From: Acidobacteriota bacterium
Lineage (GTDB): Bacteria > Acidobacteriota > Thermoanaerobaculia > Thermoanaerobaculales > Sulfomarinibacteraceae
Length of the DNA: 64,000 bases
Assembly (NCBI GenBank): GCA_033791425.1
Contig: JASJGQ010000261.1
Span: 3,068 to 67,067, forward strand
Reading direction: 5' to 3'
Part shown: positions 1-64,000 of the stretch, one piece after another
Layout: every line of letters begins with the position of its first letter
How positions within the stretch are numbered: the stretch's first letter is position 1
Position numbers and translations under genes: made by a program
The notes under the pieces: generated by a model
Told to the model about the DNA's origin: nothing
Databases searched by the model: none
Seen by the model: the letters and a program-made list of their open reading frames with translations, nothing else

Positions 1-1
1 C

Positions 2-250
2 TACGACCAGGCCATCCAGTGGTATCAGAACGCCGGCAACAACAGCATGGTTGCCCAAATGCGAACAAAGAAGGACAGCGCGACCCAGAATGCAACCGCC
101 GACAAGGAGTGTGCCGATTTCAAACGCAAGATTGACGCTTTGAGGTTGCAGGTTACTGAACTCGAGAAGCTCGGTGACGCTGACAACGCGAAGCTGCTCC
201 AGGAGCAGTTGCCGACCCTTGAAAAGGACTATTTAGATCGTTGTCGTTGA
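2..250 (+). CDS. C-terminal fragment of a protein that starts upstream of the window (helical tail, family not recognised)
   Basis: The reading frame is open from the window edge (YDQAIQWYQNAGNNS... runs into the 47..250 ORF). The stop is followed 24 nt later by a strong intrinsic terminator. Confidence 0.45.
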   Translation, partial: YDQAIQWYQNAGNNSMVAQMRTKKDSATQNATADKECADFKRKIDALRLQVTELEKLGDADNAKLLQEQLPTLEKDYLDRCR

Positions 251-273
251 TACGGAAACAGCGCACAATTTCG

Positions 274-301
274 GGCGGCTCTTTCGAGAGCCGCCTTTTT
301 T
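274..301 (+). terminator. Rho-independent terminator
   Basis: A 9-bp GC-rich stem (GGCGGCTCT / AGAGCCGCC) closes a TTCG tetraloop and is followed by TTTTTT. It lies between the convergent upstream gene and ftsX. Confidence 0.75.
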
Positions 302-1163
302 ATTCGTCGAACTCTTCGGAGGCATGCCGTCCGAGGGTGAACGCTGCGGCAGCCACCGGAAGTATGACGGCGGCCGCCAATTGAATCGACACCATCCACG
401 GCGTCACGACCACCTCCGGCAGACCGAGGACCGTGACCATCTGCGACAGTCCCTGCGCCGCAACCAGGGAGCCGAACACCGCAATGACCCCCGCCGCCAC
501 TCCACTGACCCCAACCGCTACCACAAACGGCCCGCGGATGGTCCCCTCGGTTGCACCGACGAGCCTCATGATGGTGAGTTCGTCGGCATGTCGATACAAC
601 TCGAGATGGATCCACACGACCGCAAGAAGCACCGCAGCGGCGAGGAGGACCGCGCTGAGGGCCACGACCACCCATGACAATCGACGCGCCACCTCGCCGA
701 GGAGTTGTTGGATGGACGACTGGGGACCGACCGCAAGGACTTCCGGTTGGTCGTTCAGAGCCTTCAGTGAATCGGGGTCTGCGGTCGCGACTTCGATCAG
801 CGGCGGCATTGATGCGTCACCCGTGCCAACCAGATCCTCAAGGTAGGGAAACCATTGTCGCAGACGTTGCACCAGCTCCTCAGGTGAGACCTCGGTAATG
901 GTCCATTCGGGGTGCACTGTCGATTGCGCCGTCACCCACCGCTGCCGCATTTCGCGATCCAGGTGGGGATGCAGCAACACCGCGACGGAGCTCTCCCGCG
1001 CCGACAGCTCTGCCACCGGGCCGAGCCATCGGTTGACGGCCATGCCCACCCCCGCAAGTGCAATCGGCACCGCCAGCGCGAGCGCCAGGACCGTGCTGAC
1101 ACCCGCCCGTTGGCGCAACAGCAGCAACCCTTCATTCAGCGCATGCTGGATCATGGCGGCCAC
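300..1163 (-). CDS. ftsX: Cell division ABC transporter permease FtsX
   Basis: It has one N-terminal TM segment, a large extracytoplasmic loop and three C-terminal TM segments. It overlaps the ftsE stop by 13 nt, the classic ftsEX arrangement. Confidence 0.85.
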   Translation of the reverse strand: MAAMIQHALNEGLLLLRQRAGVSTVLALALAVPIALAGVGMAVNRWLGPVAELSARESSVAVLLHPHLDREMRQRWVTAQSTVHPEWTITEVSPEELVQRLRQWFPYLEDLVGTGDASMPPLIEVATADPDSLKALNDQPEVLAVGPQSSIQQLLGEVARRLSWVVVALSAVLLAAAVLLAVVWIHLELYRHADELTIMRLVGATEGTIRGPFVVAVGVSGVAAGVIAVFGSLVAAQGLSQMVTVLGLPEVVVTPWMVSIQLAAAVILPVAAAAFTLGRHASEEFDE

Positions 1164-1876
1164 ATTCCGTCGTAGTGGATCCTTCCCTGATGGAGAACCA
1201 ATGCGCGGGCCGGTATCGACTCGAGTATGGCGTGGTCATGCGTCGCCACCAGGACCGTCGCACCCTGGTAATTGATGTCACACAGGAGACTCAGGAGCTC
1301 GGACGCGAGGTCGGCATCGAGGTTGCCCGTCGGTTCGTCGGCAAGGATCAGGCGGGGTTGATATGCCAGTGCCCGGGCGATGGCGACCCGCTGTTGTTCG
1401 CCACCCGAAAGGGCGTCCGGGAGAGCGGACTGTCGGTGTTGGAGACCCAGCCGTTTGAGAACCTGCTGAGCTCTACGATTGGACTCGCGCGGCGCCACAC
1501 CGTGAATCCGCAGCACGAACGTGATGTTCTCGAGGACTGTTTTTCTCCGCAGCAGCTTGAAATCCTGAAAAATCACGCCAACCTTGCGCCGTAAGAGGGG
1601 CAGGCGTCTTCGATGGAGCTGGTCGACCCGCCGCCCCGCGACCCAGACCTCGCCCTCGGTAGGTCGTTCGGCGGCGTACAACAATCGCAGGAGGGTCGTT
1701 TTTCCGGCGCCGGAGGGTCCGGTGAGAAAGATGAATTCACCGGCTTCGACCTGGAGATCGAGCGATCGGAGAATGAACCGACCCTCGAAATCCTTGGAAA
1801 CACCGCGCAGTCGGATCACGAGCCGCTTCGCGCTCCCTGTGATTGAGCGAAAGTTCTCAAGGCCCTCCCGGAGCAA
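1151..1876 (-). CDS. ftsE: Cell division ATP-binding protein FtsE
   Basis: Walker A GPSGAGKTT, ABC signature LSGGEQQRVAIARAL and Walker B LILADEPTGNLD are present. The true start may be the internal GTG near 1819. Confidence 0.9.
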   Translation of the reverse strand: MLREGLENFRSITGSAKRLVIRLRGVSKDFEGRFILRSLDLQVEAGEFIFLTGPSGAGKTTLLRLLYAAERPTEGEVWVAGRRVDQLHRRRLPLLRRKVGVIFQDFKLLRRKTVLENITFVLRIHGVAPRESNRRAQQVLKRLGLQHRQSALPDALSGGEQQRVAIARALAYQPRLILADEPTGNLDADLASELLSLLCDINYQGATVLVATHDHAILESIPARALVLHQGRIHYDGMWPP

Positions 1877-1898
1877 CGGATTGTATCATTGGGTGCGA

Positions 1899-2690
1899 AT
1901 GATGGAGGGGAACATCAACACCACGTTTTCGGAGATCGAGATTGCGGGAGAGCGGGCACTCAGTCGCACGACTGGTGGGGTGCGGATGGCCTTCGGTCTC
2001 GGCCCGGCAACCGCCGGCGAGAGTTCGGAGTTGAGGAGCCTCGAGATTCTCAAGGCTCTTCACCCTGAAATTCAAGGGCTGCGCTGGGGACGCCAGGTCC
2101 ACGGCAGCGAGGTCGCAGTGGTTGCCAACGAAGCAGGAGTCGGGGTGACCGGATCGGTCTGCATCGGGAGTTGTGACGCTTTTGTCACCGCGGAAGCGGG
2201 CGTCGGTCTGATGGTATGGACCGCCGACTGCGTGCCCATCCTGCTCGGGGGACCAGGTGTGGTGGCGGCGATCCACTCCGGCTGGCGTGGTACCGCAGCC
2301 GATATCGTCGGTGTGGTCCTTCGTCGACTCGAAAGGGATTGCGGCGTCAGCCCCGACCAGCTGTGGGCTGCGCTGGGCCCGGCGATCTCCGGCACGCACT
2401 ACGAGGTCGGTCCGGAGGTGATCGCCGCGCTGGAGACCCTGGGCCTCGAGAGCGATGAATGGCGACGGCGCGACAGGGTCGACCTAAGGCTGTTCCTCGC
2501 GAGCCGTCTCCGCCAACTGGGCGTGGATGGAGGCTCAATAGGCTTCATCGGACCGTGCACGTACTCAAGTCCCCATCTCGCCTCCTACCGCCGCGACGGC
2601 AACGAGGCCGGCCGCCAATTCTCGCTCATCTATCGCAGGGACGGAGATGTTGAAGCGGCAGGAGATGGCGCGCGTTGCCCGCGCAGCTGA
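1899..2690 (+). CDS. pgeF: YfiH/PgeF family (DUF152) purine nucleoside phosphorylase / peptidoglycan editing factor
   Basis: Family-typical motifs are present: TADCVPILL, HSGWRGT, and PCTYSSPHLASYRRDG...GRQFSLI. I trimmed the start to ATG 1899 because the upstream part of ORF 1584.. is antisense to ftsE. Confidence 0.8.
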   Translation: MMEGNINTTFSEIEIAGERALSRTTGGVRMAFGLGPATAGESSELRSLEILKALHPEIQGLRWGRQVHGSEVAVVANEAGVGVTGSVCIGSCDAFVTAEAGVGLMVWTADCVPILLGGPGVVAAIHSGWRGTAADIVGVVLRRLERDCGVSPDQLWAALGPAISGTHYEVGPEVIAALETLGLESDEWRRRDRVDLRLFLASRLRQLGVDGGSIGFIGPCTYSSPHLASYRRDGNEAGRQFSLIYRRDGDVEAAGDGARCPRS

Positions 2691-3694
2691 CCGCAAGCGG
2701 CCGCGACGTCAGCTCCACGCGACCAGCGGACGGTCACCGTAGCCCCTGAATCCCGGAGCCGCATGGCAAAACGGTTGATCGTGTCGTCGTCCGGTCGCCG
2801 CAGATCGGGAAAATGCTGAGGGTCCTCGTTGAGGGGGATCACGTTGATTTTGCACGGTATGCCGTGGATCAGACCGGCGACGGCGGCGGCATCCGCCTCG
2901 GCGTCGTTGAAACCCTCAATCAACACGTATTCGAAGGTGATGCGTCGTCCGCGTTCGAGAGGAAAAGGACGCAAGGTCGCAAACAGATCGTCGAGAGGAT
3001 AGCGCCGTGCGATCGGCATCAAGGTTTCGCGACGCCCCTGGTCCGGAGCATTGAGGGAGACGGCGAGCTTCGGACGTTTTGTGAGCCCCGCGAGCCAACG
3101 AATCCCGGGCAGGATGCCGGCGGTGGAAACGGTGATCCGCTTTGGGCTCACCCGTTCGTACAAGACCTCCAGCGCGAGACCGAGGTTGTCGACGTTGAGA
3201 AGCGGTTCACCCATGCCCATAAATACGATATTGACCCGCTCGACCGAAGAGTCGAGCTCGCGCAACATCAGCCGATACTGACCAACGATCTCGTGGGGTT
3301 GCAGGTTGCGGCCTGCCCCCATCGCGCCGGTGACGCAAAAGGTACAGCCCACCGCGCAGCCGGCCTGACTCGAGAGGCAAAAAGTCGCCTTTGTGCCCTC
3401 ACGCATCGACACGCATTCAACCGCCACGCCGTCCGCAAATTGCAGGAGGTATTTGGAGGAACCGTCCGAGCTCACGACCCGCTCGATCACGGTCGGCTCG
3501 TCGATGGTGAACAACCGTTCGAGTTCGGCGCGAAGCTCTTTTGAGAGATCCGTCATCTCGAGAATGGTCGAGGCGTTGCGTTCAACGACCCACCGCGCGA
3601 CCTGGCGACCGCGAAAAGGGCGGTCGGCGTGCGGAGCTATCAAAACCGCTATATCGGCCGTAGTCCGGCCTACGAGGTTGATCCGGTCAGCCAT
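2630..3694 (-). CDS. rlmN: 23S rRNA/tRNA (adenine-C2)-methyltransferase RlmN (radical SAM)
   Basis: It carries the radical SAM motif CAVGCTFCVTG, plus MGMGEPLLN and a C-terminal AACGQL, with full-length RlmN-like organisation. Confidence 0.9.
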   Translation of the reverse strand: MADRINLVGRTTADIAVLIAPHADRPFRGRQVARWVVERNASTILEMTDLSKELRAELERLFTIDEPTVIERVVSSDGSSKYLLQFADGVAVECVSMREGTKATFCLSSQAGCAVGCTFCVTGAMGAGRNLQPHEIVGQYRLMLRELDSSVERVNIVFMGMGEPLLNVDNLGLALEVLYERVSPKRITVSTAGILPGIRWLAGLTKRPKLAVSLNAPDQGRRETLMPIARRYPLDDLFATLRPFPLERGRRITFEYVLIEGFNDAEADAAAVAGLIHGIPCKINVIPLNEDPQHFPDLRRPDDDTINRFAMRLRDSGATVTVRWSRGADVAAACGQLRGQRAPSPAASTSPSLR

Positions 3695-3704
3695 CGATCA
3701 ATTA

Positions 3705-4067
3705 TCACGAATCGCCGTCAGGGTCGCGCTCTGCACGCGCACGCTGTGTCATGGCACCGTTTGAGCGGTGGCGGCCCGCAGCGATACCCAGCGATGACAG
3801 CAACGACGCATCATCGACGCCGATACGGTAGTTGGGGCTTTCGCGGTCGGTGTCGACGTGCAAACGCATCGTACCGGTCTCGGCGTCCACGATTCCGTTT
3901 TCGTCGCAGGCGAGGGAGGTCTCAACCAACATCACGGCCTTCCAGCCGTCGTCGTGGAGGTCCGAAAGACACGCGCGAACCTCTTCGGATCGCACCACCG
4001 AACCATGGATGGCCTTGCCGAGCTGCCGCAGCAGCTGGTGGAGCCTTTGTGTCCTCGAGTCCTCCAT
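3705..4067 (-). CDS. Hypothetical protein (120 aa)
   Basis: The amino-acid composition is balanced, unlike the overlapping Arg/Pro-rich shadow ORFs. It lies 10 nt upstream of rlmN on the same strand. No family recognised. Confidence 0.5.
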   Translation of the reverse strand: MEDSRTQRLHQLLRQLGKAIHGSVVRSEEVRACLSDLHDDGWKAVMLVETSLACDENGIVDAETGTMRLHVDTDRESPNYRIGVDDASLLSSLGIAAGRHRSNGAMTQRARAERDPDGDS

Positions 4068-4157
4068 CGATCCTCCGTTCTCTCCATAACCGACGCTCCG
4101 CGTCGTGTCTTCCCATCGTACCTTATTGCAGGTGCCGGGGACCTTTGATAGCGTGAC

Positions 4158-5090
4158 GTGTCGATGGAGATTTTCGAACTTCCCGAGCCCTGGGTGACCG
4201 AGGAACCTCTGGCTGGCGATGCGTCAACCAGAACGTATTCCAGGTTGAAGGACCCAAAGGGCAGCTCCGCGATCCTGGTGCGCTACCCCAGAGAGGTCGC
4301 GTGGCAGATCGAACGCGATCTCGAGACGCGCTCGTGGTGTGAACGCAACGGTGTTCGGGTCCCCACGTTGGTTGATTATCGCCCCGATTCAGATTGGGCG
4401 GTGGTTGAGGATCTTGGTTCGCATGATGCAGCCCAGACTCTCGAAAGGGCGGCATCCGACGAACGGTTGCACATGGTCTTGCGGCTAGCCGAACCGATTG
4501 CCGCGTTCGCCCGAGTCGACACCGCGGCGCTTCCGCTGTGGAATCAACCCCTCGAGAGCGCCCGATTGCGGTGGGAGCTCGCTGGATTTGAACTTTGGTT
4601 CCTCCGCCACCGATGCAAGGCGCGCCCGTCCGAGGCTGTGAGCACATGGTTGGACGGTCTGGCGGCAGACATCGGCTGCCATCCCAAGAGGGTTTGCCAC
4701 CGTGACTTCCACATCAACAACCTGTTTTTTCTTGAGAGCGGGGACGTCGGTGTTATCGATTTCCAGGATATCCTCGTCGGACCCGACACCTACGACATCG
4801 TTTCCCTGCTTCATGAACGTTCGCTTCCCGGTTTCCTCGACGAGCCCGGGCGAACCAGAGTTTTGGAGCACTGGGCACGCACGACGGCGGCGGACGATGG
4901 ATGGATAGACCGTGCTCGGCAGGTGCGGCTTCAGAGAGCGCTCAAGGTCCTCGGGACCTTTGCGCGCTTCGAGGCAGCCGGTTCAACGACCTATGTCGCG
5001 TGGACGCGTGCCCTGTCCAGGGAGGTGATGTCCGCTCTTGAGGCTGCGGGCGCGCCTCCCGACTTGACCGCCCTTCTGCTAGACTGTTGA
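4158..5090 (+). CDS. Phosphotransferase (APH / AmgK-like kinase) family protein
   Basis: The catalytic loop [11 protein letters not shown] and the metal-binding GVIDFQD are typical of the aminoglycoside-phosphotransferase / anomeric sugar kinase fold. Confidence 0.7.
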
Positions 5091-5145
5091 CCGCACGGCG
5101 TGTCGGAGGAAGGTTTTCCGTGCCGTGCGGGTCTGGGAGGTGCAT

Positions 5146-5340
5146 ATGTTCGGAAGTCTCGGTCTTCCTGAGCTGTTGATTCTGCTTGCGATCGTGATTC
5201 TGATTTTTGGCGTCAACAAGCTGCCTCGGCTCGGCAAGGGACTCGGTGAGGGCATTCGCAATTTCAAGGACTCAGTGCGTCCCGAGAAAAGTGACTCTCA
5301 GACAGACGAGGACACGAAGACCGAGAACGGCGGGGCCTGA
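5146..5340 (+). CDS. tatA: Twin-arginine translocase subunit TatA/E
   Basis: [41 protein letters not shown] is a TM segment followed by an amphipathic helix. An SD (GGGAGG) lies 5 nt upstream of ATG 5146. Confidence 0.85.
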
Positions 5341-5451
5341 AGAGAAATCCCGCTCTTCGCGGATTCTGAATTGTCAGCAGATCCCGGGCCGGGAACATTG
5401 ACGCCCAAACCACTGTTGGTTTCACAATGGAGCTCAAACGGAGGAACCGCT

Positions 5452-5754
5452 GTGGAACCGAATCCGCGTACCGCCAGAATTCATGAAACCATCGAGCGTG
5501 GGCTTGCCGCCACCCACGTCGAGGTCATCGACCACAGTGCCGAACACGCGGGGCACCCGGGTGCAGCGAACGGCGGCGGACATTTCCAGGTCGTCGTGGT
5601 CTCCAAGCAATTTGATGGCCTCTCTCGAGTCGCCGCACAACGCCTCGTCTACGAGGCCCTTGGCGATTTGATGACCGCCGACATCCACGCCCTGTCCATG
5701 CTCACCATGACCCCGGAGCAATGGCGCGCGCGATCCGATCAGGGCTCGCGGTAA
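5452..5754 (+). CDS. BolA family protein
   Basis: BolA-like motifs are present: HVEVIDHSAEHAGH...GGGHFQVVVVSKQFDGLSRVAAQRLVYEAL. I chose GTG 5452, which has GGAGGA 6 nt upstream and gives a family-typical length of about 100 aa. Confidence 0.75.
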   Translation: MEPNPRTARIHETIERGLAATHVEVIDHSAEHAGHPGAANGGGHFQVVVVSKQFDGLSRVAAQRLVYEALGDLMTADIHALSMLTMTPEQWRARSDQGSR

Positions 5755-5776
5755 CCAGGATCTTCGGCGCAGCGGT

Positions 5777-6973
5777 TCAGGTCGCGACCGTCGCCACCCG
5801 TGCCCGTCCTCGTTCCCGGCCATAGGCCGCGATATCGGCCACCGCTTCAATGGCGCGCTCGATCTCGGCATCGGTTGTGAACACCCCCGGAGAGAAACGG
5901 ACGGTCCCATTGTCGTCGAATGTCCCGATCCCCTCGTGGACCTGAGGCGCACAGTGAAGCCCGGTTCGGGTGATCACGTTGTGCTCGACATCAAGGAAGG
6001 TCCCCGCCTGATCCGCGGGCAGGCCGTCGATGTTGAAAACAAAGACCGGGAGGTGGTCGCGATCCAGGTCTGCGCAGTACAAGGTGAGGCCGTCTATGTC
6101 GGCGAGACCGTCGCGAAGCCGTCTGGCATGGCGCATTTCATGCTCGTAGATCGCCCCCACCCCACCGCGAGCGGTGATCCACTCCTGGGCCGCCAGAAGT
6201 CCCGCCACCCCCATCAGATTCACCGTCCCGAACTCCATCCGCCACGGATAGGCCTCGGGTTGGCTCTTGAGGGCGCTCATGACGCCCGTTCCTCCCGCCC
6301 GACAGGGCTGGATGTCCACGTGTTCCGCGATGTACATCCCGCCGGTTCCCGAGGGTCCAAAGAGCGATTTGTGGCCTGTAAAACAGACCACATCGATCAT
6401 CATGGACCCGACATCGATCGGCACCAGTCCTGACGTCTGAGCGGCGTCGACCGCAAAAAGAACACCCCGGTCCCGGCAGATACGTCCGATTTCAGCAACC
6501 GGCTGGATCGTCCCGATGACATTGGAACCGTGGTTGACCACCACCAACTTGGTGTTGGGCCTGATTCGCCGGGCGATGTCGTCCGGATCGACGTAGCCGG
6601 CGCTGTCGAAGGGCACGAAATCGACGTCCACACCGTCATCTGCATGGCGGTACATCGGCCGAAGCACCGAGTTGTGCTCGAGACAGGTGGTGATGGCATG
6701 GTCGCCCGGCTTGAGCACGCTTGATATCACGAGATTGAGCGCGTCCGTCACGTTGTACGAGAAAACCAGACGATTGAGGTCCGTTCCACCATAAAAGCGC
6801 GTCAGGGCCTCGCGGGCCCCGGTCAGCGTCTCTTCAGCCTCGAGAGCCAGGTCGAACCCGGTTCGCCCCGGGTTGACGCCACGGGTCGAGTAGAAGTCAC
6901 AGGCGGCCTGGATGACCTCCGGGGGCTTCGGAAAGGTGGTGGCGGCGTTGTCGAGATACACGAATTCGGACAT
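5777..6973 (-). CDS. Class V aminotransferase-fold PLP enzyme (cysteine desulfurase family)
   Basis: The N-terminus YLDNAATTFPKP, the PLP-lysine region FTGHKSLFGPSGTGGMY and the length (398 aa) fit the NifS/CsdA-like family. Confidence 0.85.
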   Translation of the reverse strand: MSEFVYLDNAATTFPKPPEVIQAACDFYSTRGVNPGRTGFDLALEAEETLTGAREALTRFYGGTDLNRLVFSYNVTDALNLVISSVLKPGDHAITTCLEHNSVLRPMYRHADDGVDVDFVPFDSAGYVDPDDIARRIRPNTKLVVVNHGSNVIGTIQPVAEIGRICRDRGVLFAVDAAQTSGLVPIDVGSMMIDVVCFTGHKSLFGPSGTGGMYIAEHVDIQPCRAGGTGVMSALKSQPEAYPWRMEFGTVNLMGVAGLLAAQEWITARGGVGAIYEHEMRHARRLRDGLADIDGLTLYCADLDRDHLPVFVFNIDGLPADQAGTFLDVEHNVITRTGLHCAPQVHEGIGTFDDNGTVRFSPGVFTTDAEIERAIEAVADIAAYGRERGRARVATVAT

Positions 6974-6981
6974 ATCTCACC

Positions 6982-7674
6982 TCACTCCAGGGGTAAGTCG
7001 ATACGGTCGTCGATCAGGGCCCGCATGATGCGGTCTCGCGAAGAATGAATCTGTTGGCGGAGGCAGTCTGCAGCCTCCTCCGCCTTCTCCGGTTGCAACA
7101 GTTGCACCAGCTCTTCATGCTCGGTCCGCATCTCGGTAGCGAAATCCCCGAGATCGAGCCCGAGAAAAAAGTAGCGCTGCATCGTACTCAAAAGGTCGCG
7201 CAGGACAGCGACCAGGCGGTCGTTTCGCGACAGAGCCGCGAGCTGGATGTGAAAATCGAAGTTGCGATCGAGGAAGTCGGCGTACGAGGCCCAATCGTGG
7301 TAGGTGTATTCGGTCGCCGCGAGCGTTGTCAAACGTTCGCGCTCGTCGGGGGTCGCACGGCGTGCAGCAAGTTCGATGGCGTGGGTTTCGAGTACATCGC
7401 GGAGATCAAAGGAGTCGCCGATTTCTTTCAACGAAATCTGATTGACGAAGTATCCCTTATAGGGCAGAGAGGTGAGAAGCCCTTCCTGTTGCAGCCTGCT
7501 GCAGGCCTCTCGAACCGGGACCCGGCTCGAACCATAGAGTCCGGCGAGCTCCGTTTCGGTGAGGGAGGCACCGGGCCGGTGGCGCAACATGATGATGTCG
7601 CGCTTGAGGCCGCGATAGACGTCCTCCGCCACCGTCCGCCGTTCCACCACAGAGCCTAGAGCTTCATCCCGCAT
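6982..7674 (-). CDS. GntR family transcriptional regulator (FadR/FCD-type C-terminal domain)
   Basis: It has a winged-helix region (LTETELAGLYGSSRVPVREACSRLQQEGLL) and a helical C-terminal domain. I trimmed the start to ATG 7674 because the first 12 codons of the ORF are a promoter/operator. Confidence 0.8.
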   Translation of the reverse strand: MRDEALGSVVERRTVAEDVYRGLKRDIIMLRHRPGASLTETELAGLYGSSRVPVREACSRLQQEGLLTSLPYKGYFVNQISLKEIGDSFDLRDVLETHAIELAARRATPDERERLTTLAATEYTYHDWASYADFLDRNFDFHIQLAALSRNDRLVAVLRDLLSTMQRYFFLGLDLGDFATEMRTEHEELVQLLQPEKAEEAADCLRQQIHSSRDRIMRALIDDRIDLPLE

Positions 7675-7681
7675 CGGAAGG

Positions 7682-7710
7682 ATCGTATACAAATTGTATA
7701 CAATCGTCAA
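7682..7710 (-). promoter_or_regulatory. Putative sigma70-type promoter of the GntR gene (TTGACG-N17-TACGAT), with the -10 element ending 7 nt before the ATG
   Basis: Read on the minus strand: TTGACG (7710..7705), a 17-nt spacer, TACGAT (7687..7682), then 7 nt to ATG 7674. No SD is present. Confidence 0.5.
7685..7701. promoter_or_regulatory. Perfect 8-1-8 palindrome GTATACAA-A-TTGTATAC, a candidate GntR-family operator
   Basis: The inverted repeat is exact, lies in the promoter spacer of the GntR gene, and has a GT...AC core of the type common in GntR-family operators. Confidence 0.55.
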
Positions 7711-7756
7711 GACCGACGATGCGCGCTTTCGGCTCTGGTCGCCTTCGCGTTATGAC

Positions 7757-7942
7757 CTACGCTGCGTCGGTTCCCGAGGCGGGCGAGGTCAGCACCCGAC
7801 GAATCATGTAGGCGATGGCCGCCAAACCCGCGACCAGCAACGCAACGAATACCGCGAAGTGGGAAACGATCACGTGGGGAATCGCCACCAAGGCCATGAG
7901 CAGGCCACCACCCATCGCGAGATCCCAGACCGGATAATCCAT
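7757..7942 (-). CDS. Small membrane protein (about 61 aa, two hydrophobic helices)
   Basis: MDYPVWDLAMGGGLLMALVAIPHVIVSHFAVFVALLVAGLAAIAYMI. An SD-like GAAGGAA precedes ATG 7942. No family recognised. Confidence 0.4.
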   Translation of the reverse strand: MDYPVWDLAMGGGLLMALVAIPHVIVSHFAVFVALLVAGLAAIAYMIRRVLTSPASGTDAA

Positions 7943-8186
7943 GAATTCCTTCTTGATTGCCGTCCAGCCGGCACCGCTTCGACGTTCAACCCACACGGGG
8001 ATGACGAGCCCCGGGGGGGACTGCGCGACGAGGTATCATCCGTAACGACATCTCGCAAATCACTGATCCTAAAGGAGGTATGGTTGCTCAACTGTCAAAT
8101 CCTGTGGGCTCTTGAACCGAACAGACGCCATGCTGAAAACCTTGAGCGCCGCTGGATCACAGGCCGAAAATCACCGATCACCGCTC

Positions 8187-8215
8187 TTGACACGACGTCT
8201 CGCGAAGGCTACCTT
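8187..8215 (+). promoter_or_regulatory. Putative fur promoter (TTGACA-N17-TACCTT)
   Basis: A consensus -35 hexamer sits at the canonical spacing from a -10-like hexamer, about 37 nt upstream of the fur ATG. Confidence 0.5.
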
Positions 8216-8222
8216 AGTTTGA

Positions 8223-8241
8223 GACAATGATAATGAGACTG
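8223..8241. promoter_or_regulatory. Fur-box-like operator
   Basis: GACAATGATAATGAGACTG contains a 9/9 match (AATGATAAT) to the core of the classical GATAATGATAATCATTATC box, about 13/19 overall. It lies between the -10 element and the fur start. Confidence 0.45.
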
Positions 8242-8251
8242 GATTAAAGCT

Positions 8252-8719
8252 ATGAGTAGCAAATTGGCACAAAGAGCCCAGAAATTGTTTATCCAATACC
8301 TGCGGGAAAACAACCTCAAGGTCACACAGGAGCGGCTGGCGCTGCTAGATGAGATCTTCGCCACCGACGAGCACCTTGACGCTGACGATTTGCTCGCGAG
8401 AATGAAGACCAAGCAGCGCAAAGTGTCGCGCGCCACCGTCTATCGGACTCTCGATCTGCTCGTCCAGTGCGGGTTGGTCCGCAAGAGCCGGCTCGGCCGC
8501 GAACACTATTTCTACGAGAAGATGGAACCGGGCGGCGGCCACCACCACATGGTGTGCACCGCGACCGGAAAAATCATCGAGTTCTGGGACGCCGATCTCG
8601 ATGAGCGCCTGCGTCGTTTGTGCCAGGAGCACAAGTTCCGCCCGACCTTTATTTCGATTCAGATCCAGGGTCTGAGCGAAGAAGGACAGAAGGTCGAACA
8701 GGACACAACCTTTTTCTGA
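8252..8719 (+). CDS. fur: Ferric uptake regulator family protein
   Basis: The DNA-binding region ATVYRTLDLLVQCGLV and the metal-site region HHHMVCTATGKIIEF are present. The length is 155 aa. Confidence 0.9.
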   Translation: MSSKLAQRAQKLFIQYLRENNLKVTQERLALLDEIFATDEHLDADDLLARMKTKQRKVSRATVYRTLDLLVQCGLVRKSRLGREHYFYEKMEPGGGHHHMVCTATGKIIEFWDADLDERLRRLCQEHKFRPTFISIQIQGLSEEGQKVEQDTTFF

Positions 8720-8743
8720 TCCAGTCATGACTCGACCACCCGG

Positions 8744-8770
8744 AAACCCGCTCACTTGAGCGGGTTTTTT
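8744..8770. terminator. Intrinsic terminator shared by the convergent fur and tyrS genes
   Basis: A 10-bp stem (AAACCCGCTC / GAGCGGGTTT) with a 4-nt loop carries a T-run on the plus strand and a short U-run on the minus strand. Confidence 0.75.
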
Positions 8771-8778
8771 GGGTGCTT

Positions 8779-10023
8779 TCAGTCCCTGTTGAAGCTCACC
8801 TTGGCGAACCGGCGATTGCCGACCTGCAACAAAACCACCTGTTGGCCCACTGTGCTCACCCGGGCCTTGGTGTCGCTCGCCACTTCTCCATCAACGCGGA
8901 CGCCTCCCTGCTGGATCAGGCGCCGCGCTTCCGAGTTGGACGAAGCCAGTCCGCCCTCCACCATGATCTTCGACAACAACATCGCGTCGTCAGAAGGCGC
9001 CAGCTCGAACTCGGGGATGTCCTGCGGCAATTTGCCCTTCGAGAACACCCGTTCGAACTCCGCGCGAGCGGCTGTCGCATCCTCCTCGCCATGGAACTCT
9101 GCCACCATCGTGGCGGCGAGGTCCTTTTTGACCTCCATGGGATGGAGGGCGCCATCGGCCACCCGGCGCCGATCCGCCTCGATCTCGCCTTCGGTTCGAT
9201 CCGTCAACAACAACCAGTACTTCCACATCAGGTCGTCGGAGACTGACATCAGCTTGCCGAACATGTCCGTCGGGGTGTCCTCGACCGCCACGTAGTTGCC
9301 AAGAGACTTCGACATCTTCTCGACGCCGTCGAGCCCCTCCAGAAGCGGCAGGGTCATCACGACCTGGGGATCCAGACCGTGCTCCCGCATCAGGTGACGG
9401 CCGACCAGGAGGTTGAAGAGCTGGTCGGTGCCGCCAAGTTCGACGTCGGCCTCGAGGGCCACCGAATCGTAGCCCTGAGCCAGCGGGTAGAGAAACTCGT
9501 GAAGAGCTATCGGCTGCTGAGCTTCATAACGGGTGCGGAAATCGTCCCGCTCCAACATCTGGGCAACAGTCACTTTGGCCGCAAGACGAATCCAGTCCGC
9601 AGAACTCAGGGCTCCCAGCCAGCGTGAGTTGAAATCGATGACAGTCGTCTCTGGGTCGAGCAGCTTGTAGATCTGCCGTTTGTAGGTTGCGGCGTTGCTT
9701 TCGATTTCAGCCGGTGTCAGCTGCGGCCGAGTGCTCTTCTTGCCGGTGGGATCACCGATCAACCCCGTGAAATCCCCGATCAGGAAGACCACCGTGTGGC
9801 CCAGTTGTTGGAAGTGCCGCATTTTACGAATCACCACCGTATGACCCAGATGGAGGTCCGGAGCAGAGGGGTCGAACCCTACTTTGACAACCAACTTTTT
9901 GCCGCTGGCCTGCGCACGCCGCAGCTTGTCCGCGAGCTGATCGGCCGGAACGACATCGACGCATCCCTTGTTCAGATAGCTCAGCTGTTGATCAAGATCG
10001 AGCTGTTTCACGCTCTCCTCCAC
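8779..10023 (-). CDS. tyrS: Tyrosine--tRNA ligase
   Basis: Class I signatures HLGH (PDLHLGHTV) and KMSKS (KMSKSLGN) are present, with a C-terminal S4-like domain. Confidence 0.95.
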   Translation of the reverse strand: MEESVKQLDLDQQLSYLNKGCVDVVPADQLADKLRRAQASGKKLVVKVGFDPSAPDLHLGHTVVIRKMRHFQQLGHTVVFLIGDFTGLIGDPTGKKSTRPQLTPAEIESNAATYKRQIYKLLDPETTVIDFNSRWLGALSSADWIRLAAKVTVAQMLERDDFRTRYEAQQPIALHEFLYPLAQGYDSVALEADVELGGTDQLFNLLVGRHLMREHGLDPQVVMTLPLLEGLDGVEKMSKSLGNYVAVEDTPTDMFGKLMSVSDDLMWKYWLLLTDRTEGEIEADRRRVADGALHPMEVKKDLAATMVAEFHGEEDATAARAEFERVFSKGKLPQDIPEFELAPSDDAMLLSKIMVEGGLASSNSEARRLIQQGGVRVDGEVASDTKARVSTVGQQVVLLQVGNRRFAKVSFNRD

Positions 10024-10039
10024 ACTCGGCCTTCTGTCA

Positions 10040-12028
10040 TCACTCTTCGATTTCGACGATCGGCAAGATTCCGGCGGCCGTGATCTGCAACTCGTCCCAC
10101 CGCACCAGACCGCTCAAGGCCTGATTCACGGTTTCCACCGATACCGAAAGGATGTTCATTTCCATTTCCGACGCCTGCTGCCATCGTGCCGCGCCGGCTG
10201 CAACCGCCGCGCACCGGCGGGCTCGACCCGTCGCACCGCTCCAACGGGCGGCCGCGACAGCGGCAACCCGGCGCCGTGCGGGTGTCAGCTCGTCCTCTTC
10301 CGCCGGTGCCGTCAGCGCGCTCCAGCTCTCCTGCAAACTGTTCTCGAGATCCTCCAGCGGCGACACCGCAGTCACCACCAGCAACAACACAGAACGTCCA
10401 GGCACATAGGGCGCGAGCACCTCAACATCAGCTCCCGCAAACAACGCGGACCCGCGACCGAGCAACAGCTCCGCCAGGACCAGGGGTTGCGCCTCACCGA
10501 GAGCGACTGGAATGTCGAGGGTCAGAACCACAGAGGACTGTTTCCCCGCAACCGCCTCGCGGGTCTTCGGCACCGGCGGCAACGTTTGTCCGGAAGTCAC
10601 GCGAACGGTTCTGTTGCCAATCGTCCAGAATTTTCGAACCGCCTCTGCGGCCGCCTCGCCATCCTCGGCGACAACGCCGATGGCGAGATTTTCCTGACGC
10701 AAAAGAGTGATCGCAGTCAACTCGAAACCCTCTGCGACGCCGAGAACACCCGCCGTCATTCGGAGCGCCCGGCGACGGGCGTCACCCGGCGCAAACGGGA
10801 TCGAGCGCTGATCCGCCGCCACCCGCTCGGTGGCGGCACGAAGAGCCTCGACGAGCTCTGCAAACTGCCCGGAGGGCGATGCGATCTCGAGACGGGGCGG
10901 GCTGGATCCGACTTCCACCCAGCCGGGACGTTCAGCGCCCGCGCGCAATTCGCGCGCAACCTTCGTGAGGATCGTCGCCGCCATTTCGTTGTCGAGGTCG
11001 GGGATGACAACCGGCCGCAGACAGACGACCCCCAGCGGCGTACCCGGTCTCTCGAGAATGGCCGCCATGAGACCGCTTTCGAGTTGAAGCACATTCGGCG
11101 GAGAGGCGAATCGCGGGTTGAGGGCCTGCGGCGGCAGCACCACGACCACGCTGCCAGGATGCTGCGGGAGCCAAACTCGAGCAGCTTCGCGAACTCCACC
11201 CAGGGTGACGCCCTCGGCGGCAAAGAGGTACTCACGGACCGCGGCGATTCCGCCCGCGGTCCACAATTCGAGGAGGTGCAGTGCCGCCTCCGGATGTTTT
11301 TCCAGGAGGGCGCGGCGTTGAACCAGGAGCCTCTGCGCCGCAGCCTCGACCTGGTCGCCCTTGAGGCGGGGGTCTTCCGAGATCCGCGCGAGCCCGATGC
11401 GCAGTTTGGTGAGCTCGAGGTCCACCCTATCGGCATTTACCCGCGCTTCGAGGATCCCCCGCGGGCCCTCGGTTCGGCTCTGGAGTCCCGCTAGATCTCC
11501 GGACAGGATCTCGGGCAGGAGATCCCAGAGAACCTCCGCTGGAGTTCGATTTGGATCGGACGGTGCCGGCAGATTGACCTGAAGCCTGATCTCGGCTTCC
11601 GAACCAGGCGGGCCGAGACGGCGCTCCATCCGGGCCTCGTCAACATATTCGCGAACCTGCACTTGGATACGTCCCGCGGTCCGTCCTGCAAATGATCTCT
11701 CCAGCACCCCGCGGAGCTCCACGAGGGGGACACCACCGGCAGCAATCACCACGGGCGGCGCAGGGCCGTCGGGTGACAAGGCCAGCGCCGCCTCGAGATC
11801 GGCGATCAACGTCATTTCGCCGCTGGTGACCACGAGGGCCATCTCTTCAGCTACAGCCGGCCACGCTACCGTCGTAGCATCGGACATGGGCTCTTCAACC
11901 ACTATGAGGACCGTACCGTTGGACAGACGCTCCGTGTGGAGAGCCTGGGCCTCCACTGACGCGGCGCTGCCGTAAGCGACAGTCGCCAACGCCAATAAGC
12001 ACTGTAGACACGAGCGTTTCACCTTCAT
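10040..12028 (-). CDS. Secreted protein with distant, degenerate pitrilysin (M16)-like two-lobe organisation; no HxxEH zinc motif
   Basis: The signal peptide is MKVKRSCLQCLLALATVAYGSAASVEA. Both halves open with an M16-like strand (ERLSNGTVLIVVEEP... and LESGLMAAILERPGTP...). I saw no HxxEH motif anywhere. The ORF track start (12256) was trimmed. Confidence 0.5.
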   Translation of the reverse strand: MKVKRSCLQCLLALATVAYGSAASVEAQALHTERLSNGTVLIVVEEPMSDATTVAWPAVAEEMALVVTSGEMTLIADLEAALALSPDGPAPPVVIAAGGVPLVELRGVLERSFAGRTAGRIQVQVREYVDEARMERRLGPPGSEAEIRLQVNLPAPSDPNRTPAEVLWDLLPEILSGDLAGLQSRTEGPRGILEARVNADRVDLELTKLRIGLARISEDPRLKGDQVEAAAQRLLVQRRALLEKHPEAALHLLELWTAGGIAAVREYLFAAEGVTLGGVREAARVWLPQHPGSVVVVLPPQALNPRFASPPNVLQLESGLMAAILERPGTPLGVVCLRPVVIPDLDNEMAATILTKVARELRAGAERPGWVEVGSSPPRLEIASPSGQFAELVEALRAATERVAADQRSIPFAPGDARRRALRMTAGVLGVAEGFELTAITLLRQENLAIGVVAEDGEAAAEAVRKFWTIGNRTVRVTSGQTLPPVPKTREAVAGKQSSVVLTLDIPVALGEAQPLVLAELLLGRGSALFAGADVEVLAPYVPGRSVLLLVVTAVSPLEDLENSLQESWSALTAPAEEDELTPARRRVAAVAAARWSGATGRARRCAAVAAGAARWQQASEMEMNILSVSVETVNQALSGLVRWDELQITAAGILPIVEIEE

Positions 12029-12968
12029 GGCGGCCGTCATGGTAGCATGCCGACCAATGCGCATCGATACCCACGCAACAGCTGTGTCGGCCATCGCCAT
12101 CTCGTGGTTGGCAGCGATCACAGCATTGGGATCCACTCTCTTGCTGGCCGTCGTCGGCCAGGGTTTGGGCGCTGTGGCGGGGGGCTGTGGCTGGATCGGG
12201 GCGACCTTTCCCCTGGACCGCCAGGTCTGGGCGTTGGTCAACCAGCCCACCCTCAACTTTTCGTCGTTGCCGAGCGCGGGTGGCTACTGGCTCGGATCGA
12301 TGGTGTTGCCATTGCTCGCCGCTCTGTTCCTGCTCACTCTACGACCTCGAAAGCCGACCCTGGTCGGCCAACTGGTGGTGGTTCAGATGGCCTGGTGGGC
12401 AGCTCTGGTGGCGGGGACGTGGCTCCCTCTCCTGGATCCGGTCGATGGCCACCTCTCGAGGTGGTTGCTGTTGCACCGACTCCCAGCAACGCTGGTGTGG
12501 TCCGTCCCCGCGGTGGCGGCGGTTGTCGCCGTGTTCGCGACCTTGCGAGTGCTCGAAATAGCCCGCGGCTCGCGCTCTGACCTCGGCCGCGGTGCCCGGG
12601 AAGGAATCATCGTCGTCCACCTCGTCCTTCCGGTCCTGGGTTGGATCGGCACGATTTTTCTTGTCGCGGGTTCGTTGCCCCCGGCTCCGGTCATCGGGCT
12701 CGCGGTGCCGGTGGCTGCCGCGCTGGTGTTCGGTTGGTTTCGGTATCCCCCTCCCTACCCCCGCCCGCTGCGCGCGCCTTCGCGCCACGCTGTCGTTGCC
12801 CTCCTTGGCGGGGCCCTGTTCGCGGCGGGCGCGATCTGGATGGGAGGTCGTCCGCTTTCCGACGGCCACACGGCGGGCGTGTTATGGGGCAACCCTGGAA
12901 GTTTCAACAATATTCGACCGTGGATCGAGTTCCCCTCGTCCGCGGCGGAGGGACACGATGATGGCTGA
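12027..12968 (+). CDS. Polytopic inner-membrane protein, unknown family
   Basis: It has several hydrophobic helices and a Pro-rich loop (RYPPPYPRPLRAP). The start is uncertain (ATG 12027, 12039 or 12057). Confidence 0.5.
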   Translation: MAAVMVACRPMRIDTHATAVSAIAISWLAAITALGSTLLLAVVGQGLGAVAGGCGWIGATFPLDRQVWALVNQPTLNFSSLPSAGGYWLGSMVLPLLAALFLLTLRPRKPTLVGQLVVVQMAWWAALVAGTWLPLLDPVDGHLSRWLLLHRLPATLVWSVPAVAAVVAVFATLRVLEIARGSRSDLGRGAREGIIVVHLVLPVLGWIGTIFLVAGSLPPAPVIGLAVPVAAALVFGWFRYPPPYPRPLRAPSRHAVVALLGGALFAAGAIWMGGRPLSDGHTAGVLWGNPGSFNNIRPWIEFPSSAAEGHDDG

Positions 12969-13078
12969 ATGCCGGAGGCGGCCGCCGTGCCCATCCGGTG
13001 TTTCGAACAAGTTATACTATGCTGCAATGCCCCATTCGCCCAAGGCAATGGAGCACGACAACACAAGGAGTTGAAACC

Positions 13079-13594
13079 ATGAATTCGAAAGTCGAAAAGG
13101 GGCTCAACGAACAGATCCACGCGGAGTTCTTTTCATTTTATCTCTACCTTTCAGTCGCCGCCTACTTCACCAAGATCCACCTCGACGGCTTTTCTCACTG
13201 GATGCGTGTCCAGTCGCAGGAGGAGTTCGGCCACGCCATGAAGCTCTTCAACTACCTCAATGAACGGGGCGGCACGGTCGAGTTGATGGCACTCGATGCC
13301 CCCCAGAGCGAGTGGACCTCACCGGCGGCTGCGGTGGAGGCTGTGCTCAAGCACGAGCAGTACATCAGTCGACGCATCAACGAACTCGTGGATCTCGCAA
13401 ACAACGAAAACGACCATGCCACGACCGTTGTGTTGCACTGGTACGTCAATGAACAGGTCGAAGAAGAGGCCACCGCCGACACCCTCTTCCATCAGGTGCA
13501 GATGGTGGAGTCGAACCCTCACGGCCTCCTCATGATCGATCGTGAGTTGGCCGCTCGCCCGGCGGCAGCGCCGGTGGGTGCCGGTCAAGCCTGA
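13079..13594 (+). CDS. ftn: Ferritin (non-haem, Ftn-type)
   Basis: The ferroxidase-centre context is present: LNEQIHAEFFSFYLYLSVAAYF, QEEFGHAMKLFNYLNERGG, EQVEEE. An SD (AAGGAG) lies 8 nt upstream of ATG 13079. Confidence 0.9.
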   Translation: MNSKVEKGLNEQIHAEFFSFYLYLSVAAYFTKIHLDGFSHWMRVQSQEEFGHAMKLFNYLNERGGTVELMALDAPQSEWTSPAAAVEAVLKHEQYISRRINELVDLANNENDHATTVVLHWYVNEQVEEEATADTLFHQVQMVESNPHGLLMIDRELAARPAAAPVGAGQA

Positions 13595-13629
13595 CGGAGC
13601 ATCCTCAATAAACCGCTCGTGTGGCTTTT

Positions 13630-14502
13630 CTACGTTGCGGCTGCTGCTGCGCCGAGGATGAGGGTTCGGGCGATGTCAATGCCTGTGGCTTGCTCGAGGC
13701 GGAGGAATCCTGGAGTCGGATTGACTTCGAGGACCACCGCTTCTCCGTCGCGGATCACGAGATCGACACCGCAGTGACCGAGACCGAGAGCCTCGGCTGC
13801 CGCCACTGCCATCCGAACCTTGTCGCCAGACGGCCGATATGACTCAGCGGTGCCATCGCGGGCGGCATTCGAGCGCCATTCACCCGCGGCCGCGTGGAAC
13901 TGGGCCGCTGCCACTACGGCACCGTTGACGACCAGAGCCCGAACGGTGCTGGTGCCCTCCGGCAACCACTGCTGGACGATGACCTCGTCGCCGAGCCGCC
14001 ACAGACTGTCGAGAACGGCATCCAGGTGGTCGCGAGTGGCACAGCGGATGACCCCCACCCCCATCCGCGATCGCCGCTGTTTGACGACGACTGGCAGACC
14101 GAGTTCTTTTATTGCCGCCGACGCAAGGATCTCCGGGTCCGCTCCCGCAACAGTTTTCGGCACAGGCAGGCCGCTGGACGCGAGCTTTTCGATCGTCGAC
14201 CAGTGATCCCGGCCACGGCGGATGGCCGAAGGCGGGTTGGGGGTCGCCGAACCGGAAGCGATCAGCGCCTCAAGCACCGCAAGTGTGCTGTCGGGCCGCC
14301 AGTTCCCGACCCTTGCCAATACCACGTCGGGTCGAACTTCGAGAACACCGCCACCGACGGCGCGAACCCCATTATCCGATGCCACCGCCGAAAGAGTATT
14401 GGAATCCACCACCGCGAGGGGATAACCAAGGCCCTCGGCCGCTTCGACCAGACGGCTGTTGGTCTTCAACTCCGGACGGGCGGTCAGAAGGAGCATTTTC
14501 AC
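13630..14502 (-). CDS. RimK-family ATP-grasp ligase
   Basis: ATP-grasp features are present: LPVVVKQRRSRMGVGV and GLGHCGVDLVIRDGEAVVLEVNPTPGF. The length is about 290 aa. The start may be ATG 14496. Confidence 0.8.
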   Translation of the reverse strand: MKMLLLTARPELKTNSRLVEAAEGLGYPLAVVDSNTLSAVASDNGVRAVGGGVLEVRPDVVLARVGNWRPDSTLAVLEALIASGSATPNPPSAIRRGRDHWSTIEKLASSGLPVPKTVAGADPEILASAAIKELGLPVVVKQRRSRMGVGVIRCATRDHLDAVLDSLWRLGDEVIVQQWLPEGTSTVRALVVNGAVVAAAQFHAAAGEWRSNAARDGTAESYRPSGDKVRMAVAAAEALGLGHCGVDLVIRDGEAVVLEVNPTPGFLRLEQATGIDIARTLILGAAAAAT

Positions 14503-14556
14503 GCCGCCATGGTAACCCAGGGCCTTGCCAGACCCGAGAATCGCTATACTGGGTCG

Positions 14557-15936
14557 ATGATCAATGGATGTCTAGATCGGCTCCACTTCGGGGACCTTCT
14601 CCAATGGTTCCATATGGGCAACGTCAGTGGCCGTCTCAGCCTTCAGGGCAGCCGTGGCGAGCGCCGGCTTGATTTCAGCCGTGGCAAGGTGTGCTTTGTC
14701 TCTTCGACCGTACCCGAGGAACGTCTCGCGTCCTGGATCGCCGCGGGAAGTCTCCTCAACCCCGACCACCTCCGCCGGGTCCTGGCGCATTCGATGCTTC
14801 GGCGCGAGCTTTTCACCGACCTGCTACTGGCCGAGGGCCAGTTCAACGCAGATCAGCTCAAAGAGAGTCTGACCGAACTCGCCGAGGCCGTGACCGGGCG
14901 GGTTCTCTCGTCACCTCAGGTCGACTTTTCCTTCGATCCCGACTATCCGGTCCTCGATGTTCTCGGTCTCAGACTCGATGTGGCGCCGAACCAACTTCTT
15001 CTGGAGGCCGCCCGCCGCTCCGACGAAGGGGACCTCGGAACACCGGACGGCGACCGTCACGAGTTGCCGCTTGGCGGCGAGGCCTTCGAGAGCCTGTTCT
15101 GGGATCTGGTTCGAGATGGCATTTCAGCTGATGACCCGGTTGACGGGGCGAGGTTGACGGCGTTTCATAATCTCGTTCAGGACATCGTGAATACGCTCGC
15201 GCAATGGCTGGCTTCTAGCCCCGGGTTGGTCCCGTTGCCGAAGAGTCAGGTCGCTGCCATCTCGGGGGATGTCATCGGCCGGGACGCCGAGGAGCTCTTC
15301 GGCCTGCCCCACGCCACCTGGGACCAAATGGTTCTCGCCCGTGCCCTCCATATTTCCGGACACGAGGGCCCCTTCACGATGGCCGAGATCGAAAAAGCGA
15401 CCGCTGAAATCGACATTGTTCCCGACCTCGTGGCCGCCGACTTTCTTCACCGTCCCGATGCCGGCAGACTCGACCGGCTCGTCCGTCGGCTGGTCAGCGT
15501 GTGGTCCCGGACAGCCGCGGCGGCAGCGCCCCACCTCGGCGTCGATCCACGCACCGCGACGCTAGCTGTCCACCTGGTGTCGGTCCCGACGGATCTTGTG
15601 TTGTGGGTTCTAACCACGTTGCCGGTACCCCATCGTCAGCTCCGCAAGGCCCTCCTGATCCACCTCTCACGGCGTGTGGGCTCTCGTCTGGCGCGACTGG
15701 CAGACTTTCCAACACCTTTCCGGGAAATTGTCAGCCCGCAGACTCCAACCCCTCTCGGCATCTGTCTCAACCTCGGCCGTCGCTGCCTTCCGACGGTTGC
15801 AGGGTGGCCGGCAACGGTTCCTGAAGACAGCGATGTGGAACTCGATTTTGCCTCGTCAGCGGCTCTGGCGATGGCGGAAGATGCTGCCCGCCAGACGGCG
15901 GCAGAGACCGACGCCGACGTTCTCGCGATAGGCTAA
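14557..15936 (+). CDS. DUF4388 (PatA-N-like) domain protein with a roughly 330-aa uncharacterised C-terminal region
   Basis: The N-terminus LDRLHFGDLLQWFHMGNVSGRLSLQGSRGERRLDFSRGKVCFVSS...RLASWI...LLNPDHLRRVL matches the DUF4388 pattern. I trimmed from 13894 because the upstream part is antisense to the RimK-like gene. The alternative start is ATG 14509. Confidence 0.65.
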   Translation: MINGCLDRLHFGDLLQWFHMGNVSGRLSLQGSRGERRLDFSRGKVCFVSSTVPEERLASWIAAGSLLNPDHLRRVLAHSMLRRELFTDLLLAEGQFNADQLKESLTELAEAVTGRVLSSPQVDFSFDPDYPVLDVLGLRLDVAPNQLLLEAARRSDEGDLGTPDGDRHELPLGGEAFESLFWDLVRDGISADDPVDGARLTAFHNLVQDIVNTLAQWLASSPGLVPLPKSQVAAISGDVIGRDAEELFGLPHATWDQMVLARALHISGHEGPFTMAEIEKATAEIDIVPDLVAADFLHRPDAGRLDRLVRRLVSVWSRTAAAAAPHLGVDPRTATLAVHLVSVPTDLVLWVLTTLPVPHRQLRKALLIHLSRRVGSRLARLADFPTPFREIVSPQTPTPLGICLNLGRRCLPTVAGWPATVPEDSDVELDFASSAALAMAEDAARQTAAETDADVLAIG

Positions 15937-15958
15937 GCCTGATGGGCCGCAGAAGCCC

Positions 15959-18133
15959 TTACTGCGGCAGAGCGATCACAACCTCGGTGCCCTCACCAAA
16001 GGTACTGGCAATCGTGATCGTACCCCCGTGGATCGTCGCCACCCTGTCCGCGATCGCGAGACCGAGTCCGATGCCGTGTCGTTTGCCGGCCGTCGAATCG
16101 TCGCCCTGCCAGAAGGCCTCACGAACCCGATCAAGGTCGGTCTCCGGGATCCCCACGCCGACATCGCTGACACGCAGCTGCAGCCATCTTTCGTCGCCTC
16201 GCGTCACCCGACGGACTTCGAGTTTGACCTCACCACCTTCGTGACTGAATTCGACCCCGTTTCTGACCACCGCCCGAAGGGCCGCTTCGATGCTCTCACG
16301 GTCGCACGAAATCGTCTCGAGCCCGCTCGGAATCAACATCACGATATTGACCTTGCGGTCTTTTACGAGATCCCGAAGAGGCGCTATTGCCTGCCGGAAG
16401 AGCTCCTGCGCCGGCACCGGTCGGCACACGAGGTCACGACCCCCCCCACCCAGCACCGAAACTTGAAAGATACTCTGGATCATCTCCAGAAGCTTTTCAC
16501 TCTCGTCGTGGATGATCGCCACCAGGCGGCGCGCCTTGTCGGCTGGAATGTCCTCGTCACGCTCGAGGATCTTCGCGGCAGTGAACAGCGAGGTGACAGG
16601 GGTCTTGAATTCGAGCGAGAGACGGTTGATGAGCTCGTTCTTGACGCCGTCAAGGGTGGCGAGGTCCCGATACGCCTCTTCGAGAAGAGACTTCTTTTCC
16701 GCCAGATCGTCGGCCAGGCGCCTCGATTGGGCGAGTGAATTTCTCAGCTCCGATGTGCGTTCAGCGACCTGCTCCTCGAGGCCCCGGCTGAGTTCTTCCA
16801 TCTGTTTCCAGGCGATCGCATTGGCGTAACCCATGGCGGCGGCGGACACGAGAACCGACACCAACTGGAGATCATCCTCGTCAAGATCGTTGCGTTCGGC
16901 GTCTCCAAATACCGTCACGAGGCCAATGATCTTGTCCTGGGTCTGGAGTGGCACGGCGATCGCCGATGCAAAACCGGCTCTCTCCACGACAGCCATCGCC
17001 TCCGCTGCGACATCATCACCCACCGTCATGGTCACGAGGTGCGGCGCCTGACGATCGAGCAGAGTTGCCGCCATCGAGCGTCCCTGTTCATCGACTTCGC
17101 TATTAAAAGGGTCATTGCTGAAGCCGTGAACCACTGCTTCTCGGAGTTGGCCGGAGGTCGGAACGATCAAGGCCGCGGCGCCCTGGACTTCAAGCAACTT
17201 GATGGCTGTCGATATCAGGAGCCTCAACACCGATGCCGGGTCGCGTTCGTTGCCTACAGCACGGCCGTATTCGGAAATCCCGGCCATCACCCGAACCTTG
17301 CGCTCGAGAAGTCGGCTCAGGCTGTCCAGACGTGTATTGAGTTCTCCCATGACCAGATTGGCCCGCAAGGCCTCGGCCACGAGGTCATCATCGGTCAAAG
17401 CCTCACCCGACGGGTCGTCGCGTTCGGCGACAGTGATCTCAATGTCGTCAGCCGGAAGGGGTGCTCCACCGGCGGCGAGAAACGGCTCCATCGAAGCGTT
17501 CATCTGGTAGCGGAGGCGGTCAAGGGCCTGCGGATTGTCGCCGACGCCGAGCTTGTCGGCGACTGTCACCAGCGTCAGCTCGCCGATCGCCTTGAAGGCC
17601 TCGAGCACTCCGTCGCCGGTGGTCGCCACGGTAGGAAACGAAGGTAGCCCCTGTGGGTTGAGGGCGGCCTCCATTTCTTCAAGGCTCAGGATCGGACTCA
17701 GGTCGCGCTTGTTGAACTGAAATACTATCGGGAGGCCCTGGACATCGAGGCTGTTGGCGGCGAGGTTATGTTTCAGATTCTGAAGCGACTCGACATTGTG
17801 CTCTCGCTGATCGATCTGTGAGTCCGCCACAAAGACGACTCCATCGGCGCCCGCGAGGACGGTTCGTCTGGTGGCGTCGTACTGCACCTGGCCCGGCACG
17901 GTATAGAGCTGGAGAGAGAGGCGAAAATCTCGAATTCGACCGAGATTGAGCGACAAGAGGTCAAAAAAGAGCGTCCGGTCGGCAGCCGTGTTGAGAGAGT
18001 AGAGTCGTGTGCGACGCTCGGGATCGAGGACGCGGTGTATCTGCTGGAGCGATGTCGTCTTTCCGCCGGTGGCCGGCCCGTAGTAGACGATCTTGATTTT
18101 GACCTGGCGGTTTTTGTTGTCGAACTGAACCAT
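15959..18133 (-). CDS. Fusion protein: MglA-type small GTPase + GAF domain + histidine-kinase core (degenerate H-box, intact HATPase_c)
   Basis: Residues 1-195 are collinear with MglA: KIKIVYYGPATGGKTT, DRTLFFD, YTVPGQ, QFNKRD, ATTGDGV. A GAF-like region spans about residues 296-440. A coiled coil is followed by the DHp helix RLSLEFKTPVTSL. The N box (VVRNGVEFS), G1 (DVGVGI) and G2 (GIGLGL) are present. No TM segment was seen. Confidence 0.85.
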   Translation of the reverse strand: MVQFDNKNRQVKIKIVYYGPATGGKTTSLQQIHRVLDPERRTRLYSLNTAADRTLFFDLLSLNLGRIRDFRLSLQLYTVPGQVQYDATRRTVLAGADGVVFVADSQIDQREHNVESLQNLKHNLAANSLDVQGLPIVFQFNKRDLSPILSLEEMEAALNPQGLPSFPTVATTGDGVLEAFKAIGELTLVTVADKLGVGDNPQALDRLRYQMNASMEPFLAAGGAPLPADDIEITVAERDDPSGEALTDDDLVAEALRANLVMGELNTRLDSLSRLLERKVRVMAGISEYGRAVGNERDPASVLRLLISTAIKLLEVQGAAALIVPTSGQLREAVVHGFSNDPFNSEVDEQGRSMAATLLDRQAPHLVTMTVGDDVAAEAMAVVERAGFASAIAVPLQTQDKIIGLVTVFGDAERNDLDEDDLQLVSVLVSAAAMGYANAIAWKQMEELSRGLEEQVAERTSELRNSLAQSRRLADDLAEKKSLLEEAYRDLATLDGVKNELINRLSLEFKTPVTSLFTAAKILERDEDIPADKARRLVAIIHDESEKLLEMIQSIFQVSVLGGGGRDLVCRPVPAQELFRQAIAPLRDLVKDRKVNIVMLIPSGLETISCDRESIEAALRAVVRNGVEFSHEGGEVKLEVRRVTRGDERWLQLRVSDVGVGIPETDLDRVREAFWQGDDSTAGKRHGIGLGLAIADRVATIHGGTITIASTFGEGTEVVIALPQ

Positions 18134-18182
18134 GACCCTCCAGCTCCCGACCTCCCATTATGACCGCCATCACGCTGGGAAG

Positions 18183-19055
18183 CTACCCGCCATTCGAGGG
18201 CTTGTCCGGACGCCCCTTTTTCCGGGGGGATTTCTTGGCCACCGAGACACCGACCCGTGAGGCTTCGGCAAAAACGTAGCTCGGGTCCCCGGTCTTCTGA
18301 TTGATGATCGTCGCATAGGGAAATACAAGCGCAGTGTCGGGCCCGGAATCGAGGTAAAAGACCAGGCTCCCGCCCTCGAGGATTGTGCCGAGCCGTCGTT
18401 GGGTGTGACCAAACGGAGGGACGTCGAAGAACTCGGAGTCCAGGACGGCGCCATCGGCGCTCTGGATATCGAGACGGATTGTGGTCCACTCGGCCGTCCA
18501 CGAAGCAATGCCGACGTTGCAGCGAAAATATTCCCCATCGTTGAGGATTCCAGCCGCGTAGGCGAGGGACTCCCAATCGGTTCCCCGCTCGACACCCGCT
18601 CCGAAAACCGTCAGGCCAAACTCGCCATCGCCGCTCGCGTCCGGTGTGTAGGTCCGCGACGTGGTCAGGAAGTGACAGTCCTCGATCGGGTCGCAGGCCA
18701 GGGCCGTGTCGGCGTAGGCGAGGATCGCCGCCGTACCTTCAAGATCGAAGACCTCGGGCCCCAGAACATCCCACAGGTTCAGTGTCTGCCACGGAGAGAG
18801 GGTGATGGTGAGGGTCGGCACCACGGTGTTCTCGGTATCGGTGGGCAGGGCCTGGACCACGACCGGCAGGTCATACTCGTGGGGATTGTGGAGCGACAGG
18901 TCCGTTCTCCAAAAGGTGTTGCGGGCCCCGGCGTTGGAGGCGGCCGCAGGTATCATCCAGTCGGCAGACAGCTGCGCCGCCGCCGGGAGGGCGAATCCCG
19001 AGATCACGACCCATCCGCAGAAGACGGCTCGACGAACGATGGTCGATTTCACCAT
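18183..19055 (-). CDS. Secreted beta-rich protein, unknown family
   Basis: The signal peptide is MVKSTIVRRAVFCGWVVISGFALPAAAQ and an SD (GGAGG) precedes ATG 19055. It ends 49 nt upstream of the GTPase-kinase gene on the same strand. The C-terminal tail is basic (KKSPRKKGRPDKP). Confidence 0.6.
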   Translation of the reverse strand: MVKSTIVRRAVFCGWVVISGFALPAAAQLSADWMIPAAASNAGARNTFWRTDLSLHNPHEYDLPVVVQALPTDTENTVVPTLTITLSPWQTLNLWDVLGPEVFDLEGTAAILAYADTALACDPIEDCHFLTTSRTYTPDASGDGEFGLTVFGAGVERGTDWESLAYAAGILNDGEYFRCNVGIASWTAEWTTIRLDIQSADGAVLDSEFFDVPPFGHTQRRLGTILEGGSLVFYLDSGPDTALVFPYATIINQKTGDPSYVFAEASRVGVSVAKKSPRKKGRPDKPSNGG

Positions 19056-19186
19056 GGCAACCTCCGACCACTTGATAGGCAAGGATCGTGCCACCGCCTG
19101 GGTCGTTGCACCGCACCCTCCCCGCACGAATGTGTCCTCCAAAGAGGACGACGGCCAGGACCACATATACTTGAAACGGAGGCTGA

Positions 19187-19738
19187 TTGGTGCGGATTTC
19201 GGGAGGGTTCGTGGTCACAGCGCTGTTGGCGGCGGGGTTTGCGTTGTACCTGACGGGCCGAGACGCCGGGTCGAGTCTTGACGCTGTAGCAAAGGTGTCC
19301 GAAGAGCTGCGCGAACCCGACGTTCCCGGTCAGGCGCTCGACCCCGAAACCGCGCTCCGGATGGTGACCGTCATGGAAGGCCTTGTCGACGCTCCCGAAG
19401 CCATCGGTGATTACGGAGAGGACCTGAGACTCATGGCTGACACGGCGGCTTCGTGGGCAGCAGCGGCGCCCACCGCCAGCCGCGAACTCCACATCGCTGT
19501 GAGTCTCCGGAGTGCCGCCGGGGACCTTCGGGCCTACGCCCTGAGACCATCGCAGTCATATCTCATGCGGGCCCGGCGTCGCCTCGACCAGGCACAAAGC
19601 TCCCTCGACGGAATGCTGAACAGCACCGCAACGCAACAGCCGCACCTGGCGACCGACGGGCTCCGTGATCAGCTGCAGAACCTCGAACAGGCGCATCGCG
19701 AACAGCAGCTGGAGGTCGACAAAGAACTCAGGCGTTGA
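19187..19738 (+). CDS. N-terminally membrane-anchored helical protein, unknown family
   Basis: It has one N-terminal TM segment (GGFVVTALLAAGFALYL) and a helical, Gln/Leu-rich C-terminus. GGAGG lies 5-8 nt upstream of TTG 19187 / GTG 19190. Confidence 0.5.
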   Translation: MVRISGGFVVTALLAAGFALYLTGRDAGSSLDAVAKVSEELREPDVPGQALDPETALRMVTVMEGLVDAPEAIGDYGEDLRLMADTAASWAAAAPTASRELHIAVSLRSAAGDLRAYALRPSQSYLMRARRRLDQAQSSLDGMLNSTATQQPHLATDGLRDQLQNLEQAHREQQLEVDKELRR

Positions 19739-20111
19739 CGTCTGCGGACAGCGCCAATCCGGCAAGGACCTCCTCACCGATATTGGTGGTATGCAAGGGC
19801 CCACCGCCCAGGCGACGGAGCTCACAGGCAAGGACCGCGAGCCACCGCTGGACGGCGGGGGTGCGCTCCACCGGCGCTCGTTGCCAGAGGCGGACACTGG
19901 TTGTGCCGCGACCGGTCGCGACAACGGCAACCGGATGGACCGCCCTCGAATGTTCGACTACGACACCTTCCACCAAGAGGGCGCGCCTGTCAGAGCGCCA
20001 CCAGAGACTCTCGGTCTTGAGAACCGCCGTTCCCCACCGTTGGACCTCGAGCCGGAGGCCATCTTCGAAACCGCGAAGATCCAGTTCGCCATCAAAAATA
20101 ATGTGCGGCAT
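19728..20111 (-). CDS. Hypothetical protein (127 aa)
   Basis: The composition is protein-like, unlike the overlapping shadow ORFs. Its ATG overlaps the yjbQ stop (TGATG), implying translational coupling. I trimmed from 20297. Confidence 0.5.
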   Translation of the reverse strand: MPHIIFDGELDLRGFEDGLRLEVQRWGTAVLKTESLWWRSDRRALLVEGVVVEHSRAVHPVAVVATGRGTTSVRLWQRAPVERTPAVQRWLAVLACELRRLGGGPLHTTNIGEEVLAGLALSADVNA

Positions 20112-20542
20112 CAGCCCGCCTCCGTCGTTCCTGCAAAACTGAAAACAACACGCCGGGGGCGGGATGCAAGATCGCACTCGACGAGAACCACTTGCTGCCA
20201 GGTACCGAACGTCGGGCTTCCGCCGATCACCGGCACGGTCAAGGACGGACCCAACAGCGCAGCCCGAAGGTGGGAAAAGCCGTTGCCGTCTCGCCACCGG
20301 AGATCGTGATGGTAGGTTCCATCCGAGGGCGCGATGACCTCGAGTGCCTCGTCGAGGTCCCGCACCGCACCCGGTTCGAACTCGATCGTGGTGATCGCTG
20401 CGGTCGAGCCGGGGACAAACACTGTCAATTGACCTTCGTTCGCGGTGATGGACGACAGCCAGGCCGTCACCTCGGTCGTGAGATCGAGGATCTGGCCGTG
20501 GCCCCCGGTCTCAAACTCCAGGTATTTATGAAAAACCATCAT
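20111..20542 (-). CDS. YjbQ/UPF0047 family protein
   Basis: Family-typical motifs are present: TVFVPGSTAAITTIEFEPG, HHDLRW..GNGFSHLRAALLGPSLTVPV, GTWQQVVLVECD. I trimmed to ATG 20542, giving about 143 aa. Confidence 0.8.
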   Translation of the reverse strand: MMVFHKYLEFETGGHGQILDLTTEVTAWLSSITANEGQLTVFVPGSTAAITTIEFEPGAVRDLDEALEVIAPSDGTYHHDLRWRDGNGFSHLRAALLGPSLTVPVIGGSPTFGTWQQVVLVECDLASRPRRVVFSFAGTTEAG

Positions 20543-20597
20543 CGGTCGAGTATAGGACCTCTGACGTTCTACATCGTCCTCTGCTACCATACCCGCC

Positions 20598-21320
20598 GTG
20601 CATATGGGGGGCGTGTTGGCCGCCGCCACAGAGGCGTTGCTTCCCGGCATGTGTCCACACTGCGATCAACCCCTTCAGGGACAGGATCGGGGATTGTGCG
20701 GCACCTGCTGGGCGATGGTGCTGCCTCGAGCCGGCGCCTCGTGCCCGCGGTGTGGGGGACCGGTCGACGACGACTCCGAGTCCTGTCTCGAGTGTGCCAG
20801 GTCCGCTCCGCCGCAGCGGGCGACGGTCGTCTGGGGAGAATACGACGGCGTTTTGAGAAGCGCCATTTTGTCACTCAAACATGGCGGCCGCGATGACCTT
20901 GCCGATCCGTTGGCGCTGAGATTGGCTGCCGCAGTGGCGGCCAGCTCCTGGGCCGGGTCAATTGATCTGGTCTCATGGGTTCCTTCGCATGCGTTGCGGC
21001 GTTTTCGCCGGCCGTACTCAGCCGCGCAGTTGCTTGCGATCGGAGTTTCGCGCCGCCTCGGCGCGAACCACCGAAAGCTGCTGGTCAGACATGGACTGGG
21101 TCGCCAGGCGGAACGGACACGTGCCCGCCGCCTCCAGCTGTCAGGCGGGGCTTTCAAAGCTGGTCGCCTCGCCAGCCGACGCGCGGTGCTTCTCGTCGAC
21201 GATGTCATCACCACCGGCACCACCATCCGGCGGGCCGCAGAAGCCGTCCTGGCGGCCGGGGCTTCTTCAGTATTCTGTGCCGCTCTCGCTGCAACACCGA
21301 CTCCGAGGAGATTTTCATGA
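20598..21320 (+). CDS. comF: ComF family protein (phosphoribosyltransferase domain)
   Basis: An N-terminal double zinc-ribbon (CPHCDQPL...CGTC, CPRCGGPV...CLEC) is followed by the PRTase motif VLLVDDVITTGTT. Confidence 0.8.
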   Translation: MHMGGVLAAATEALLPGMCPHCDQPLQGQDRGLCGTCWAMVLPRAGASCPRCGGPVDDDSESCLECARSAPPQRATVVWGEYDGVLRSAILSLKHGGRDDLADPLALRLAAAVAASSWAGSIDLVSWVPSHALRRFRRPYSAAQLLAIGVSRRLGANHRKLLVRHGLGRQAERTRARRLQLSGGAFKAGRLASRRAVLLVDDVITTGTTIRRAAEAVLAAGASSVFCAALAATPTPRRFS

Positions 21321-22228
21321 GCCTGTTCGACGCTCTCATCAAACACGGTATGCCCCTGGTCCCGAAACCCATCGTCGGTCGCGTCGCGCAACGTTATGTT
21401 GCCGGCGAGACGATGGATGACGCCGTGAGCACGCTTCGCGCCATGAACGACGAAGGCGCCATGGGGACAGTTGATGTGCTTGGTGAAGAAGTCCACGAGA
21501 GATCGAAGGCGGAAGCGGCCGTTGTCCAGTATCTGGGGCTGCTCGATCGGATCAACACTGAGGGTCTGGATGCCAACGTCTCGATCAAACCGACGATGCT
21601 GGGCCTCAAGATCGACGAAGACCTGTGCACGTCGAACATCCGAGAGATCGTCGATCGCGCCACCGAGCTTGGGAACTTCGTGCGGATCGATATGGAGGAT
21701 CACATGTGTACAGACGCGACGCTGCGCATGTACCGGCGGGTCCGTGAGGCCCACCCATCATCTGTTGGAGTGGTTCTGCAAGCCTATATGCACCGGACAA
21801 CAGCGGACATCAACGACCTGCTTTCGCTGTCCCCGAACATCAGGATTTGCAAGGGGATCTACCGGGAACCGCGAGCCATCGCGTGGCACGATTTCTCCAC
21901 CGTCAGGGAAAACTTCATCTACAACACCGAAAAGCTCCTGGCGGGTGGGGCGTACGTCGGAATTGCCACACACGACAGCCACCTCGTGTGGGCCGGCATG
22001 AGCGCGATCGATCGGCTGCAACTCGATCGTGATCAGTACGAGTTTCAAATGCTCCTGGGGGTCGACCCCGACCTCCGGAAGATCATTCTCGCCGAGGGGC
22101 ATCGTTTGCGGGTCTATGTCCCGTTCGGCCGCGACTGGTACCCCTACTCGATGCGCAGACTGCGGGAAAACCCCTCGGTGGCCCGTCACGTGATGCGCGC
22201 CATGCTCCCGTTTTCGCGACCTGTTTGA
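21317..22228 (+). CDS. Proline dehydrogenase (monofunctional PRODH)
   Basis: It is about 303 aa with PRODH barrel motifs (VSIKPTMLG, VRIDMEDH, VVLQAYM, ICKGIY, FQMLLGV, YVPFG..WYPYSMRRLRENP). The ATG overlaps the comF stop (ATGA), and an SD (GAGGAG) is upstream. Confidence 0.85.
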   Translation: MSLFDALIKHGMPLVPKPIVGRVAQRYVAGETMDDAVSTLRAMNDEGAMGTVDVLGEEVHERSKAEAAVVQYLGLLDRINTEGLDANVSIKPTMLGLKIDEDLCTSNIREIVDRATELGNFVRIDMEDHMCTDATLRMYRRVREAHPSSVGVVLQAYMHRTTADINDLLSLSPNIRICKGIYREPRAIAWHDFSTVRENFIYNTEKLLAGGAYVGIATHDSHLVWAGMSAIDRLQLDRDQYEFQMLLGVDPDLRKIILAEGHRLRVYVPFGRDWYPYSMRRLRENPSVARHVMRAMLPFSRPV

Positions 22229-22301
22229 TCCTCTCGCGTTGAGACAGAACGGAAAAACGAGTATGCTGGCCCTGCGCCTACCCACGCGCCGGAGGATAGA
22301 T

Positions 22302-23240
22302 ATGCGTTTGTGGAAAACCAAATTGTTCGTTTCCCTGCTTGGTGTGATCACCACTGCTGGCCTTGTCTTTGCCGGGGCGCAGGCCCGCGTCGAGGGCCAC
22401 GTGACCGACTCCATGGGAAACCCAATCGCGAACGCCGAGGTCACCGTCACCTCACCGGATGTCTCCACGTTTAATATGGTGGTGACCGCCGACAAAAAAG
22501 GCGTGTTCAAGTTCCTGCTTCTCGATGCAACGAGATACTACCTCTTTCATGTGGAGGCCGCGGGATATCAGGCCCAGGAACGCCCCTTCAAGGTTGATGC
22601 CGGCAGCACCGATAATCTCTTCGAGTTTACTTTGAGCACCATTCAGGAGGCGGTCGACCAGGGCAACGCGAGCATTCTCGAGCAGCCCGGCTACAAGGAG
22701 ATGGACGAGGCCAGAGAACTCTATGAAGCCGGCGACATGGTGGCCGCACGTACCAAGTTCGAGGAGGCGATCGCCGCCAAACCGGATCTGTTGCCGGCTC
22801 TCACAGCCGTCGCCGAACTGAGCTACGACGCCGGCGACTTCGAGGCCGCGATCGACGCTGCCGAAAAGTGCCTCGAACAGGACGACGAAAGCCTTGATTG
22901 TCTCGCCATCGCGGCCAACGCGGCCCGGAGTTCCGGGAATGCGGCGGCCTACGCCGGTTATATGGCGCGATACGAGCAACTCAACCCGGACGATCCGACG
23001 ATTCTCTACAATGCCGCCGCTGGTTACCTCAACAAACTGGATGACGAGGGCGCACGACCGCTGCTCGAAAAATGCCTCGAGGCCGACCCGGATTACCCTG
23101 AGTGCAACTTCGAGTTCGGGATGTTGCTTCTGCGGGCGGGCGATATGGAAGGCGCCAAGCGCCATATGGAAAAATATCTCGAGCTCGCGCCGGACGGACC
23201 CGATGCCGCCACCGCACAGGAGACCATCAAGTACCTGTAG
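22302..23240 (+). CDS. Secreted carboxypeptidase-regulatory-like domain + TPR repeat protein
   Basis: The signal peptide is MRLWKTKLFVSLLGVITTAGLVFAGAQA. It is followed by RVEGHVTDSMGNPIANAEVTV (CarboxypepD_reg-like) and TPR-like helices. GGAGGA lies upstream of ATG 22302. Confidence 0.7.
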   Translation: MRLWKTKLFVSLLGVITTAGLVFAGAQARVEGHVTDSMGNPIANAEVTVTSPDVSTFNMVVTADKKGVFKFLLLDATRYYLFHVEAAGYQAQERPFKVDAGSTDNLFEFTLSTIQEAVDQGNASILEQPGYKEMDEARELYEAGDMVAARTKFEEAIAAKPDLLPALTAVAELSYDAGDFEAAIDAAEKCLEQDDESLDCLAIAANAARSSGNAAAYAGYMARYEQLNPDDPTILYNAAAGYLNKLDDEGARPLLEKCLEADPDYPECNFEFGMLLLRAGDMEGAKRHMEKYLELAPDGPDAATAQETIKYL

Positions 23241-23277
23241 GAAGAGGGTTTATGGCGGCCACGAGCGGGAAGCTCCG

Positions 23278-23901
23278 GTGAAAACGCTGTGTATCGGCGT
23301 TGCCGGGGGGACGGGCTCCGGTAAGACCACCGTGGCGAACGAGATCGTGCGCCGGGTCGGTCGCAGCCGGATCGTCACGGTGAACCAGGACCGCTATTAC
23401 CACGACCTCGCCCCGGTCGACGCGCATCAGCGGATTCACCACAACTTCGATCATCCGTCGGCCATCGAAGAGCAGCTGTTGGTAGAGCATGTCCGATTGC
23501 TCAAGGCGGGTCGCCCGGCGCCGCTTCCGATCTACGATTTTACCCGCCACGTTCGTACCGAGGCAACGGAGGTCGCTCATCCACAATCGGTGATCCTCAT
23601 CGAGGGCATCCTGGTTCTGGCGATCCCCGCGCTTCGCGAACTTCTCGACGTCAAGATCTTCGTCGACACAGATTCGGATCTTCGCTTTATCCGGCGACTC
23701 AGACGGGACATGGATGAACGCGGCCGCACTTTGGAGTCGGTCGTCGATCAGTACCTGGCCACAGTACGACCTATGCACCTGGAGTTTGTGGAGAGTTCCA
23801 AGCGGTGGGCTGACGTCATTATCCCCGAAGGCGGCTACAACACCGTTGCCCTTGATCTTGTCATCAGCCGGATCGGGGAGATGCTACAGGGCACCGACTG
23901 A
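23278..23901 (+). CDS. udk: Uridine kinase
   Basis: The P-loop IGVAGGTGSGKTT is present, with DRYYHD, NFDHPSA and FVDTDSDLRFIRRLRRD. A GTG start is chosen by frame and family length. Confidence 0.9.
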   Translation: MKTLCIGVAGGTGSGKTTVANEIVRRVGRSRIVTVNQDRYYHDLAPVDAHQRIHHNFDHPSAIEEQLLVEHVRLLKAGRPAPLPIYDFTRHVRTEATEVAHPQSVILIEGILVLAIPALRELLDVKIFVDTDSDLRFIRRLRRDMDERGRTLESVVDQYLATVRPMHLEFVESSKRWADVIIPEGGYNTVALDLVISRIGEMLQGTD

Positions 23902-23906
23902 GCGTT

Positions 23907-24245
23907 CTAACGGGGTTCTGTCGTCGTCCGTCGGCGGCGACGGCTGCGGAGTTCCTCTTCCTTGAACATGAACTTGATGGACTGTTTGAAAAGCAGCAGA
24001 TTCGGTGCGTCAACCCGGTTGAGTTTGATGCATTTCTTGTCGTACCACTCAATCCAACCCTTGAGCTCGGTTCCGTCGGTGAGGACCACGACCATCCCCG
24101 TCCGGTTCTGCATCTGCTTGAGGTAATAAAAGCTCTCGGCGTTTGTCTGTTCAGCCGGAGCTTGCTTGCGTCTGGTGGTGGCTCTCGCTGGATGTTTTTC
24201 CATCATCTCATTCATCGACGGTCGAATCAGCTTACGGTCGGACAT
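23907..24245 (-). CDS. Sm-fold, Hfq-like RNA-binding protein with a long N-terminal extension and an Arg-rich tail
   Basis: The core MVVVLTDGTELKGWIEWYDKKCIKLNRVDAPNLLLFKQSIKFM parallels the Hfq Sm1/Sm2 layout (V.V.L.NG..L.G.I...D...I.L / YKHAI). An SD (GAGGAG) precedes ATG 24245. Confidence 0.55.
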   Translation of the reverse strand: MSDRKLIRPSMNEMMEKHPARATTRRKQAPAEQTNAESFYYLKQMQNRTGMVVVLTDGTELKGWIEWYDKKCIKLNRVDAPNLLLFKQSIKFMFKEEELRSRRRRRTTTEPR

Positions 24246-24405
24246 GAAGCTCTCCTCACGCCCCATGCTGTGCGGCGAATTTTCCGGAAGCATGAAGTCT
24301 TCGGGTTCTAATCAGGAGAGTAACAGAATCGCGGATCGGTGTCTTCCTTGTCCGCTTCAGGGCAGGGAGACCGCGGGAATCAACTGGTGCGGCGAGCTTG
24401 GTTTC

Positions 24406-25104
24406 TCAGCGGCGGTTCCGCGAATCGTCGGGGTACTGTTCCACTTCGTGTGCGAGACAGCACATCAGGCGGCCACACAGCCCCGAGATCTTGCTGGGAT
24501 TCAGGCTCAGGTTCTGGCGCTTAGCCATCTTCACCGTCACCGAATGAAACCGATCCATAAACGTGGTGCAGCAGAGGCAACGACCACACGGACCGAGCCC
24601 GCCACACATCCGGGCGCCATCCCTGACTCCGAGCGATCTCATCTCTATGCGGCGCCGAAAACGTCGTCCGAGGTCCCGCTGCAGGGGCCGATAATCAACC
24701 CGTTTTTCGGCTGAAAAATAGATCACGGCCTTCCTGCCCGACAACGGCAGACTGACCTTGACGGGATGGAGGTCGAGATCGAGTTCTCGCGTCCGGCGTC
24801 TCAGGAATTGTTCGATCTCGCGCTCGAGATGGCCGGTGTCCTGGTGGCGCTTTTCATCTTCCGTCGTGGCCCGGCGCACGACTCTCGTTGTCTTGCGACG
24901 GGGGAGCTTTATCGTGGGCGGTGAATACGCTGTCACCTTGCCGAGAAACTTGCCGTCGGGAGTTTCGACGACGATGGCCTCACCATGGTGTAGGGAAAAG
25001 CTGTTGGAACGGCAGGCAAACGGCGGCAGATTCGGGTCAACCAGCACCGGCACCCAATCCTCGGTCACCGGCACGACGGAAACCGGGACGAGCTCGGGCG
25101 TCAT
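24406..25104 (-). CDS. PSP1 domain protein (RicT/YaaT-like)
   Basis: The Cys-rich PSP1 C-terminal signature is present: [18 protein letters not shown]...[16 protein letters not shown]. It overlaps the purE stop by 4 nt. Confidence 0.8.
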
Positions 25105-25631
25105 ACGCCTCCTCCGCCGCCTGTGGACTCGGCGATTTCACCGTCTCCTTTGAGAACCGCTGCGGCACCCTGCCGTCGCGCCTCTTCGAGGGCGTTTCGC
25201 ACGTCCGGTCGTCCTGAGGCAATGATCTGCGCCGCAAAAAAGGCCGCGTTCTTTGCTCCAGCCGGACCGACGGCAAATGTCGCCACAGGAATTCCGGACG
25301 GCATCTGGACAGTCGACAACAGCGCATCAACGCCGTCGAGCACACCTCCGGGCAGCGGCACACCCAACACCGGCCGAACCGTGTGCGCTGCAACCGCCCC
25401 TGCCAGATGAGCGGCCATGCCGGCGGCACAGATGAAGGCCTGGCACCCGTTCTTTTCTGCGTTGCGGACCAGCTCCAACGTTCGCTCCGGCGTGCGGTGG
25501 GCGGACGACACCCGCACTTCAAATTTCAGGCCCAATTGACCCAGAACATCGACCGCTCCCTGGAGGTGTTTCCAGTCGCTGGCGGAGCCCATGAGAACCA
25601 AAACGTCGAGATCAGCCACCTTCGGCCCCAA
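25101..25631 (-). CDS. purE: 5-(carboxyamino)imidazole ribonucleotide mutase
   Basis: The motifs [17 protein letters not shown] and [10 protein letters not shown] are present. The start may be GTG 25619. Confidence 0.9.
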
Positions 25632-26904
25632 GTTTCGTCAGGGTGTCACGGCCAATATCGGACCGGTACCACATGCCTTCATACTGGATCTTGGCGACAC
25701 CCGAGTACGCCGCATCGAGCGCCTCTGTCAAGGTCGCGCCCCGTCCGCACACCGAGAGGACCCGGCCGCCCGAGGTGACGAGGCGACCGTCGTCGTCACG
25801 CCTGGTGCCGGCGTGATAGACCGTGACACCGGGCAGTGCGAGGGCCTCGTCGATACCGGTGATCTGATCGCCCTTGCGCGGGATTCCAGGATACCCCTCA
25901 GCCGCCATCACCACGCACGCGACCGCCTCTTTCCGCCACTGGAGGCTCGGTGTGTGCATGGCACCATCTGCGGCATCGCACGCCAACTGTGCGAAGTTGT
26001 CATCGAGGCGTAGAAAGATGGCCTGGGTCTCCGGGTCACCGAGGCGACAGTTGAACTCGAGCACCTTGGGGCCATCGGCGGTCATCATCAGACCAACGTA
26101 GAGCACGCCCCGGTACTCCCGCCTTTCAGCTTCCATCCCGGAGATGGTCGGCCGCACGACGGTGTCGAGGATCAAGCGGCTCGTGCCGGGCGGGATCACC
26201 AGCGCAGGAGAATGTGCTCCCATCCCGCCGGTGTTCGGGCCTTCGCCATTTTCGTGCGCGCGTTTGTAGTCGTGCGACGTGGCGATCGGCACCACCCGTG
26301 TGCCATCGCTGATCACCATATAGGAGACTTCGTCGCCCTCCAGACATTCCTCGACCAACACCCTGTCGGCGGCGTCCCCAAATCGACGTTGGACGAAGAA
26401 CACATCGAGAGCATTCTCGAGATCCCGTTTGTCGCGCACGATCAGCACGCCTTTCCCGGCCGCAAGGCCATCGGCCTTGAAAACTACGGGTAGGCCGAGA
26501 TCGCGAACCGCGGATCGCGCTTTATCAGCTGTGCTGACAACTCGGGACTCGGCGGTCGGGATGCCGTGACGTTGGCAGAATTCTTTGGCGAACACTTTGC
26601 TCGACTCGAGCACGGCAGCATCTCGACGCGGACCGAAGAGCCGGAGTCCCCGTCGTGCAAATTCGTCACCGATGCCGAGCGCCAACGGGAGCTCGGGGCC
26701 GACAATCGTGACGTCGACCTTGAGGTCGGCCGCGGCTTCCGCAACTCCCGGCAGGTCGTCGGCCGACACCGGCAAACAGTCGGCGGCGTGGGCGATGCCC
26801 GGGTTTCCGGGGGCCGCGAAGACCGCATTCACCCCCGTCGATCGCCGCAACGCGTGGACGATTGCGTGCTCGCGGGCACCGGATCCAATGACCAACACTC
26901 GCAT
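25612..26904 (-). CDS. purD: Phosphoribosylamine--glycine ligase
   Basis: The N-terminus is MRVLVIGSGAREHAI, the ATP-grasp core is present and the C-terminus has GTRRDDDGRLVTSGGRVL. Full-length collinearity with PurD. Confidence 0.95.
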   Translation of the reverse strand: MRVLVIGSGAREHAIVHALRRSTGVNAVFAAPGNPGIAHAADCLPVSADDLPGVAEAAADLKVDVTIVGPELPLALGIGDEFARRGLRLFGPRRDAAVLESSKVFAKEFCQRHGIPTAESRVVSTADKARSAVRDLGLPVVFKADGLAAGKGVLIVRDKRDLENALDVFFVQRRFGDAADRVLVEECLEGDEVSYMVISDGTRVVPIATSHDYKRAHENGEGPNTGGMGAHSPALVIPPGTSRLILDTVVRPTISGMEAERREYRGVLYVGLMMTADGPKVLEFNCRLGDPETQAIFLRLDDNFAQLACDAADGAMHTPSLQWRKEAVACVVMAAEGYPGIPRKGDQITGIDEALALPGVTVYHAGTRRDDDGRLVTSGGRVLSVCGRGATLTEALDAAYSGVAKIQYEGMWYRSDIGRDTLTKLGAEGG

Positions 26905-26909
26905 CGTGG

Positions 26910-27899
26910 TCAACCCCTGGCCTGCAGCAGGCTGAGCATGCTCGTCTGGACGATGTCAGCAGCGGAACAACCCCGGCTGAGATCGTTTGCGGGCATGGCG
27001 AGCCCCTGCATGAGTGGTCCGAGGGCACGGGCACCGCCCATGCGCTCTACGGCCTTGTAGGCAATATTACCTGCATTGAGATCCGGAAAAACAAGCACGT
27101 TGGCGCGGCCTGCGACGGTCGAGCCTGGGGCCTTTTTCTTGCCGATTTCAGGCATCAGTGCAGCATCGAACTGAAGCTCCCCATCAAAACTGAAATCGAC
27201 CTTGCGTTGTTCGAGCTCGGCGCAGGCGGCGGTCACCTTTTCCACGAGGGGGCTCACGGCCGAGCCCTTGGTCGAAAACGAGAGCATGGCGACCCTGGGT
27301 TCTCCACCGACGATCGATCGAAACGTCGCTGCCGCCGAGATCGCGATCTCTGCGAGTTGTTCGGCCGTCGGATCCGGCATGACGGCACAGTCGGAAAAGA
27401 CCATCACGCCATCATCGCCCCACTGTTTGTCCGGGTGGACCATGATGAAGGCTGATGAAACCGTTCGCAGGCCCGGTGCGGGACCAATGCAGTGCAGGGC
27501 CGCGCGAACCGTGTCGGCCGTGGTTCGCACCGCGCCCCCGACCGACGCATCCGCAGCCCCGGTCGCGACCATGAGAGACGAAAAATACAGAGGGTCTGCG
27601 ACCGCTTCCGCCGCTTTGTCGAGCGAAAGCCCCTTGGCCTGGCGCCGCGCATGGAGGTGTCCGGCAAGTTCCGCACGCCGGGGATCCGTGGTGGGGTCGG
27701 TGACCTCGACGCCGGCCGCCTGGAGCGCTGCGTGCTGATCCGTCATCTCACCCTGGGGGCATAAAATCGTGACACTGTAGGGGCCCGCCGTCACCAGCTG
27801 CCCCGCCGCCTCGACAATCCGTTGGTCATGGCCCTCGGCGAGCACCACACGGCCACCGACTCCGGCTGCTCGCGCAGCGAGGTCTTCGAGAAATTTCAC
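26910..27899 (-). CDS. pta: Phosphate acetyltransferase (short form)
   Basis: Pta_PtaB features are present: [21 protein letters not shown], and [16 protein letters not shown]...GPLMQG. I trimmed to GTG 27899, which has the SD GGGGGAG; the upstream 157 codons of the ORF look non-coding. Confidence 0.85.
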
Positions 27900-28002
27900 A
27901 GCTCCCCCAGCAGGTATTGTAACCCAGCGACCGCTTGAGGCCCACAGGAACAAGCCTGCCCCCGGGTGGGTTGTAGCAAGGGAACCCGAAAGGCAGACCC
28001 CC

Positions 28003-28935
28003 ATGCGCATTGCACCTGACATCACACACCTGGTGGGGAATACCCCCCTCGTGCGACTCAACCGACTGACCGCTGGACTGGCCGCGACGGTTGCCGCCAA
28101 GCTCGAATTCTTCAACCCCGCCCACTCAGTGAAAGACCGCATCGGCGTTGCCATGGTCGACGCCCTGGAACGCGACGGGCAGCTGGTTCCAGGCGTCTCG
28201 ACCATTGTCGAGGCCACCTCCGGCAACACCGGCATTGCCCTCGCGATGGTTGCCGCGGCACGGGGATATCGCTGCGTTCTCGCGATGCCCGAATCCATGT
28301 CGCTCGAGCGAAGAAAGGTCCTCGCCCTGCTCGGTGCAGAACTCCACCCGACGCCGGCCGCCGACGGCATGAAGGGCGCGACGGCACGGGCTCACGAACT
28401 GCTCGAAGAGATCCCAAACTCAGTGATGGCCCTTCAGTTCTCAAATCCTGCCAATCCCGAAATCCACGCCGAATCCACCGCCCTCGAACTGTGGCGGGAC
28501 ACCGACGGTGAGATGGATGTCTTTGTGGCCGGGGTCGGCACCGGCGGGACCCTCACCGGGGTCGGTCGGGTGTGGCGCCAACGCCGCCCTGATACCCAGA
28601 TCGTTGCCGTCGAGCCAGCCGACTCTCCGGTCCTCACCGGCGGCGAACCAGGCTCCCACAAGATTCAGGGCATCGGCGCCGGATTCATCCCGGAGAACCT
28701 CGACGTGTCCCTTGTCGACGAGACTGTCACGGTCACCAACGACGAGGCGTTTGCGATGGCACGTCGACTCGCCAGCGAAGAGGGCATCCTGGCCGGTATT
28801 TCTTCCGGCGCCGCGTGTGCGGCAGCTCTCTCGATCGCAGCTCGCGAGGACATGGAGGGCAAACTCATCGTGTTTGTCGTGCCCTCCACCGCCGAACGAT
28901 ATATTTCAACCGACCTCTTTGCGGGTCTCGGTTGA
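28003..28935 (+). CDS. cysK: Cysteine synthase A (O-acetylserine sulfhydrylase)
   Basis: The PLP-lysine motif is [11 protein letters not shown], with [10 protein letters not shown] and [10 protein letters not shown] also present. Confidence 0.95.
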
Positions 28936-28975
28936 GTTCAATCGAACCCGGCGAGACCTGAGGCTCCGGGCCGGA

Positions 28976-29872
28976 TCAACCTCGGCGCCACGGCAGCCTG
29001 ATCATCAGCGGTTGCGGATCGATGCTGATTTCCACCGGCAAGACGCCGACGACATCACCATCGATCTGATAGGGCACATCAACGCCGGTCATTGCCGATT
29101 CGATCCGGACCCGGCCGGTGAGCTGGCGGACGACATCGTCGCGCCGCACGTGGCGGCCGCTCGGCATCCCGAGAAGAAACGCCATCGCCACCCGTCGCCC
29201 GTCTGTTTTCTGGACAACAACCTCGAGATCATCCCGGAAGGGGTCGGCACCGGGTGTCGCCCGGATTTTCCCCGCATAACACCGTGAGGTTCCGACGATG
29301 ACCCACCCCGCCTCTTCCGTGAGGTCATCGGACACGACCCTCATGCTCGGCAGTCGGCTCCCGCTCACAGTTTCAACCACCGCCTGCAGGGCCACACCAA
29401 TTCGCCCGCCGAGGCGCTTGAAACCCGGCCGCAACTTCTTCAGGACAAGGGAATCGGGCCCCGCCGACAGCATCAAGAGGACGATGTCGTCGCGGTCGGT
29501 CCGTCCCACACGCATGGCGCGGTCCTGCCCCTCAAGAAGCGCGACGACGGACCGCTCGACAGGCCTGGGAATGTCGAACTCATAGGCCAGCACTGACGTG
29601 GTTCCGCCGGGCAACGCGCCAAGGGCTGTCGGACTTCCGAGCAGGCCCCGAGCCACTTCGTTGTAAGTTCCGTCGCCGCCGAAGGCGAACACCAAAGGGC
29701 GCTTTTCGGTGGCCGCTCGAGCCGCGAGCTCGGTCGCATGCCCCGGTCCTGCGGTCATCCAGAAATCGATTTCGACCCCGGCGGATCGGGCCGCCGCAAT
29801 CAGGGCTTCGCGGCGGCGCAATAGGCGACCGCCTCCCGCCGTCGGGTTGAGGATCACTGGTACGGAGGTCAA
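28976..29872 (-). CDS. Diacylglycerol kinase-family lipid kinase (YegS/BmrU-like)
   Basis: NPTAGGG and [10 protein letters not shown] (the DAGK catalytic-domain motif) are present. It overlaps the ruvB stop by 4 nt. Confidence 0.8.
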
Positions 29873-30906
29873 TCCGACTCCCGTTGATCAAAGAGACGGC
29901 CATCGGCGTCGCGGGGCTCGAGACCGAGGTGTCGGTAGGCGCGCGCGGTCACCGTCCGTCCCCGCGGCGTCCGCTGTAACAGTCCGATCTGGAGAAGGTA
30001 CGGCTCGTGGATATCCTCGAGGGTTCCGTGGTCCTCGCCGATCGATGCCGCCAGGGCCTTGAGGCCCACCGGACCGCCGTCATAGATGTCGATGATGGTA
30101 GTCAGGAGCTGGCGATCGAGGTGGTCGAGGCCAAAAGCATCCACCTCCATTTGTTCCAGCCCCCATTTCGTGGCCTCGAGAGTCACGGTCTCCGACCCCA
30201 GGTGGTGCGCGAAATCCCGGACCCTGCGCAACAGCCGATTGGCAATTCGCGGGGTGCCGCGAGCGCGTCGCGCAATTTCGGCGGCGGCGTCCTCGGAGAC
30301 TTCAATCCCGAGAATTCCGGCGGATCGCGCCACGATCACTGCGAGATCGTCAGCCGGGTAGAACTCGAGCCGGTGGACGATCCCGAACCTGTCGCGGAGC
30401 GGCGCCGTCAACAGGCCCGTTCGGGTTGTCGCGCCGACCAGGGTGAAACGTGGCAAGCTCAACCGTACGCTGCGCGCCGCCGGACCCTGGCCGATCACCA
30501 GGTCGAGTTCGAAATCCTCCATTGCCGGATAGAGGATCTCCTCGACCGCGGCAGGCAGGCGGTGGATCTCGTCGATAAACAGGACGTCTCCGGGCTGAAG
30601 GTTGGTGAGCATCGCCGCCAGGTCGCCGGCCCGTTCAAGAACCGGACCGGAGGAGATGTGCAGTTCCGCTCCCATCTCGTGGGCAATGATGTAGGCGAGA
30701 GTTGTCTTGCCGAGACCCGGGGGGCCAAAGAAAAGCGCATGATCGAGAGCCTCGCCCCGGTGGCGGGCGGCGGTGACAAATACCCCGAGGTTTGTCCTCA
30801 GGCGATCCTGGCCCACGAAGTCCTCGAGGCGCCGTGGCCGCAGCGTCTCCTCGAGAGGAACCTCGTCGGGTCGTACATCGCCGGTCAAGACTTCGTCAGT
30901 CACCAT
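29869..30906 (-). CDS. ruvB: Holliday junction branch migration helicase RuvB
   Basis: Walker [10 protein letters not shown], Walker B LFIDEIHR and the sensor [16 protein letters not shown] are present. Confidence 0.95.
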
Positions 30907-31042
30907 CAGACTTTAACCTATCGGCGATGGGACGGGGATGTCGCAGGGGTCCGGATGTTGGGGACAGGATGCGGGATGCAGCGAAATCATCGATCCATGC
31001 CATTTCGATGTCAAGGCATTTCCGGAATTCTTTTCTCGGTAT

Positions 31043-31105
31043 CTTGAATCTTGAATCCTGGATCCTGAGACCTGAACCCTGGAACCTTGAACCTGGAACC
31101 TGTGA
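31043..31105. repeat. Degenerate heptanucleotide tandem array (9 units, consensus CCTGRAN)
   Basis: Plus-strand units are CTTGAAT CTTGAAT CCTGGAT CCTGAGA CCTGAAC CCTGGAA CCTTGAA CCTGGAA CCTGTGA. The array lies in the unusually long ruvA-ruvB spacer. Confidence 0.85.
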
Positions 31106-31112
31106 CCCGTTT

Positions 31113-31133
31113 CCGGGCGGCTTTGCCGCCCGG
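31113..31133. other. GC hairpin abutting the ruvA stop codon
   Basis: The stem CCGGGCGGC / GCCGCCCGG has 9 bp and a 3-nt loop. No U-run follows on either strand, so it is not a canonical terminator. Confidence 0.6.
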
Positions 31134-31700
31134 TCAGCGGGTCAGGGTCTGGAGCGCCAGACGCAGCAGCTCACCGAGATCCTCTCCCCCGGCATCGGTC
31201 GACACCGCATCCACCGCGCGGGTTGCGTCACGCTGCGAATAGCCGAGATTCACGAGCGCGGAAACGGCATCCCCGCGGATGTTGTCGGGCGACAACGAGA
31301 CAGTTCCAAGCCGATCCTTGAGTTCGAGGAGAATTCGATCCGCCGTCTTTCGGCCGACGCCCGGGCTGCGCTGGAGAAGCGCCGCGTCGCCGCGATCCAC
31401 CGCCTGCGCGAGGTCGCTCGCGTTCAATGCCGAGAGAACGCCAAGGGCGGTCCGCGGACCAACTCCCGCCACCGAGATCAGTTTTTCGAATGCGTCGAGA
31501 TCGTCACGGTCGAGAAAGCCGAAGAGCACGATGGCATCGTCCCGCACCTGGGTGTGGATCCAGAATACCGCGGTGTCGCCGTCGTTCAACTGGTCGAACA
31601 TACGCAGCGTCGTGGCCACCTGGTAGCCAACACCACCCACGTCCACAAGCACCGTCCCGGGGTCGACCCGGTGAAGTCGGCCCTCGAGCCGGCCGATCAT
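31134..31700 (-). CDS. ruvA: Holliday junction DNA helicase RuvA
   Basis: The N-terminus is MIGRLEGRL...[12 protein letters not shown], with HhH motifs ([21 protein letters not shown]). Confidence 0.9.
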
Positions 31701-33652
31701 GAGCTGGTGGTTGCGAAGCGCTGCAGCAGCTCGTTGTCGACGGTCACCACCGTATCGCGCCGGCGTTCATTGAGGATCGAACGCATCAACTGGCCCGCGC
31801 GATCGGCCATCAGACGAGCGCGCAGATTTTCCATTTCGGCGGCGAGTTCGGACTGGTCGGCCCGCACCACGTCAGTGACCCGAACTACCATGATGCCGTT
31901 GTTCCCGACGTCGATTGGCTCAAGAACGTCACCGACCGTGGCGTCAAACACGACCTGATCGATGGCGGGGAGGATCCCGAGATCACCCACCTGTGCACCG
32001 CGCCGGTGGCCCGCGGCCTCGGTGACCGACGAGCCGATCTCCTCGGCCACGACCGCAGCGTCATCACCTGCCCGCCACCGTTCGACCACTGTCGAAGCCT
32101 GTTGCCTGGCAAGCCCAAACGCCTTTTCGCGGCGCAACGACTGCTCGACCGCGAGACGGACATCCTCAAAGGGCTGGATGCCCTCAGGCCGGATTTCGGC
32201 CAACTGCCACACCATCCACCCGCGAGGTACGGTCAGCGGGCCTTCAATATGGCCGACTTCGACGGCAAACGCCTCGTCGGCGAGCGCGCTTCCTGTGGTC
32301 GTACCGGGAATCGTCTCACCGGCTGCAAAGGTGGGGCTCTCGTTGAGCACCACCGCTTCATCTTCGTCGGCGATCAGCTGCCAGGCCTCCTCGGTCATCG
32401 GTTGCTCGGTGTTCAGCCGACGCGCCAGTTCTTCCGCCCGCGACGAAGCTTCGGCCGCCGCCCGGCCTTCCAGAACCGCGAAACGGACCTGCTCTTCCAC
32501 TTCTTCAAACGGCCTCTGATGCTCGGGTCGGAACGCATCGACTCGAATGATGTGGTAACCGAACTGGCTCTTGATGGGACCGACAATCTCACCGGGTTTG
32601 GCCGAGAATACTGCGTCCTCGAACTCCTTGACCATGCGACCACGCCCAAACCAGCCAAGATCGCCTCCCTCGGCCGCCGATCCCGTGTCGTCGGAGTGTT
32701 TGGCCGCGAGTTCGGCAAAGTCGGCGCCGGTGCTCGCGATCTGCGCAACGCCGTTGGCGTGGAGTTCGGCGTCCGTTCGCTCCTCTTCGCCGGCATTCGG
32801 AGAGACCTGGATCAGAATGTGCCGGGCGTTGGCCTGCTCGCCTTCGAGAAACTCATCTTTGTGGTCCTCGTAGTAGGCCCGCAGCTCGGTTTCCTCGACC
32901 GGAAGCGTACGACGCAATTTCGACGTTTCGACGACGAGATAACGCAGGACGCGCTGCTCGCTCCGATGATAGTCGGCTGACGTCCTCTCGTATTCGGCGC
33001 GGCTTTCGTCTTCGGTCATCTCGACTTCGGTGAGAAAGGGCTCGTATCGGACCCGGACAACCTCCAGATCGACCTGTTCGCGCTGACGCCGAAACTCCCG
33101 CTCGACCTCGGCATTGTCCACCCAGGCACTCCGTTCGGCCAACCCGTTGAGCTTACCGATGGTCAGGTCCTCCTCGAGCCGGGTCTCGAACTCCTGAGGC
33201 GACATCCGGAAGTACCCGCGAACGATTCGTTCGTAGGTCTCGGTTCCGACAAATTGGCCGTCCTCGCGTTGAAATGACGGGTTTTCGAGGATTGCCTCGC
33301 GCAGCTCTTCTGCCGTCACGGCAATTCCCACCCGCGCCGCTTCAGTGAGCTGGAGCTCTCGGTCGATGAAGTAGTTCGCCGTCTGCCCGGCGAGATCCAC
33401 CTGGTCGCGAAGGTCGTTCCACCGCTCGCCGTAGATCTGCGAGAAACGTTGATCGAGACGCCGCATTTCGTTGAGAAACTCCTGTTCGGAAACAGTCCGT
33501 TTCCCGACCCGAACCGCCGGGTTGCCTCCGCCGCCCCCTCCGGCGCGGCCGGCGCCCCAGTCGACAAACACCAGCAGCACGAATACGATCACCACGCCCC
33601 ACAGAATGAACTTGAGATGACGTAGGTTGTCACGCAACCACTTGAGAGCCAT
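31697..33652 (-). CDS. ppiD: Periplasmic chaperone / peptidyl-prolyl isomerase PpiD-like
   Basis: An N-terminal TM anchor ([19 protein letters not shown]) is followed by a SurA-N-like region and a parvulin domain (ARHILI...[17 protein letters not shown]...FGYHIIRV). I trimmed to ATG 33652, which has the SD GGAGG. Confidence 0.8.
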
Positions 33653-33841
33653 GCAGTCCTCCACCCGACCGGCGCGTCGGGACAGCGTAGTGTAACGGAG
33701 CCGTTCTGGTGGCGCAACCTCGCGGGGGTCGATTAAATCCCGACCTGGGGTCCGAAAACGGCCCTCTCTGCCCCCCCCCTTGAGTGACGCTTGCCGCTTG
33801 ATAAGGCTCGTGTTACGGTGTTTTTTGGAGGAACGACGGCC

Positions 33842-35260
33842 GTGGCGAGAGGCTTGGAACTCGATTGGATCGTAGTCCGTGTACAACCGCTGAGAACGGT
33901 CTTGGCGGTGTTGACTGTTGGTCTCATCGCCGCCACCCTCGTCTATTTCGCGTACAAGAGCCTCAATCTTCCCCCCCAGGCCCGTGCCAGCCGGGCCATC
34001 GACCGTGCGTCCGCCGCCCTTACCGATGCCCAGAGTCAGACCCTGCCGGCGCAGTGGCGCGGAGAACTCCGGAACGCCTCGGAGCAGCTCGACACGGCGC
34101 GCGCGGCATTTATCGAGGGGCGCTGGGTGGAGGCGGAGACGGTTGCCGACGGTGCGCGTCGACGGTTCGAGGCCCTGGCTGGAGCCGGTGGCGAACTCGT
34201 TGGAGCTGGAAAGTTCTTCAGCCTCGAAGGACGGGTCGAAGTCCAACGGGCCGGCCAGACAGGGTGGGAGGGCGGCAACGAGCAACAGCCCGTCTTCAAT
34301 GGTGATTTTGTTCGCACAGGGCGCGACGGAGAGGCCGAAATTCTCTTTGCGGACGGCAGCCTGTATCGCATCGCTCCCAACTCGCTGTTGGAAATCCACA
34401 ACGAAATGTCGGCCGAGTCCAGCGGCACCGTCAAGATGGTGGTGGGCCGAATCAACGTGTATACATCAGGCACCCCTTCCACCGTTACCACCGACACCGC
34501 GCTGACCGAGATCGACCCGGACAGCCGCGTTGCTGTCGACGTCGCCGCGGACGATTCCGAGACGCGCGTCGCGACATTTCAAGGTTCGGCGACGGTCCGC
34601 AACACCCGCGGAGACGAGGTCGTCATCCATGAACGTGAGGCCGTTGCGGCCACGGCGGGCGGCGTGATTTCTGAAAAGCAACAGATCCCGGCGGCTCCGC
34701 TCCCGATCTCTCCTCAAAACAACGTCGGATTCGATTTCGGCGAGCAGCAGGTCATCGAGCTGGCGTGGCGGGGCCGACCCACGGCGGGAACAGTACATCT
34801 TCAGGTTGGTCGTTCCAAGACCTTCGATTCGACTCAGCTCGACGTCGATGCGCGAAGTCTAGCCAAAGATAAGGTGCGCATGAAATTGGTCAACCCCGGC
34901 ACCTACTTCTGGAGGGTCGCCTGCAGCCGGGGGGATTCCCCGTCATCGGAATGGAGCTCGGCGCGACGCTTCAGAGTGTACTCGTCGGCGAGCAATGCCG
35001 TTCTGGAGGACACCACGCCACCTGAACTGACCATCGACCCGCCGCAACAGCTCGGTCGCATGTTCATCATCGAAGGGGCCACCGAGGTTGGTGCCACCAT
35101 CACCATCAACGGCGAGCGGGTGGAACTCGGCCTCGGGGGCAAGTTCCGCAAGACCGTCGAAATGTTCAAGGAGGGTTGGAGCGACATCCTGATCGTTGCC
35201 ACCGATCCATCGGGCAATAATAGCGAACACCGTCAGCGCGTGTTTGTGGAGGTTTATTAA
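33842..35260 (+). CDS. Membrane-anchored FecR-domain protein with C-terminal Ig-like domains
   Basis: It has a TM segment ([19 protein letters not shown]), a FecR-like segment ([35 protein letters not shown]) and beta-rich C-terminal modules. GTG 33842 has GGAGGA 9 nt upstream. Its stop overlaps the mreB ATG (TAATG). Confidence 0.7.
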
Positions 35261-36285
35261 TGCATCTCTCCAGCCTTCTGGGGCTGTTCTCATCCGATCT
35301 CGCCATTGACCTCGGCACCGCCAATACCCTCGTTTATGTACGGGGCCGAGGTATCTGTGTCGTCGAGCCTTCGATCGTCGCGGTGAACCGGATCACCAAC
35401 CGCGTAGAAGCGGTCGGGTCCAAGGCCAAGGAAATGCTGGGCAAGACACCCAGTAATATCCAGGCCATCCGGCCGATGAAAGACGGTGTGATTGCGGACT
35501 TCGAGGTCACCGAAAAGATGCTCGAGCACTTCATTCGCAAGGCGCACGGGCGTTCCTTCCTGGTGAGGCCGCGAATCATCATTTCGGTGCCTTCCGAGAT
35601 CACCCAGGTCGAAAAGCGCGCCGTTAAAGACACCGCCCTGAAGGCCGGGGCCTCCGAGGTCTATCTCATCGAACAGGCCACCGCCGCCGCTATCGGCGCC
35701 GGGCTGCCGATCACCGAACCATCGGGCAACATGATCGTGGACATCGGCGGCGGCACCTCGGATGTGGCGGTGATTTCACTTGCCGGCGTTGTCTACTCGC
35801 GTTCGGTCCGGGTTGCAGGGAATGAAATGGACGAGGCGATCATCCATTACCTCAAAAAGAAGTACAACCTCCTCCTGGGCGAGCGGACCGCAGAACGGAT
35901 CAAAATCGAGATCGGGTCAGCCTACCCACTTGATGAACCTCTGACCATGGAAGTCAAGGGGAGAGACCTCGTGGAGGGCGTGCCGAAGAACCTCACGATC
36001 ACCGACGAAGAGATTCGCGAAGCTCTCACAGAGATCATTTCGACGATCGTTGATGCGGTCCGCAACGCCCTCGAACAGACTCCCCCCGAGCTCTCGGCAG
36101 ACATCATCGACAAGGGGATTATTCTCGCGGGTGGCGGGTCCCTCCTCAAGAACCTCGACAAAAGGCTTCGTGAGGAGACAGGTTTGCCGGTGGCTCATTG
36201 TGAAGAGCCCGGTTCGGCGGTGGTGCGTGGCACCGGCATGATGCTCACGAACATCGACCTCTTGCGCAAGATCGCGATCAGCTGA
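35260..36285 (+). CDS. mreB: Rod shape-determining protein MreB
   Basis: Actin-fold motifs are present: DLGTANTLVY, IVDIGGGTSDVAV, GIILAGGGSLL. Confidence 0.95.
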   Translation: MHLSSLLGLFSSDLAIDLGTANTLVYVRGRGICVVEPSIVAVNRITNRVEAVGSKAKEMLGKTPSNIQAIRPMKDGVIADFEVTEKMLEHFIRKAHGRSFLVRPRIIISVPSEITQVEKRAVKDTALKAGASEVYLIEQATAAAIGAGLPITEPSGNMIVDIGGGTSDVAVISLAGVVYSRSVRVAGNEMDEAIIHYLKKKYNLLLGERTAERIKIEIGSAYPLDEPLTMEVKGRDLVEGVPKNLTITDEEIREALTEIISTIVDAVRNALEQTPPELSADIIDKGIILAGGGSLLKNLDKRLREETGLPVAHCEEPGSAVVRGTGMMLTNIDLLRKIAIS

Positions 36286-36401
36286 GCTCTTCCACCGGGG
36301 TATCATGACGGGGTGCAAGCGCGTATTTCTCACAACGTTTCAGCGCGAGGACGGCGCAGACCCGTTTCGCGTGAATTGAGTCGTTCCAAAACGGTCCCGG
36401 C

Positions 36402-37226
36402 ATGACTGTATCGAGGCCGCCCGCCGTCCTGACGATTCTGCTGTGGATCGTGCTCGAGGTCATCGCAGCGTGGCAGGTTCGAACACCAGAGGGAACTCCC
36501 GTCCTGGCGATGTGGATTCGATCGGTCGCACGGCCGCTGGCCTGGTCCGCGGAGAAGATCGGGCACCTCATCGTCGATGCGAGCCTCGGGACCACCGATT
36601 TGCAACAGGTCATCGTCGACAACCGTTCTCTCCAGCTCGAGGTTGAGAGGTTGTCGGCCCGGAACATGCTACTCGAGGAGGACATTGCGGCTTTCCGCGA
36701 TGCTGATGAGCTGTTACGTGACAGCGCCGGGTTTTCGAACGGCGCCGTCATTGCGCGCTGCACATTCCGTGATCTGGCCGCGGGGTCGATGGAGGTCCGG
36801 ACGGCCTCGACGATCTATCTGCCCCGCGACACACCCGCCATTACCGGGGGCGGTCTGGTGGGGCGCGTCGTGCGCAGCGAAGGCAGTCGCCACTGGCTTC
36901 AGCTGATCACCCATGGCGCAGCCGCAGCGGCGGTTCAAACTCCTGACAGCGATGTGCAGGGGCTCGTCGTCGGTACTGGCGGAGAGACTCTCACCGTGGC
37001 ATATGTTCCTCGGCAGGCCCGGCTCGAGAAGGGCCAGGTTCTCATCACCAGTGGCGGAGACGGTATCTTTCCGCCCGGTATTTCGGCGGCAACAGTCGTC
37101 CGTGTGCGAGAGACCGAGAACCCCTTCCTCGAAATCGGAGCCGAACCGACGGCCGATCTCCGGACCACCAGAATCGTCATGCTCCTCCCGCTGTGGTCGG
37201 CATCTGGTGGCGGTGAGGCTGAATGA
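36402..37226 (+). CDS. mreC: Rod shape-determining protein MreC
   Basis: It has an N-terminal TM segment, a coiled coil (LQLEVERLSARNMLLEE) and a beta-barrel domain (GLVGRVV, VLITSGGDGIFPPGI). It sits directly after mreB. Confidence 0.8.
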   Translation: MTVSRPPAVLTILLWIVLEVIAAWQVRTPEGTPVLAMWIRSVARPLAWSAEKIGHLIVDASLGTTDLQQVIVDNRSLQLEVERLSARNMLLEEDIAAFRDADELLRDSAGFSNGAVIARCTFRDLAAGSMEVRTASTIYLPRDTPAITGGGLVGRVVRSEGSRHWLQLITHGAAAAAVQTPDSDVQGLVVGTGGETLTVAYVPRQARLEKGQVLITSGGDGIFPPGISAATVVRVRETENPFLEIGAEPTADLRTTRIVMLLPLWSASGGGEAE

Positions 37227-37247
37227 AGGAGGCCCCCGTCTTCGTCC

Positions 37248-37811
37248 GTGTCGGGTCTCATCGAGAGAACCGTCGCGCCTCGCAATCCTCGCCGCATGCC
37301 CGGGAGAGAAATGCGGTTTAGGCTCATCATCCCGGTGTTGCTGACCCTGCTGGCACAACGGATGCTCGGCATGCCCGGGATGCCGCCGTGGGCCGCCGAG
37401 GTTCTCCTTCCCATGGCATGGATTGTGGCGGCGGCATTGCTGCAAAAGGAACACGGTTGGCCATATCAGGCCCTCGTGATCGGCCTCGCCTGGGATGTTT
37501 TGTTCGAGCCCGTTATCGGCCCGGGGGGAATTGCCTGGAGCGCAGCCTGTCTCGCCTTGTACGCTTTCGCGGGTTTGGTCGCCGACCGATCACCGAAGGC
37601 GTGGGTGGGGTTCGGCCTGATCGGAGCGGCCATCGTAACCCTGGTTCACCGCGCCGCCCTGGTCCCCCTCGGTCTCCCCTTTTCTCTCACCCTGGGTCAC
37701 TGGCTGCGTTTGGTTGCCTTCACTGGGCTGTGGTGCGGTTTGGTTGGGGCAATCCTCAAGCTCGATTTCCCAGGTCAGTGGCAGGCCTATCGATCTCGGA
37801 AGCTGCGTTGA
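37248..37811 (+). CDS. mreD: Rod shape-determining protein MreD (probable)
   Basis: It is a small polytopic membrane protein between mreC and mrdA. The start may be ATG 37311. Confidence 0.6.
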   Translation: MSGLIERTVAPRNPRRMPGREMRFRLIIPVLLTLLAQRMLGMPGMPPWAAEVLLPMAWIVAAALLQKEHGWPYQALVIGLAWDVLFEPVIGPGGIAWSAACLALYAFAGLVADRSPKAWVGFGLIGAAIVTLVHRAALVPLGLPFSLTLGHWLRLVAFTGLWCGLVGAILKLDFPGQWQAYRSRKLR

Positions 37812-37812
37812 T

Positions 37813-39645
37813 ATGATGGAACTGAGAGAGGACATCGGGCCCCTTCGCCGACGCACGGTCGTGATTTTTTTACTCGTGTTCGCAGCCCTCGGTCTGATCC
37901 ACCTTCGACTGGTTCACCTGCAGTTGGTGCACGGCACCCAGTGGCGAAATCTCGCCGAGAACAACCGTCTCCGTCGGCTGCCCCTACCCGGCCCGCGCGG
38001 CTGGATCTACGACCGGCGCGGAGAGGTGTTGGCCGAGAACCTCCCGTCGTGGGAGCTCCTGTTGTTCCCTGACGAGGCGGTGAATCTCGATCAGACCGGG
38101 CTGTTTCTCGCTCGCGAAGGCATTGCTGAAACGACTACTTTCAGGGAGCTCCTCGCCGAACGCCGCACCGGCCGTCAGGCGCCGCTCGTCGTCGGTGAGA
38201 ATCTGACCTGGAACCAGGTCGCGGCAGTCCACTCGCATCAAGGCGACCACCCCGAGCTTTCGGTGGTCAGCCGATTCAGACGCCACTTTCCTTTCTCCGA
38301 ACTCACGGCCCACGCGGTCGGCCACCTCCGTCCGATCTCAAAAGCGCAGGTGGCGGAAAACCCCGACCTGGAACCCGACCTGATGGTCGGGGCCACCGGG
38401 ATCGAAGCACACAAAGAGGCCTTCCTCGCTGGTACGTCAGGGCAACGATGGATGATGGTTTCGGCGGTAGGGCGTCAGCTGGGCGTCGTGCGCGAAACCT
38501 TGCCGACGACCGGACACGACCTCGGATCCGCCCTCGATGTGAGGCTTCAGCAGGCAGCGGCTGCCGCGATGGGGGAGCGCGCCGGCGGTGTCGTCGCGCT
38601 GGATCCGCGAAACGGCGCCGTTCGGGTCCTCTACTCATCGCCAAGCTTCGATCCTGCCGTCTTCGGTGGTCGGCTCAGCCGAGCCGACTGGCAGACGCTG
38701 CAGGAAGACCCAGACCATCCATTACAGAACCGTTGCTTGCAGGGGGTGTATCCGCCGGGGTCGACCATCAAGCCGTTTCTCGCCCTCGGCGGCCTGAGCG
38801 AGGGCCTAATCGACGCCCATACAACGGTCTACTGCAACGGGTCGATCGTTCTGTACGGCCATCGCTTTCATTGTTGGCGGCGCGGCGGCCACGGATTCGT
38901 TGATCTCGAGCGCGCCCTCGCCGAGTCGTGCGATGTGTACTTCTATCTGCTCGGCCAACGCCTCGGCATCGAAGGTATCGCGCGGTGGCTGCAGCTCTTC
39001 GGCTTTGGCGAGAAAACCGGGCTCGACCCACAGTTCGAGTCCGCCGGATTGATCGGCACCCCGGAATGGAGCCGGCGGGTACGAAAGACTCCCTGGTACC
39101 CCGGCGAGGCGGTTTCCGTGTCCATCGGTCAGGGCCCACTCCTGGTGACGGTGGTTCAGCTCGCATCCGCGTTTGCGATGCTCGCGAACGGCGGCCATCC
39201 GGTCGTCCCAAATCTGGTGCCGGAAAATGCTGAAAGCCCCACACCGCCAGAAATCGACCCCAGCTACCTGCACCTGGTCAACGCGGCCCTCGCCGAGGTT
39301 GTCCACGGAGAGCGCGGCACGGCGCGCAGGTTGGGGGCACTGCCGATGGCCGGGAAAACCGGCACCGCCCAGGTTGCCCGTTTGCAGGAGGGGGTGGAGC
39401 CCGACGAGCTCGAATCGCACCTCCGCCACCATGCCTGGTTTGTCGGCTGGGCGCCGCTCGATGAGCCCGAGATCGTGGTCGCCGTCATTGTCGAACACGG
39501 TGGGGACGGCAGCAGAGCCGCCGCCCCTGTGGCAGGCCAGGTCGTCGAGGCCTACCTCAGTATAGGTCAGGACGAACCCGCGAACATCGAGGGCGAAGAT
39601 CAAGAGGTGACCTTCGAACCCGCGCCCTCCACCGGGGGCGGGTAG
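37813..39645 (+). CDS. mrdA: Penicillin-binding protein 2 (elongasome transpeptidase)
   Basis: Active-site motifs are present: YPPGSTIKP (SxxK), the SCDVYF region and GKTGTAQV (KTG). I trimmed to ATG 37813, directly after the mreD stop. Confidence 0.9.
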   Translation: MMELREDIGPLRRRTVVIFLLVFAALGLIHLRLVHLQLVHGTQWRNLAENNRLRRLPLPGPRGWIYDRRGEVLAENLPSWELLLFPDEAVNLDQTGLFLAREGIAETTTFRELLAERRTGRQAPLVVGENLTWNQVAAVHSHQGDHPELSVVSRFRRHFPFSELTAHAVGHLRPISKAQVAENPDLEPDLMVGATGIEAHKEAFLAGTSGQRWMMVSAVGRQLGVVRETLPTTGHDLGSALDVRLQQAAAAAMGERAGGVVALDPRNGAVRVLYSSPSFDPAVFGGRLSRADWQTLQEDPDHPLQNRCLQGVYPPGSTIKPFLALGGLSEGLIDAHTTVYCNGSIVLYGHRFHCWRRGGHGFVDLERALAESCDVYFYLLGQRLGIEGIARWLQLFGFGEKTGLDPQFESAGLIGTPEWSRRVRKTPWYPGEAVSVSIGQGPLLVTVVQLASAFAMLANGGHPVVPNLVPENAESPTPPEIDPSYLHLVNAALAEVVHGERGTARRLGALPMAGKTGTAQVARLQEGVEPDELESHLRHHAWFVGWAPLDEPEIVVAVIVEHGGDGSRAAAPVAGQVVEAYLSIGQDEPANIEGEDQEVTFEPAPSTGGG

Positions 39646-39654
39646 AATCAGTCT

Positions 39655-40731
39655 GTGGAACATCGTCTCGACCCCTGGCTGATCCTCGCCGTCGTCGGCC
39701 TGCTCGGGGCGTCCTTGCCGACCTTGCATTCAGTATCACGGGTTGTCGGCACCAATCTACTGCTCCGCCAAATGCTGTGGGGCGTCACCGGTCTGGTGAT
39801 CCTCTGGCTCATGTCACGGATCAGGCTCGACATCTACGAACGACTGGCCCCGGTGTTGTACGGTATCGGGCTTGCCGGCCTGGTTGCCGTTCTCGTGTTC
39901 GGGGTCGCCCGAGGCGGCAACCGGGCGTGGATTGCCCTGGGACCGATCACCGTCCAACCGAGCGAGTTCGCCCGGGTCAGTACCATTCTTCTCGCCGCCG
40001 CATGGATTGCACATCGCGGCGTGCGCAACCTCCGGCTCCATCAAGCCGCCGTCACCGCGGCTATCGTCGCCCTCCCGGTGATCCTCATCATCGTCGAACC
40101 CGATCTGGGTGTTGCTTTGACATATGTTCCGATCCTGGTGGCTGCACTGTGGCTCGGTGGTCTGCCGCGGTTCGTCTGGGTCGTTCTGATCGTGATAGCT
40201 CTCATCGGCGCCAATGTCACCTGGCGATACGTCCTGAAGCCTTATCAGAAGGAACGGGTGCGCACCGTTGTCGATCCGGAGCGAGACCCCTTTGGCGCGG
40301 GCTACCAGGTTCGCCAATCGAAGATAGCGGTTGGTTCCGGCGGCGTTTCCGGACACGGCCTTGGCCATGGAAGCCAGTCGCAGCTGCGGTTCCTGCCCGC
40401 TCAACACACGGACTTCGCCTTCGCCGTGTGGGCCGAGGCGACCGGCTTTGTGGGCACCACGCTTCTCCTGATGGCCTATGCGTTGTTGTTAGGGAGGATC
40501 GCAAATGTCGCGCTCACCACCGACAGCCGGTACGGAGCGGTCCTTGTCGTTTTGGTTGGTGCCTGGTTGACGTTCCAGGTGGTGGTCAATCTCGGCATGG
40601 TGCTGGGTTGGCTGCCCACCGCAGGCGTCACGTTGCCGTTGTTCTCGTATGGCGGCTCGTCGTTGATTTCCACGTGCGCCGCTCTTGGAGTCGTCCAGGC
40701 GGTGTGGCGTTATCGTCTGGTGAACCAGTAA
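39655..40731 (+). CDS. rodA: SEDS glycosyltransferase RodA
   Basis: It is a polytopic FtsW/RodA/SpoVE family protein with QPSEFA, HTDFAFAV and GVTLPLFSYGGSS. Confidence 0.9.
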   Translation: MEHRLDPWLILAVVGLLGASLPTLHSVSRVVGTNLLLRQMLWGVTGLVILWLMSRIRLDIYERLAPVLYGIGLAGLVAVLVFGVARGGNRAWIALGPITVQPSEFARVSTILLAAAWIAHRGVRNLRLHQAAVTAAIVALPVILIIVEPDLGVALTYVPILVAALWLGGLPRFVWVVLIVIALIGANVTWRYVLKPYQKERVRTVVDPERDPFGAGYQVRQSKIAVGSGGVSGHGLGHGSQSQLRFLPAQHTDFAFAVWAEATGFVGTTLLLMAYALLLGRIANVALTTDSRYGAVLVVLVGAWLTFQVVVNLGMVLGWLPTAGVTLPLFSYGGSSLISTCAALGVVQAVWRYRLVNQ

Positions 40732-42218
40732 TGAGTACGGTGCTTTGTTTGTCAGTCAACCCGTTTGAGACCCGGGTCGCGGTGCTGAAGAACTCCCGGC
40801 TGGTGTCGTACCGGGCCGAGCGGCACCGCATGTCATCGGTGGTCGGCAATCTCTACAAAGGCCGGGTCAATCGGGTGCTCCCCGGCATGCAGGCGGCCTT
40901 TGTCGATATCGGTCTTCACCGTAATGCCTTCCTCTATGTCCGCGAAGCCGGGGGGGTCCTCGACGACTTCACCGACATCTTCCTCGCCGACGAGGATGCC
41001 TCCCTGCAGCCGGACCCCTCGCACTCGGACATCTCCGATCTTCTTCGCCAGGGACAGGAAGCTCTCGTCCAGGTGGTCAAAGATCCCCTCGGCACCAAGG
41101 GCGCGCGTCTGACCACCCACATCAGCCTACCGGGGCGTTTCCTCGTGTATCTGCCGAATGTTCGCCAGATCGGTATTTCGCGCCGCATCACGGATGCCGA
41201 TGAACGAACCCGCCTCAAGGAGATGGTGGAGACCTTTGGCGACCCGGGGGGATGGATCGTGCGAACGGCCGGGGAGGACAAGGGTCTCTCCGAGCTCGAG
41301 GCCGACCGGCGCAACCTCCTCCAGTTCTGGGAGAGGATCCAGACACAGGTGGAAGGCGCCCGCGCGCCCTGCCTCATCCACCATGAGCTGAGCCCGGTCC
41401 TGCGGTCGGTCCGCGACATGTTCACCCAGGTTGTCTCTGAGGTATGGATCGACGACGAGGAAAGCTTCGAGGAGGTCCTGGGCTACTTCGAACAGACGGA
41501 TCCGCACCTCGTCGACCGCGTCAAGCTCTACCGGCAATCCACCGATCTGATGAGCTCGTTCGGGATCGACCGCGAACTGGAAAAGGCCCTGCGGCCCAAG
41601 GTGTGGCTCAAGTCGGGCGGGTATCTGGTGATCAACCAGACCGAGGCCCTGGTGACGATAGACGTCAACACCGGCAAGTTCGTCGGGCTCGAATCGCTCG
41701 AAGAAACCGTCTTTACCCTCAACCTGGAGGCCACCATTGAGATCGTCCGGCAGCTTCGCCTGCGCGACCTCGGCGGCATTATCGTCATCGACTTTATCGA
41801 TATGGAAGAGCCCGAACACCGGAACACCGTTTATGAAACCCTCACCGAGGAACTCTCCCATGATCCCGCTCGCACCCAAATTCTGCCGATGAGCGACATC
41901 GGGCTGGTTCAGCTGACCCGGAAGCGGACCCGGCCCAGCCTCGAACGGACCCTCAGCCGCGAGTGTCCCTACTGCCACGGGTCGGGACGCATCAAGGGCC
42001 TGGGCACGGTGTGTCTGGAAATCCGCCGCGAGCTCATCGCCGCTGCCGGTGGTGATGTGGACCAACAGTTCTCGCTAACGGTCCACCCGGCGGTGTCTCA
42101 CTATCTGCAGGGGCCGTTTCGTGATCTCATGCGCGAACTCGAGGACACCCACGGGCTGCGCATCATCCTGTGCGAAAACCTCCTCCTTCACGAGGAGCAG
42201 TTCGAAATCTCCGTCTGA
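40731..42218 (+). CDS. rng: Ribonuclease G/E family endoribonuclease
   Basis: It has an S1 domain (GNLYKGRVNRVLPGMQAAFVDIG) and the catalytic core (ALVTIDVNTGKF, GGIIVIDFIDM). The ATG overlaps the rodA stop (TAATG). Confidence 0.85.
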   Translation: MSTVLCLSVNPFETRVAVLKNSRLVSYRAERHRMSSVVGNLYKGRVNRVLPGMQAAFVDIGLHRNAFLYVREAGGVLDDFTDIFLADEDASLQPDPSHSDISDLLRQGQEALVQVVKDPLGTKGARLTTHISLPGRFLVYLPNVRQIGISRRITDADERTRLKEMVETFGDPGGWIVRTAGEDKGLSELEADRRNLLQFWERIQTQVEGARAPCLIHHELSPVLRSVRDMFTQVVSEVWIDDEESFEEVLGYFEQTDPHLVDRVKLYRQSTDLMSSFGIDRELEKALRPKVWLKSGGYLVINQTEALVTIDVNTGKFVGLESLEETVFTLNLEATIEIVRQLRLRDLGGIIVIDFIDMEEPEHRNTVYETLTEELSHDPARTQILPMSDIGLVQLTRKRTRPSLERTLSRECPYCHGSGRIKGLGTVCLEIRRELIAAAGGDVDQQFSLTVHPAVSHYLQGPFRDLMRELEDTHGLRIILCENLLLHEEQFEISV

Positions 42219-42231
42219 CGCACGGTGGACA

Positions 42232-43305
42232 TCACAATGATTCGTAAAGGGTTCGCCGCTGTCGCGGCGAGTAACCGGCGCCACGAATGGTGCGTTCCAT
42301 GTCGGTCTGGCTCATCCGAAACCGCGCTCCGGCTGCGGCAACCACATTCTCCTCGAGCATGATCGATCCGAGATCGTCGGCGCCGAACAAGAGCGACAGC
42401 TGCCCGATCTTTGCGCCTTGCGTCACCCACGAGCCCTGGACGTGATCGATGTTATCAAACGCCAGACGGGAGATCGCCAGCGTCCGTAGATAGTCGTATC
42501 CCCCGGATGTCGTGACCTCGCCCTCGAGATCGGTCGCCTCATCCTGGAAGGTCCACGGGATGAAGGCGGTGAAACCGCCGGTCTCGTCCTGCAGGTCCCG
42601 GACACCCAGAAAGTGTTCGACCCGGGCAGTTGTCGGTTCACCGACACCGAACATCATAGTGGCGGTGGTGCGCAGGCCCAGATCGTGCGCCGTACGGTGG
42701 ACATCGAGCCATTGTCGGGTGGAGGCCTTGGTGCGCGACCAGATCCGCCGGCGCGTGTCGTCCTCCAGAATTTCGGCCCCGCCTCCAGGAATCGACTCCA
42801 GACCAGAAGCCACGAGGCGGCTGATGACCTCTCGAACCGGCATCTTCTGGAGTTTGGCGAGATACCAGATCTCCGGCACCGAGAAGGCGTGGAGGTGGAT
42901 CTGCGGGAAGGTCCGCTTGAGGTCCGACAGCAGACTCTCGTAGTAGGTCAGCCGGAGCTCCGGGTGGACGCCGCCCTGGAGGAGAATCCCAGTTCCGCCG
43001 GCCGCCACAGTCTCCGCGACCTTGGCCGCGATCTCTTCAAACGGCAGCACGTAGGCGTCGCTGTCCTTGGCAGTTCTGTAGAAAGCGCAGAACCGGCACC
43101 GATAGATGCAAACATTGGTGTAGTTGATGTTGCGATCGACGATGTAGGAAGCGTCCTCACCGGGGTTCTTGCGCCGCCGCACCGACGCCGCCGCCTGCCC
43201 GAGTTCGAGCAATCCGCCGTCGTCGAACAAGGCCTGGACCTCGTCCCGCGAAAGACGTTCACCGGCAATCGATCTGTCGAGGATTGAATCGATAGAATAG
43301 CTCAT
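42232..43305 (-). CDS. Radical SAM enzyme of the futalosine menaquinone pathway (MqnC/MqnE family)
   Basis: NINYTNVCIYRCRFCAFYR (CxxxCxxC) is present, with ILLQGGVHPEL, HAFSVPEI and PGGGAEIL. I trimmed to ATG 43305. Confidence 0.8.
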   Translation of the reverse strand: MSYSIDSILDRSIAGERLSRDEVQALFDDGGLLELGQAAASVRRRKNPGEDASYIVDRNINYTNVCIYRCRFCAFYRTAKDSDAYVLPFEEIAAKVAETVAAGGTGILLQGGVHPELRLTYYESLLSDLKRTFPQIHLHAFSVPEIWYLAKLQKMPVREVISRLVASGLESIPGGGAEILEDDTRRRIWSRTKASTRQWLDVHRTAHDLGLRTTATMMFGVGEPTTARVEHFLGVRDLQDETGGFTAFIPWTFQDEATDLEGEVTTSGGYDYLRTLAISRLAFDNIDHVQGSWVTQGAKIGQLSLLFGADDLGSIMLEENVVAAAGARFRMSQTDMERTIRGAGYSPRQRRTLYESL

Positions 43306-43392
43306 CTTTGATTTCAACAAATTGAACAGTGCGTGCCTTCCCGGGTTTGGTTGATGAGGCTTGTGGGGTATGGCCGGTCGCTTCGCGATGCT

Positions 43393-43465
43393 GTGAGGCA
43401 ATGAGGCAACGGTGCTCATCGAAGTCGCGTCGCCGCCTCATGGCCTCACTGCCTCAAGCCCTCAG
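43393..43465. repeat. Short tandem repeats forming an imperfect 15-bp inverted repeat just 3' of rho
   Basis: TGAGGCAA occurs twice in tandem (43394..43409). It faces CCTCATGG CCTCACTG CCTCAAG CCCTCAG (43436..43465). GTGAGGCAATGAGGC pairs with GCCTCATGGCCTCAC at 14/15 positions. The last unit contains the rho stop codon. Confidence 0.75.
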
Positions 43466-44829
43466 CCCTGCGACATGGCCTCGAGGAACTCCTTGTTGTC
43501 TTCCGTCTTGGAAAGCCTTTCGAGGAGAAGCTCCATAGCCTCCACCGGCGACAGCGACGACAGGACCTTGCGCAGCACCCAGATGCGGCGGAGTTCCCAC
43601 TCGTCGATCAGAAGCTCTTCCTTCCGGGTACCGCTTTTGTGGATGTCGATGGATGGGAAGACCCGCCGTTCCACCAGCTTGCGATCGAGGTGAACCTCCA
43701 TGTTACCGGTCCCCTTGAACTCCTCGAAGATCACGTCGTCCATGCGCGAGCCCGTGTCGACCAGCGCGGTTCCGACGATCGTCAGGCTGCCGCCCTCCTC
43801 GATGTTGCGTGCGGCCCCGAAGAAGCGTTTCGGTTTCTGCAGAGCATTGGAGTCGACACCGCCCGACAGCACCTTGCCCGACGGTGGAACCACGGTGTTG
43901 TAGGCCCTCGCGAGTCGGGTGATCGAATCCAACAAAATCACGACGTCCCGCTTGTGCTCCACCAGCCTTTTGGCCTTCTCAATGACCATCTCCGCGACTT
44001 GAACATGGCGCGTGGCAGGCTCGTCGAAGGTCGAGGAAATCACCTCGCCGGTCACCGATCGCTCCATGTCCGTGACCTCTTCCGGGCGCTCGTCGATGAG
44101 CAGAACGATGAGTGCGACCTCGGGGTCGTTGGCCGTGATCGAATTTGCGATGGCTTGAAGCATCATCGTTTTGCCGGTGCGAGGCGGCGCCACGAGGAGC
44201 CCGCGCTGCCCCTTGCCGAGAGGCGTCACAAGATCCATGACCCGGGCGGTCATGTTGTCGGGCACCTCGAGCCGGATCCAGTCCTCTGGATACAGCGGTG
44301 TCAGATTGTCGAAATGGATCTTCTCCATGGCCACCTCTGGCGGCTCGAAGTTGATCGCCTCGACCTTGATCAGAGCAAAATAGCGTTCACCCTCTTTTGG
44401 TGGTCTGATCTGCCCCGAGACCGTATCTCCGGTGTGGAGGTTGAAGCGGCGGATCTGCGATGGCGACACGTAAATGTCGTCAGGCCCCGGGAGGTAGTTG
44501 TACTCGGGCGCCCGGAGGAAGCCGAAACCTTCCGGGAGGACCTCCAGTACGCCTTCACCAAAGATCAATCCTTCGGCCTCGGTCTGATGCTGCAGAATGC
44601 TGAAGATGACATCCTGGCGGCGCATTCCGGCCGGGTTCTCGACCCCGAGGCCTTTTGCGGCACCACCCAGCTGGCTGATGCTCATCTCCTTGAGCTGGTT
44701 GAGGTCGAGCCGCCCCTCGGGGAGATCGGACGCCACAGCCTCGGTCTCCTCGACCTCGTCGTCCTCGAGGTCGAGAGGGATCACCACCGCTTCTTCTGTT
44801 TCACTTTTTCTCTTCTTGGTTACCATCAT
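43462..44829 (-). CDS. rho: Transcription termination factor Rho
   Basis: The RNA-binding domain (GFGFLR), Walker A PPRTGKT and the Q/R loops are present. It also has an acidic N-terminal extension of about 40 aa. Confidence 0.95.
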
Positions 44830-45428
44830 TCACTCCGTTGACGTTCTCTCCACCGCGACACCAAGTCGTCGATACCAGTCAAAACCTCGCGTCGTCCCTC
44901 GCCGGTCCGCACGCTGACCGCCATCGGCGGCACGTGAAGGCCGAGTTCGCGTTGGACGGCCTGTTGCATTTTCGCGCGCTGTCCGCGGCCCACCTTGTCG
45001 GCCTTGGTCAAAACCACTTCCCGATCGCACCCAGAACCCACAAGGAGATCCTGCAGATCCCGGTCCCGCACCGTCAGTCCGTGGCGGATGTCCACCAATG
45101 CCACAACGCCGGCCAGGCGTTCCTCGGTGGCAATGTACTGCCCAAGGGCCTTGCCCCACTCTTCCCGGAGCTGTTTACCGACCTTGGCGTACCCGTAGCC
45201 AGGAAGATCCACGAGATAGAACGAGCGGTTGATAAGAAAGAAATTCAAGGTCCGGGTCTTCCCGGGCGCCTTGGCGACTCGCGCCAGCGACTGTCTGAAC
45301 AGCCAATTGAGAAGGCTCGATTTCCCGACGTTGGATCGGCCAGCTATCGCGACATGGGGAAACCATTCCCCCGGTCGGTCCTGCGGCCGAAGCGACGAGC
45401 CGCGAAATTCGACTTCCGTGATTTCCAA
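44826..45428 (-). CDS. engB: Ribosome biogenesis GTPase YihA/EngB
   Basis: G1 is [13 protein letters not shown]3 is DLPGYG and G4 is TKADK. Confidence 0.9.
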
Positions 45429-45431
45429 GGA

Positions 45432-47831
45432 TCAATGAGCCACCGGAGGCACGTCGAGCCGTGCTTCCGAGCCGCCGGTCGGCGCGGCAACATCGGCGTC
45501 CTTTGCACCTACAAGAGCGTGTGCCAAAACCTCGTCCATGTGATCGACGAAGTGGAAGGTCATTTCTTCGCGGACATCTTCGAGAATGTCCTCGAGGTCT
45601 TTTTCATTTTCAGCCGGCATCACCACTTCACGAATCCCGGCGCGATAGGCGGCAAGGATCTTCTCCTTCAAACCACCCACCGGCAACACATGGCCACGCA
45701 GGGTGATTTCGCCCGTCATCGCGAGATCCACGCGGACCGGGGTGTCGGTGAATGCCGACACCAACGCAGTGGCGAGCGTGATGCCGGCGGAGGGACCATC
45801 CTTCGGTATCGCTCCCTCAGGAACATGAACGTGCACGTCCGTCTTTCCAAAGACCTCGATGTCGATGCCGAGCAACTCCGCCCGTGCGCGAACAAAGGAC
45901 AGCGCCGCGTGAGCCGATTCCTGCATGACGTCACCCAGTTGACCCGTGAGGGTCAGTAGTCCCTTGCCGCGCATGAGGGTCGCTTCGGTCAACAATAGTT
46001 CACCGCCCACTTGAGTCCACGCGAGACCCGCCGCTGCGCCGACCTCGGGATCCTGTTCCCGGCGTTGAGTCCGGTAGCGAGGTTTCCCGAGGAGGTCGCC
46101 GATGGAATCCACCGTCACTTCGATGGTGGCGCCCTTTTTGAGTTTCTCTTTGAGAATCCGACGGGCCAACTTGCGGCACACCGACGCGATTTCACGTTCG
46201 AGGTTCCGAACTCCGGCCTCGCGAGTGTAGCCCTCGATCAGCAGCATGAGCGCCTCGTCGTCGACGGTGAGGCCGTACTTGCCCATGCCGTGCTTTTCGA
46301 TCTGCCGGGGCAACAGAAAGAGCCGTCCGATCTCCATCTTCTCCTGGTGCGTATAGCCCGACAGCTGAATGACCTCCATCCGATCGAGCAGGGCCGGTGG
46401 GATGGAATGCGTGACGTTGGCCGTACAGATAAAAAACACTTTCGACAGGTCGTACTCAACGTCGAGGTAGTGATCGTGAAAGGTGTGGTTCTGCTCGGGA
46501 TCGAGGACCTCGAGCAGCGCACCCGCGGGGTCGCCGCGGAAATCCGCGGCCATCTTGTCGACCTCGTCGAGGAGCAGCACCGGGTTGACCGTTGCCGCCT
46601 TGCGCATCATCTGGACAATCTGACCGGGGAAGGCGCCGATATAGGTTCGGCGATGGCCCCTGATCTCGGCTTCGTCGCGAACCCCGCCCAGTGACAGACG
46701 GACGAAGTTGCGCCCGGTTGATCTCGCAATCGACCGCGCCAACGATGTCTTACCGGTGCCGGGGGGCCCGACAAAACACAGGATAGTACCCGTTGTCTTG
46801 CGCACGAGCTGGCGAACCGCGAGAAATTCGAGGATCCGGTCCTTGATCTTCTCCAGACCATAGTGGTCTTCGTGGAGAACTTTTTCGGCGCGGGCGATAT
46901 CGCGGATCTCACGCGACGCCTTGCGCCACGGCACCGCGAGCAGCCAATCCACATAGTTCCGCGAGACCCCGGCTTCGGCAGAGACTGGCGGCATGCCCTC
47001 GAGGCGCCGCAGTTCGATCTCCGCTTTTTCCTTGGCCTCGGTGCTCATACCGGACTCTTCCAGCTGCTTCTTGAGTTCTTCGAGTTCTTCGGTGTTGTCG
47101 TTGCGGCCCAACTCTTCGTTGATGGCCTTGATCTTCTCCGAAAGGTAGTACTCGCGCTGCGCCTTCTCCATCTGCTTTTTGACGCGTGACGAGATGCGGC
47201 GATCGATATTGAGCTTTTCGATCTCCATGTCGAGAAGATCGTTGAGCCGTTGCATGCGATCGAGAGGGCTGAGAATCTCGAGGAGCTGTTGCTTCTCGAG
47301 GGTCGGTTGGGACATGTGGGCAGCGAGAATGTCAGCGAACTGGTCCGGATCGTCGGTCTGCAGCGACGCGAGAACGCCCTCGGCCGACAGGTGGTGTGAC
47401 AGCTTCGCATATTCCTTGAACAGCTCGACGAGCCGCGCCATGTAGTCGACAACGCCCTCGTCAACCGGGGTCTGAACCCGTAGTTTCTCGACCTCGGCCA
47501 TGACGCATCCTTCGCCGTCGTCGAAGGAAAGAACCTGGGCCCGACTCAGGCCCTCCACCATCACCTTGATATTGCCGGAGGCCAACTGCAGGTGTTGAAC
47601 GACGCGAGCCACGACGCCGAGCGTGTAGACATCGGCCGCTCCGGGCTCGTCGACCTTGGGGTCTTTCTGGGTCGCCAGGAAGATGCGCTTGTCGGTGCGC
47701 GCCAGGGCGGTTTCGAGAGCAACCACCGAGGGCCGGCGGCCGACCACGAAGGGCGCCATCATGTGGGGGTAGACCACCATGTCCCGTAGCGGGACGACAG
47801 GTAGGTGCATGGTTGTGGGTTGTGATGTCAT
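45432..47831 (-). CDS. lon: ATP-dependent protease Lon
   Basis: The LON N-domain is present, with AAA+ Walker [10 protein letters not shown] and the protease Ser motif [10 protein letters not shown]. Confidence 0.97.
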
Positions 47832-47904
47832 GTGTGGGCTCTTTGTAAGGTGCGGGTTATTGTCGCGTTACGGGGCCGGTCCACCCGACCACCGCAGAAG
47901 GATT

Positions 47905-49140
47905 CTAGCTGACCTTGCGTACGACGGGCAGGGGCGGCACGCGACGTTCCACCACATCCCGCGAAATCACCAACTCTTTGAGTTCGGGCAGAGAGGGAAT
48001 CTGATACATGATGTCGAGCATCAGCTCCTCGAGAATGATCCGCAAACCACGGGCGCCGACCTTGCGTGTAAAAGCTTCTTCCGCCACTGCGCTCAGCGCG
48101 TCCGGGGTGAAGGACAAATCGACCCCCTCGAACGAGAGGACGGTCTGGTACTGGCGCACGAGGCAGTTTTTGGGTTCGGTAAGAATTCTCACCAACGCCT
48201 CGTGGTCGAGTTCGTGGAGGTTGGCAACCACCGGAATCCGACCGACGAACTCCGGGATCATCCCGTATCGGATCAGGTCTTCTGGGTGCACCTGATCAAA
48301 AAGGACGGCGGCCTCGGGATCGTTGCCGCCGAGATCGACGCCAAAGCCGAGTCGTTTCTGGTTGAGGCGATCGGCGATCACGTCGTCGAGACCGACAAAA
48401 GCACCGCCGCAGATAAAGAGAATGTTGGTCGTGTCAATCTGGAGGAATTCCTGGTGCGGATGTTTGCGGCCGCCCTGCGGCGGCACGTTGGCTACCGTGC
48501 CCTCGAGGATCTTCAGAAGGGCCTGCTGAACACCCTCGCCGGACACGTCGCGGGTGATCGATGGGTTTTCGGCCTTGCGCGCCACCTTGTCGATCTCATC
48601 CACATAGACGATGCCCCGTTCGGCCGCTTCGCGGTCGCCCTCGGCCGCCTGATAGAGACGGAGCAGGATGTTCTCGACATCTTCGCCCACGTATCCAGCC
48701 TCGGTCAAAGTGGTCGCGTCGACGATGGTAAATGGGACCTGGAGCTGTCGCGCCAGGGTCTGGGCGAGCAGCGTCTTGCCGGTCCCGGTCGGGCCGATAA
48801 GGAGGATGTTCGATTTCGAGAGCTCGACATCGTTGCGGCCGCGGTCCGTCTGATACTCGATGCGACGATAGTGGTTGTAAACGGCTACCGAGAGTTTCTT
48901 CTTGGCCGCCTCCTGGCCGATCACATACTCTTCGAGGTGGTTTTTGATTTCGTGTGGTTTCGGCAGGATCTGATCCCGCGCCTTGGCCTCGTGGACGCGG
49001 TCTTCAGCAATGATGTCGAGGCAGACTTCGACACACTCATTGCAGATGTACACCGTCGGGCCGGCGATCAGCTTGCGCACCTCGTGCTGGCTCTTGCCGC
49101 AAAAGCTGCAGCGCAGCATGTCACCGTCGCGCTGGGACAT
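47905..49140 (-). CDS. clpX: ATP-dependent Clp protease ATP-binding subunit ClpX
   Basis: The zinc ribbon is CSFCGK...CNEC, Walker A is GPTGTGKT and the IGF-like loop region is present. Confidence 0.97.
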
Positions 49141-49200
49141 CAGATCCTCCTCTCCTCATTGTATATCAATTGCCCTTTTACAGAAAGCGTCGACAAAAGG

Positions 49201-49788
49201 TTACTCTCTGGAAACAATGATCTTGTCGATCAGCCCATAGGCGAGGGCGGCGTCGGCTTCGAGGATGAAGTCACGTTCCGTGTCTCCGTGAATCTTCTCG
49301 ACCGACTGCCCGGTGTGTTCGGCGAGGATCTCGTTGAGCCGTCCGCGCAGACGCATGATGTCTTTGGCGTGGATGTCGATATCGGTGGCCTGGCCCTGGA
49401 GGCCCGACATCAGGGGCTGATGCAGCAGCACCCGGCTGTGGGGGAGGGAGAGGCGTTTGCCCGGGGCGCCGCCCGCAAGAAGAACCGCCCCCATCGATGC
49501 CGCCTGGCCGAGAGCGATGGTTGAGACGTCGGGTTTGACGAATCGCATGGTGTCGTAGATCGCGAGGCCGGCTGATATCGAACCGCCCGGGGTATTGATG
49601 TAGAGAAAGATGTCCTTCTCTGGTTTTTCGGCCTCGAGGAAGAGCATCTGGGCGATGACGAGCGACGCCACCTGATCATCGATGCCTGAACCCAGAAAGA
49701 TGACGTTGTCCTTGAGAAGCCGCGAGAAAATGTCATAGGCGCGTTCGCCCCGGCTCGTCTGCTCGACTACCATCGGCACCAACATCAC
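49201..49788 (-). CDS. clpP: ATP-dependent Clp protease proteolytic subunit
   Basis: The catalytic Ser context is GQAASMGA and the His context is RVLLHQP. Confidence 0.97.
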
Positions 49789-51068
49789 TCGACCTCCCCG
49801 CCCGCGCGGCGGATCATCTCATCCACCGTCGCAGCGATTCGCGCTCCGTGGCGAACCCTCTCCAACCGGTCGTCGGATGCCAGGTTTGCCTTGTGTTCAC
49901 CCGGAGGCACACCGAGCCGGGCCGCCTCCGTCGCGATATAGGCGTCAACCTCCGCTTCGGGGACGTCCGTCTCGTATTTCTCCGTCAGTTGTTCGAGGAC
50001 CAGGGTGTCCAAGACCTCCTGGCGCGCCGCCGGTTCGGCCTTGGCAGCCATCTCCTGCCAGTTGATTTTCTCCGGGTCAACATCGACCCCCTGCATCGCC
50101 ATGGTGTAGGCGTATCGATCGAGCTGTTCGCGGAGCGTCGCCTGGACGAGCGACGGCGGCAACTCTCCCTGGTCGATGCCCTGTTCGAGATGATCGAGTA
50201 TGAAACGCCGCCACGCGGTGCGCCGGCCGGAGAGCTTCTGGTTTTCGAGCACGCCCGAAACTCTTCCACGCAAGTCCTCGAGGTCGTCCAGCCCGATGGC
50301 TGCGGCCAAATCGTCGTCGATCTCGGGCACAGCCTTCTTTTTCAGCCCCTTGACGTCGATCTTGTAGCGAACCGTCTTCCCGGCCTTGGTCGTGTCCTCG
50401 AGGTCGTCGGGCAGGACCTTGGTGGCTTGCTTGCAATCGCCGACCTTGGCCCCCTGGAGCGCCTCGTTGATCTCCGGTGGCACCCGGTCCGTTCCGAGTA
50501 CGAACGATGCGTCTGCTTCAGTGTAGGGCTCGTCGTCGCTTTCCTCGACCACCCCCTCGAGATCGACTTCGATCAACATACCGTCGGCGGCTTCGGCTTC
50601 CTCCGCCGGTTCCCAGACCGCCTGTTCTTCAGCGACCTTGAGGAGTTCCTCATCGATCTCGGCATCTTCCACATCGAGCGTTACCTCGGGGAGGTCGAGT
50701 TCCGCGATCTCGGGCAAGTCATAGTTCGGCCGCACTTCCAGTTCGGCTGTAAAGCGAAAACCGCCATTGTCAGCAAACTCGAGGTCGCTGATTTCGGGCT
50801 TCGTGAGGGGGTCCAGTTCGCTTTCTCCGTCAAGAATCTCGCGCCACAAAACCCCGGCGAGATGTTCCTGAAGCTCCTCCTGTATCGCGTCCGCATATCG
50901 GGCGCGCACGGCCGCCTCGGGGGCCTTGCCCGGTCGAAATCCCGGCACGTTTGCGGAACGACGGATCTTGCGGAGGATGTTTTGCCGTTCACGATCGACG
51001 GCCTCGGGTTCGAGGTCCGCCGTGATCGCCACGGTATGGTTTGCTGCTCGTGTCACTGAATACGGCAT
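49785..51068 (-). CDS. tig: Trigger factor
   Basis: The ribosome-binding motif is PGFRPGKAP and the gene sits upstream of clpP-clpX. I trimmed to ATG 51068 because the ORF track extension reads through two tRNA genes. Confidence 0.9.
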
Positions 51069-51097
51069 GGGGTTGTCTCCGGCAGAGTTTACAAGGC

Positions 51098-51184
51098 TGG
51101 TGCGAAAGGGGGGACTCGAACCCCCATGGGGGGGACCCCACGAGATCCTAAGTCTCGCGCGTCTACCAATTCCGCCACTTTCGC
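51098..51184 (-). tRNA. tRNA-Leu (anticodon UAG), type II with a long variable arm, CCA encoded
   Basis: It folds by hand. The acceptor stem is GCGAAAG/CTTTCGC, the anticodon stem is CGAGA/TCTCG with loop CTTAGGA, and the T arm is GGGGG-TTCGAGT-CCCCC. Confidence 0.9.
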
Positions 51185-51194
51185 AGAGGGGAGT

Positions 51195-51270
51195 TGGTGA
51201 GCCGTGGAGGAATCGAACCTCCAACCTAGTGATTAAGAGTCACTTGCTCTGCCAATTGAGCTAACGGCCC
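51195..51270 (-). tRNA. tRNA-Lys (anticodon CUU), CCA encoded
   Basis: It is 76 nt. The acceptor stem is GGGCCGT/ACGGCTC, the anticodon stem is AGTGA/TCACT with loop CTCTTAA, and the T arm is GGAGG-TTCGATT-CCTCC. Confidence 0.9.
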
Positions 51271-51283
51271 ACGACCAACGGTC

Positions 51284-51312
51284 ACTATACGAAAAAAGGC
51301 GCTGATGAGCAA
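51284..51312 (-). promoter_or_regulatory. Putative promoter for tRNA-Lys/tRNA-Leu (TTGCTC-N17-TATAGT)
   Basis: The -10 element TATAGT ends 13 nt upstream of the mature tRNA-Lys 5' end, and the spacing is canonical. Confidence 0.45.
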
Positions 51313-51320
51313 GCCTTTTT
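51292..51320. terminator. A/T-flanked hairpin, likely terminator of the upstream minus-strand gene
   Basis: The stem AAAAGGC / GCCTTTT has a 12-nt loop. It is flanked by an A-run and a T-run, so a U-tract follows the stem in either orientation. Confidence 0.5.
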
Positions 51321-51370
51321 GCCTCGAACAGGGTGAGACATTGCGCAGGAGAATGGGGGAGAAGGGATTG

Positions 51371-51404
51371 CGAATCCGAATTCCGAATTCCGAACTCCGA
51401 ACTC
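51371..51404. repeat. Heptanucleotide tandem array (5 units, CGAAYTC)
   Basis: The units are CGAATC CGAATTC CGAATTC CGAACTC CGAACTC. The last unit contains the stop codon (TCA complement) of the 51403..52125 gene. Confidence 0.85.
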
Positions 51405-52125
51405 ATTCCCGGTGCACGATGTACTTCATCTCCGACTGCCCGAGATCCGACTCGGCAACGACGACGACCGCTGACGTGCCACCGGCAAACGCGGGCACGG
51501 CGACCTCTGCACCAAATTTGCCGCTGCTATCTGTCTTGCCTTCGGCTAGAACAAGACGCCGCGGTTCGGCGGTCGACTTGAAAAGCACCGACACACCGAC
51601 CCCGGAAACCGGGTCGTGGGCGATCGAATCTTCAGCAGTGACGGCGACTTCGGCCGGGCGATCGTAAAAGAACTTGTGTTCGGCCCCGGCGCGAAGAATC
51701 AGATGAGCACGTTCTCGTTGTGCGTCGAGGTAGTCGAGGATGACCTTGTCGAGTGACGTCTCGTCGTCGGCAGCCGCGGGTTGTCCAGCTTCCTTGCTGG
51801 TGATGGTCGTGTCGTCCTCTTTGGCGACAACGATTGTACCGGTAAGCCGATCGACGCCTCCCGATTGCACCGCTTGAACAATCGTCCGGTGCTGGCGCTC
51901 CATGAGGGTGGCGACGGCCGACTTGTCGACCTCCTCGGCAATCAGATCGTGGTAGGGCGTCCGCCGCGTATAGAGAATCTCTCCGGATGTATAAACGAGC
52001 GATTCCACGAGTGGATTGCCCTGCCCCTTGTCCTCTGTCTGGACATGATAGACAGTGCCGGAGAACTCGATGTCTGTGTTGTAACCGGTAAGAACCACAG
52101 CGAACCGAAACCCCCCAGTGGTCAA
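51403..52125 (-). CDS. Conserved-looking hypothetical protein (N-terminal GYNTDIEF..YHVQTEDKG module, C-terminal beta-sandwich-like region)
   Basis: The composition is protein-like and the TTG start is uncertain. The C-terminal part resembles small Ig/CarboxypepD_reg-like folds (KTDSSGKFGAEVAVP). No family name recalled. Confidence 0.55.
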   Translation of the reverse strand: MTTGGFRFAVVLTGYNTDIEFSGTVYHVQTEDKGQGNPLVESLVYTSGEILYTRRTPYHDLIAEEVDKSAVATLMERQHRTIVQAVQSGGVDRLTGTIVVAKEDDTTITSKEAGQPAAADDETSLDKVILDYLDAQRERAHLILRAGAEHKFFYDRPAEVAVTAEDSIAHDPVSGVGVSVLFKSTAEPRRLVLAEGKTDSSGKFGAEVAVPAFAGGTSAVVVVAESDLGQSEMKYIVHRE

Positions 52126-52201
52126 GGCTATCTCGGAGTCGGCCGTCGGTCAATGACAGGGGCCCGCGAACACGAAACTTTGACAACGCTACAATTCTCA
52201 T

Positions 52202-52627
52202 ATGTCCCGCCTCCATCTCTTGTTCGTTTGCATCGGGAACTGCTGCCGCTCTCCAATGGCCGAAGCCATGGCCCGCAGCCTCGGGGGCGATCGCGTGTCG
52301 GCCCAATCGGCCGGGCTCTCCCCCGCGGGCTTTATCGCTGACCCAACGGTATCGACCTTGCGTCGACTCGGGTACCCGGCCTCTGGCCTGTATTCCAAGG
52401 GTCTCGATGGCGTCGAAACGACCGACGTCGATGTGGTGGTGTCGCTGGTCGGTGGCGAAATCCAACATGGATTCGGCTGCGGACCTCAGGCTCGTTTGGT
52501 TCACTGGCCCCTGCCGGATCCTTTTGGGGAAGACGAGTCCCTGTACCTCCGTGTCGCTCGTGACATCGAGACCCGGGTGCGTGGCCTCCTCGACGAGGAA
52601 CTGGCCGGGGAACTTCTGCCCGATTGA
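52202..52627 (+). CDS. Low-molecular-weight protein tyrosine phosphatase / ArsC-like family
   Basis: The P-loop is LLFVCIGNCCRSPMAE (CX5R-S) and the general-acid context is LPDPFG. The length is 141 aa. Confidence 0.85.
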   Translation: MSRLHLLFVCIGNCCRSPMAEAMARSLGGDRVSAQSAGLSPAGFIADPTVSTLRRLGYPASGLYSKGLDGVETTDVDVVVSLVGGEIQHGFGCGPQARLVHWPLPDPFGEDESLYLRVARDIETRVRGLLDEELAGELLPD

Positions 52628-52661
52628 GGCGTCACACTGACGGGAGGCGCTATGGCACACT

Positions 52662-53174
52662 GTGGCCGTGGACTTCGATGAAATATATGAACGGTTTCGC
52701 CGGCCCGTGTGGCGGCTTGCGAGGCGATTCAGCGAGAGTGACGAGGAGGCACTCGACACGACACAGGAGGTGTTTCTCCGGGTTTGGCGCGGGTTGCCCG
52801 GCTTTCGGGGTGAGGCCAAGCTCAGCACCTGGGTTTTTCAAATCGCCTGGAATCACTTCCGGGCGCACCGCCGCAAGATGGGGCGGCAACCGCTGACCGT
52901 CAAGGAGGGGACAAACGACGACCGGGACCTCGTGGACGTGGCGCCCGACCCGCGACCTGACCCCGAGCGCAGGGCCGCCGCTGTCGAAATGCTCGACGTT
53001 GTAGAGGCCGCGCTGCGCGAGCTTCCGGAGCACTACCAGATTGTCGTGTGGTTGCGGGATGGAGAGGATTTGAGCTACCGAGAGATAGCCAACGTGTTGG
53101 ACCTGCCCATCGGCACGGTTCGATCGCGCCTTGCCCGCGCGCGCGCATCCTTGAGACAGGCTGTGGGATGGTAG
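52662..53174 (+). CDS. ECF (sigma-70 group 4) RNA polymerase sigma factor
   Basis: Region 2 is DTTQEVFLRVWRGLPGFRGEAKLSTWVFQIAWN and region 4 is LSYREIANVLDLPIGTVRSRLARAR. Confidence 0.9.
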   Translation: MAVDFDEIYERFRRPVWRLARRFSESDEEALDTTQEVFLRVWRGLPGFRGEAKLSTWVFQIAWNHFRAHRRKMGRQPLTVKEGTNDDRDLVDVAPDPRPDPERRAAAVEMLDVVEAALRELPEHYQIVVWLRDGEDLSYREIANVLDLPIGTVRSRLARARASLRQAVGW

Positions 53175-54226
53175 TGAAAGACCGTTTGACGGAATCTCTC
53201 AGCCGTCTGATCGACGGCGACCTGGATTCGACAGAGGCCGCAGAACTGGCTTCACTCCTCGAGTCCGACCGCTCGTTGCGGCGCGAGCTCGATGGACTCG
53301 CCCGAGTCCGGGCCTCCCTCCACACGCTGGCGAATCGGGAGCAGCCGCCCGGCCGGCTCGATGCCCTAGTGGACCCGCTGCTCAGGGGCAAACCGGAGAC
53401 CACTTTCGCCCGCCCATGGGTGCGCTGGGCGGCCGCAGCCGCGGTGGTTGTTCTCGGTGTGACGGTCATCCTCGAGGTCCAGCAACGACAACCCGATCCG
53501 GCTCTTCTCGGCTGGCAGGAACGCGCCCTTGAAGAGGCCGCCGCCAAACCTGCCGATCCATTCGCACTGGCACCCTTGCCCACAAGCTCGGTGCCGGTCG
53601 CAGAGCAACCGCTCGGTGCGACGGACCGGTTGGTTTCCGCCCCCGAACCGGAGGTGGACCCAGCGCTGGATCCAACTCCCGCGCTCGAGGTGATGGGCCC
53701 CCAGGAGGGCGGCTCCCGGAGCGAGGAGAGGCGTCAAAACCGGCGGGACGCTGATGTCGCGCCGGGCAACCTTGCCAAGCAACCCTCTGACGACGAGTCC
53801 ACGTCCGGGGGACGCCGGGTTTCCGAGAAATCCAACGCCCCGTCATCGACGACCGAAGGGCAGGTGCAATCCGATTCTGGCGTCGCCGCGCCACCGGTCG
53901 CGCAAACCCAAGACAAGGCCAGCCAGGTCAGCCCAACCACATCCGACGCGACGATCGCGGGCGCCCAGCTGTTTGTGTTCATGGCGGCCGAGACAGCCTG
54001 GCGCAGTTTCGAGCCTGACGGCCCGTGTGAGGCGGGGCGGTATGCCCTGAGAATCAGGATCGAAGACGGCGTGGTTCGTGAGGTCTGGCCGGTGGCAAAC
54101 CCGCCGGCGCCCACCCGCCAGGTGCGCGCGAGTCAACTCGTGTTGGGTCTCGTGGTCGATAACGTCGCCGATGGTGAGTATGCGGCAGAGGTGGTCGTCG
54201 AGCCGCGGAGACCACCGAACCGCTGA
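53168..54226 (+). CDS. Single-pass anti-sigma factor (probable cognate of the ECF sigma)
   Basis: It overlaps the sigma gene by 7 nt. An N-terminal helical anti-sigma-like domain is followed by a TM segment (WAAAAAVVVLGVTVILEV), a Pro/Ser/Ala-rich linker and a C-terminal domain of about 90 aa. No HxxxCxxC zinc motif was seen. Confidence 0.7.
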   Translation: MVVKDRLTESLSRLIDGDLDSTEAAELASLLESDRSLRRELDGLARVRASLHTLANREQPPGRLDALVDPLLRGKPETTFARPWVRWAAAAAVVVLGVTVILEVQQRQPDPALLGWQERALEEAAAKPADPFALAPLPTSSVPVAEQPLGATDRLVSAPEPEVDPALDPTPALEVMGPQEGGSRSEERRQNRRDADVAPGNLAKQPSDDESTSGGRRVSEKSNAPSSTTEGQVQSDSGVAAPPVAQTQDKASQVSPTTSDATIAGAQLFVFMAAETAWRSFEPDGPCEAGRYALRIRIEDGVVREVWPVANPPAPTRQVRASQLVLGLVVDNVADGEYAAEVVVEPRRPPNR

Positions 54227-54252
54227 CCCGCAGCGGTTCGCCTGCCTTTTTT
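54217..54252 (+). terminator. Probable intrinsic terminator after the anti-sigma gene
   Basis: The stem GAACCGCTG / CAGCGGTTC has 9 bp. TTTTTT follows 7 nt downstream, which is farther than ideal. Confidence 0.5.
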
Positions 54253-54415
54253 GCCGGGTTTGGTCGCAGACGGCAATGCGCACATCGCCGTTGGGTTTGG
54301 CGTAATTCGGGCGACGTCAGCGCGGTAGCGTCAGGATCAGGAGCACGAGAACCGAGATGCACAGAGGGACGCCGCACTCCACCGTCCTCAGGAAACTCTC
54401 GGTGATCGCTCCGGG

Positions 54416-54751
54416 CTAAAAGCTCCCGAGAGCCTCGCGTTCGTCATCGAAAACGTCGAAGACGGTGATCAACTGGGTCACCTGCAGGATGTCGTTGATC
54501 TTGGGCGAGAGATGCATGAGCTTGAGGTGGCCGCCACGTTTGGTGACCGTGGTGTAGCACGCGACCATTTCACCGATCCCGGAGGAATCGATGGCCTTGA
54601 CGTCTCCGAGGTCGAAGAGGATTTCCTTCTTGCCGTCCTCGAGGGCCTGGTTGACAAGCTCGCGAATTTTCACGTCGCCGGTGCCGATCGTGATCTTGCC
54701 GCCGAGTTCGATGATGCGGATGTCTCCGAGATCACGGATGTTGGATTTCAT
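54416..54751 (-). CDS. STAS-domain anti-sigma-factor antagonist (SpoIIAA/RsbV-like)
   Basis: VKAIDSSGIGEMV contains the conserved phosphorylatable Ser context. An SD (AAGGAG) precedes ATG 54751. Confidence 0.85.
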   Translation of the reverse strand: MKSNIRDLGDIRIIELGGKITIGTGDVKIRELVNQALEDGKKEILFDLGDVKAIDSSGIGEMVACYTTVTKRGGHLKLMHLSPKINDILQVTQLITVFDVFDDEREALGSF

Positions 54752-54805
54752 GCGATTCTCCTTTGTTGCGAGCACCAATGTCGAACTCGATCGAGAGTCG
54801 AAATC

Positions 54806-55297
54806 TCAGTCGGGGTTGCCATCGGTGGCCTCTAGTTTTCGTTCCATTAGGACGGCTGTTCCTCCGCTCGGGGTCGAACGGAATTCAACGTGACTCATGA
54901 ACTGCCGCATATAAAAGATACCGCGACCGCTTGGTCGCAGCAAATTCTCCGCATCGGTCGGGTTGGGGACATCGGCGGGGTCGAAACCACTGCCCTCGTC
55001 CTCCACTGAAATTCTGACGGTGGAATCGTGAACCGAGTACTCGAGGCGAACCAGACGCTTGGGGTCCTGTTGATTGCCGTGACGAATAGCGTTGGCCACC
55101 GCCTCACGAAGGGCCGTCGTCAGCCAATAGTCATCTTCGGACGGCCAACCGGCTCGCCGACAAAGGTCCAACAGGGCACGCTCAGCGACCTCGATGTTTT
55201 CAAACCGGCTCGAGAGAGCCAGGTTGGCCTTTAGGGTGTTGTTGATCGTCATCTGGTCGGCGAGTATAGCAATGTCGGTGTGTCGCTCGGCTGTCAA
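54806..55297 (-). CDS. RsbW/SpoIIAB-like anti-sigma factor serine kinase (HATPase_c)
   Basis: The N box is EAVANAIRHGN, G1 is EDEGSGFD and G2 is GRGIFYM. The length is about 160 aa. Confidence 0.8.
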   Translation of the reverse strand: MTAERHTDIAILADQMTINNTLKANLALSSRFENIEVAERALLDLCRRAGWPSEDDYWLTTALREAVANAIRHGNQQDPKRLVRLEYSVHDSTVRISVEDEGSGFDPADVPNPTDAENLLRPSGRGIFYMRQFMSHVEFRSTPSGGTAVLMERKLEATDGNPD

Positions 55298-55662
55298 TCG
55301 TAATCGGGGGCGTCATCATCGACCCCCTGGTTACCCGGGGCGACCATTTGTAGGACCCACTGGTGAAAATTGGCCTCTGCCGCGGATACCGGGAGAGCGA
55401 GAATCTCCGGGAGTTCGTAGGAGTGGAACTCTCGGATCGCTTCAGAGACATCGTCGAAGAGTCTTTCGGGCGTCTTGATCAACAGCAGGTACTCGGTGTC
55501 CTCGCACACCTTTCCTTTCCAACGATAAATCGAGCGCAGACAAGGCACGATGTTGATGCAGGTCGCGAGACGCCGGGAGATGAGCTCCTCGGAAATTTCC
55601 ACCGCCTGCTGCTCTGTGCCCACCGAGGTCATGACAAGCGTGATCTTTTCGAGATCAGTCAT
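55294..55662 (-). CDS. cutA: Divalent-cation tolerance protein CutA
   Basis: LATCINIVPCLRSIYRWKGKV...EYLLLIKT...HSYELPEI matches the CutA1 fold signature. Confidence 0.85.
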   Translation of the reverse strand: MTDLEKITLVMTSVGTEQQAVEISEELISRRLATCINIVPCLRSIYRWKGKVCEDTEYLLLIKTPERLFDDVSEAIREFHSYELPEILALPVSAAEANFHQWVLQMVAPGNQGVDDDAPDYD

Positions 55663-55707
55663 GGCCGAAAACTAGCTGAGATCCGCAGGTGAGTCAAGGC
55701 GCCAACA

Positions 55708-56313
55708 TCAGTATCTGCGCAGAAGGCCGACCACGAGGCCCTGGATTTCGACCTCCGCCGCCGGGGCGAGGATCACCGGAACCGCCGGGTTTGAAGGCTG
55801 CAATCGAACCGTGGTGGGGTTGTCACGGTAGATGCGTTTGAGGGTCACCTCTCCCGAAACCAGGGCTACCACCATTTCGCCGTCTGCTGCGGTTTGCGTC
55901 CGCTGCACAACCACCAGATCACCGTCGTGTACCCCGTCCTCGATCATCGACTCGCCACGCACCACCAAAACGTAGTGGTCGCCCGAGCGGAGGAATTCAG
56001 AGGGAACCGAAACCCGTTCGTCGTCGGGCAGCGACTCAATCGGCGACCCGGCTGCCACCGCACCATAAAGGGGCAGGTCGACGGCGGTGGGCTGGGTTTT
56101 GGATGAGGCCAGAACGAGGCCGCGCTTCTGGTGTTTGCGGCGCTCGAGAAAGCCCTTCCGTTCGAGGTGTGCCACGTGTTTCTGGGCGCTCGCCGTACTT
56201 CGGAACCCGAAGGCGTTAGCGATCTCCTGGAGGGTCGGTGCAACGCCATCAAGGGCTATGCGATCTTCAATGAACTGGAGCACATCCCGCTGGCGCTCGG
56301 TGAGATAGGTCAT
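55708..56313 (-). CDS. lexA: LexA repressor
   Basis: The N-terminal wHTH is LTERQRDVLQFI...PTLQEIANAFGFRSTASAQKHVAHLERKG. A cleavage-site region is present, and the S24 peptidase domain has VRGESMIEDG and a Lys context. I trimmed to ATG 56313. Confidence 0.9.
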   Translation of the reverse strand: MTYLTERQRDVLQFIEDRIALDGVAPTLQEIANAFGFRSTASAQKHVAHLERKGFLERRKHQKRGLVLASSKTQPTAVDLPLYGAVAAGSPIESLPDDERVSVPSEFLRSGDHYVLVVRGESMIEDGVHDGDLVVVQRTQTAADGEMVVALVSGEVTLKRIYRDNPTTVRLQPSNPAVPVILAPAAEVEIQGLVVGLLRRY

Positions 56314-56331
56314 GCAACGCTCCCCATATCG

Positions 56332-56360
56332 ACCATAGGTGAACATGAGGCGTAAGTCAA
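56332..56360 (-). promoter_or_regulatory. Putative lexA promoter (TTGACT-N17-TATGGT)
   Basis: The spacing is canonical and the -10 element ends about 19 nt upstream of the ATG. The SD GGGGAG lies in the short leader. Confidence 0.5.
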
Positions 56361-56370
56361 CGCACAATCA

Positions 56371-56403
56371 CCGAGAGGGCGCTGTTGGACAGCGCCCTCT
56401 CGG
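56371..56403. other. Perfect 15-bp GC-rich hairpin between tRNA-Pro and the lexA promoter
   Basis: CCGAGAGGGCGCTGT-TGG-ACAGCGCCCTCTCGG is an exact inverted repeat with a 3-nt loop. No canonical U-tract follows it in the direction of minus-strand transcription. Confidence 0.8.
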
Positions 56404-56415
56404 TGAAAAAGCAGA

Positions 56416-56492
56416 TGGTCGGGGCGAGTGGACTTGAACCACCGGCCTCACGGTCCCGAACCGTGCGCTCTACCAGACTGAGCTACGCCCCG
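56416..56492 (-). tRNA. tRNA-Pro (anticodon CGG), CCA encoded
   Basis: It is 77 nt. The acceptor stem is CGGGGCG/CGCCCCG, the anticodon stem is CACGG/CCGTG with loop TTCGGGA, and the T arm is GGTGG-TTCAAGT-CCACT. Confidence 0.9.
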
Positions 56493-56502
56493 AGGAAGAG
56501 GG

Positions 56503-56531
56503 AGTCTAGCGGATGTCACGCTTCATGGCAA
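56503..56531 (-). promoter_or_regulatory. Putative tRNA-Pro promoter (TTGCCA-N17-TAGACT) with an A/T-rich UP-like element upstream
   Basis: The -10 element ends 10 nt upstream of the mature 5' end. AAATAATATT lies just upstream of the -35 element. Confidence 0.55.
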
Positions 56532-56629
56532 TAACTGTGGGCTCGAAGGGGGAATATTATTTACCGCTTCCCCCAACCTGGACCGCGAGGGCCCAAAAAT
56601 ACCGCCGCCTGAACACGCAGGCCCACCAT

Positions 56630-56659
56630 TTGACACCCGGGGCGTTGCCTCGCTAGCCT
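56630..56659 (+). promoter_or_regulatory. Putative promoter of the NSS transporter gene (TTGACA-N18-TAGCCT)
   Basis: The -35 hexamer matches consensus. This placement would give a leader of about 75 nt. Confidence 0.4.
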
Positions 56660-56740
56660 GCACTCCTCGCCTCTGCATGGAGCGAGACCGGCGAGATGCT
56701 CAGGCCAGGCCTCGCTGCGTGGATCTTGGGGGGGGAACTC

Positions 56741-58135
56741 ATGGCAAAAGAGCGCGCGCAGTGGACCGGTCGCCTCGGTTTTGTTCTGGCCGCATCGGGG
56801 AGCGCCATCGGCCTCGGAAACCTCTGGAAGTTTCCCTACATCACGTACGAGAACAACGGTGGTGCCTTTGTGCTCGTCTATCTGGCGGCCATCGCCGTGG
56901 TCGGCGTGCCAATCATGGTGGCGGAGGTACTGCTCGGCCGGCGAAGCCAGAAAAATCCGGTCGGCGCCTTTCGAGTGCTCGCCGAGGGCAAGCCCGGCGG
57001 ACGCTGGTGGCAAGCTGTCGGTTTTCTCGGTGTGATGACGGGCTTTGTCATCCTCTCCTACTACAGTGTCGTCGCCGGTTGGACCATTCGCTACATCTTG
57101 CTGGCGGTTTCGGGGAAGCTGGCGGGCCTCGCGCACCACCCCGAAGCCCTGCAATCGTTCTTCGGTGAGTTCTTGAGTTCCCCATACCAGCAGGTCTTCT
57201 ATCACTGCCTCTTCATGGGGGCGACTATCGGGATCGTCTATTTCGGTGTCGGACGAGGCATCGAACGAGCGGCCAAGCTCCTGATGCCGATTCTGTTGTC
57301 GATCCTCGTCATGCTGGTGGTGTACTCGTTCTGGACTCCTGGCTTCGGCGAAGCAATGCGCTTTATCTTTCGGCCGAATTTCAGCGAACTGACCGCCGGC
57401 GGTGTGCTCGAGGCCCTGGGCCACAGCTTCTTCACCCTCAGCCTGGGGATGGGCGCCATGCTCACGTATGGCAGCTATATGCGAAAGCGCGACTCGATTC
57501 CACGGGCGGCGCTGACCATCTGCGCGATGGACACCATGATCGCGATCATGGCGTGTATCGTCATGTTTTCGATTATTTTCAGCTTCGACTTCGAGGTAAC
57601 GAAGAGCTCGACCATTCTCTTCACGACCCTGCCGGTGGTGTTCTTTCAGCTGCCCGGAGGATCAGCCGTGAGCGCGCTCTTTTACGTGTTGGTCGGCTTT
57701 GCCGCGTTGACCAGCACCATCAGCCTGCTCGAAGTCGTCTCGAGCTACGCCATCGATGAACTCGGTTGGCGTCGTCAACGGGCGACACTGACGATGGGCG
57801 CGGCCATCCTCGTCTTCGGCACGCTCAGCGCCGTCAGCCTCGGGGGCAACGCAACCCTGTCCAGCATCAACTTCATCGGCCGACCCTCGACGGCCGGCGT
57901 CTTTGGGACCCTCGACTATCTCGCCAGCAACTGGTTCCTTCCGGTTGGCGGGCTTTTCATTGCTCTCTTCACGGGCTGGGTGCTCGGCCGTGACGAGAGC
58001 CGAGAGGAACTCGAGAAGGGGAATGGTCCGATCGGTTGGGCCTTTCCATTGTGGCGCTTTCTCATCAGGATTGCGGCCCCGATCGCCGTCGGCGCCATCA
58101 TCGTCAGTGTGATCCTGGGCGCCGAATACCAGTAG
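56741..58135 (+). CDS. Sodium-dependent transporter, neurotransmitter:sodium symporter (NSS/SNF) family
   Basis: The N-terminal signature is GFVLAASGSAIGLGNLWKFPY...NGGGAF, with about 11-12 TM helices. I trimmed to ATG 56741, which is preceded by a G-rich SD. Confidence 0.9.
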   Translation: MAKERAQWTGRLGFVLAASGSAIGLGNLWKFPYITYENNGGAFVLVYLAAIAVVGVPIMVAEVLLGRRSQKNPVGAFRVLAEGKPGGRWWQAVGFLGVMTGFVILSYYSVVAGWTIRYILLAVSGKLAGLAHHPEALQSFFGEFLSSPYQQVFYHCLFMGATIGIVYFGVGRGIERAAKLLMPILLSILVMLVVYSFWTPGFGEAMRFIFRPNFSELTAGGVLEALGHSFFTLSLGMGAMLTYGSYMRKRDSIPRAALTICAMDTMIAIMACIVMFSIIFSFDFEVTKSSTILFTTLPVVFFQLPGGSAVSALFYVLVGFAALTSTISLLEVVSSYAIDELGWRRQRATLTMGAAILVFGTLSAVSLGGNATLSSINFIGRPSTAGVFGTLDYLASNWFLPVGGLFIALFTGWVLGRDESREELEKGNGPIGWAFPLWRFLIRIAAPIAVGAIIVSVILGAEYQ

Positions 58136-58310
58136 CCCGCATATCTCATCGGGTTTCGTTGCGGGTGTGGCGAGGCGCTGTGACCAGTGGGGGTTTCGCG
58201 GCGCAGGGGTTCACACGACAGTACATCGAGCACCACACGGCAGAAAGCACCGCCGGTTGCGGTGTATCGCCACCCGCAGTAAGAAGCTGGTCAGATATGC
58301 AGGGTAAGGA

Positions 58311-58717
58311 TCAGGGCCCGCCACCCGCAGCGATGAGCTTTCGCGCCTCGGCAAGACGCAGGGCAGCATCGAGTTCGTCGAAGTCTTCTGCCGGCGCTGT
58401 CTTGAGCCTCTCCGTGGCCTCGGCGTGAGCCTGGACAGCCAGCTCGAGATCGATTTGGTCTGCCGTTTCAGCCACCGAAGCGAGCACGGTCACGGCGTCG
58501 GGCTGGATCTCAGCAAAACCACCCTGGACCACCAGGCGGCCCGCTTCCGAACCCTCGATCCACTTCAGTTCGCCGGTTCCCAACGAGGTCAACAACGGCG
58601 TGTGACCCGGCAGAATCCCGAGTTCGCCGAGCGCCCCGGGAACCCGGACCTCGCTGGCGCGGACTTCGAGGACACGACGCGACGGTGTGACCACTTCGAG
58701 GCGCAGCGTGTCGGTCA

Positions 58718-58718
<1 letters not shown>
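58311..58718 (-). CDS. atpC: F1 ATP synthase subunit epsilon
   Basis: It is 135 aa, with LEVVTP...GILPGHTPLL. It immediately follows atpD. Confidence 0.9.
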
Positions 58719-62569
<3,851 letters not shown>

Positions 62570-63121
62570 TTACCCCTGTTCGATCTCTATCTCTTTGCTC
62601 AGACGATCCAGTTCTCCGGAAAGCGAGCCATCAAAGACCCGCGACCCCACCTGCAATCGGAAACCCCCGAGGAGCTCCGGTCTTTCTTTGAATTCAGCAA
62701 CCACATCGACGCCCTCGATGGCGGAAATCGCGCTCACCAGCTGACTGCGCTCGGAGTCGTCGAGACCAACTGCAGTTTCAACCTGGGCGCGGGTGCGGCC
62801 GAGGCGGGTGTCCATGATCTCCCGATATGCCGTCGCTATGTCCGCCATGTGCTGCATGCGGTAGTGCTGTTGCACCACGTGGAGGAATCGGCGAGTCGGT
62901 TGACCGATCTCGAGGGCCTCCAGGACGGCATCCAAGACTTCGGTCTTCTTTTCAACAGCAACGGTCGGCGTCACCAGCACCCGCTCGAACTCCGGCACCT
63001 CGGCGAGCGCCGCCGCCACCGCGTCGAGCTCGGACGCCACCTCTTCCTGCCTTTGAGGGCTGTCTTTCTGGACGACCGTCAACAGGGCCTTTGCATACGG
63101 AAGGGCTCTGAAACGGCCCAT
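62570..63121 (-). CDS. atpH: F1 ATP synthase subunit delta (OSCP)
   Basis: It is about 183 aa, sits between atpF and atpA, and has the N-terminus ALPYAKALL. I trimmed to ATG 63121. Confidence 0.8.
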   Translation of the reverse strand: MGRFRALPYAKALLTVVQKDSPQRQEEVASELDAVAAALAEVPEFERVLVTPTVAVEKKTEVLDAVLEALEIGQPTRRFLHVVQQHYRMQHMADIATAYREIMDTRLGRTRAQVETAVGLDDSERSQLVSAISAIEGVDVVAEFKERPELLGGFRLQVGSRVFDGSLSGELDRLSKEIEIEQG

Positions 63122-63122
63122 C

Positions 63123-63692
63123 TCAGTCCTCTCCTTCGAGCTGCCGCATGGCATCGAGGCTGCGGTCGAAGACCCGCCGGCGATCAGCGTCCGTCATGTC
63201 CCGGCTCAGGAGATCGCGCGCCAACTGCGCAGTGAGGTCCGCCGTGTCCTGGGTGAGACGGGCTCGGGTCTCCGTCTCACGGCGGCTGATCTCATCGTCC
63301 ACTCGTTTCAGAAAACGCTCTTCATCGAGGCCGGTCTGTTGCGCTATCCGCTCCGCCTCGGCAGCGCCTTCGGCCTCCGCACGAGTATGAATCTGGGCGA
63401 TCTCTTCCTCGATCTCGGCGAGGCGTTTTTTCATGTCCGCCTGAAGCTGGTCGGCTTCCTCGAGCTGGGTCCGTGCGGTTGCAAGCTCCGCTGCGATGCC
63501 CTCGCGTCGCGCGTCCAGGAACGCCGACATGGGTCGGCCGATGTAGCGTTGCAGGATGTAGAGAAAGAGCGTCAGGTTCACGGGCAGCCAGATATAGTCC
63601 GGGATCCCGAGGTGTTTGGCGCCGTTGTCGACGAGGAGGGCGAAAATCAACGCACAGACAAAGACCAGCGCCCAGCCCACGACCACCTTCAT
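63123..63692 (-). CDS. atpF: Fo ATP synthase subunit b
   Basis: A hydrophobic N-terminal region is followed by a long Ala/Glu/Arg-rich helix. Confidence 0.8.
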   Translation of the reverse strand: MKVVVGWALVFVCALIFALLVDNGAKHLGIPDYIWLPVNLTLFLYILQRYIGRPMSAFLDARREGIAAELATARTQLEEADQLQADMKKRLAEIEEEIAQIHTRAEAEGAAEAERIAQQTGLDEERFLKRVDDEISRRETETRARLTQDTADLTAQLARDLLSRDMTDADRRRVFDRSLDAMRQLEGED

Positions 63693-64000
63693 GAGGCCAT
63701 CTCCCTCCCGAGCAAGCGTCCGGCCAACAGCCTGGCCAGCTCCTCGGCTCGTCCGCGGAGATCACCCCGCGCGGCTTCGGCGTCCTTGTCGAGGGACTCA
63801 ACAACGCTGGTGAGTCGTTCGTCGGCACGCGCGCGAGCCGTTTCCAGTGCGAGGTTTCGAGCATCCGTGGCGCGTTGGCGCGCGTCGGCGCGGCTCATCG
63901 CCGCGTCCCGTGCAGCATTCTGAACCTCATCCTCGATGCGGGCGACGGCCGCGAGGTACTCCTCGTGTCGCGCCGACCATTCTTGTTTCGCGCCGTCGAT
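63689..64000 (-). CDS. Fo ATP synthase subunit b' (second b-type subunit), 5'-truncated by the window edge
   Basis: The frame is open to position 64000 (IDGAKQEWSARHEEYLAAVARIEDE...). It is a charged helical sequence that overlaps the atpF start by 4 nt. Confidence 0.65.
   Translation of the reverse strand: MDGAKQEWSARHEEYLAAVARIEDEVQNAARDAAMSRADARQRATDARNLALETARARADERLTSVVESLDKDAEAARGDLRGRAEELARLLAGRLLGREMAS

Follow-up and report, generated by a model that had tools for sequence, protein, structure and literature searches.

In Myxococcus, the small GTPase MglA is linked to two-component signalling by receiver proteins, RomR and FrzZ among them. Coupling of an mglA gene to one for MglB (Roadblock/LC7) within about four genes is typical, though not universal, with SofG as an exception (PMC4316618). 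Group-1 members of the MglA family have as their hallmark an intrinsic arginine beside the conserved G2 threonine, and their G3 motif is TVPGQ, against GTPGQ in Groups 2-5 and DxxGQ in eukaryotic Ras (PMC4316618). The survey of prokaryotic small GTPases that described these groups took proteins of 150-240 aa and left out those longer than 240 aa, and it recorded PATAN genes sometimes lying near Group-1 mglA genes (PMC4316618). In Synechocystis, PATAN is an output domain that binds PilB1/PilC (bioRxiv 10.1101/2021.06.11.447907). GTPases of the same family are also parts of the actinobacterial conservons, four-gene cvnA-D operons for a kinase (CvnA), a roadblock protein (CvnB), CvnC and a GTPase (CvnD), joined in some cases by a GAF protein, CvnF (PMC13343842).

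Architecture and distribution of the fusion

The gene analysed here joins a GTPase of this family to a sensor-kinase-like core in one chain of 724 aa. Its position in the window (the whole 64-kb stretch of DNA that was analysed) and those of its domains and neighbours are collected in Table 1. The open reading frame begins with ATG, has GGAGG a short way upstream of it and contains no internal stops; its base composition is coding-like (GC3 0.72 vs GC2 0.41). Pfam recognises a GAF domain at residues 297-434 (GAF_2 and GAF matches, E ~8e-9, above the gathering score), HisKA at 498-559 (30.2 bits vs a cut-off of 26.9) and HATPase_c at 611-723 (75 bits), while no kinase model of NCBIfam reaches its curated cut-off on the fusion. 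An earlier note on this DNA had proposed that GTPase, GAF and kinase domains form a single polypeptide. The uninterrupted frame and full-length homologues in independent assemblies bear this out, and Pfam and the PDB search support the order MglA, linker, GAF, signalling helix, DHp-like hairpin and HATPase_c.

Table 1. Features of the fusion gene and its neighbours, in window coordinates.
Feature	Position	Strand	Basis
MglA-GAF-(pseudo)histidine-kinase fusion, 724 aa, stop codon included	15959..18133	-	ORF listing, Pfam, PDB phmmer, full-length homologues
Group-1 MglA-type G domain, residues 1-195	17549..18133	-	gapless alignment to M. xanthus MglA
Linker, residues 196-296	17246..17548	-	AF2 secondary structure (low confidence), per-segment conservation
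GAF domain, residues 297-440, presumed ligand-sensing module	16814..17245	-	Pfam
Signalling helix (coiled coil) between GAF and DHp, residues 441-495	16649..16813	-	AF2, alignments to solved kinases
DHp/HisKA-like helical hairpin without phospho-acceptor His, residues 496-565	16439..16648	-	Pfam HisKA; alignments to 7z8n, 6qrj and HK853
L507 codon, at the phospho-acceptor His position of canonical kinases	16613..16615	-	translation check, alignment to solved kinases
HATPase_c (CA) domain, residues 566-724	15962..16438	-	Pfam 75 bits, box residues
PATAN (DUF4388/PatA_N) protein, 459 aa, candidate partner or effector	14557..15936	+	Pfam DUF4388 62 bits, adjacency
327-aa protein of unknown family, possibly co-transcribed	18183..19166	-	ORF; same-strand upstream homologue in nearly all Thermoanaerobaculia loci

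The AlphaFold2 (AF2) model of the fusion is weak (mean pLDDT 64, pTM 0.32) and unreliable for inter-domain contacts or fold searches; its confidence being this poor, it was used for the layout of secondary structure only. In the linker it places a conserved helix at about residues 201-219 (44% conservation), a variable low-confidence stretch at 221-246 (24%) and a long conserved helix at 248-294 (54%) that leads into the GAF domain. A further continuous helix spans residues 419-525, and the alignments to solved kinases begin near residue 444.

The fusion is found full length in at least 120 protein clusters and in 80 species-level genomes of Thermoanaerobaculia (Acidobacteriota). The best 120 clusters come from independent assemblies, have lengths of 702-773 aa and show 100% query coverage, so that the single-frame check for which resequencing had been suggested could be settled without it. 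A frameshift or assembly artefact joining two genes was rejected on these counts, and decay to a pseudogene was rejected on the dN/dS values, which are 0.04-0.27 in every domain and ~0.1 overall; the chance that either accounts for the fusion is negligible. Apparent versions of ~950 aa (2.85-kb matches) were likewise rejected, the extra match being a separate upstream kinase gene and the fusions themselves measuring 709-739 aa.

Other Acidobacteriota and Planctomycetota have more distant versions, and an MglA-type domain also begins many other long proteins (149 representatives were compared, using phmmer with the domain pieces of the query). The covalent connection of GTPase and kinase core had been called unusual. 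This holds for the literature searched, in which no MglA-kinase fusion was found described, most subscription journals lying outside its coverage; it does not hold in nature, where the fusion is the rule across the class Thermoanaerobaculia. The hosts, among them the marine Ca. Sulfomarinibacteraceae, are Acidobacteriota of the class Thermoanaerobaculia that are uncultured or have been studied little.

The G domain and the kinase-like core

Residues 7-191 of the fusion align without a gap to the same-numbered residues of M. xanthus MglA (5ymx, 6h17, 6hjh; E 3.5e-56, 51% identity), in agreement with the collinearity that had been claimed for the N-terminus; this part of the chain forms a complete G domain of the Group-1 MglA type. 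T. thermophilus MglA also matches (E 3.6e-47). The top four PDB matches are all MglA chains, followed only at ~1e-5 by further GTPases (Arl8 and unnamed GTP-binding proteins); the Pfam signal in this region is a weak one to Arf/Ras. Every motif listed in the earlier note is in place (GPATGGKTT at 19, DRTLFFD at 52, TVPGQ at 78, NKRD at 141 and ATTGDGV at 170), providing a P-loop at G19-T27, an intrinsic arginine R53 beside T54, the catalytic Q82, NKRD at 141-144 and the segment A170-V176. R53 and T54 do not vary in any of the 121 sequences, V79, P80, G81 and Q82 of the TVPGQ motif (78-82) are invariant too, and K25, T26, R53, T54, Q82, N141, K142 and D144 show little or no variation among the 121 relatives and 83 loci. 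With 72% mean pairwise identity, against 41-51% for the others, this is the most conserved domain of the protein (dN/dS 0.04-0.13), and its GTP-binding and hydrolysis motifs are intact as far as sequence can tell. The small, single-domain form of the MglA family is not shared by a protein of 724 aa. The domain can therefore be counted in the MglA family, but the chain as a whole falls outside the classical MglA proteins.

For the C-terminal half, the earlier note had described a histidine kinase, and this was upheld only in part: the DHp-like hairpin and the HATPase_c domain are present, but the working kinase is not, since L507 replaces the acceptor histidine. L507 aligns with the acceptor of 7z8n, 6qrj and HK853, and the motif in the window is S-L-E-F-K-T-P vs the canonical S-H-E-L-R-T-P. 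Among 121 close relatives the position is occupied by Leu (116), Ser (4) or Gly (1), non-His in all 121, and none of their DHp regions holds a conserved alternative histidine. The ATP-binding pocket is, at the same time, retained: N625 (N box), D657-x-G-x-G661 (G1), F674 (F box) and G687-x-G-x-G691 (G2) are the same in all 121 close relatives, and the N, G1 and G2 boxes persist across 83 family loci. Values of dN/dS are 0.07-0.27 for the CA domain and 0.04-0.25 for DHp. With a HisKA/HATPase_c fold under selection and the acceptor absent, the protein is a pseudo-histidine kinase, a term that denotes a functional class and not a homologous family, rather than a working GTPase-to-kinase phosphorelay.

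The motif SHELxTP is retained in deeper Thermoanaerobaculia relatives and in most distant fusions; the His-bearing form is widespread and probably ancestral. These His-bearing relatives are probably canonical autophosphorylating kinases with a GTPase input. The same reading of the window's protein, which is the plain sense of the earlier note's title, is very improbable in view of the leucine at the acceptor position, the lack of a conserved alternative histidine in the DHp of close relatives and the lack of a linked receiver gene. The histidine was lost several times independently. Mean identity of the DHp region is 64% within His-bearing members vs 45% within His-less ones, with no such shift in the G domain (75% vs 73%) or the GAF domain (47% vs 49%); the relaxation of constraint is centred on DHp.

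Partner genes and a possible mechanism

The state of the histidine varies together with the neighbouring genes. At His-bearing loci a receiver gene lies downstream in 32 of 35 cases, a kinase gene upstream in 30 of 37 and at least one of them in 31 of 33, vs 0/39, 0/36 and 0/35 respectively at His-less loci, all of these being counts that are not phylogenetically independent. The partner domains of the second kinase and the CheY-like receiver were confirmed by Pfam and the gene starts overlap the neighbouring stops; in His-bearing loci second kinase, fusion and receiver form an operon. Among the window ORFs scanned with Pfam there is neither a receiver nor a kinase gene.

It is conceivable that the CA domain remains an active kinase on another substrate, either the histidine of another kinase in trans or a Ser, Thr or Tyr residue, with MglA as a GTP-gated input. 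Input domains of sensor kinases are normally N-terminal, which is where the G domain is found, and the ATP-binding boxes that were checked have stayed conserved, under purifying selection, through several independent losses of the histidine. One distant His-less fusion (L086) also has a REC-HisKA-HATPase kinase directly downstream. Binding of ATP without transfer would account equally well for the conserved pocket, however, and a continuing kinase role sits poorly with the scan of the window ORFs and with the absence of an adjacent kinase or receiver in the window and at all 35 assessable His-less Thermoanaerobaculia loci; we regard it as rather unlikely.

Another use of the DHp hairpin would be to bind a phosphorylated receiver encoded elsewhere, for which the protein could be a phosphatase or a DivL-like sensor, its G domain reporting or gating the interaction. 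DivL, which carries Tyr in place of the histidine, is an established repurposed kinase and is among the PDB matches of the fusion (4q20, E 2e-13). The clade of the window moreover keeps the HisKA phosphatase motif, with an acidic residue at H+1 (D/E508) and threonine at H+4 (T511, in 118 of 121). Other His-less clades have lost H+1 and H+4 as well (AAQLNPP and ANDLRAP are instances) and yet keep the rest of the protein, and the linked receiver gene was lost along with the histidine, which makes this use of the hairpin improbable.

The gene that borders the fusion in the window encodes a protein with an N-terminal PATAN domain and ~300 further residues without a known family. It is convergent with the fusion, the two stops being 22 nt apart, and so does not belong to the same operon. 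A PATAN gene is adjacent in 28 of 39 His-less loci vs 1 of 35 His-bearing ones, numbers that share the phylogenetic non-independence of those above. In unrelated synteny, two distant His-less fusions are each followed, after 12-27 nt, by a same-strand TPR+PATAN gene, and no pairwise similarity was detected between its product and the PATAN protein of the window. Intermediate His-bearing loci have the order fusion, receiver, PATAN, and part of the adjacency in Thermoanaerobaculia could thus reflect deletion of the receiver together with inherited synteny.

On the other side, 49 nt upstream on the same strand, lies the gene for the 327-aa protein. A terminator scan of the gap was empty. By eye, the N-terminus of this protein resembles a signal peptide; Pfam gave no match to it, and PDB sequence searches gave none for either of the two conserved neighbours. 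Its membership of the system is uncertain. Searches for an MglB partner with tblastn and M. xanthus MglB gave nothing at E < 0.01, either in the window or up to 10 kb from the fusion at 83 loci, the window ORFs scanned with Pfam contain no Robl_LC7 domain, and no second MglA was found nearby in the window or at the 83 loci. A weak tblastn match (E 0.02-1, not significant) recurs in the 709-aa clade, ~2 kb downstream. The 64-kb window has neither pilus or motility genes nor prepilin motifs.

A mechanism can be outlined from these observations, in which the protein would be a cytoplasmic sensor-histidine-kinase chassis (GAF, signalling helix, DHp hairpin and ATP-binding CA domain) with an MglA-type GTPase tethered at its N-terminus. 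The ancestral chassis would have been a working kinase, with its acceptor histidine and its operon of second kinase and CheY-like receiver. In the lineage of the window the histidine has been lost, together with the genes for the receiver and the second kinase, and His-Asp phosphotransfer would have gone with them; the GTPase, GAF and ATP-binding pocket have stayed under strong purifying selection. With the kinase histidine gone, signalling probably proceeds via the GTPase and the neighbouring PATAN protein and not via a phosphorelay. The pseudokinase scaffold would presumably be a dimer, in which a GAF ligand and occupancy of CA by ATP set the conformation of the helical core, which in turn would determine the nucleotide bound by the two tethered MglA domains, or how accessible these are. 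Output would then be GTP-dependent binding of a partner, as with free MglA, and the prime candidate for this effector role is the adjacent PATAN-domain protein. The direction in which the signal flows is provisional in this scheme, and the G domain may act as either output or input; a connection with pili or cell polarity is conjectural. We hold with moderate confidence that the protein is such a dimeric MglA switch, modulated by GAF and ATP on a pseudokinase chassis, with output by GTP-dependent partner binding.

A broader proposal is offered tentatively: the fusions may represent a widespread class of GTPase-kinase device, undescribed in the literature searched, in which an MglA switch and a kinase core regulate each other within a dimer, and which has toggled repeatedly between a phosphorelay mode (histidine and receiver present) and a GTPase-to-PATAN mode (histidine lost). 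The natural variants with and without the histidine, each with distinct partners (receiver vs PATAN), amount to a comparative experiment on the change from kinase to pseudokinase.

Comparison with described systems

Compared with MglA of M. xanthus and T. thermophilus, the fusion has a collinear G domain with the same intrinsic arginine, TVPGQ motif, catalytic glutamine and NKxD, and a PATAN gene nearby, as occasional Group-1 members have (PMC4316618). MglA is nevertheless a free protein of ~195 aa, usually encoded beside its GAP MglB, of which none was found in the window or around the fusion at the 83 related loci. The covalent union of Group-1 MglA, GAF and kinase core implies that the modules are in direct contact, and their coupling could be studied in a single soluble protein.

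The conservons resemble the fusion in combining a GAF sensor, a histidine-kinase-type ATPase and an MglA-family GTPase without requiring a classical receiver as output (PMC13343842). Their components are separate proteins, however, with a Group-2 GTPase (GTPGQ, no intrinsic arginine), a roadblock GAP and a CvnC GEF encoded alongside, and a kinase that is membrane-bound and autophosphorylating, whereas the fusion is one cytoplasmic chain with a Group-1 domain, no acceptor histidine and no linked roadblock gene. Its Group-1 motifs, the lack of a roadblock gene and its host, which belongs to Acidobacteriota and not Actinomycetota, place it outside the conservons, to which the relation is one of analogy and not membership. 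DivL of Caulobacter and other pseudo-histidine kinases likewise reuse a HisKA/HATPase_c chassis without acceptor histidine as a conformational or scaffolding module, but DivL has PAS inputs and no GTPase domain and works with DivK and CckA.

PATAN is a signalling output module also in the PATAN-REC regulators PixE and PixG of cyanobacteria (bioRxiv 10.1101/2021.06.11.447907). There it is fused to a receiver controlled by phosphorylation, whereas the PATAN protein of the window has no receiver and adjoins a GTPase-kinase fusion without the histidine. The family adds fresh genomic evidence for PATAN domains working with MglA-type GTPases, and if the broader proposal above is correct, the fusion would be a Rosetta stone for the direct coupling of such GTPases to kinase cores and PATAN domains.

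In the Roco proteins and LRRK2 (Roc, COR and kinase), too, a G domain of the Ras superfamily is joined to an ATP-binding domain of kinase type in one polypeptide, dimeric as the fusion presumably is, with mutual regulation possible. Roc, however, is on the Rup/Ras branch and not on that of MglA, COR brings about dimerisation, and the kinase is a Ser/Thr one. Homology is limited to the G fold. Were the broader proposal to hold, the fusion would be a bacterial counterpart to the way in which GTPase and kinase are combined in Roco/LRRK2 and the conservon.

A conserved fusion and its domains

The fusion is encoded by one uninterrupted ORF with a coding-type profile of codon-position GC (GC3 0.72, GC2 0.41), and a GGAGG lies directly 5' of its ATG. 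A search of PDB sequences was decisive for the N-terminus, to which Pfam gave a weak Arf/Ras match: residues 7-191 align without gaps to the same-numbered residues of M. xanthus MglA (E 3.5e-56; 51% identity over 185 residues), and T. thermophilus MglA is also matched (E 3.6e-47). The G domain has Group-1 MglA sequence features, namely best matches to MglA, R53-T54 and TVPGQ, and the fusion lacks the Group-1 features of a small single-domain protein and of coupling to MglB. Since no NCBIfam model reached its curated cut-off, the protein falls outside any curated family.

The best 120 protein clusters, which stem from independent assemblies, are 62-97% identical to the query, 702-773 aa long and cover it by 100% in all cases. 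Similarly, with each GTDB species represented by one genome, the scan gave 322 related stretches, of which the best 80 all match query residues 1 to 722-724 and each hold an intact ORF of 709-739 aa. These 80 are nearly all MAGs of the Acidobacteriota class Thermoanaerobaculia, where the hosts are Ca. Sulfomarinibacteraceae, Thermoanaerobaculaceae and Thermoanaerobaculum, the nearest to the window being a MAG of Ca. Sulfomarinibacteraceae (90% identity). When 1.84 billion representatives were searched exhaustively and without a profile, distant full-length fusions at 27-36% identity were added, some of them in other Acidobacteriota and Planctomycetota under the NCBI labels 'ATP-binding protein' or 'hypothetical protein'. 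Pfam places GAF, HATPase_c and an Arf/Ras-type N-terminus in these distant relatives, HisKA in roughly half of the tested ones, and an additional PAS domain in one variant. Judged on these comparisons, the fusion is a genuine, conserved gene. The claims of the earlier note of a single polypeptide, of MglA-like residues 1-195 and of five GTPase motifs (see table) are all borne out.

The same note described MglA proteins as normally free-standing and of about 195 aa. In the exhaustive search set, an MglA-type domain starts many other long proteins; ~55 sequences of the set carry a kinase module and ~81 a tail of >150 aa unrelated to the query, so the description holds for characterised MglA but not for the whole family. 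The main survey of prokaryotic small GTPases (2014) left out proteins >240 aa (PMC4316618). One class of long proteins from this search (P0183, P0186, P0201, P0217 and ~80 others; ~300-930 aa) has a Group-1-like N-terminal domain ~50% identical to that of the fusion; Pfam found no domain past the G domain in the eight members scanned, and sampled tails range from strongly Asp/Glu-rich to Ala/Leu/Arg-rich.

Features of the fusion, of the window and of a His-bearing locus (L049)
Feature	Position	Description
Fusion ORF	window 15959-18133 (-)	724 aa
GPATGGKTT	fusion residue 19 (start)	GTPase motif
DRTLFFD	fusion residue 52 (start)	GTPase motif
TVPGQ	fusion residue 78 (start)	GTPase motif
NKRD	fusion residue 141 (start)	GTPase motif
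ATTGDGV	fusion residue 170 (start)	GTPase motif
GAF	fusion residues 297-434	Pfam
HisKA	fusion residues 498-559	Pfam, 30 bits
HATPase_c	fusion residues 611-723	Pfam, 75 bits
PATAN neighbour	window 14557-15936 (+)	459 aa, PATAN/DUF4388 at N-terminus
Upstream gene	window 18183-19166 (-)	327 aa
Conserved ORF	window 10040-12256 (-)	738 aa, no Pfam match
Conserved ORF	window 19187-19738 (+)	183 aa, no Pfam match
Rod-shape cluster	window 35260-40731 (+)	mreB-mreC-PBP2-rodA
Regulatory cluster	window 52202-54778	low-molecular-weight phosphotyrosine phosphatase, ECF-type sigma factor, 138-aa ORF, STAS-domain protein
L049 kinase	L049 9599-10744	HisKA-HATPase_c (Pfam), upstream of fusion
L049 receiver	L049 12905-13297	CheY-like, 130 aa, downstream of fusion
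L049 prepilin-type ORFs	L049 ~15627-16840	two ORFs, N-termini …RGVTLIEMLTVLLLFGLIAL… and …RGMTLVEVLISFFILFVV…

The acceptor histidine and its phosphorelay partners

The earlier note had assigned GAF and histidine-kinase domains to the remainder of the chain. Pfam supports the GAF, HisKA and HATPase_c folds, but the lack of the phospho-acceptor His was overlooked: in the H box N-R-L-S-L-E-F-K-T-P, L507 (codon verified) aligns exactly with the His of 7z8n (mSHEirtPl), 6qrj (lSHEfrtPl) and the HK853 family. As this defining residue is absent, the C-terminal half is not classed as a histidine kinase. Across the query and its 120 closest relatives the position holds Leu in 116, Ser in four, Gly in one and His in none, and no alternative conserved His was found in their DHp domains. 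It is therefore highly improbable that the fusion works as a canonical autokinase.

In the same set, the GTPase residues G19, G24, K25, T26, T27, D52, R53, T54, V79, P80, G81, Q82, N141, K142 and D144 and the ATP-binding boxes N625, D657xGxG661, F674 and G687xGxG691 are invariant or nearly so. A CA domain that still phosphorylates another target, with the G domain as its input, would be compatible with such boxes, and we consider this reading unlikely. Nei-Gojobori dN/dS values for pairs from His-less clades are low in every domain (G domain 0.04-0.13, GAF 0.08-0.17, DHp 0.04-0.25, CA 0.07-0.27), so selection maintains the entire protein. On this evidence, the fusion is a pseudo-histidine kinase rather than a pseudogene, and the chance that it is an artefact or a decayed gene is negligible.

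Among the 81 distinct proteins of the family-locus comparison, His is kept in the deeper clades, one of Thermoanaerobaculaceae type (42-46% identity; AHELNTPVTAI) and one intermediate (52-58%; SHELKTPVTSL). It is absent from the window clade and several others, which carry A, E, T, S, N, D, R or G. His-bearing and His-less lineages are interleaved in the neighbour-joining tree, a rough tree with no formal reconstruction, and this pattern implies that His was lost independently three to five times or more. Outside Thermoanaerobaculia, SHE[LM]xTPLT is kept in most of the distant fusions; His in these and in the deeper clades indicates that a working kinase is the ancestral state.

In ~30 Thermoanaerobaculaceae-type loci, as in L049, the His-bearing fusion lies on one strand between a HisKA+HATPase_c kinase gene and a gene for a single-domain Response_reg protein, and gene starts that overlap the preceding stops suggest a three-gene operon. 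The 148-aa N-terminus of the L049 kinase is receiver-like in look, and Pfam recognises nothing there. Two ORFs with prepilin-type N-termini lie ~2.7 kb downstream of this operon; the window has no such motif. Counting distinct proteins with sufficient flanking sequence, a receiver gene follows 32 of 35 His-bearing fusions and 0 of 39 His-less ones, a kinase gene precedes 30/37 and 0/36, and either partner accompanies 31/33 and 0/35. Furthermore, mean pairwise identity in the DHp is 64% among His-bearing and 45% among His-less proteins, whereas it is unchanged in the G domain (75 vs 73) and GAF (47 vs 49) and drops slightly in the CA domain (57 vs 51). The partner counts and this DHp-centred drop indicate that the phosphotransfer branch was lost as a unit in the window lineage: His, receiver and partner kinase went together, and the GTPase, GAF and ATP pocket were kept. 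By their motifs, an intact MglA-type switch and an intact ATP pocket are now present, and acceptor His and linked phosphorelay partners are absent.

Gene neighbours and a possible mechanism

The PATAN neighbour is convergent with the fusion, their stops being 22 nt apart. A PATAN gene is found no more than 300 nt from the fusion in 28/39 His-less loci vs 1/35 His-bearing ones. Intermediate His-bearing loci run fusion, receiver, PATAN, so that deletion of the receiver would place PATAN beside the fusion, and the adjacency could partly be inherited synteny. However, two very distant His-less fusions (L085 and L087; 27-28% identity), in unrelated neighbourhoods, are each followed on their own strand, after 12-27 nt, by a gene for a TPR+PATAN protein. 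Its PATAN domain is C-terminal, and BLASTP detects no pairwise similarity to the window protein (E 0.39), which suggests that the link recurs independently. Elsewhere, a Planctomycetota His-bearing fusion (L090) has a single-domain receiver gene overlapping its stop, a His-less PAS variant (L086) has a REC-HisKA-HATPase kinase gene downstream, and three distant His-bearing members have no obvious partner in their neighbourhood. A role for PATAN is plausible from the literature, and a PATAN gene is occasionally adjacent to mglA of Group-1 and Group-5 (PMC4316618). The most interesting result is this repeated, cleanly correlated switch between His with receiver and no His with PATAN, which is directly testable.

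The 327-aa gene ends 49 nt upstream of the fusion ATG and may be co-transcribed with it; a homologue lies upstream on the fusion's strand in nearly every Thermoanaerobaculia locus, including those in which an extra kinase gene separates the two. Its N-terminus resembles a signal peptide by eye, and it has no Pfam or PDB relatives. Similar-sized Pfam-less genes, matched by size and position alone, occur in two related loci (L001, L002) where the window has its 738-aa and 183-aa ORFs. Neither MglB/roadblock, a second mglA nor a receiver gene was found in the window (tblastn with verified MglB; Pfam on candidate ORFs), nor MglB or a second mglA within 10 kb of the fusion in 83 family loci. A weak recurrent tblastn match to M. 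xanthus MglB residues 73-106 (E 0.02-7, not significant alone) lies ~2 kb downstream of the fusion in a 709-aa His-less clade (L026, L027, L030, L031, L036, L045, L080). The remaining window is housekeeping (tyrS, ferritin, rimK-like, purD, pta, ruvAB, mreB-mreC-PBP2-rodA, rho, lon-clpX-clpP-tig, lexA, ATP synthase), and Pfam scans of its candidate ORFs found no pilus or chemotaxis genes. The rod-shape cluster suggests a rod-shaped cell and is relevant only if the fusion proves to act in cell polarity. The regulatory cluster, whose STAS-domain protein is possibly an anti-sigma antagonist, appears unconnected with the fusion.

Every domain is under purifying selection by dN/dS, and His loss co-varies with the PATAN partner across loci. 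Kinases dimerise via the DHp and signalling helix, and the fusion would do likewise. A low-confidence AF2 model has one continuous helix (419-525) and a variable tether (221-246) that joins the G domain to the remainder. GAF ligand binding and ATP occupancy of the CA domain would determine the conformation that the helical core adopts, and this in turn the state or accessibility of two tethered G domains; once GTP-bound, these would engage partners, the PATAN protein being the best candidate. This general model of a pseudokinase scaffold with GTPase output stands about evenly between right and wrong. Binding of an unlinked phosphorylated receiver in the manner of DivL, or phosphatase activity towards one, is consistent with D/E508 and T511, which are kept in the window clade, but these residues are lost in other His-less clades and such a role seems rather doubtful, slightly more so than a CA domain acting on another target.

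Comparison with known systems

Paper searches found no published description of an MglA-GAF-kinase fusion, and database names of its relatives are generic. Each part is a known domain type and MglA-family GTPases are already functionally linked to two-component proteins, so the fusion is not categorically new. In function, the nearest analogue is found in the actinobacterial G-protein system, where the GAF, kinase and Group-2 MglA-family GTPase modules are separate proteins (PMC13343842). The fusion is not a member of this system, since its G domain is of Group 1, it has no linked roadblock or CvnC gene and the phylum is another. Precedents are DivL, for a His-less kinase given a new use, and Roco/LRRK2, for a G domain joined to a kinase-type domain in a single dimeric chain.

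Follow-up and report, generated by a model that had tools for sequence, protein, structure and literature searches.

The DNA analysed here, referred to as the window, is a 64-kb stretch from an Acidobacteriota MAG (Thermoanaerobaculia). Its minus strand carries a gene for a protein that matches NCBI MDX2437462.1 ('ATP-binding protein [Acidobacteriota bacterium]') exactly; the identical protein was found on three contigs, in a cluster of four members. The features of the gene and of its convergent neighbour are as follows.

15959..18133, minus strand: whole gene, 724 aa, encoding an MglA GTPase, a coiled coil, a GAF domain, a signalling helix, a DHp domain (HisKA without the His) and a CA domain (HATPase_c)
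17564..18133, minus strand: MglA-type small GTPase domain, residues 1-190 (phmmer against PDB; motifs)
17246..17563, minus strand: linker, residues 191-296, an acidic low-confidence stretch and then a long predicted helix (248-295) into the GAF domain (AF2 secondary structure); a Pfam scan of the linker gave no match
16832..17245, minus strand: GAF domain, residues 297-434 (Pfam GAF and GAF_2, E about 8e-9)
16643..16831, minus strand: signalling helix joining GAF and DHp, residues 435-497 (AF2 predicts unbroken helix over 419-476 and 478-525)
16457..16642, minus strand: DHp / HisKA domain, residues 498-559 (Pfam PF00512 HisKA, 30.2 bits, cut-off 26.9)
16586..16630, minus strand: H-box, residues 502-516, I-NRLS-L-EFKTPVTSL, the interval flagged in the preliminary description of this DNA
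16613..16615, minus strand: Leu507, codon CTC, at the phospho-acceptor position (codon and alignment)
16601..16612, minus strand: E508-F-K-T511, the E/D-x-x-T/N motif after the acceptor
16508..16510, minus strand: His542, the alternative acceptor put forward in the preliminary description
15965..16303, minus strand: CA / HATPase_c domain, residues 611-723 (Pfam PF02518, E=8e-21)
16259-16261 (N625), 16151-16165 (G1, D657-G661) and 16061-16075 (G2, G687-G691), minus strand: CA boxes, which also include F674
14557..15936, plus strand: PATAN (DUF4388/PatA_N) protein, about 459 aa, convergent neighbour (Pfam DUF4388, E=6e-17)

The predicted helices come from an AF2 run on the full protein with a 73-row alignment, which was too shallow, every row being at least 62% identical. 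Only secondary structure was taken from the resulting model (mean pLDDT 65, pTM 0.32, MglA domain only 31-46).

In a phmmer search against PDB, the N-terminus aligned with M. xanthus MglA (6hjh) without gaps over residues 7-189, with 52% identity and E=2e-57. Group 1 MglA proteins are defined by a G1 motif GxxxxGK[ST], an intrinsic Arg beside the G2 Thr, TVPGQ and NKxD (PMC4316618), and residues 1-190 carry the G1, Arg, G3 and G4 elements of this signature: the P-loop G19PATGGKT26, the Arg finger R53 beside T54, the G3 motif T78VPGQ82 and the G4 motif N141KRD144, all unchanged in 121/121 homologues. The N-terminus is predicted to be a complete Group 1 MglA GTPase with all catalytic residues present. 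Different from the Group 1 proteins of M. xanthus and Thermus thermophilus, which are single-domain, about 195 aa long and encoded together with the GAP MglB, the GTPase here is fused to GAF-DHp-CA in a 724-aa protein and has no adjacent mglB. A profile for MglB, built from a seed sequence and iterated, had no match in the window or at the fusion loci; at stand-alone mglA loci, mglB lies directly upstream. We found no description of an MglA-histidine-kinase fusion in the searchable literature. The preliminary description had missed the MglA GTPase, the GAF domain and the His-bearing positional orthologues considered below.

In the DHp domain, residues 503-516 (NRLSLEFKTPVTSL) were aligned to PDB chains by phmmer with no gaps in the H-box, and 'nrlsLEfktpvt' paired with 'nmsHEirtpl' (7z8n), 'tlsHEfrtpl' (6qrj) and 'niSHElrtplt' of HK853 (5uht), which places Leu507 in the acceptor-His column. 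Together with the Pfam HisKA match, this bears out two earlier statements, that the segment aligns to the canonical HisKA H-box and that Leu stands at the acceptor position. Among 121 homologues at 62-97% identity, the acceptor column holds Leu in 116, Ser in four and Gly in one, with His in none (0/121); at three related loci, the acceptor codon was CTC in two and AGC (Ser) in the third. Since Leu507 occupies the acceptor column, autophosphorylation at the canonical site, as far as can be judged from sequence, would be ruled out for this protein, as had been claimed. His542, suggested earlier as a substitute acceptor, was rejected because its column is variable, being His in 41/116 Leu-clade sequences and otherwise Tyr or Phe, and Arg in 24/28 His-bearing orthologues. 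Among Leu-clade sequences, no conserved His was found in the DHp region 496-560, and only three His in the whole protein reach at least 90%, namely H33 (MglA), H336 (GAF) and H702 (HGG of the CA domain).

The ATP boxes N625, D657-x-G659-x-G661, F674 and G687-x-G689-x-G691 are invariant in 121/121 homologues, which confirms the N, G1 and G2 boxes as intact. In the Leu clade, position 508 (His+1) is Asp in 83 sequences and Glu in 33, position 511 (His+4) is Thr in 115/116, and His+4, +7, +8, +11 and +12 read T/T/S/T/A in at least 113/116, the same majority residues being found in the His clade. The near-invariant H-box positions facing the regulator are S506, E/D508, T511, P512, T514, S515, T518 and A519. 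In EnvZ, specificity for the response regulator is set on alpha-1 by T250, R251, L254 and A255 (His+7, +8, +11 and +12; PMC2991266), and the Thr/Asn at +4 of the E/D-x-x-T/N motif is required for HisKA phosphatase activity (PMC3510030). Mean pairwise identity in MglA, DHp and CA is.83,.78 and.74 in the Leu clade and.78,.74 and.62 in the His clade, and only six positions (507 and five others) are fixed differently between the two. DHp and CA of the Leu clade show no relaxation, their conservation being equal to or above that in the His-bearing orthologues. The Leu-clade gene is under strong purifying selection in every domain and is probably functional, not decaying. The kinase fold is kept, another residue stands in for the acceptor His and orthologues share this replacement, all of which are features of a pseudo-histidine kinase; the HisKA profile and HATPase_c boxes of a competent HisKA kinase are also present, its acceptor His is not. 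With Leu conserved clade-wide, the original label 'pseudokinase or scaffold' is a fair one, and the protein can be described as a putative conserved pseudo-kinase in which Leu is fixed across the whole lineage.

That orthologues also lack the His held for the 121 homologues at 62-97% identity but not for positional orthologues. The nearest outgroups bear His, as seen in P0121 (56% identity) and in 28/37 of the set made up of P0121 and its 36 new relatives, and four His-bearing genes (P0273, P0271, P0284 and P0294) share a syntenic slot with the window gene. The acceptor codon of the His-bearing orthologues is CAC or CAT, versus CTC in the window gene. A rough NJ tree requires at least 12 changes of the acceptor residue (Fitch). 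Because His-bearing positional orthologues exist, the Leu appears to be a derived one-nucleotide replacement, in a family with repeated acceptor changes. A profile scan of GTDB genome contigs, made with a mixed alignment, returned matches of which those listed are mostly stand-alone mglA genes; close relatives (at least 62%) were not among the matches listed, and the scan gave distant fusion loci (L005-L009, L017 and L018) as well as mglBA-PATAN operons.

The stop codon of the PATAN gene, the start of which was set by comparison with the L001 locus, lies 22 bp from that of the kinase gene. A PATAN-domain gene is invariably the convergent neighbour, and the conserved pair stays together across synteny breakpoints. 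PATAN genes are also present at the stand-alone mglA loci fetched, and some mglA loci of Groups 1 and 5 are reported to have a PATAN gene nearby (PMC4316618). The PATAN protein is likely a downstream or polarity partner. A REC profile built here detected no response regulator gene in the 64-kb window or in the 5-8 kb flanks fetched for most orthologues, whether His-bearing or not. A search with a DHp-CA profile made from the family itself gave no second kinase gene in the window or beside Leu-clade genes, and there is no roadblock gene nearby. A Pfam scan for signalling partners covered 31 of the 59 predicted window genes and, besides the kinase gene itself, a GntR-family regulator and the PATAN protein, showed housekeeping genes only. 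At L085, one of the His-bearing orthologue loci, the beginning of the fusion gene is overlapped by a REC-HisKA-HATPase gene; a 124-aa CheY-like regulator (L085 10348-10722) is present there as well. A correlation between the His and an adjacent regulator, suggested by L007, L009 and L085 as against the window and L001-L006, fails among close orthologues, because four more His-bearing loci (L086-L089) have no adjacent regulator.

We favour, with a probability of roughly 0.55, the reading of the protein as a kinase-dead transmitter with ATP binding and response-regulator docking intact, which would act as a phosphatase or DivL-like sensor coupled to the MglA switch. The ancestor would have been a genuine MglA-GAF-HisKA-HATPase kinase, in which a single A-to-T change turned the acceptor codon from CAC to CTC and became fixed in one Thermoanaerobaculia lineage. 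The DHp-CA module would still dimerise, bind ATP or ADP and dock a response regulator, without the ability to phosphorylate that regulator. Its output may be the removal or sequestration of the phosphorylated regulator, as by a phosphatase-only kinase or a DivL-like sensor, and may be set by the GTP/GDP state of the fused MglA together with the GAF ligand, with the always-adjacent PATAN protein as likely downstream or polarity partner. The intact ATP boxes, the conserved remainder of the H-box with its specificity positions, the MglA motifs and the His-bearing syntenic orthologues all speak for this reading. Against it, the docking partner is hypothetical, because searches of the window and of the fetched flanks of most orthologues turned up no regulator gene. 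The alpha-1 face also packs against the CA domain, and conservation of alpha-1 is therefore no proof of regulator binding.

The chemistry proposed here has a precedent in a His-less mutant of a HisKA kinase with Thr/Asn at +4, which dephosphorylates its regulator without the His: CrdS H371A retains phosphatase activity, the half-life of phosphorylated CrdA being 2.6 min with this mutant, 0.7 min with wild-type CrdS and 53.5 min alone, whereas phosphatase activity is lost in CrdS N375A (PMC3510030). Such mutants, however, are laboratory-made, and the outcome varies from one protein to another, PleC H610A having lost both activities (PMC3510030). This loss of phosphatase activity argues against a phosphatase role, as does DivL, which has Thr at +4 but no phosphatase activity (PMC4211667).

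The nearest natural parallel is with DivL of Caulobacter crescentus, in which the HisKA H-box is otherwise canonical with a non-His acceptor residue (Tyr550), the DHp-CA fold is kept and the whole lineage shares the replacement. DivL is a His-less transmitter that works purely by binding a phosphorylated regulator: phosphorylated DivK binds on the regulator-docking face, and DivL signals 'backwards' to its N-terminal domains (PMC4211667). DivL (4q20) matched the window protein at the general kinase level (E=1.8e-13). DivL differs in having PAS domains in place of MglA and GAF, Tyr in place of Leu, a host from another phylum, and DivK and CckA as partners, for which no counterpart was identified here. 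It binds TNP-ATP weakly (apparent Kd 57 uM), and its authors suggest that poor ATP binding underlies the missing kinase activity (PMC4211667), whereas all four ATP boxes are invariant here. In PsmA, a pseudokinase of the Streptomyces polarisome, the acceptor His is also missing, with a variable replacement (E, D, Q, V or Y), and there is a link to cell polarity (PMC12963549). Unlike the window protein, PsmA has lost the ATP-binding motifs and the E/DxxT/N motif, and it has a hybrid PAS architecture with no GTPase.

An alternative with an appreciable, if clearly lesser, chance of being right involves no response regulator: DHp-CA would be an ATP-dependent scaffold or intramolecular regulator, a dimerisation module and ATP-driven clamp that controls, or is controlled by, the fused MglA (as built-in GEF, GAP or effector platform), with output from MglA-GTP to PATAN. 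It accords with the evolution of the acceptor column, whose rate of change is average (41st percentile among all columns, with 12 Fitch changes) and in which at least nine different residues stand in place of the His in a single orthologue group. A distant relative (L006) keeps MglA, GAF and CA with no recognisable H-box, which also counts against the kinase-dead, regulator-docking reading and hints at a core function that may need neither phosphotransfer nor the phosphatase motif. The absence of an adjacent regulator from most orthologues, His-bearing or not, and the survival of the PATAN-kinase pair across synteny breakpoints would fit as well. A precedent for a histidine-kinase-like protein acting with an MglA-like GTPase is provided by the conservons or AGPS (CvnA kinase, CvnB roadblock, CvnC and CvnD GTPase), the only described bacterial system that pairs an MglA-family GTPase with a histidine-kinase-type protein and shows no obvious response regulator (PMC4316618, PMC12236503). 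The scaffold would, however, leave unexplained the near-invariance of the regulator-facing H-box positions from S506 to A519 and the retention of His in many orthologues. Membership of the conservons themselves was rejected on the G3 TVPGQ and G4 NKRD motifs, which differ from the GTPGQ and NxFD of the Group 2 conservon GTPase, and on the lack of a roadblock gene. Conservons are also separate proteins from a four-gene operon of Actinomycetota, with a roadblock protein present, in contrast to the single fusion here, and CvnA8 autophosphorylates (PMC12236503).

An unlikely explanation is that the protein is the heteromeric partner of another kinase, either its CA domain phosphorylating the other kinase's His in a mixed DHp dimer or its His-less DHp poisoning the partner as RetS does GacS. 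The fully intact CA domain, the kinase gene overlapping the fusion gene at His-bearing L085 and the occurrence of RetS chains among the PDB sequence matches (6dk7) are compatible with it, but the family DHp-CA profile revealed no second kinase gene in the window or beside the Leu-clade genes.

It is similarly improbable, if anything more so, that the CA domain phosphorylates a non-His residue (Ser, Thr or Tyr, in itself or in a substrate), like plant ETR2-type receptors, PDK/BCKDK and SpoIIAB-type kinases, or a different His, for example His542. In favour are the intact ATP site, the Ser at the acceptor position of a sister clade and the invariance of S506, but S506 is standard in canonical H-boxes too, the residues that stand in for the His (L, G, A, K, R, E and D) are mostly not phosphorylatable, and neither His542 nor any other His of the DHp region is conserved. 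Gene decay or an artefact of assembly or sequencing, for which nothing speaks beyond the missing His, is refuted by the full-length ORF, the exact protein on three contigs in a cluster of four, and the sharing of Leu by at least 116 related cluster representatives under strong purifying selection in every domain.

More speculatively, the MglA-GAF-DHp-CA proteins of Thermoanaerobaculia might constitute a G-protein/kinase hybrid switch in which information passes from transmitter to GTPase, opposite to the usual direction. The GTP cycle of MglA would be gated by ATP binding at CA, possibly together with docking of a phosphorylated regulator on DHp, and MglA would recruit the PATAN protein for control of polarity or type IV pilus function. 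Phosphotransfer would then be optional, which would explain the repeated loss of the acceptor His within one orthologue group while the rest is kept. To our knowledge, communication between Ras-like GTPases and two-component systems is known only indirectly, from Frz-RomR-MglA in Myxococcus and the conservons of actinomycetes; with MglA and the kinase module in one polypeptide, such coupling becomes directly testable. Histidine kinases without the acceptor His are known, DivL and PsmA among them, and few that we are aware of are understood. Here, the intact ATP site and H-box remainder make ATP binding, regulator docking and phosphatase activity separately testable, with natural His-bearing orthologues at the same locus as ready-made controls and an L507H revertant one nucleotide away. 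In public annotation, names are 'ATP-binding protein' or 'GAF domain-containing sensor histidine kinase', and automated pipelines are over-calling this MglA-fused protein as an ordinary kinase.

The H-box segment flagged in the preliminary description lies within a predicted kinase gene carrying Leu at the phospho-acceptor site:

15959..18133, minus strand: kinase gene of 724 codons, enclosing the flagged interval
16613..16615, minus strand: codon CTC, encoding Leu507

Residues 503-516 of the product read NRLSLEFKTPVTSL. Pfam placed a HisKA (DHp) domain at 498-559 (30.2 bits; cut-off 26.9) and a HATPase_c (CA) domain at 611-723. In a phmmer search against all PDB chains, the H-box segment gave gap-free alignments to its counterparts in solved kinases ('nrlsLEfktpvt' to 'nmsHEirtpl' of 7z8n, 'tlsHEfrtpl' of 6qrj and 'niSHElrtplt' of HK853), which places Leu507 in the phospho-acceptor column. 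Among 5.8 billion proteins searched, 120 full-length homologues were recovered, sharing 62-97% identity and an identical architecture throughout; in their alignment with the window protein, the acceptor column comprised 116 Leu, four Ser and one Gly, with no His, and the ATP-binding residues N625, D657-x-G659-x-G661, F674 and G687-x-G689-x-G691 were invariant. The replacement of the acceptor His by Leu and the intact N, G1 and G2 boxes, both initially read from the window alone, are therefore confirmed, and the product lacks the canonical phospho-acceptor. The exact protein is present on three contigs and is identical to NCBI MDX2437462.1, 'ATP-binding protein [Acidobacteriota bacterium]'; sequencing error or gene decay is ruled out as the source of Leu507.

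The protein had been treated as a plain sensor kinase, which does not hold, since residues 1-190 form a complete MglA-type Ras-like GTPase. This region matched M. xanthus MglA (6hjh) in phmmer with E=2e-57 and 52% identity, gapless over 7-189, and its P-loop GPATGGKT, Arg53 beside Thr54, T78VPGQ82 and N141KRD144 were invariant in 121 homologues. Group 1 MglA proteins are marked by an intrinsic Arg finger and by TVPGQ (Wuichet and Sogaard-Andersen, PMC4316618); the domain belongs to this group by its motifs, but the window protein is multidomain and not paired with mglB. According to Pfam and predicted secondary structure, the GTPase leads into a linker containing a long helix, then a GAF domain at 297-434 and an uninterrupted signalling helix, ahead of the DHp and the CA. 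In an AlphaFold2 model of the whole protein, the MglA domain reached a pLDDT of only 31-46 despite its 52% identity to solved MglA, likely because no alignment row fell below 62% identity to the query.

MglA-first multidomain proteins proved numerous in a scan of 1.84 billion cluster representatives; among MglA-bearing representatives with an alignable DHp, the acceptor was His in 31 and another residue in 10. The closest outgroup among the matches listed, the His-bearing P0121 (56% identity), reads DELIARIS-H-ELKTPVTSL. A search seeded with P0121 found 36 further relatives, and His occupied the acceptor column in 28 of these 37 proteins (P0121 included), the others having S, T, A, R, K or E. 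Four His-bearing representatives (P0273, P0271, P0284 and P0294) share a chromosomal slot with the window gene, flanked on the left by ProDH-ComF-YjbQ and on the right by a convergent PATAN gene and then RimK-ferritin-TyrRS-Fur (ClpB at locus L088), and are therefore positional orthologues, not paralogues.

14557..15936, plus strand: PATAN (DUF4388/PatA_N) protein of 459 aa, convergent with the kinase gene

The acceptor codon is CTC in the window and at loci L001 and L004, and CAC or CAT at L086 and L085, the Leu and His codons being one transversion apart. In a rough neighbour-joining tree of 113 sequences, His was at the root and the Leu clade was nested among His clades, beside a Ser clade. 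On this tree the acceptor column required at least 12 changes and evolved at an average rate (41st percentile of columns), which is anomalous for a phospho-acceptor residue; K498, R504, S506, P512 and A519 nearby required 0-4 changes each. The close orthologues P0300 and P0296 have the H-boxes NELITRVS-R-ELKNPVASLQTAA and NE[L/V]ITRVS-H-ELKNPVASLQTAA, respectively, differing only at the acceptor and at His-5; P0300 represents a very recent His-to-Arg loss, separate from the Leu clade. A 43%-identical relative in a Thermoanaerobaculia MAG (L006, CAZCEX010000004.1, 7082..9250) retains the MglA and GAF domains and an intact HATPase_c (N, G1, G2), and neither a His nor a recognisable HisKA motif was present in its expected H-box segment.

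Sequence conservation was compared between the two clades.

Mean pairwise identity by domain
Domain: Leu clade; His clade
MglA:.83;.78
DHp:.78;.74
CA:.74;.62

The DHp and CA underwent no relaxation after loss of the His, and all domains of the kinase gene are under purifying selection. Only six positions (91, 283, 445, 507, 537 and 679) are fixed differently between the clades. Residues that changed along with the His are:

16508-16510, minus strand: residue 542, Arg in the His clade and Tyr, His or Phe in the Leu clade
16523-16525, minus strand: residue 537, Phe in the His clade to Leu
16097-16099, minus strand: residue 679, Asn to Asp
16091-16093, minus strand: residue 681 of the ATP lid, Leu in 96% of the His clade; varies across the Leu clade

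The freeing of 681 and the co-changes are consistent with a lost lid-to-H-box contact of autophosphorylation. The Leu clade keeps the post-acceptor motif, with E/D at +1, Thr at +4 (115/116) and Pro at +5. The alpha-1 positions matching the EnvZ specificity residues T250, R251, L254 and A255 hold T, S, T and A, respectively, in no fewer than 113 of the 116 Leu-clade sequences, and the majority residues at the alpha-1 specificity positions are common to both clades. Judged from the alignments, the ATP site, H-box scaffold, putative regulator-facing positions and predicted MglA catalytic residues are all conserved.

Thr or Asn at +4 is required for HisKA phosphatase activity, which often outlasts His loss (PMC3510030): phosphorylated CrdA has a half-life of 2.6 min with CrdS H371A, versus 0.7 min with the wild type and 53.5 min alone, and CrdS N375A abolishes the activity, PleC H610A being a counter-example. 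DivL, functionally the closest known system, is a His-less transmitter that purely senses a phosphorylated regulator and signals back to its N-terminal domains (PMC4211667). Unlike the window protein, the described His-less kinase PsmA has also lost its ATP and phosphatase motifs. We propose that the kinase-dead transmitter would still bind ATP and dock a regulator, and that it would remove or sense the phosphorylated form, under the control of, or controlling, the fused MglA switch and GAF ligand, with the PATAN protein as a likely partner. We put the probability of this class of models at about 0.55, with the phosphatase and sensor versions taking roughly equal shares.

A scaffold that depends on ATP and requires no regulator is the main rival and seems unlikely. 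Three observations support it: the acceptor residue varies freely, the L006 protein keeps MglA, GAF and CA without any H-box, and most orthologues have no adjacent regulator. Heterodimer or trans-kinase models are less likely still, as are kinase models with a non-His acceptor. His542, put forward as a fallback acceptor, was rejected because its column is variable (His in 41/116 Leu-clade sequences, otherwise Tyr or Phe; Arg in 24/28 His-bearing orthologues), and a column check of the homologue alignment found no conserved His in the DHp region. Decay or artefact is excluded. The pseudokinase part of the preliminary description stands and the His542 part does not.

The window is a housekeeping region (tyrS, ferritin, rimK-like, purD, pta, ruvB, mreB-PBP2-rodA, rho, lon, clpX), in whose 64 kb profiles built for this analysis detected no REC-domain gene, second kinase or mglB. 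The PATAN gene, whose stop codon lies 22 bp from that of the kinase gene, is the sole constant neighbour: it is paired with the kinase gene at every orthologue locus examined, survives changed right-hand synteny (L085, L088), and has a counterpart at L008, the locus of a 30%-identical relative, where a TPR-DUF4388 gene comes next on the same strand. The C-terminal ~300 residues of the PATAN protein had no Pfam match. Among the loci fetched, many stand-alone mglA genes had mglB directly upstream, about half of these also with PATAN genes, in agreement with the literature (PMC4316618). Such loci (L024-L083) came from Gemmatimonadota, Nitrospirota, Myxococcota, Planctomycetota, Ignavibacteria and others; the PATAN genes, one or more per locus, lay in the same operon as mglB, sometimes with two or three tandem roadblock-like ORFs, hits that partly overlap in different frames and may be artefacts of six-frame ORF extraction. 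A preprint (10.1101/2021.06.11.447907) reports that regulators with a PATAN domain bind the motor of the type IV pilus in Synechocystis.

Regulators adjoin some of the more distant His-bearing fusions (L007, L009, L085), and a REC domain is fused to some others (L018, L020, L029); most close His-bearing orthologues have no adjacent regulator. At L085 (6886..10722), the stop of a REC-HisKA-HATPase gene overlaps the start of the gene for P0278, a His-bearing orthologue, and a 124-aa single-domain response regulator lies downstream; among the window, L001-L006 and L085-L090, two-component partners adjoin the gene only there.

Conservons are the sole described case in which a kinase-like protein is paired with an MglA-like GTPase; they differ from the window protein in every defining feature, and the conservon kinase CvnA8 autophosphorylates. 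The searchable literature yielded no description of MglA-kinase fusions. The larger point is the MglA fusion together with the evolutionary lability of the acceptor among members of a single orthologue group. The 150 best-scoring of the 1.84 billion representatives (P0121-P0270) were nearly all MglA-first and 211-965 aa long, with one outlier of 2829 aa (P0241) matching in its C-terminal kinase part only. Among 80 lower-ranked representatives, GAF (8), HATPase_c (4), PAS (3), GGDEF (1) and REC (1) were found, the remainder having Pro-rich C-terminal tails without Pfam match. Larger proteins that open with an MglA module seem to be common and little described.

Two further conserved proteins without Pfam match are encoded nearby:

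18183..19166, minus strand: 327-aa protein, its N-terminus signal-peptide-like; same strand as the kinase gene and 50 bp upstream of it
10040..12256, minus strand: 738-aa protein adjoining tyrS

Genes resembling the former in size and position, by which alone they were matched, and likewise without Pfam hits, occur at L001, L004, L085, L088 and L090.
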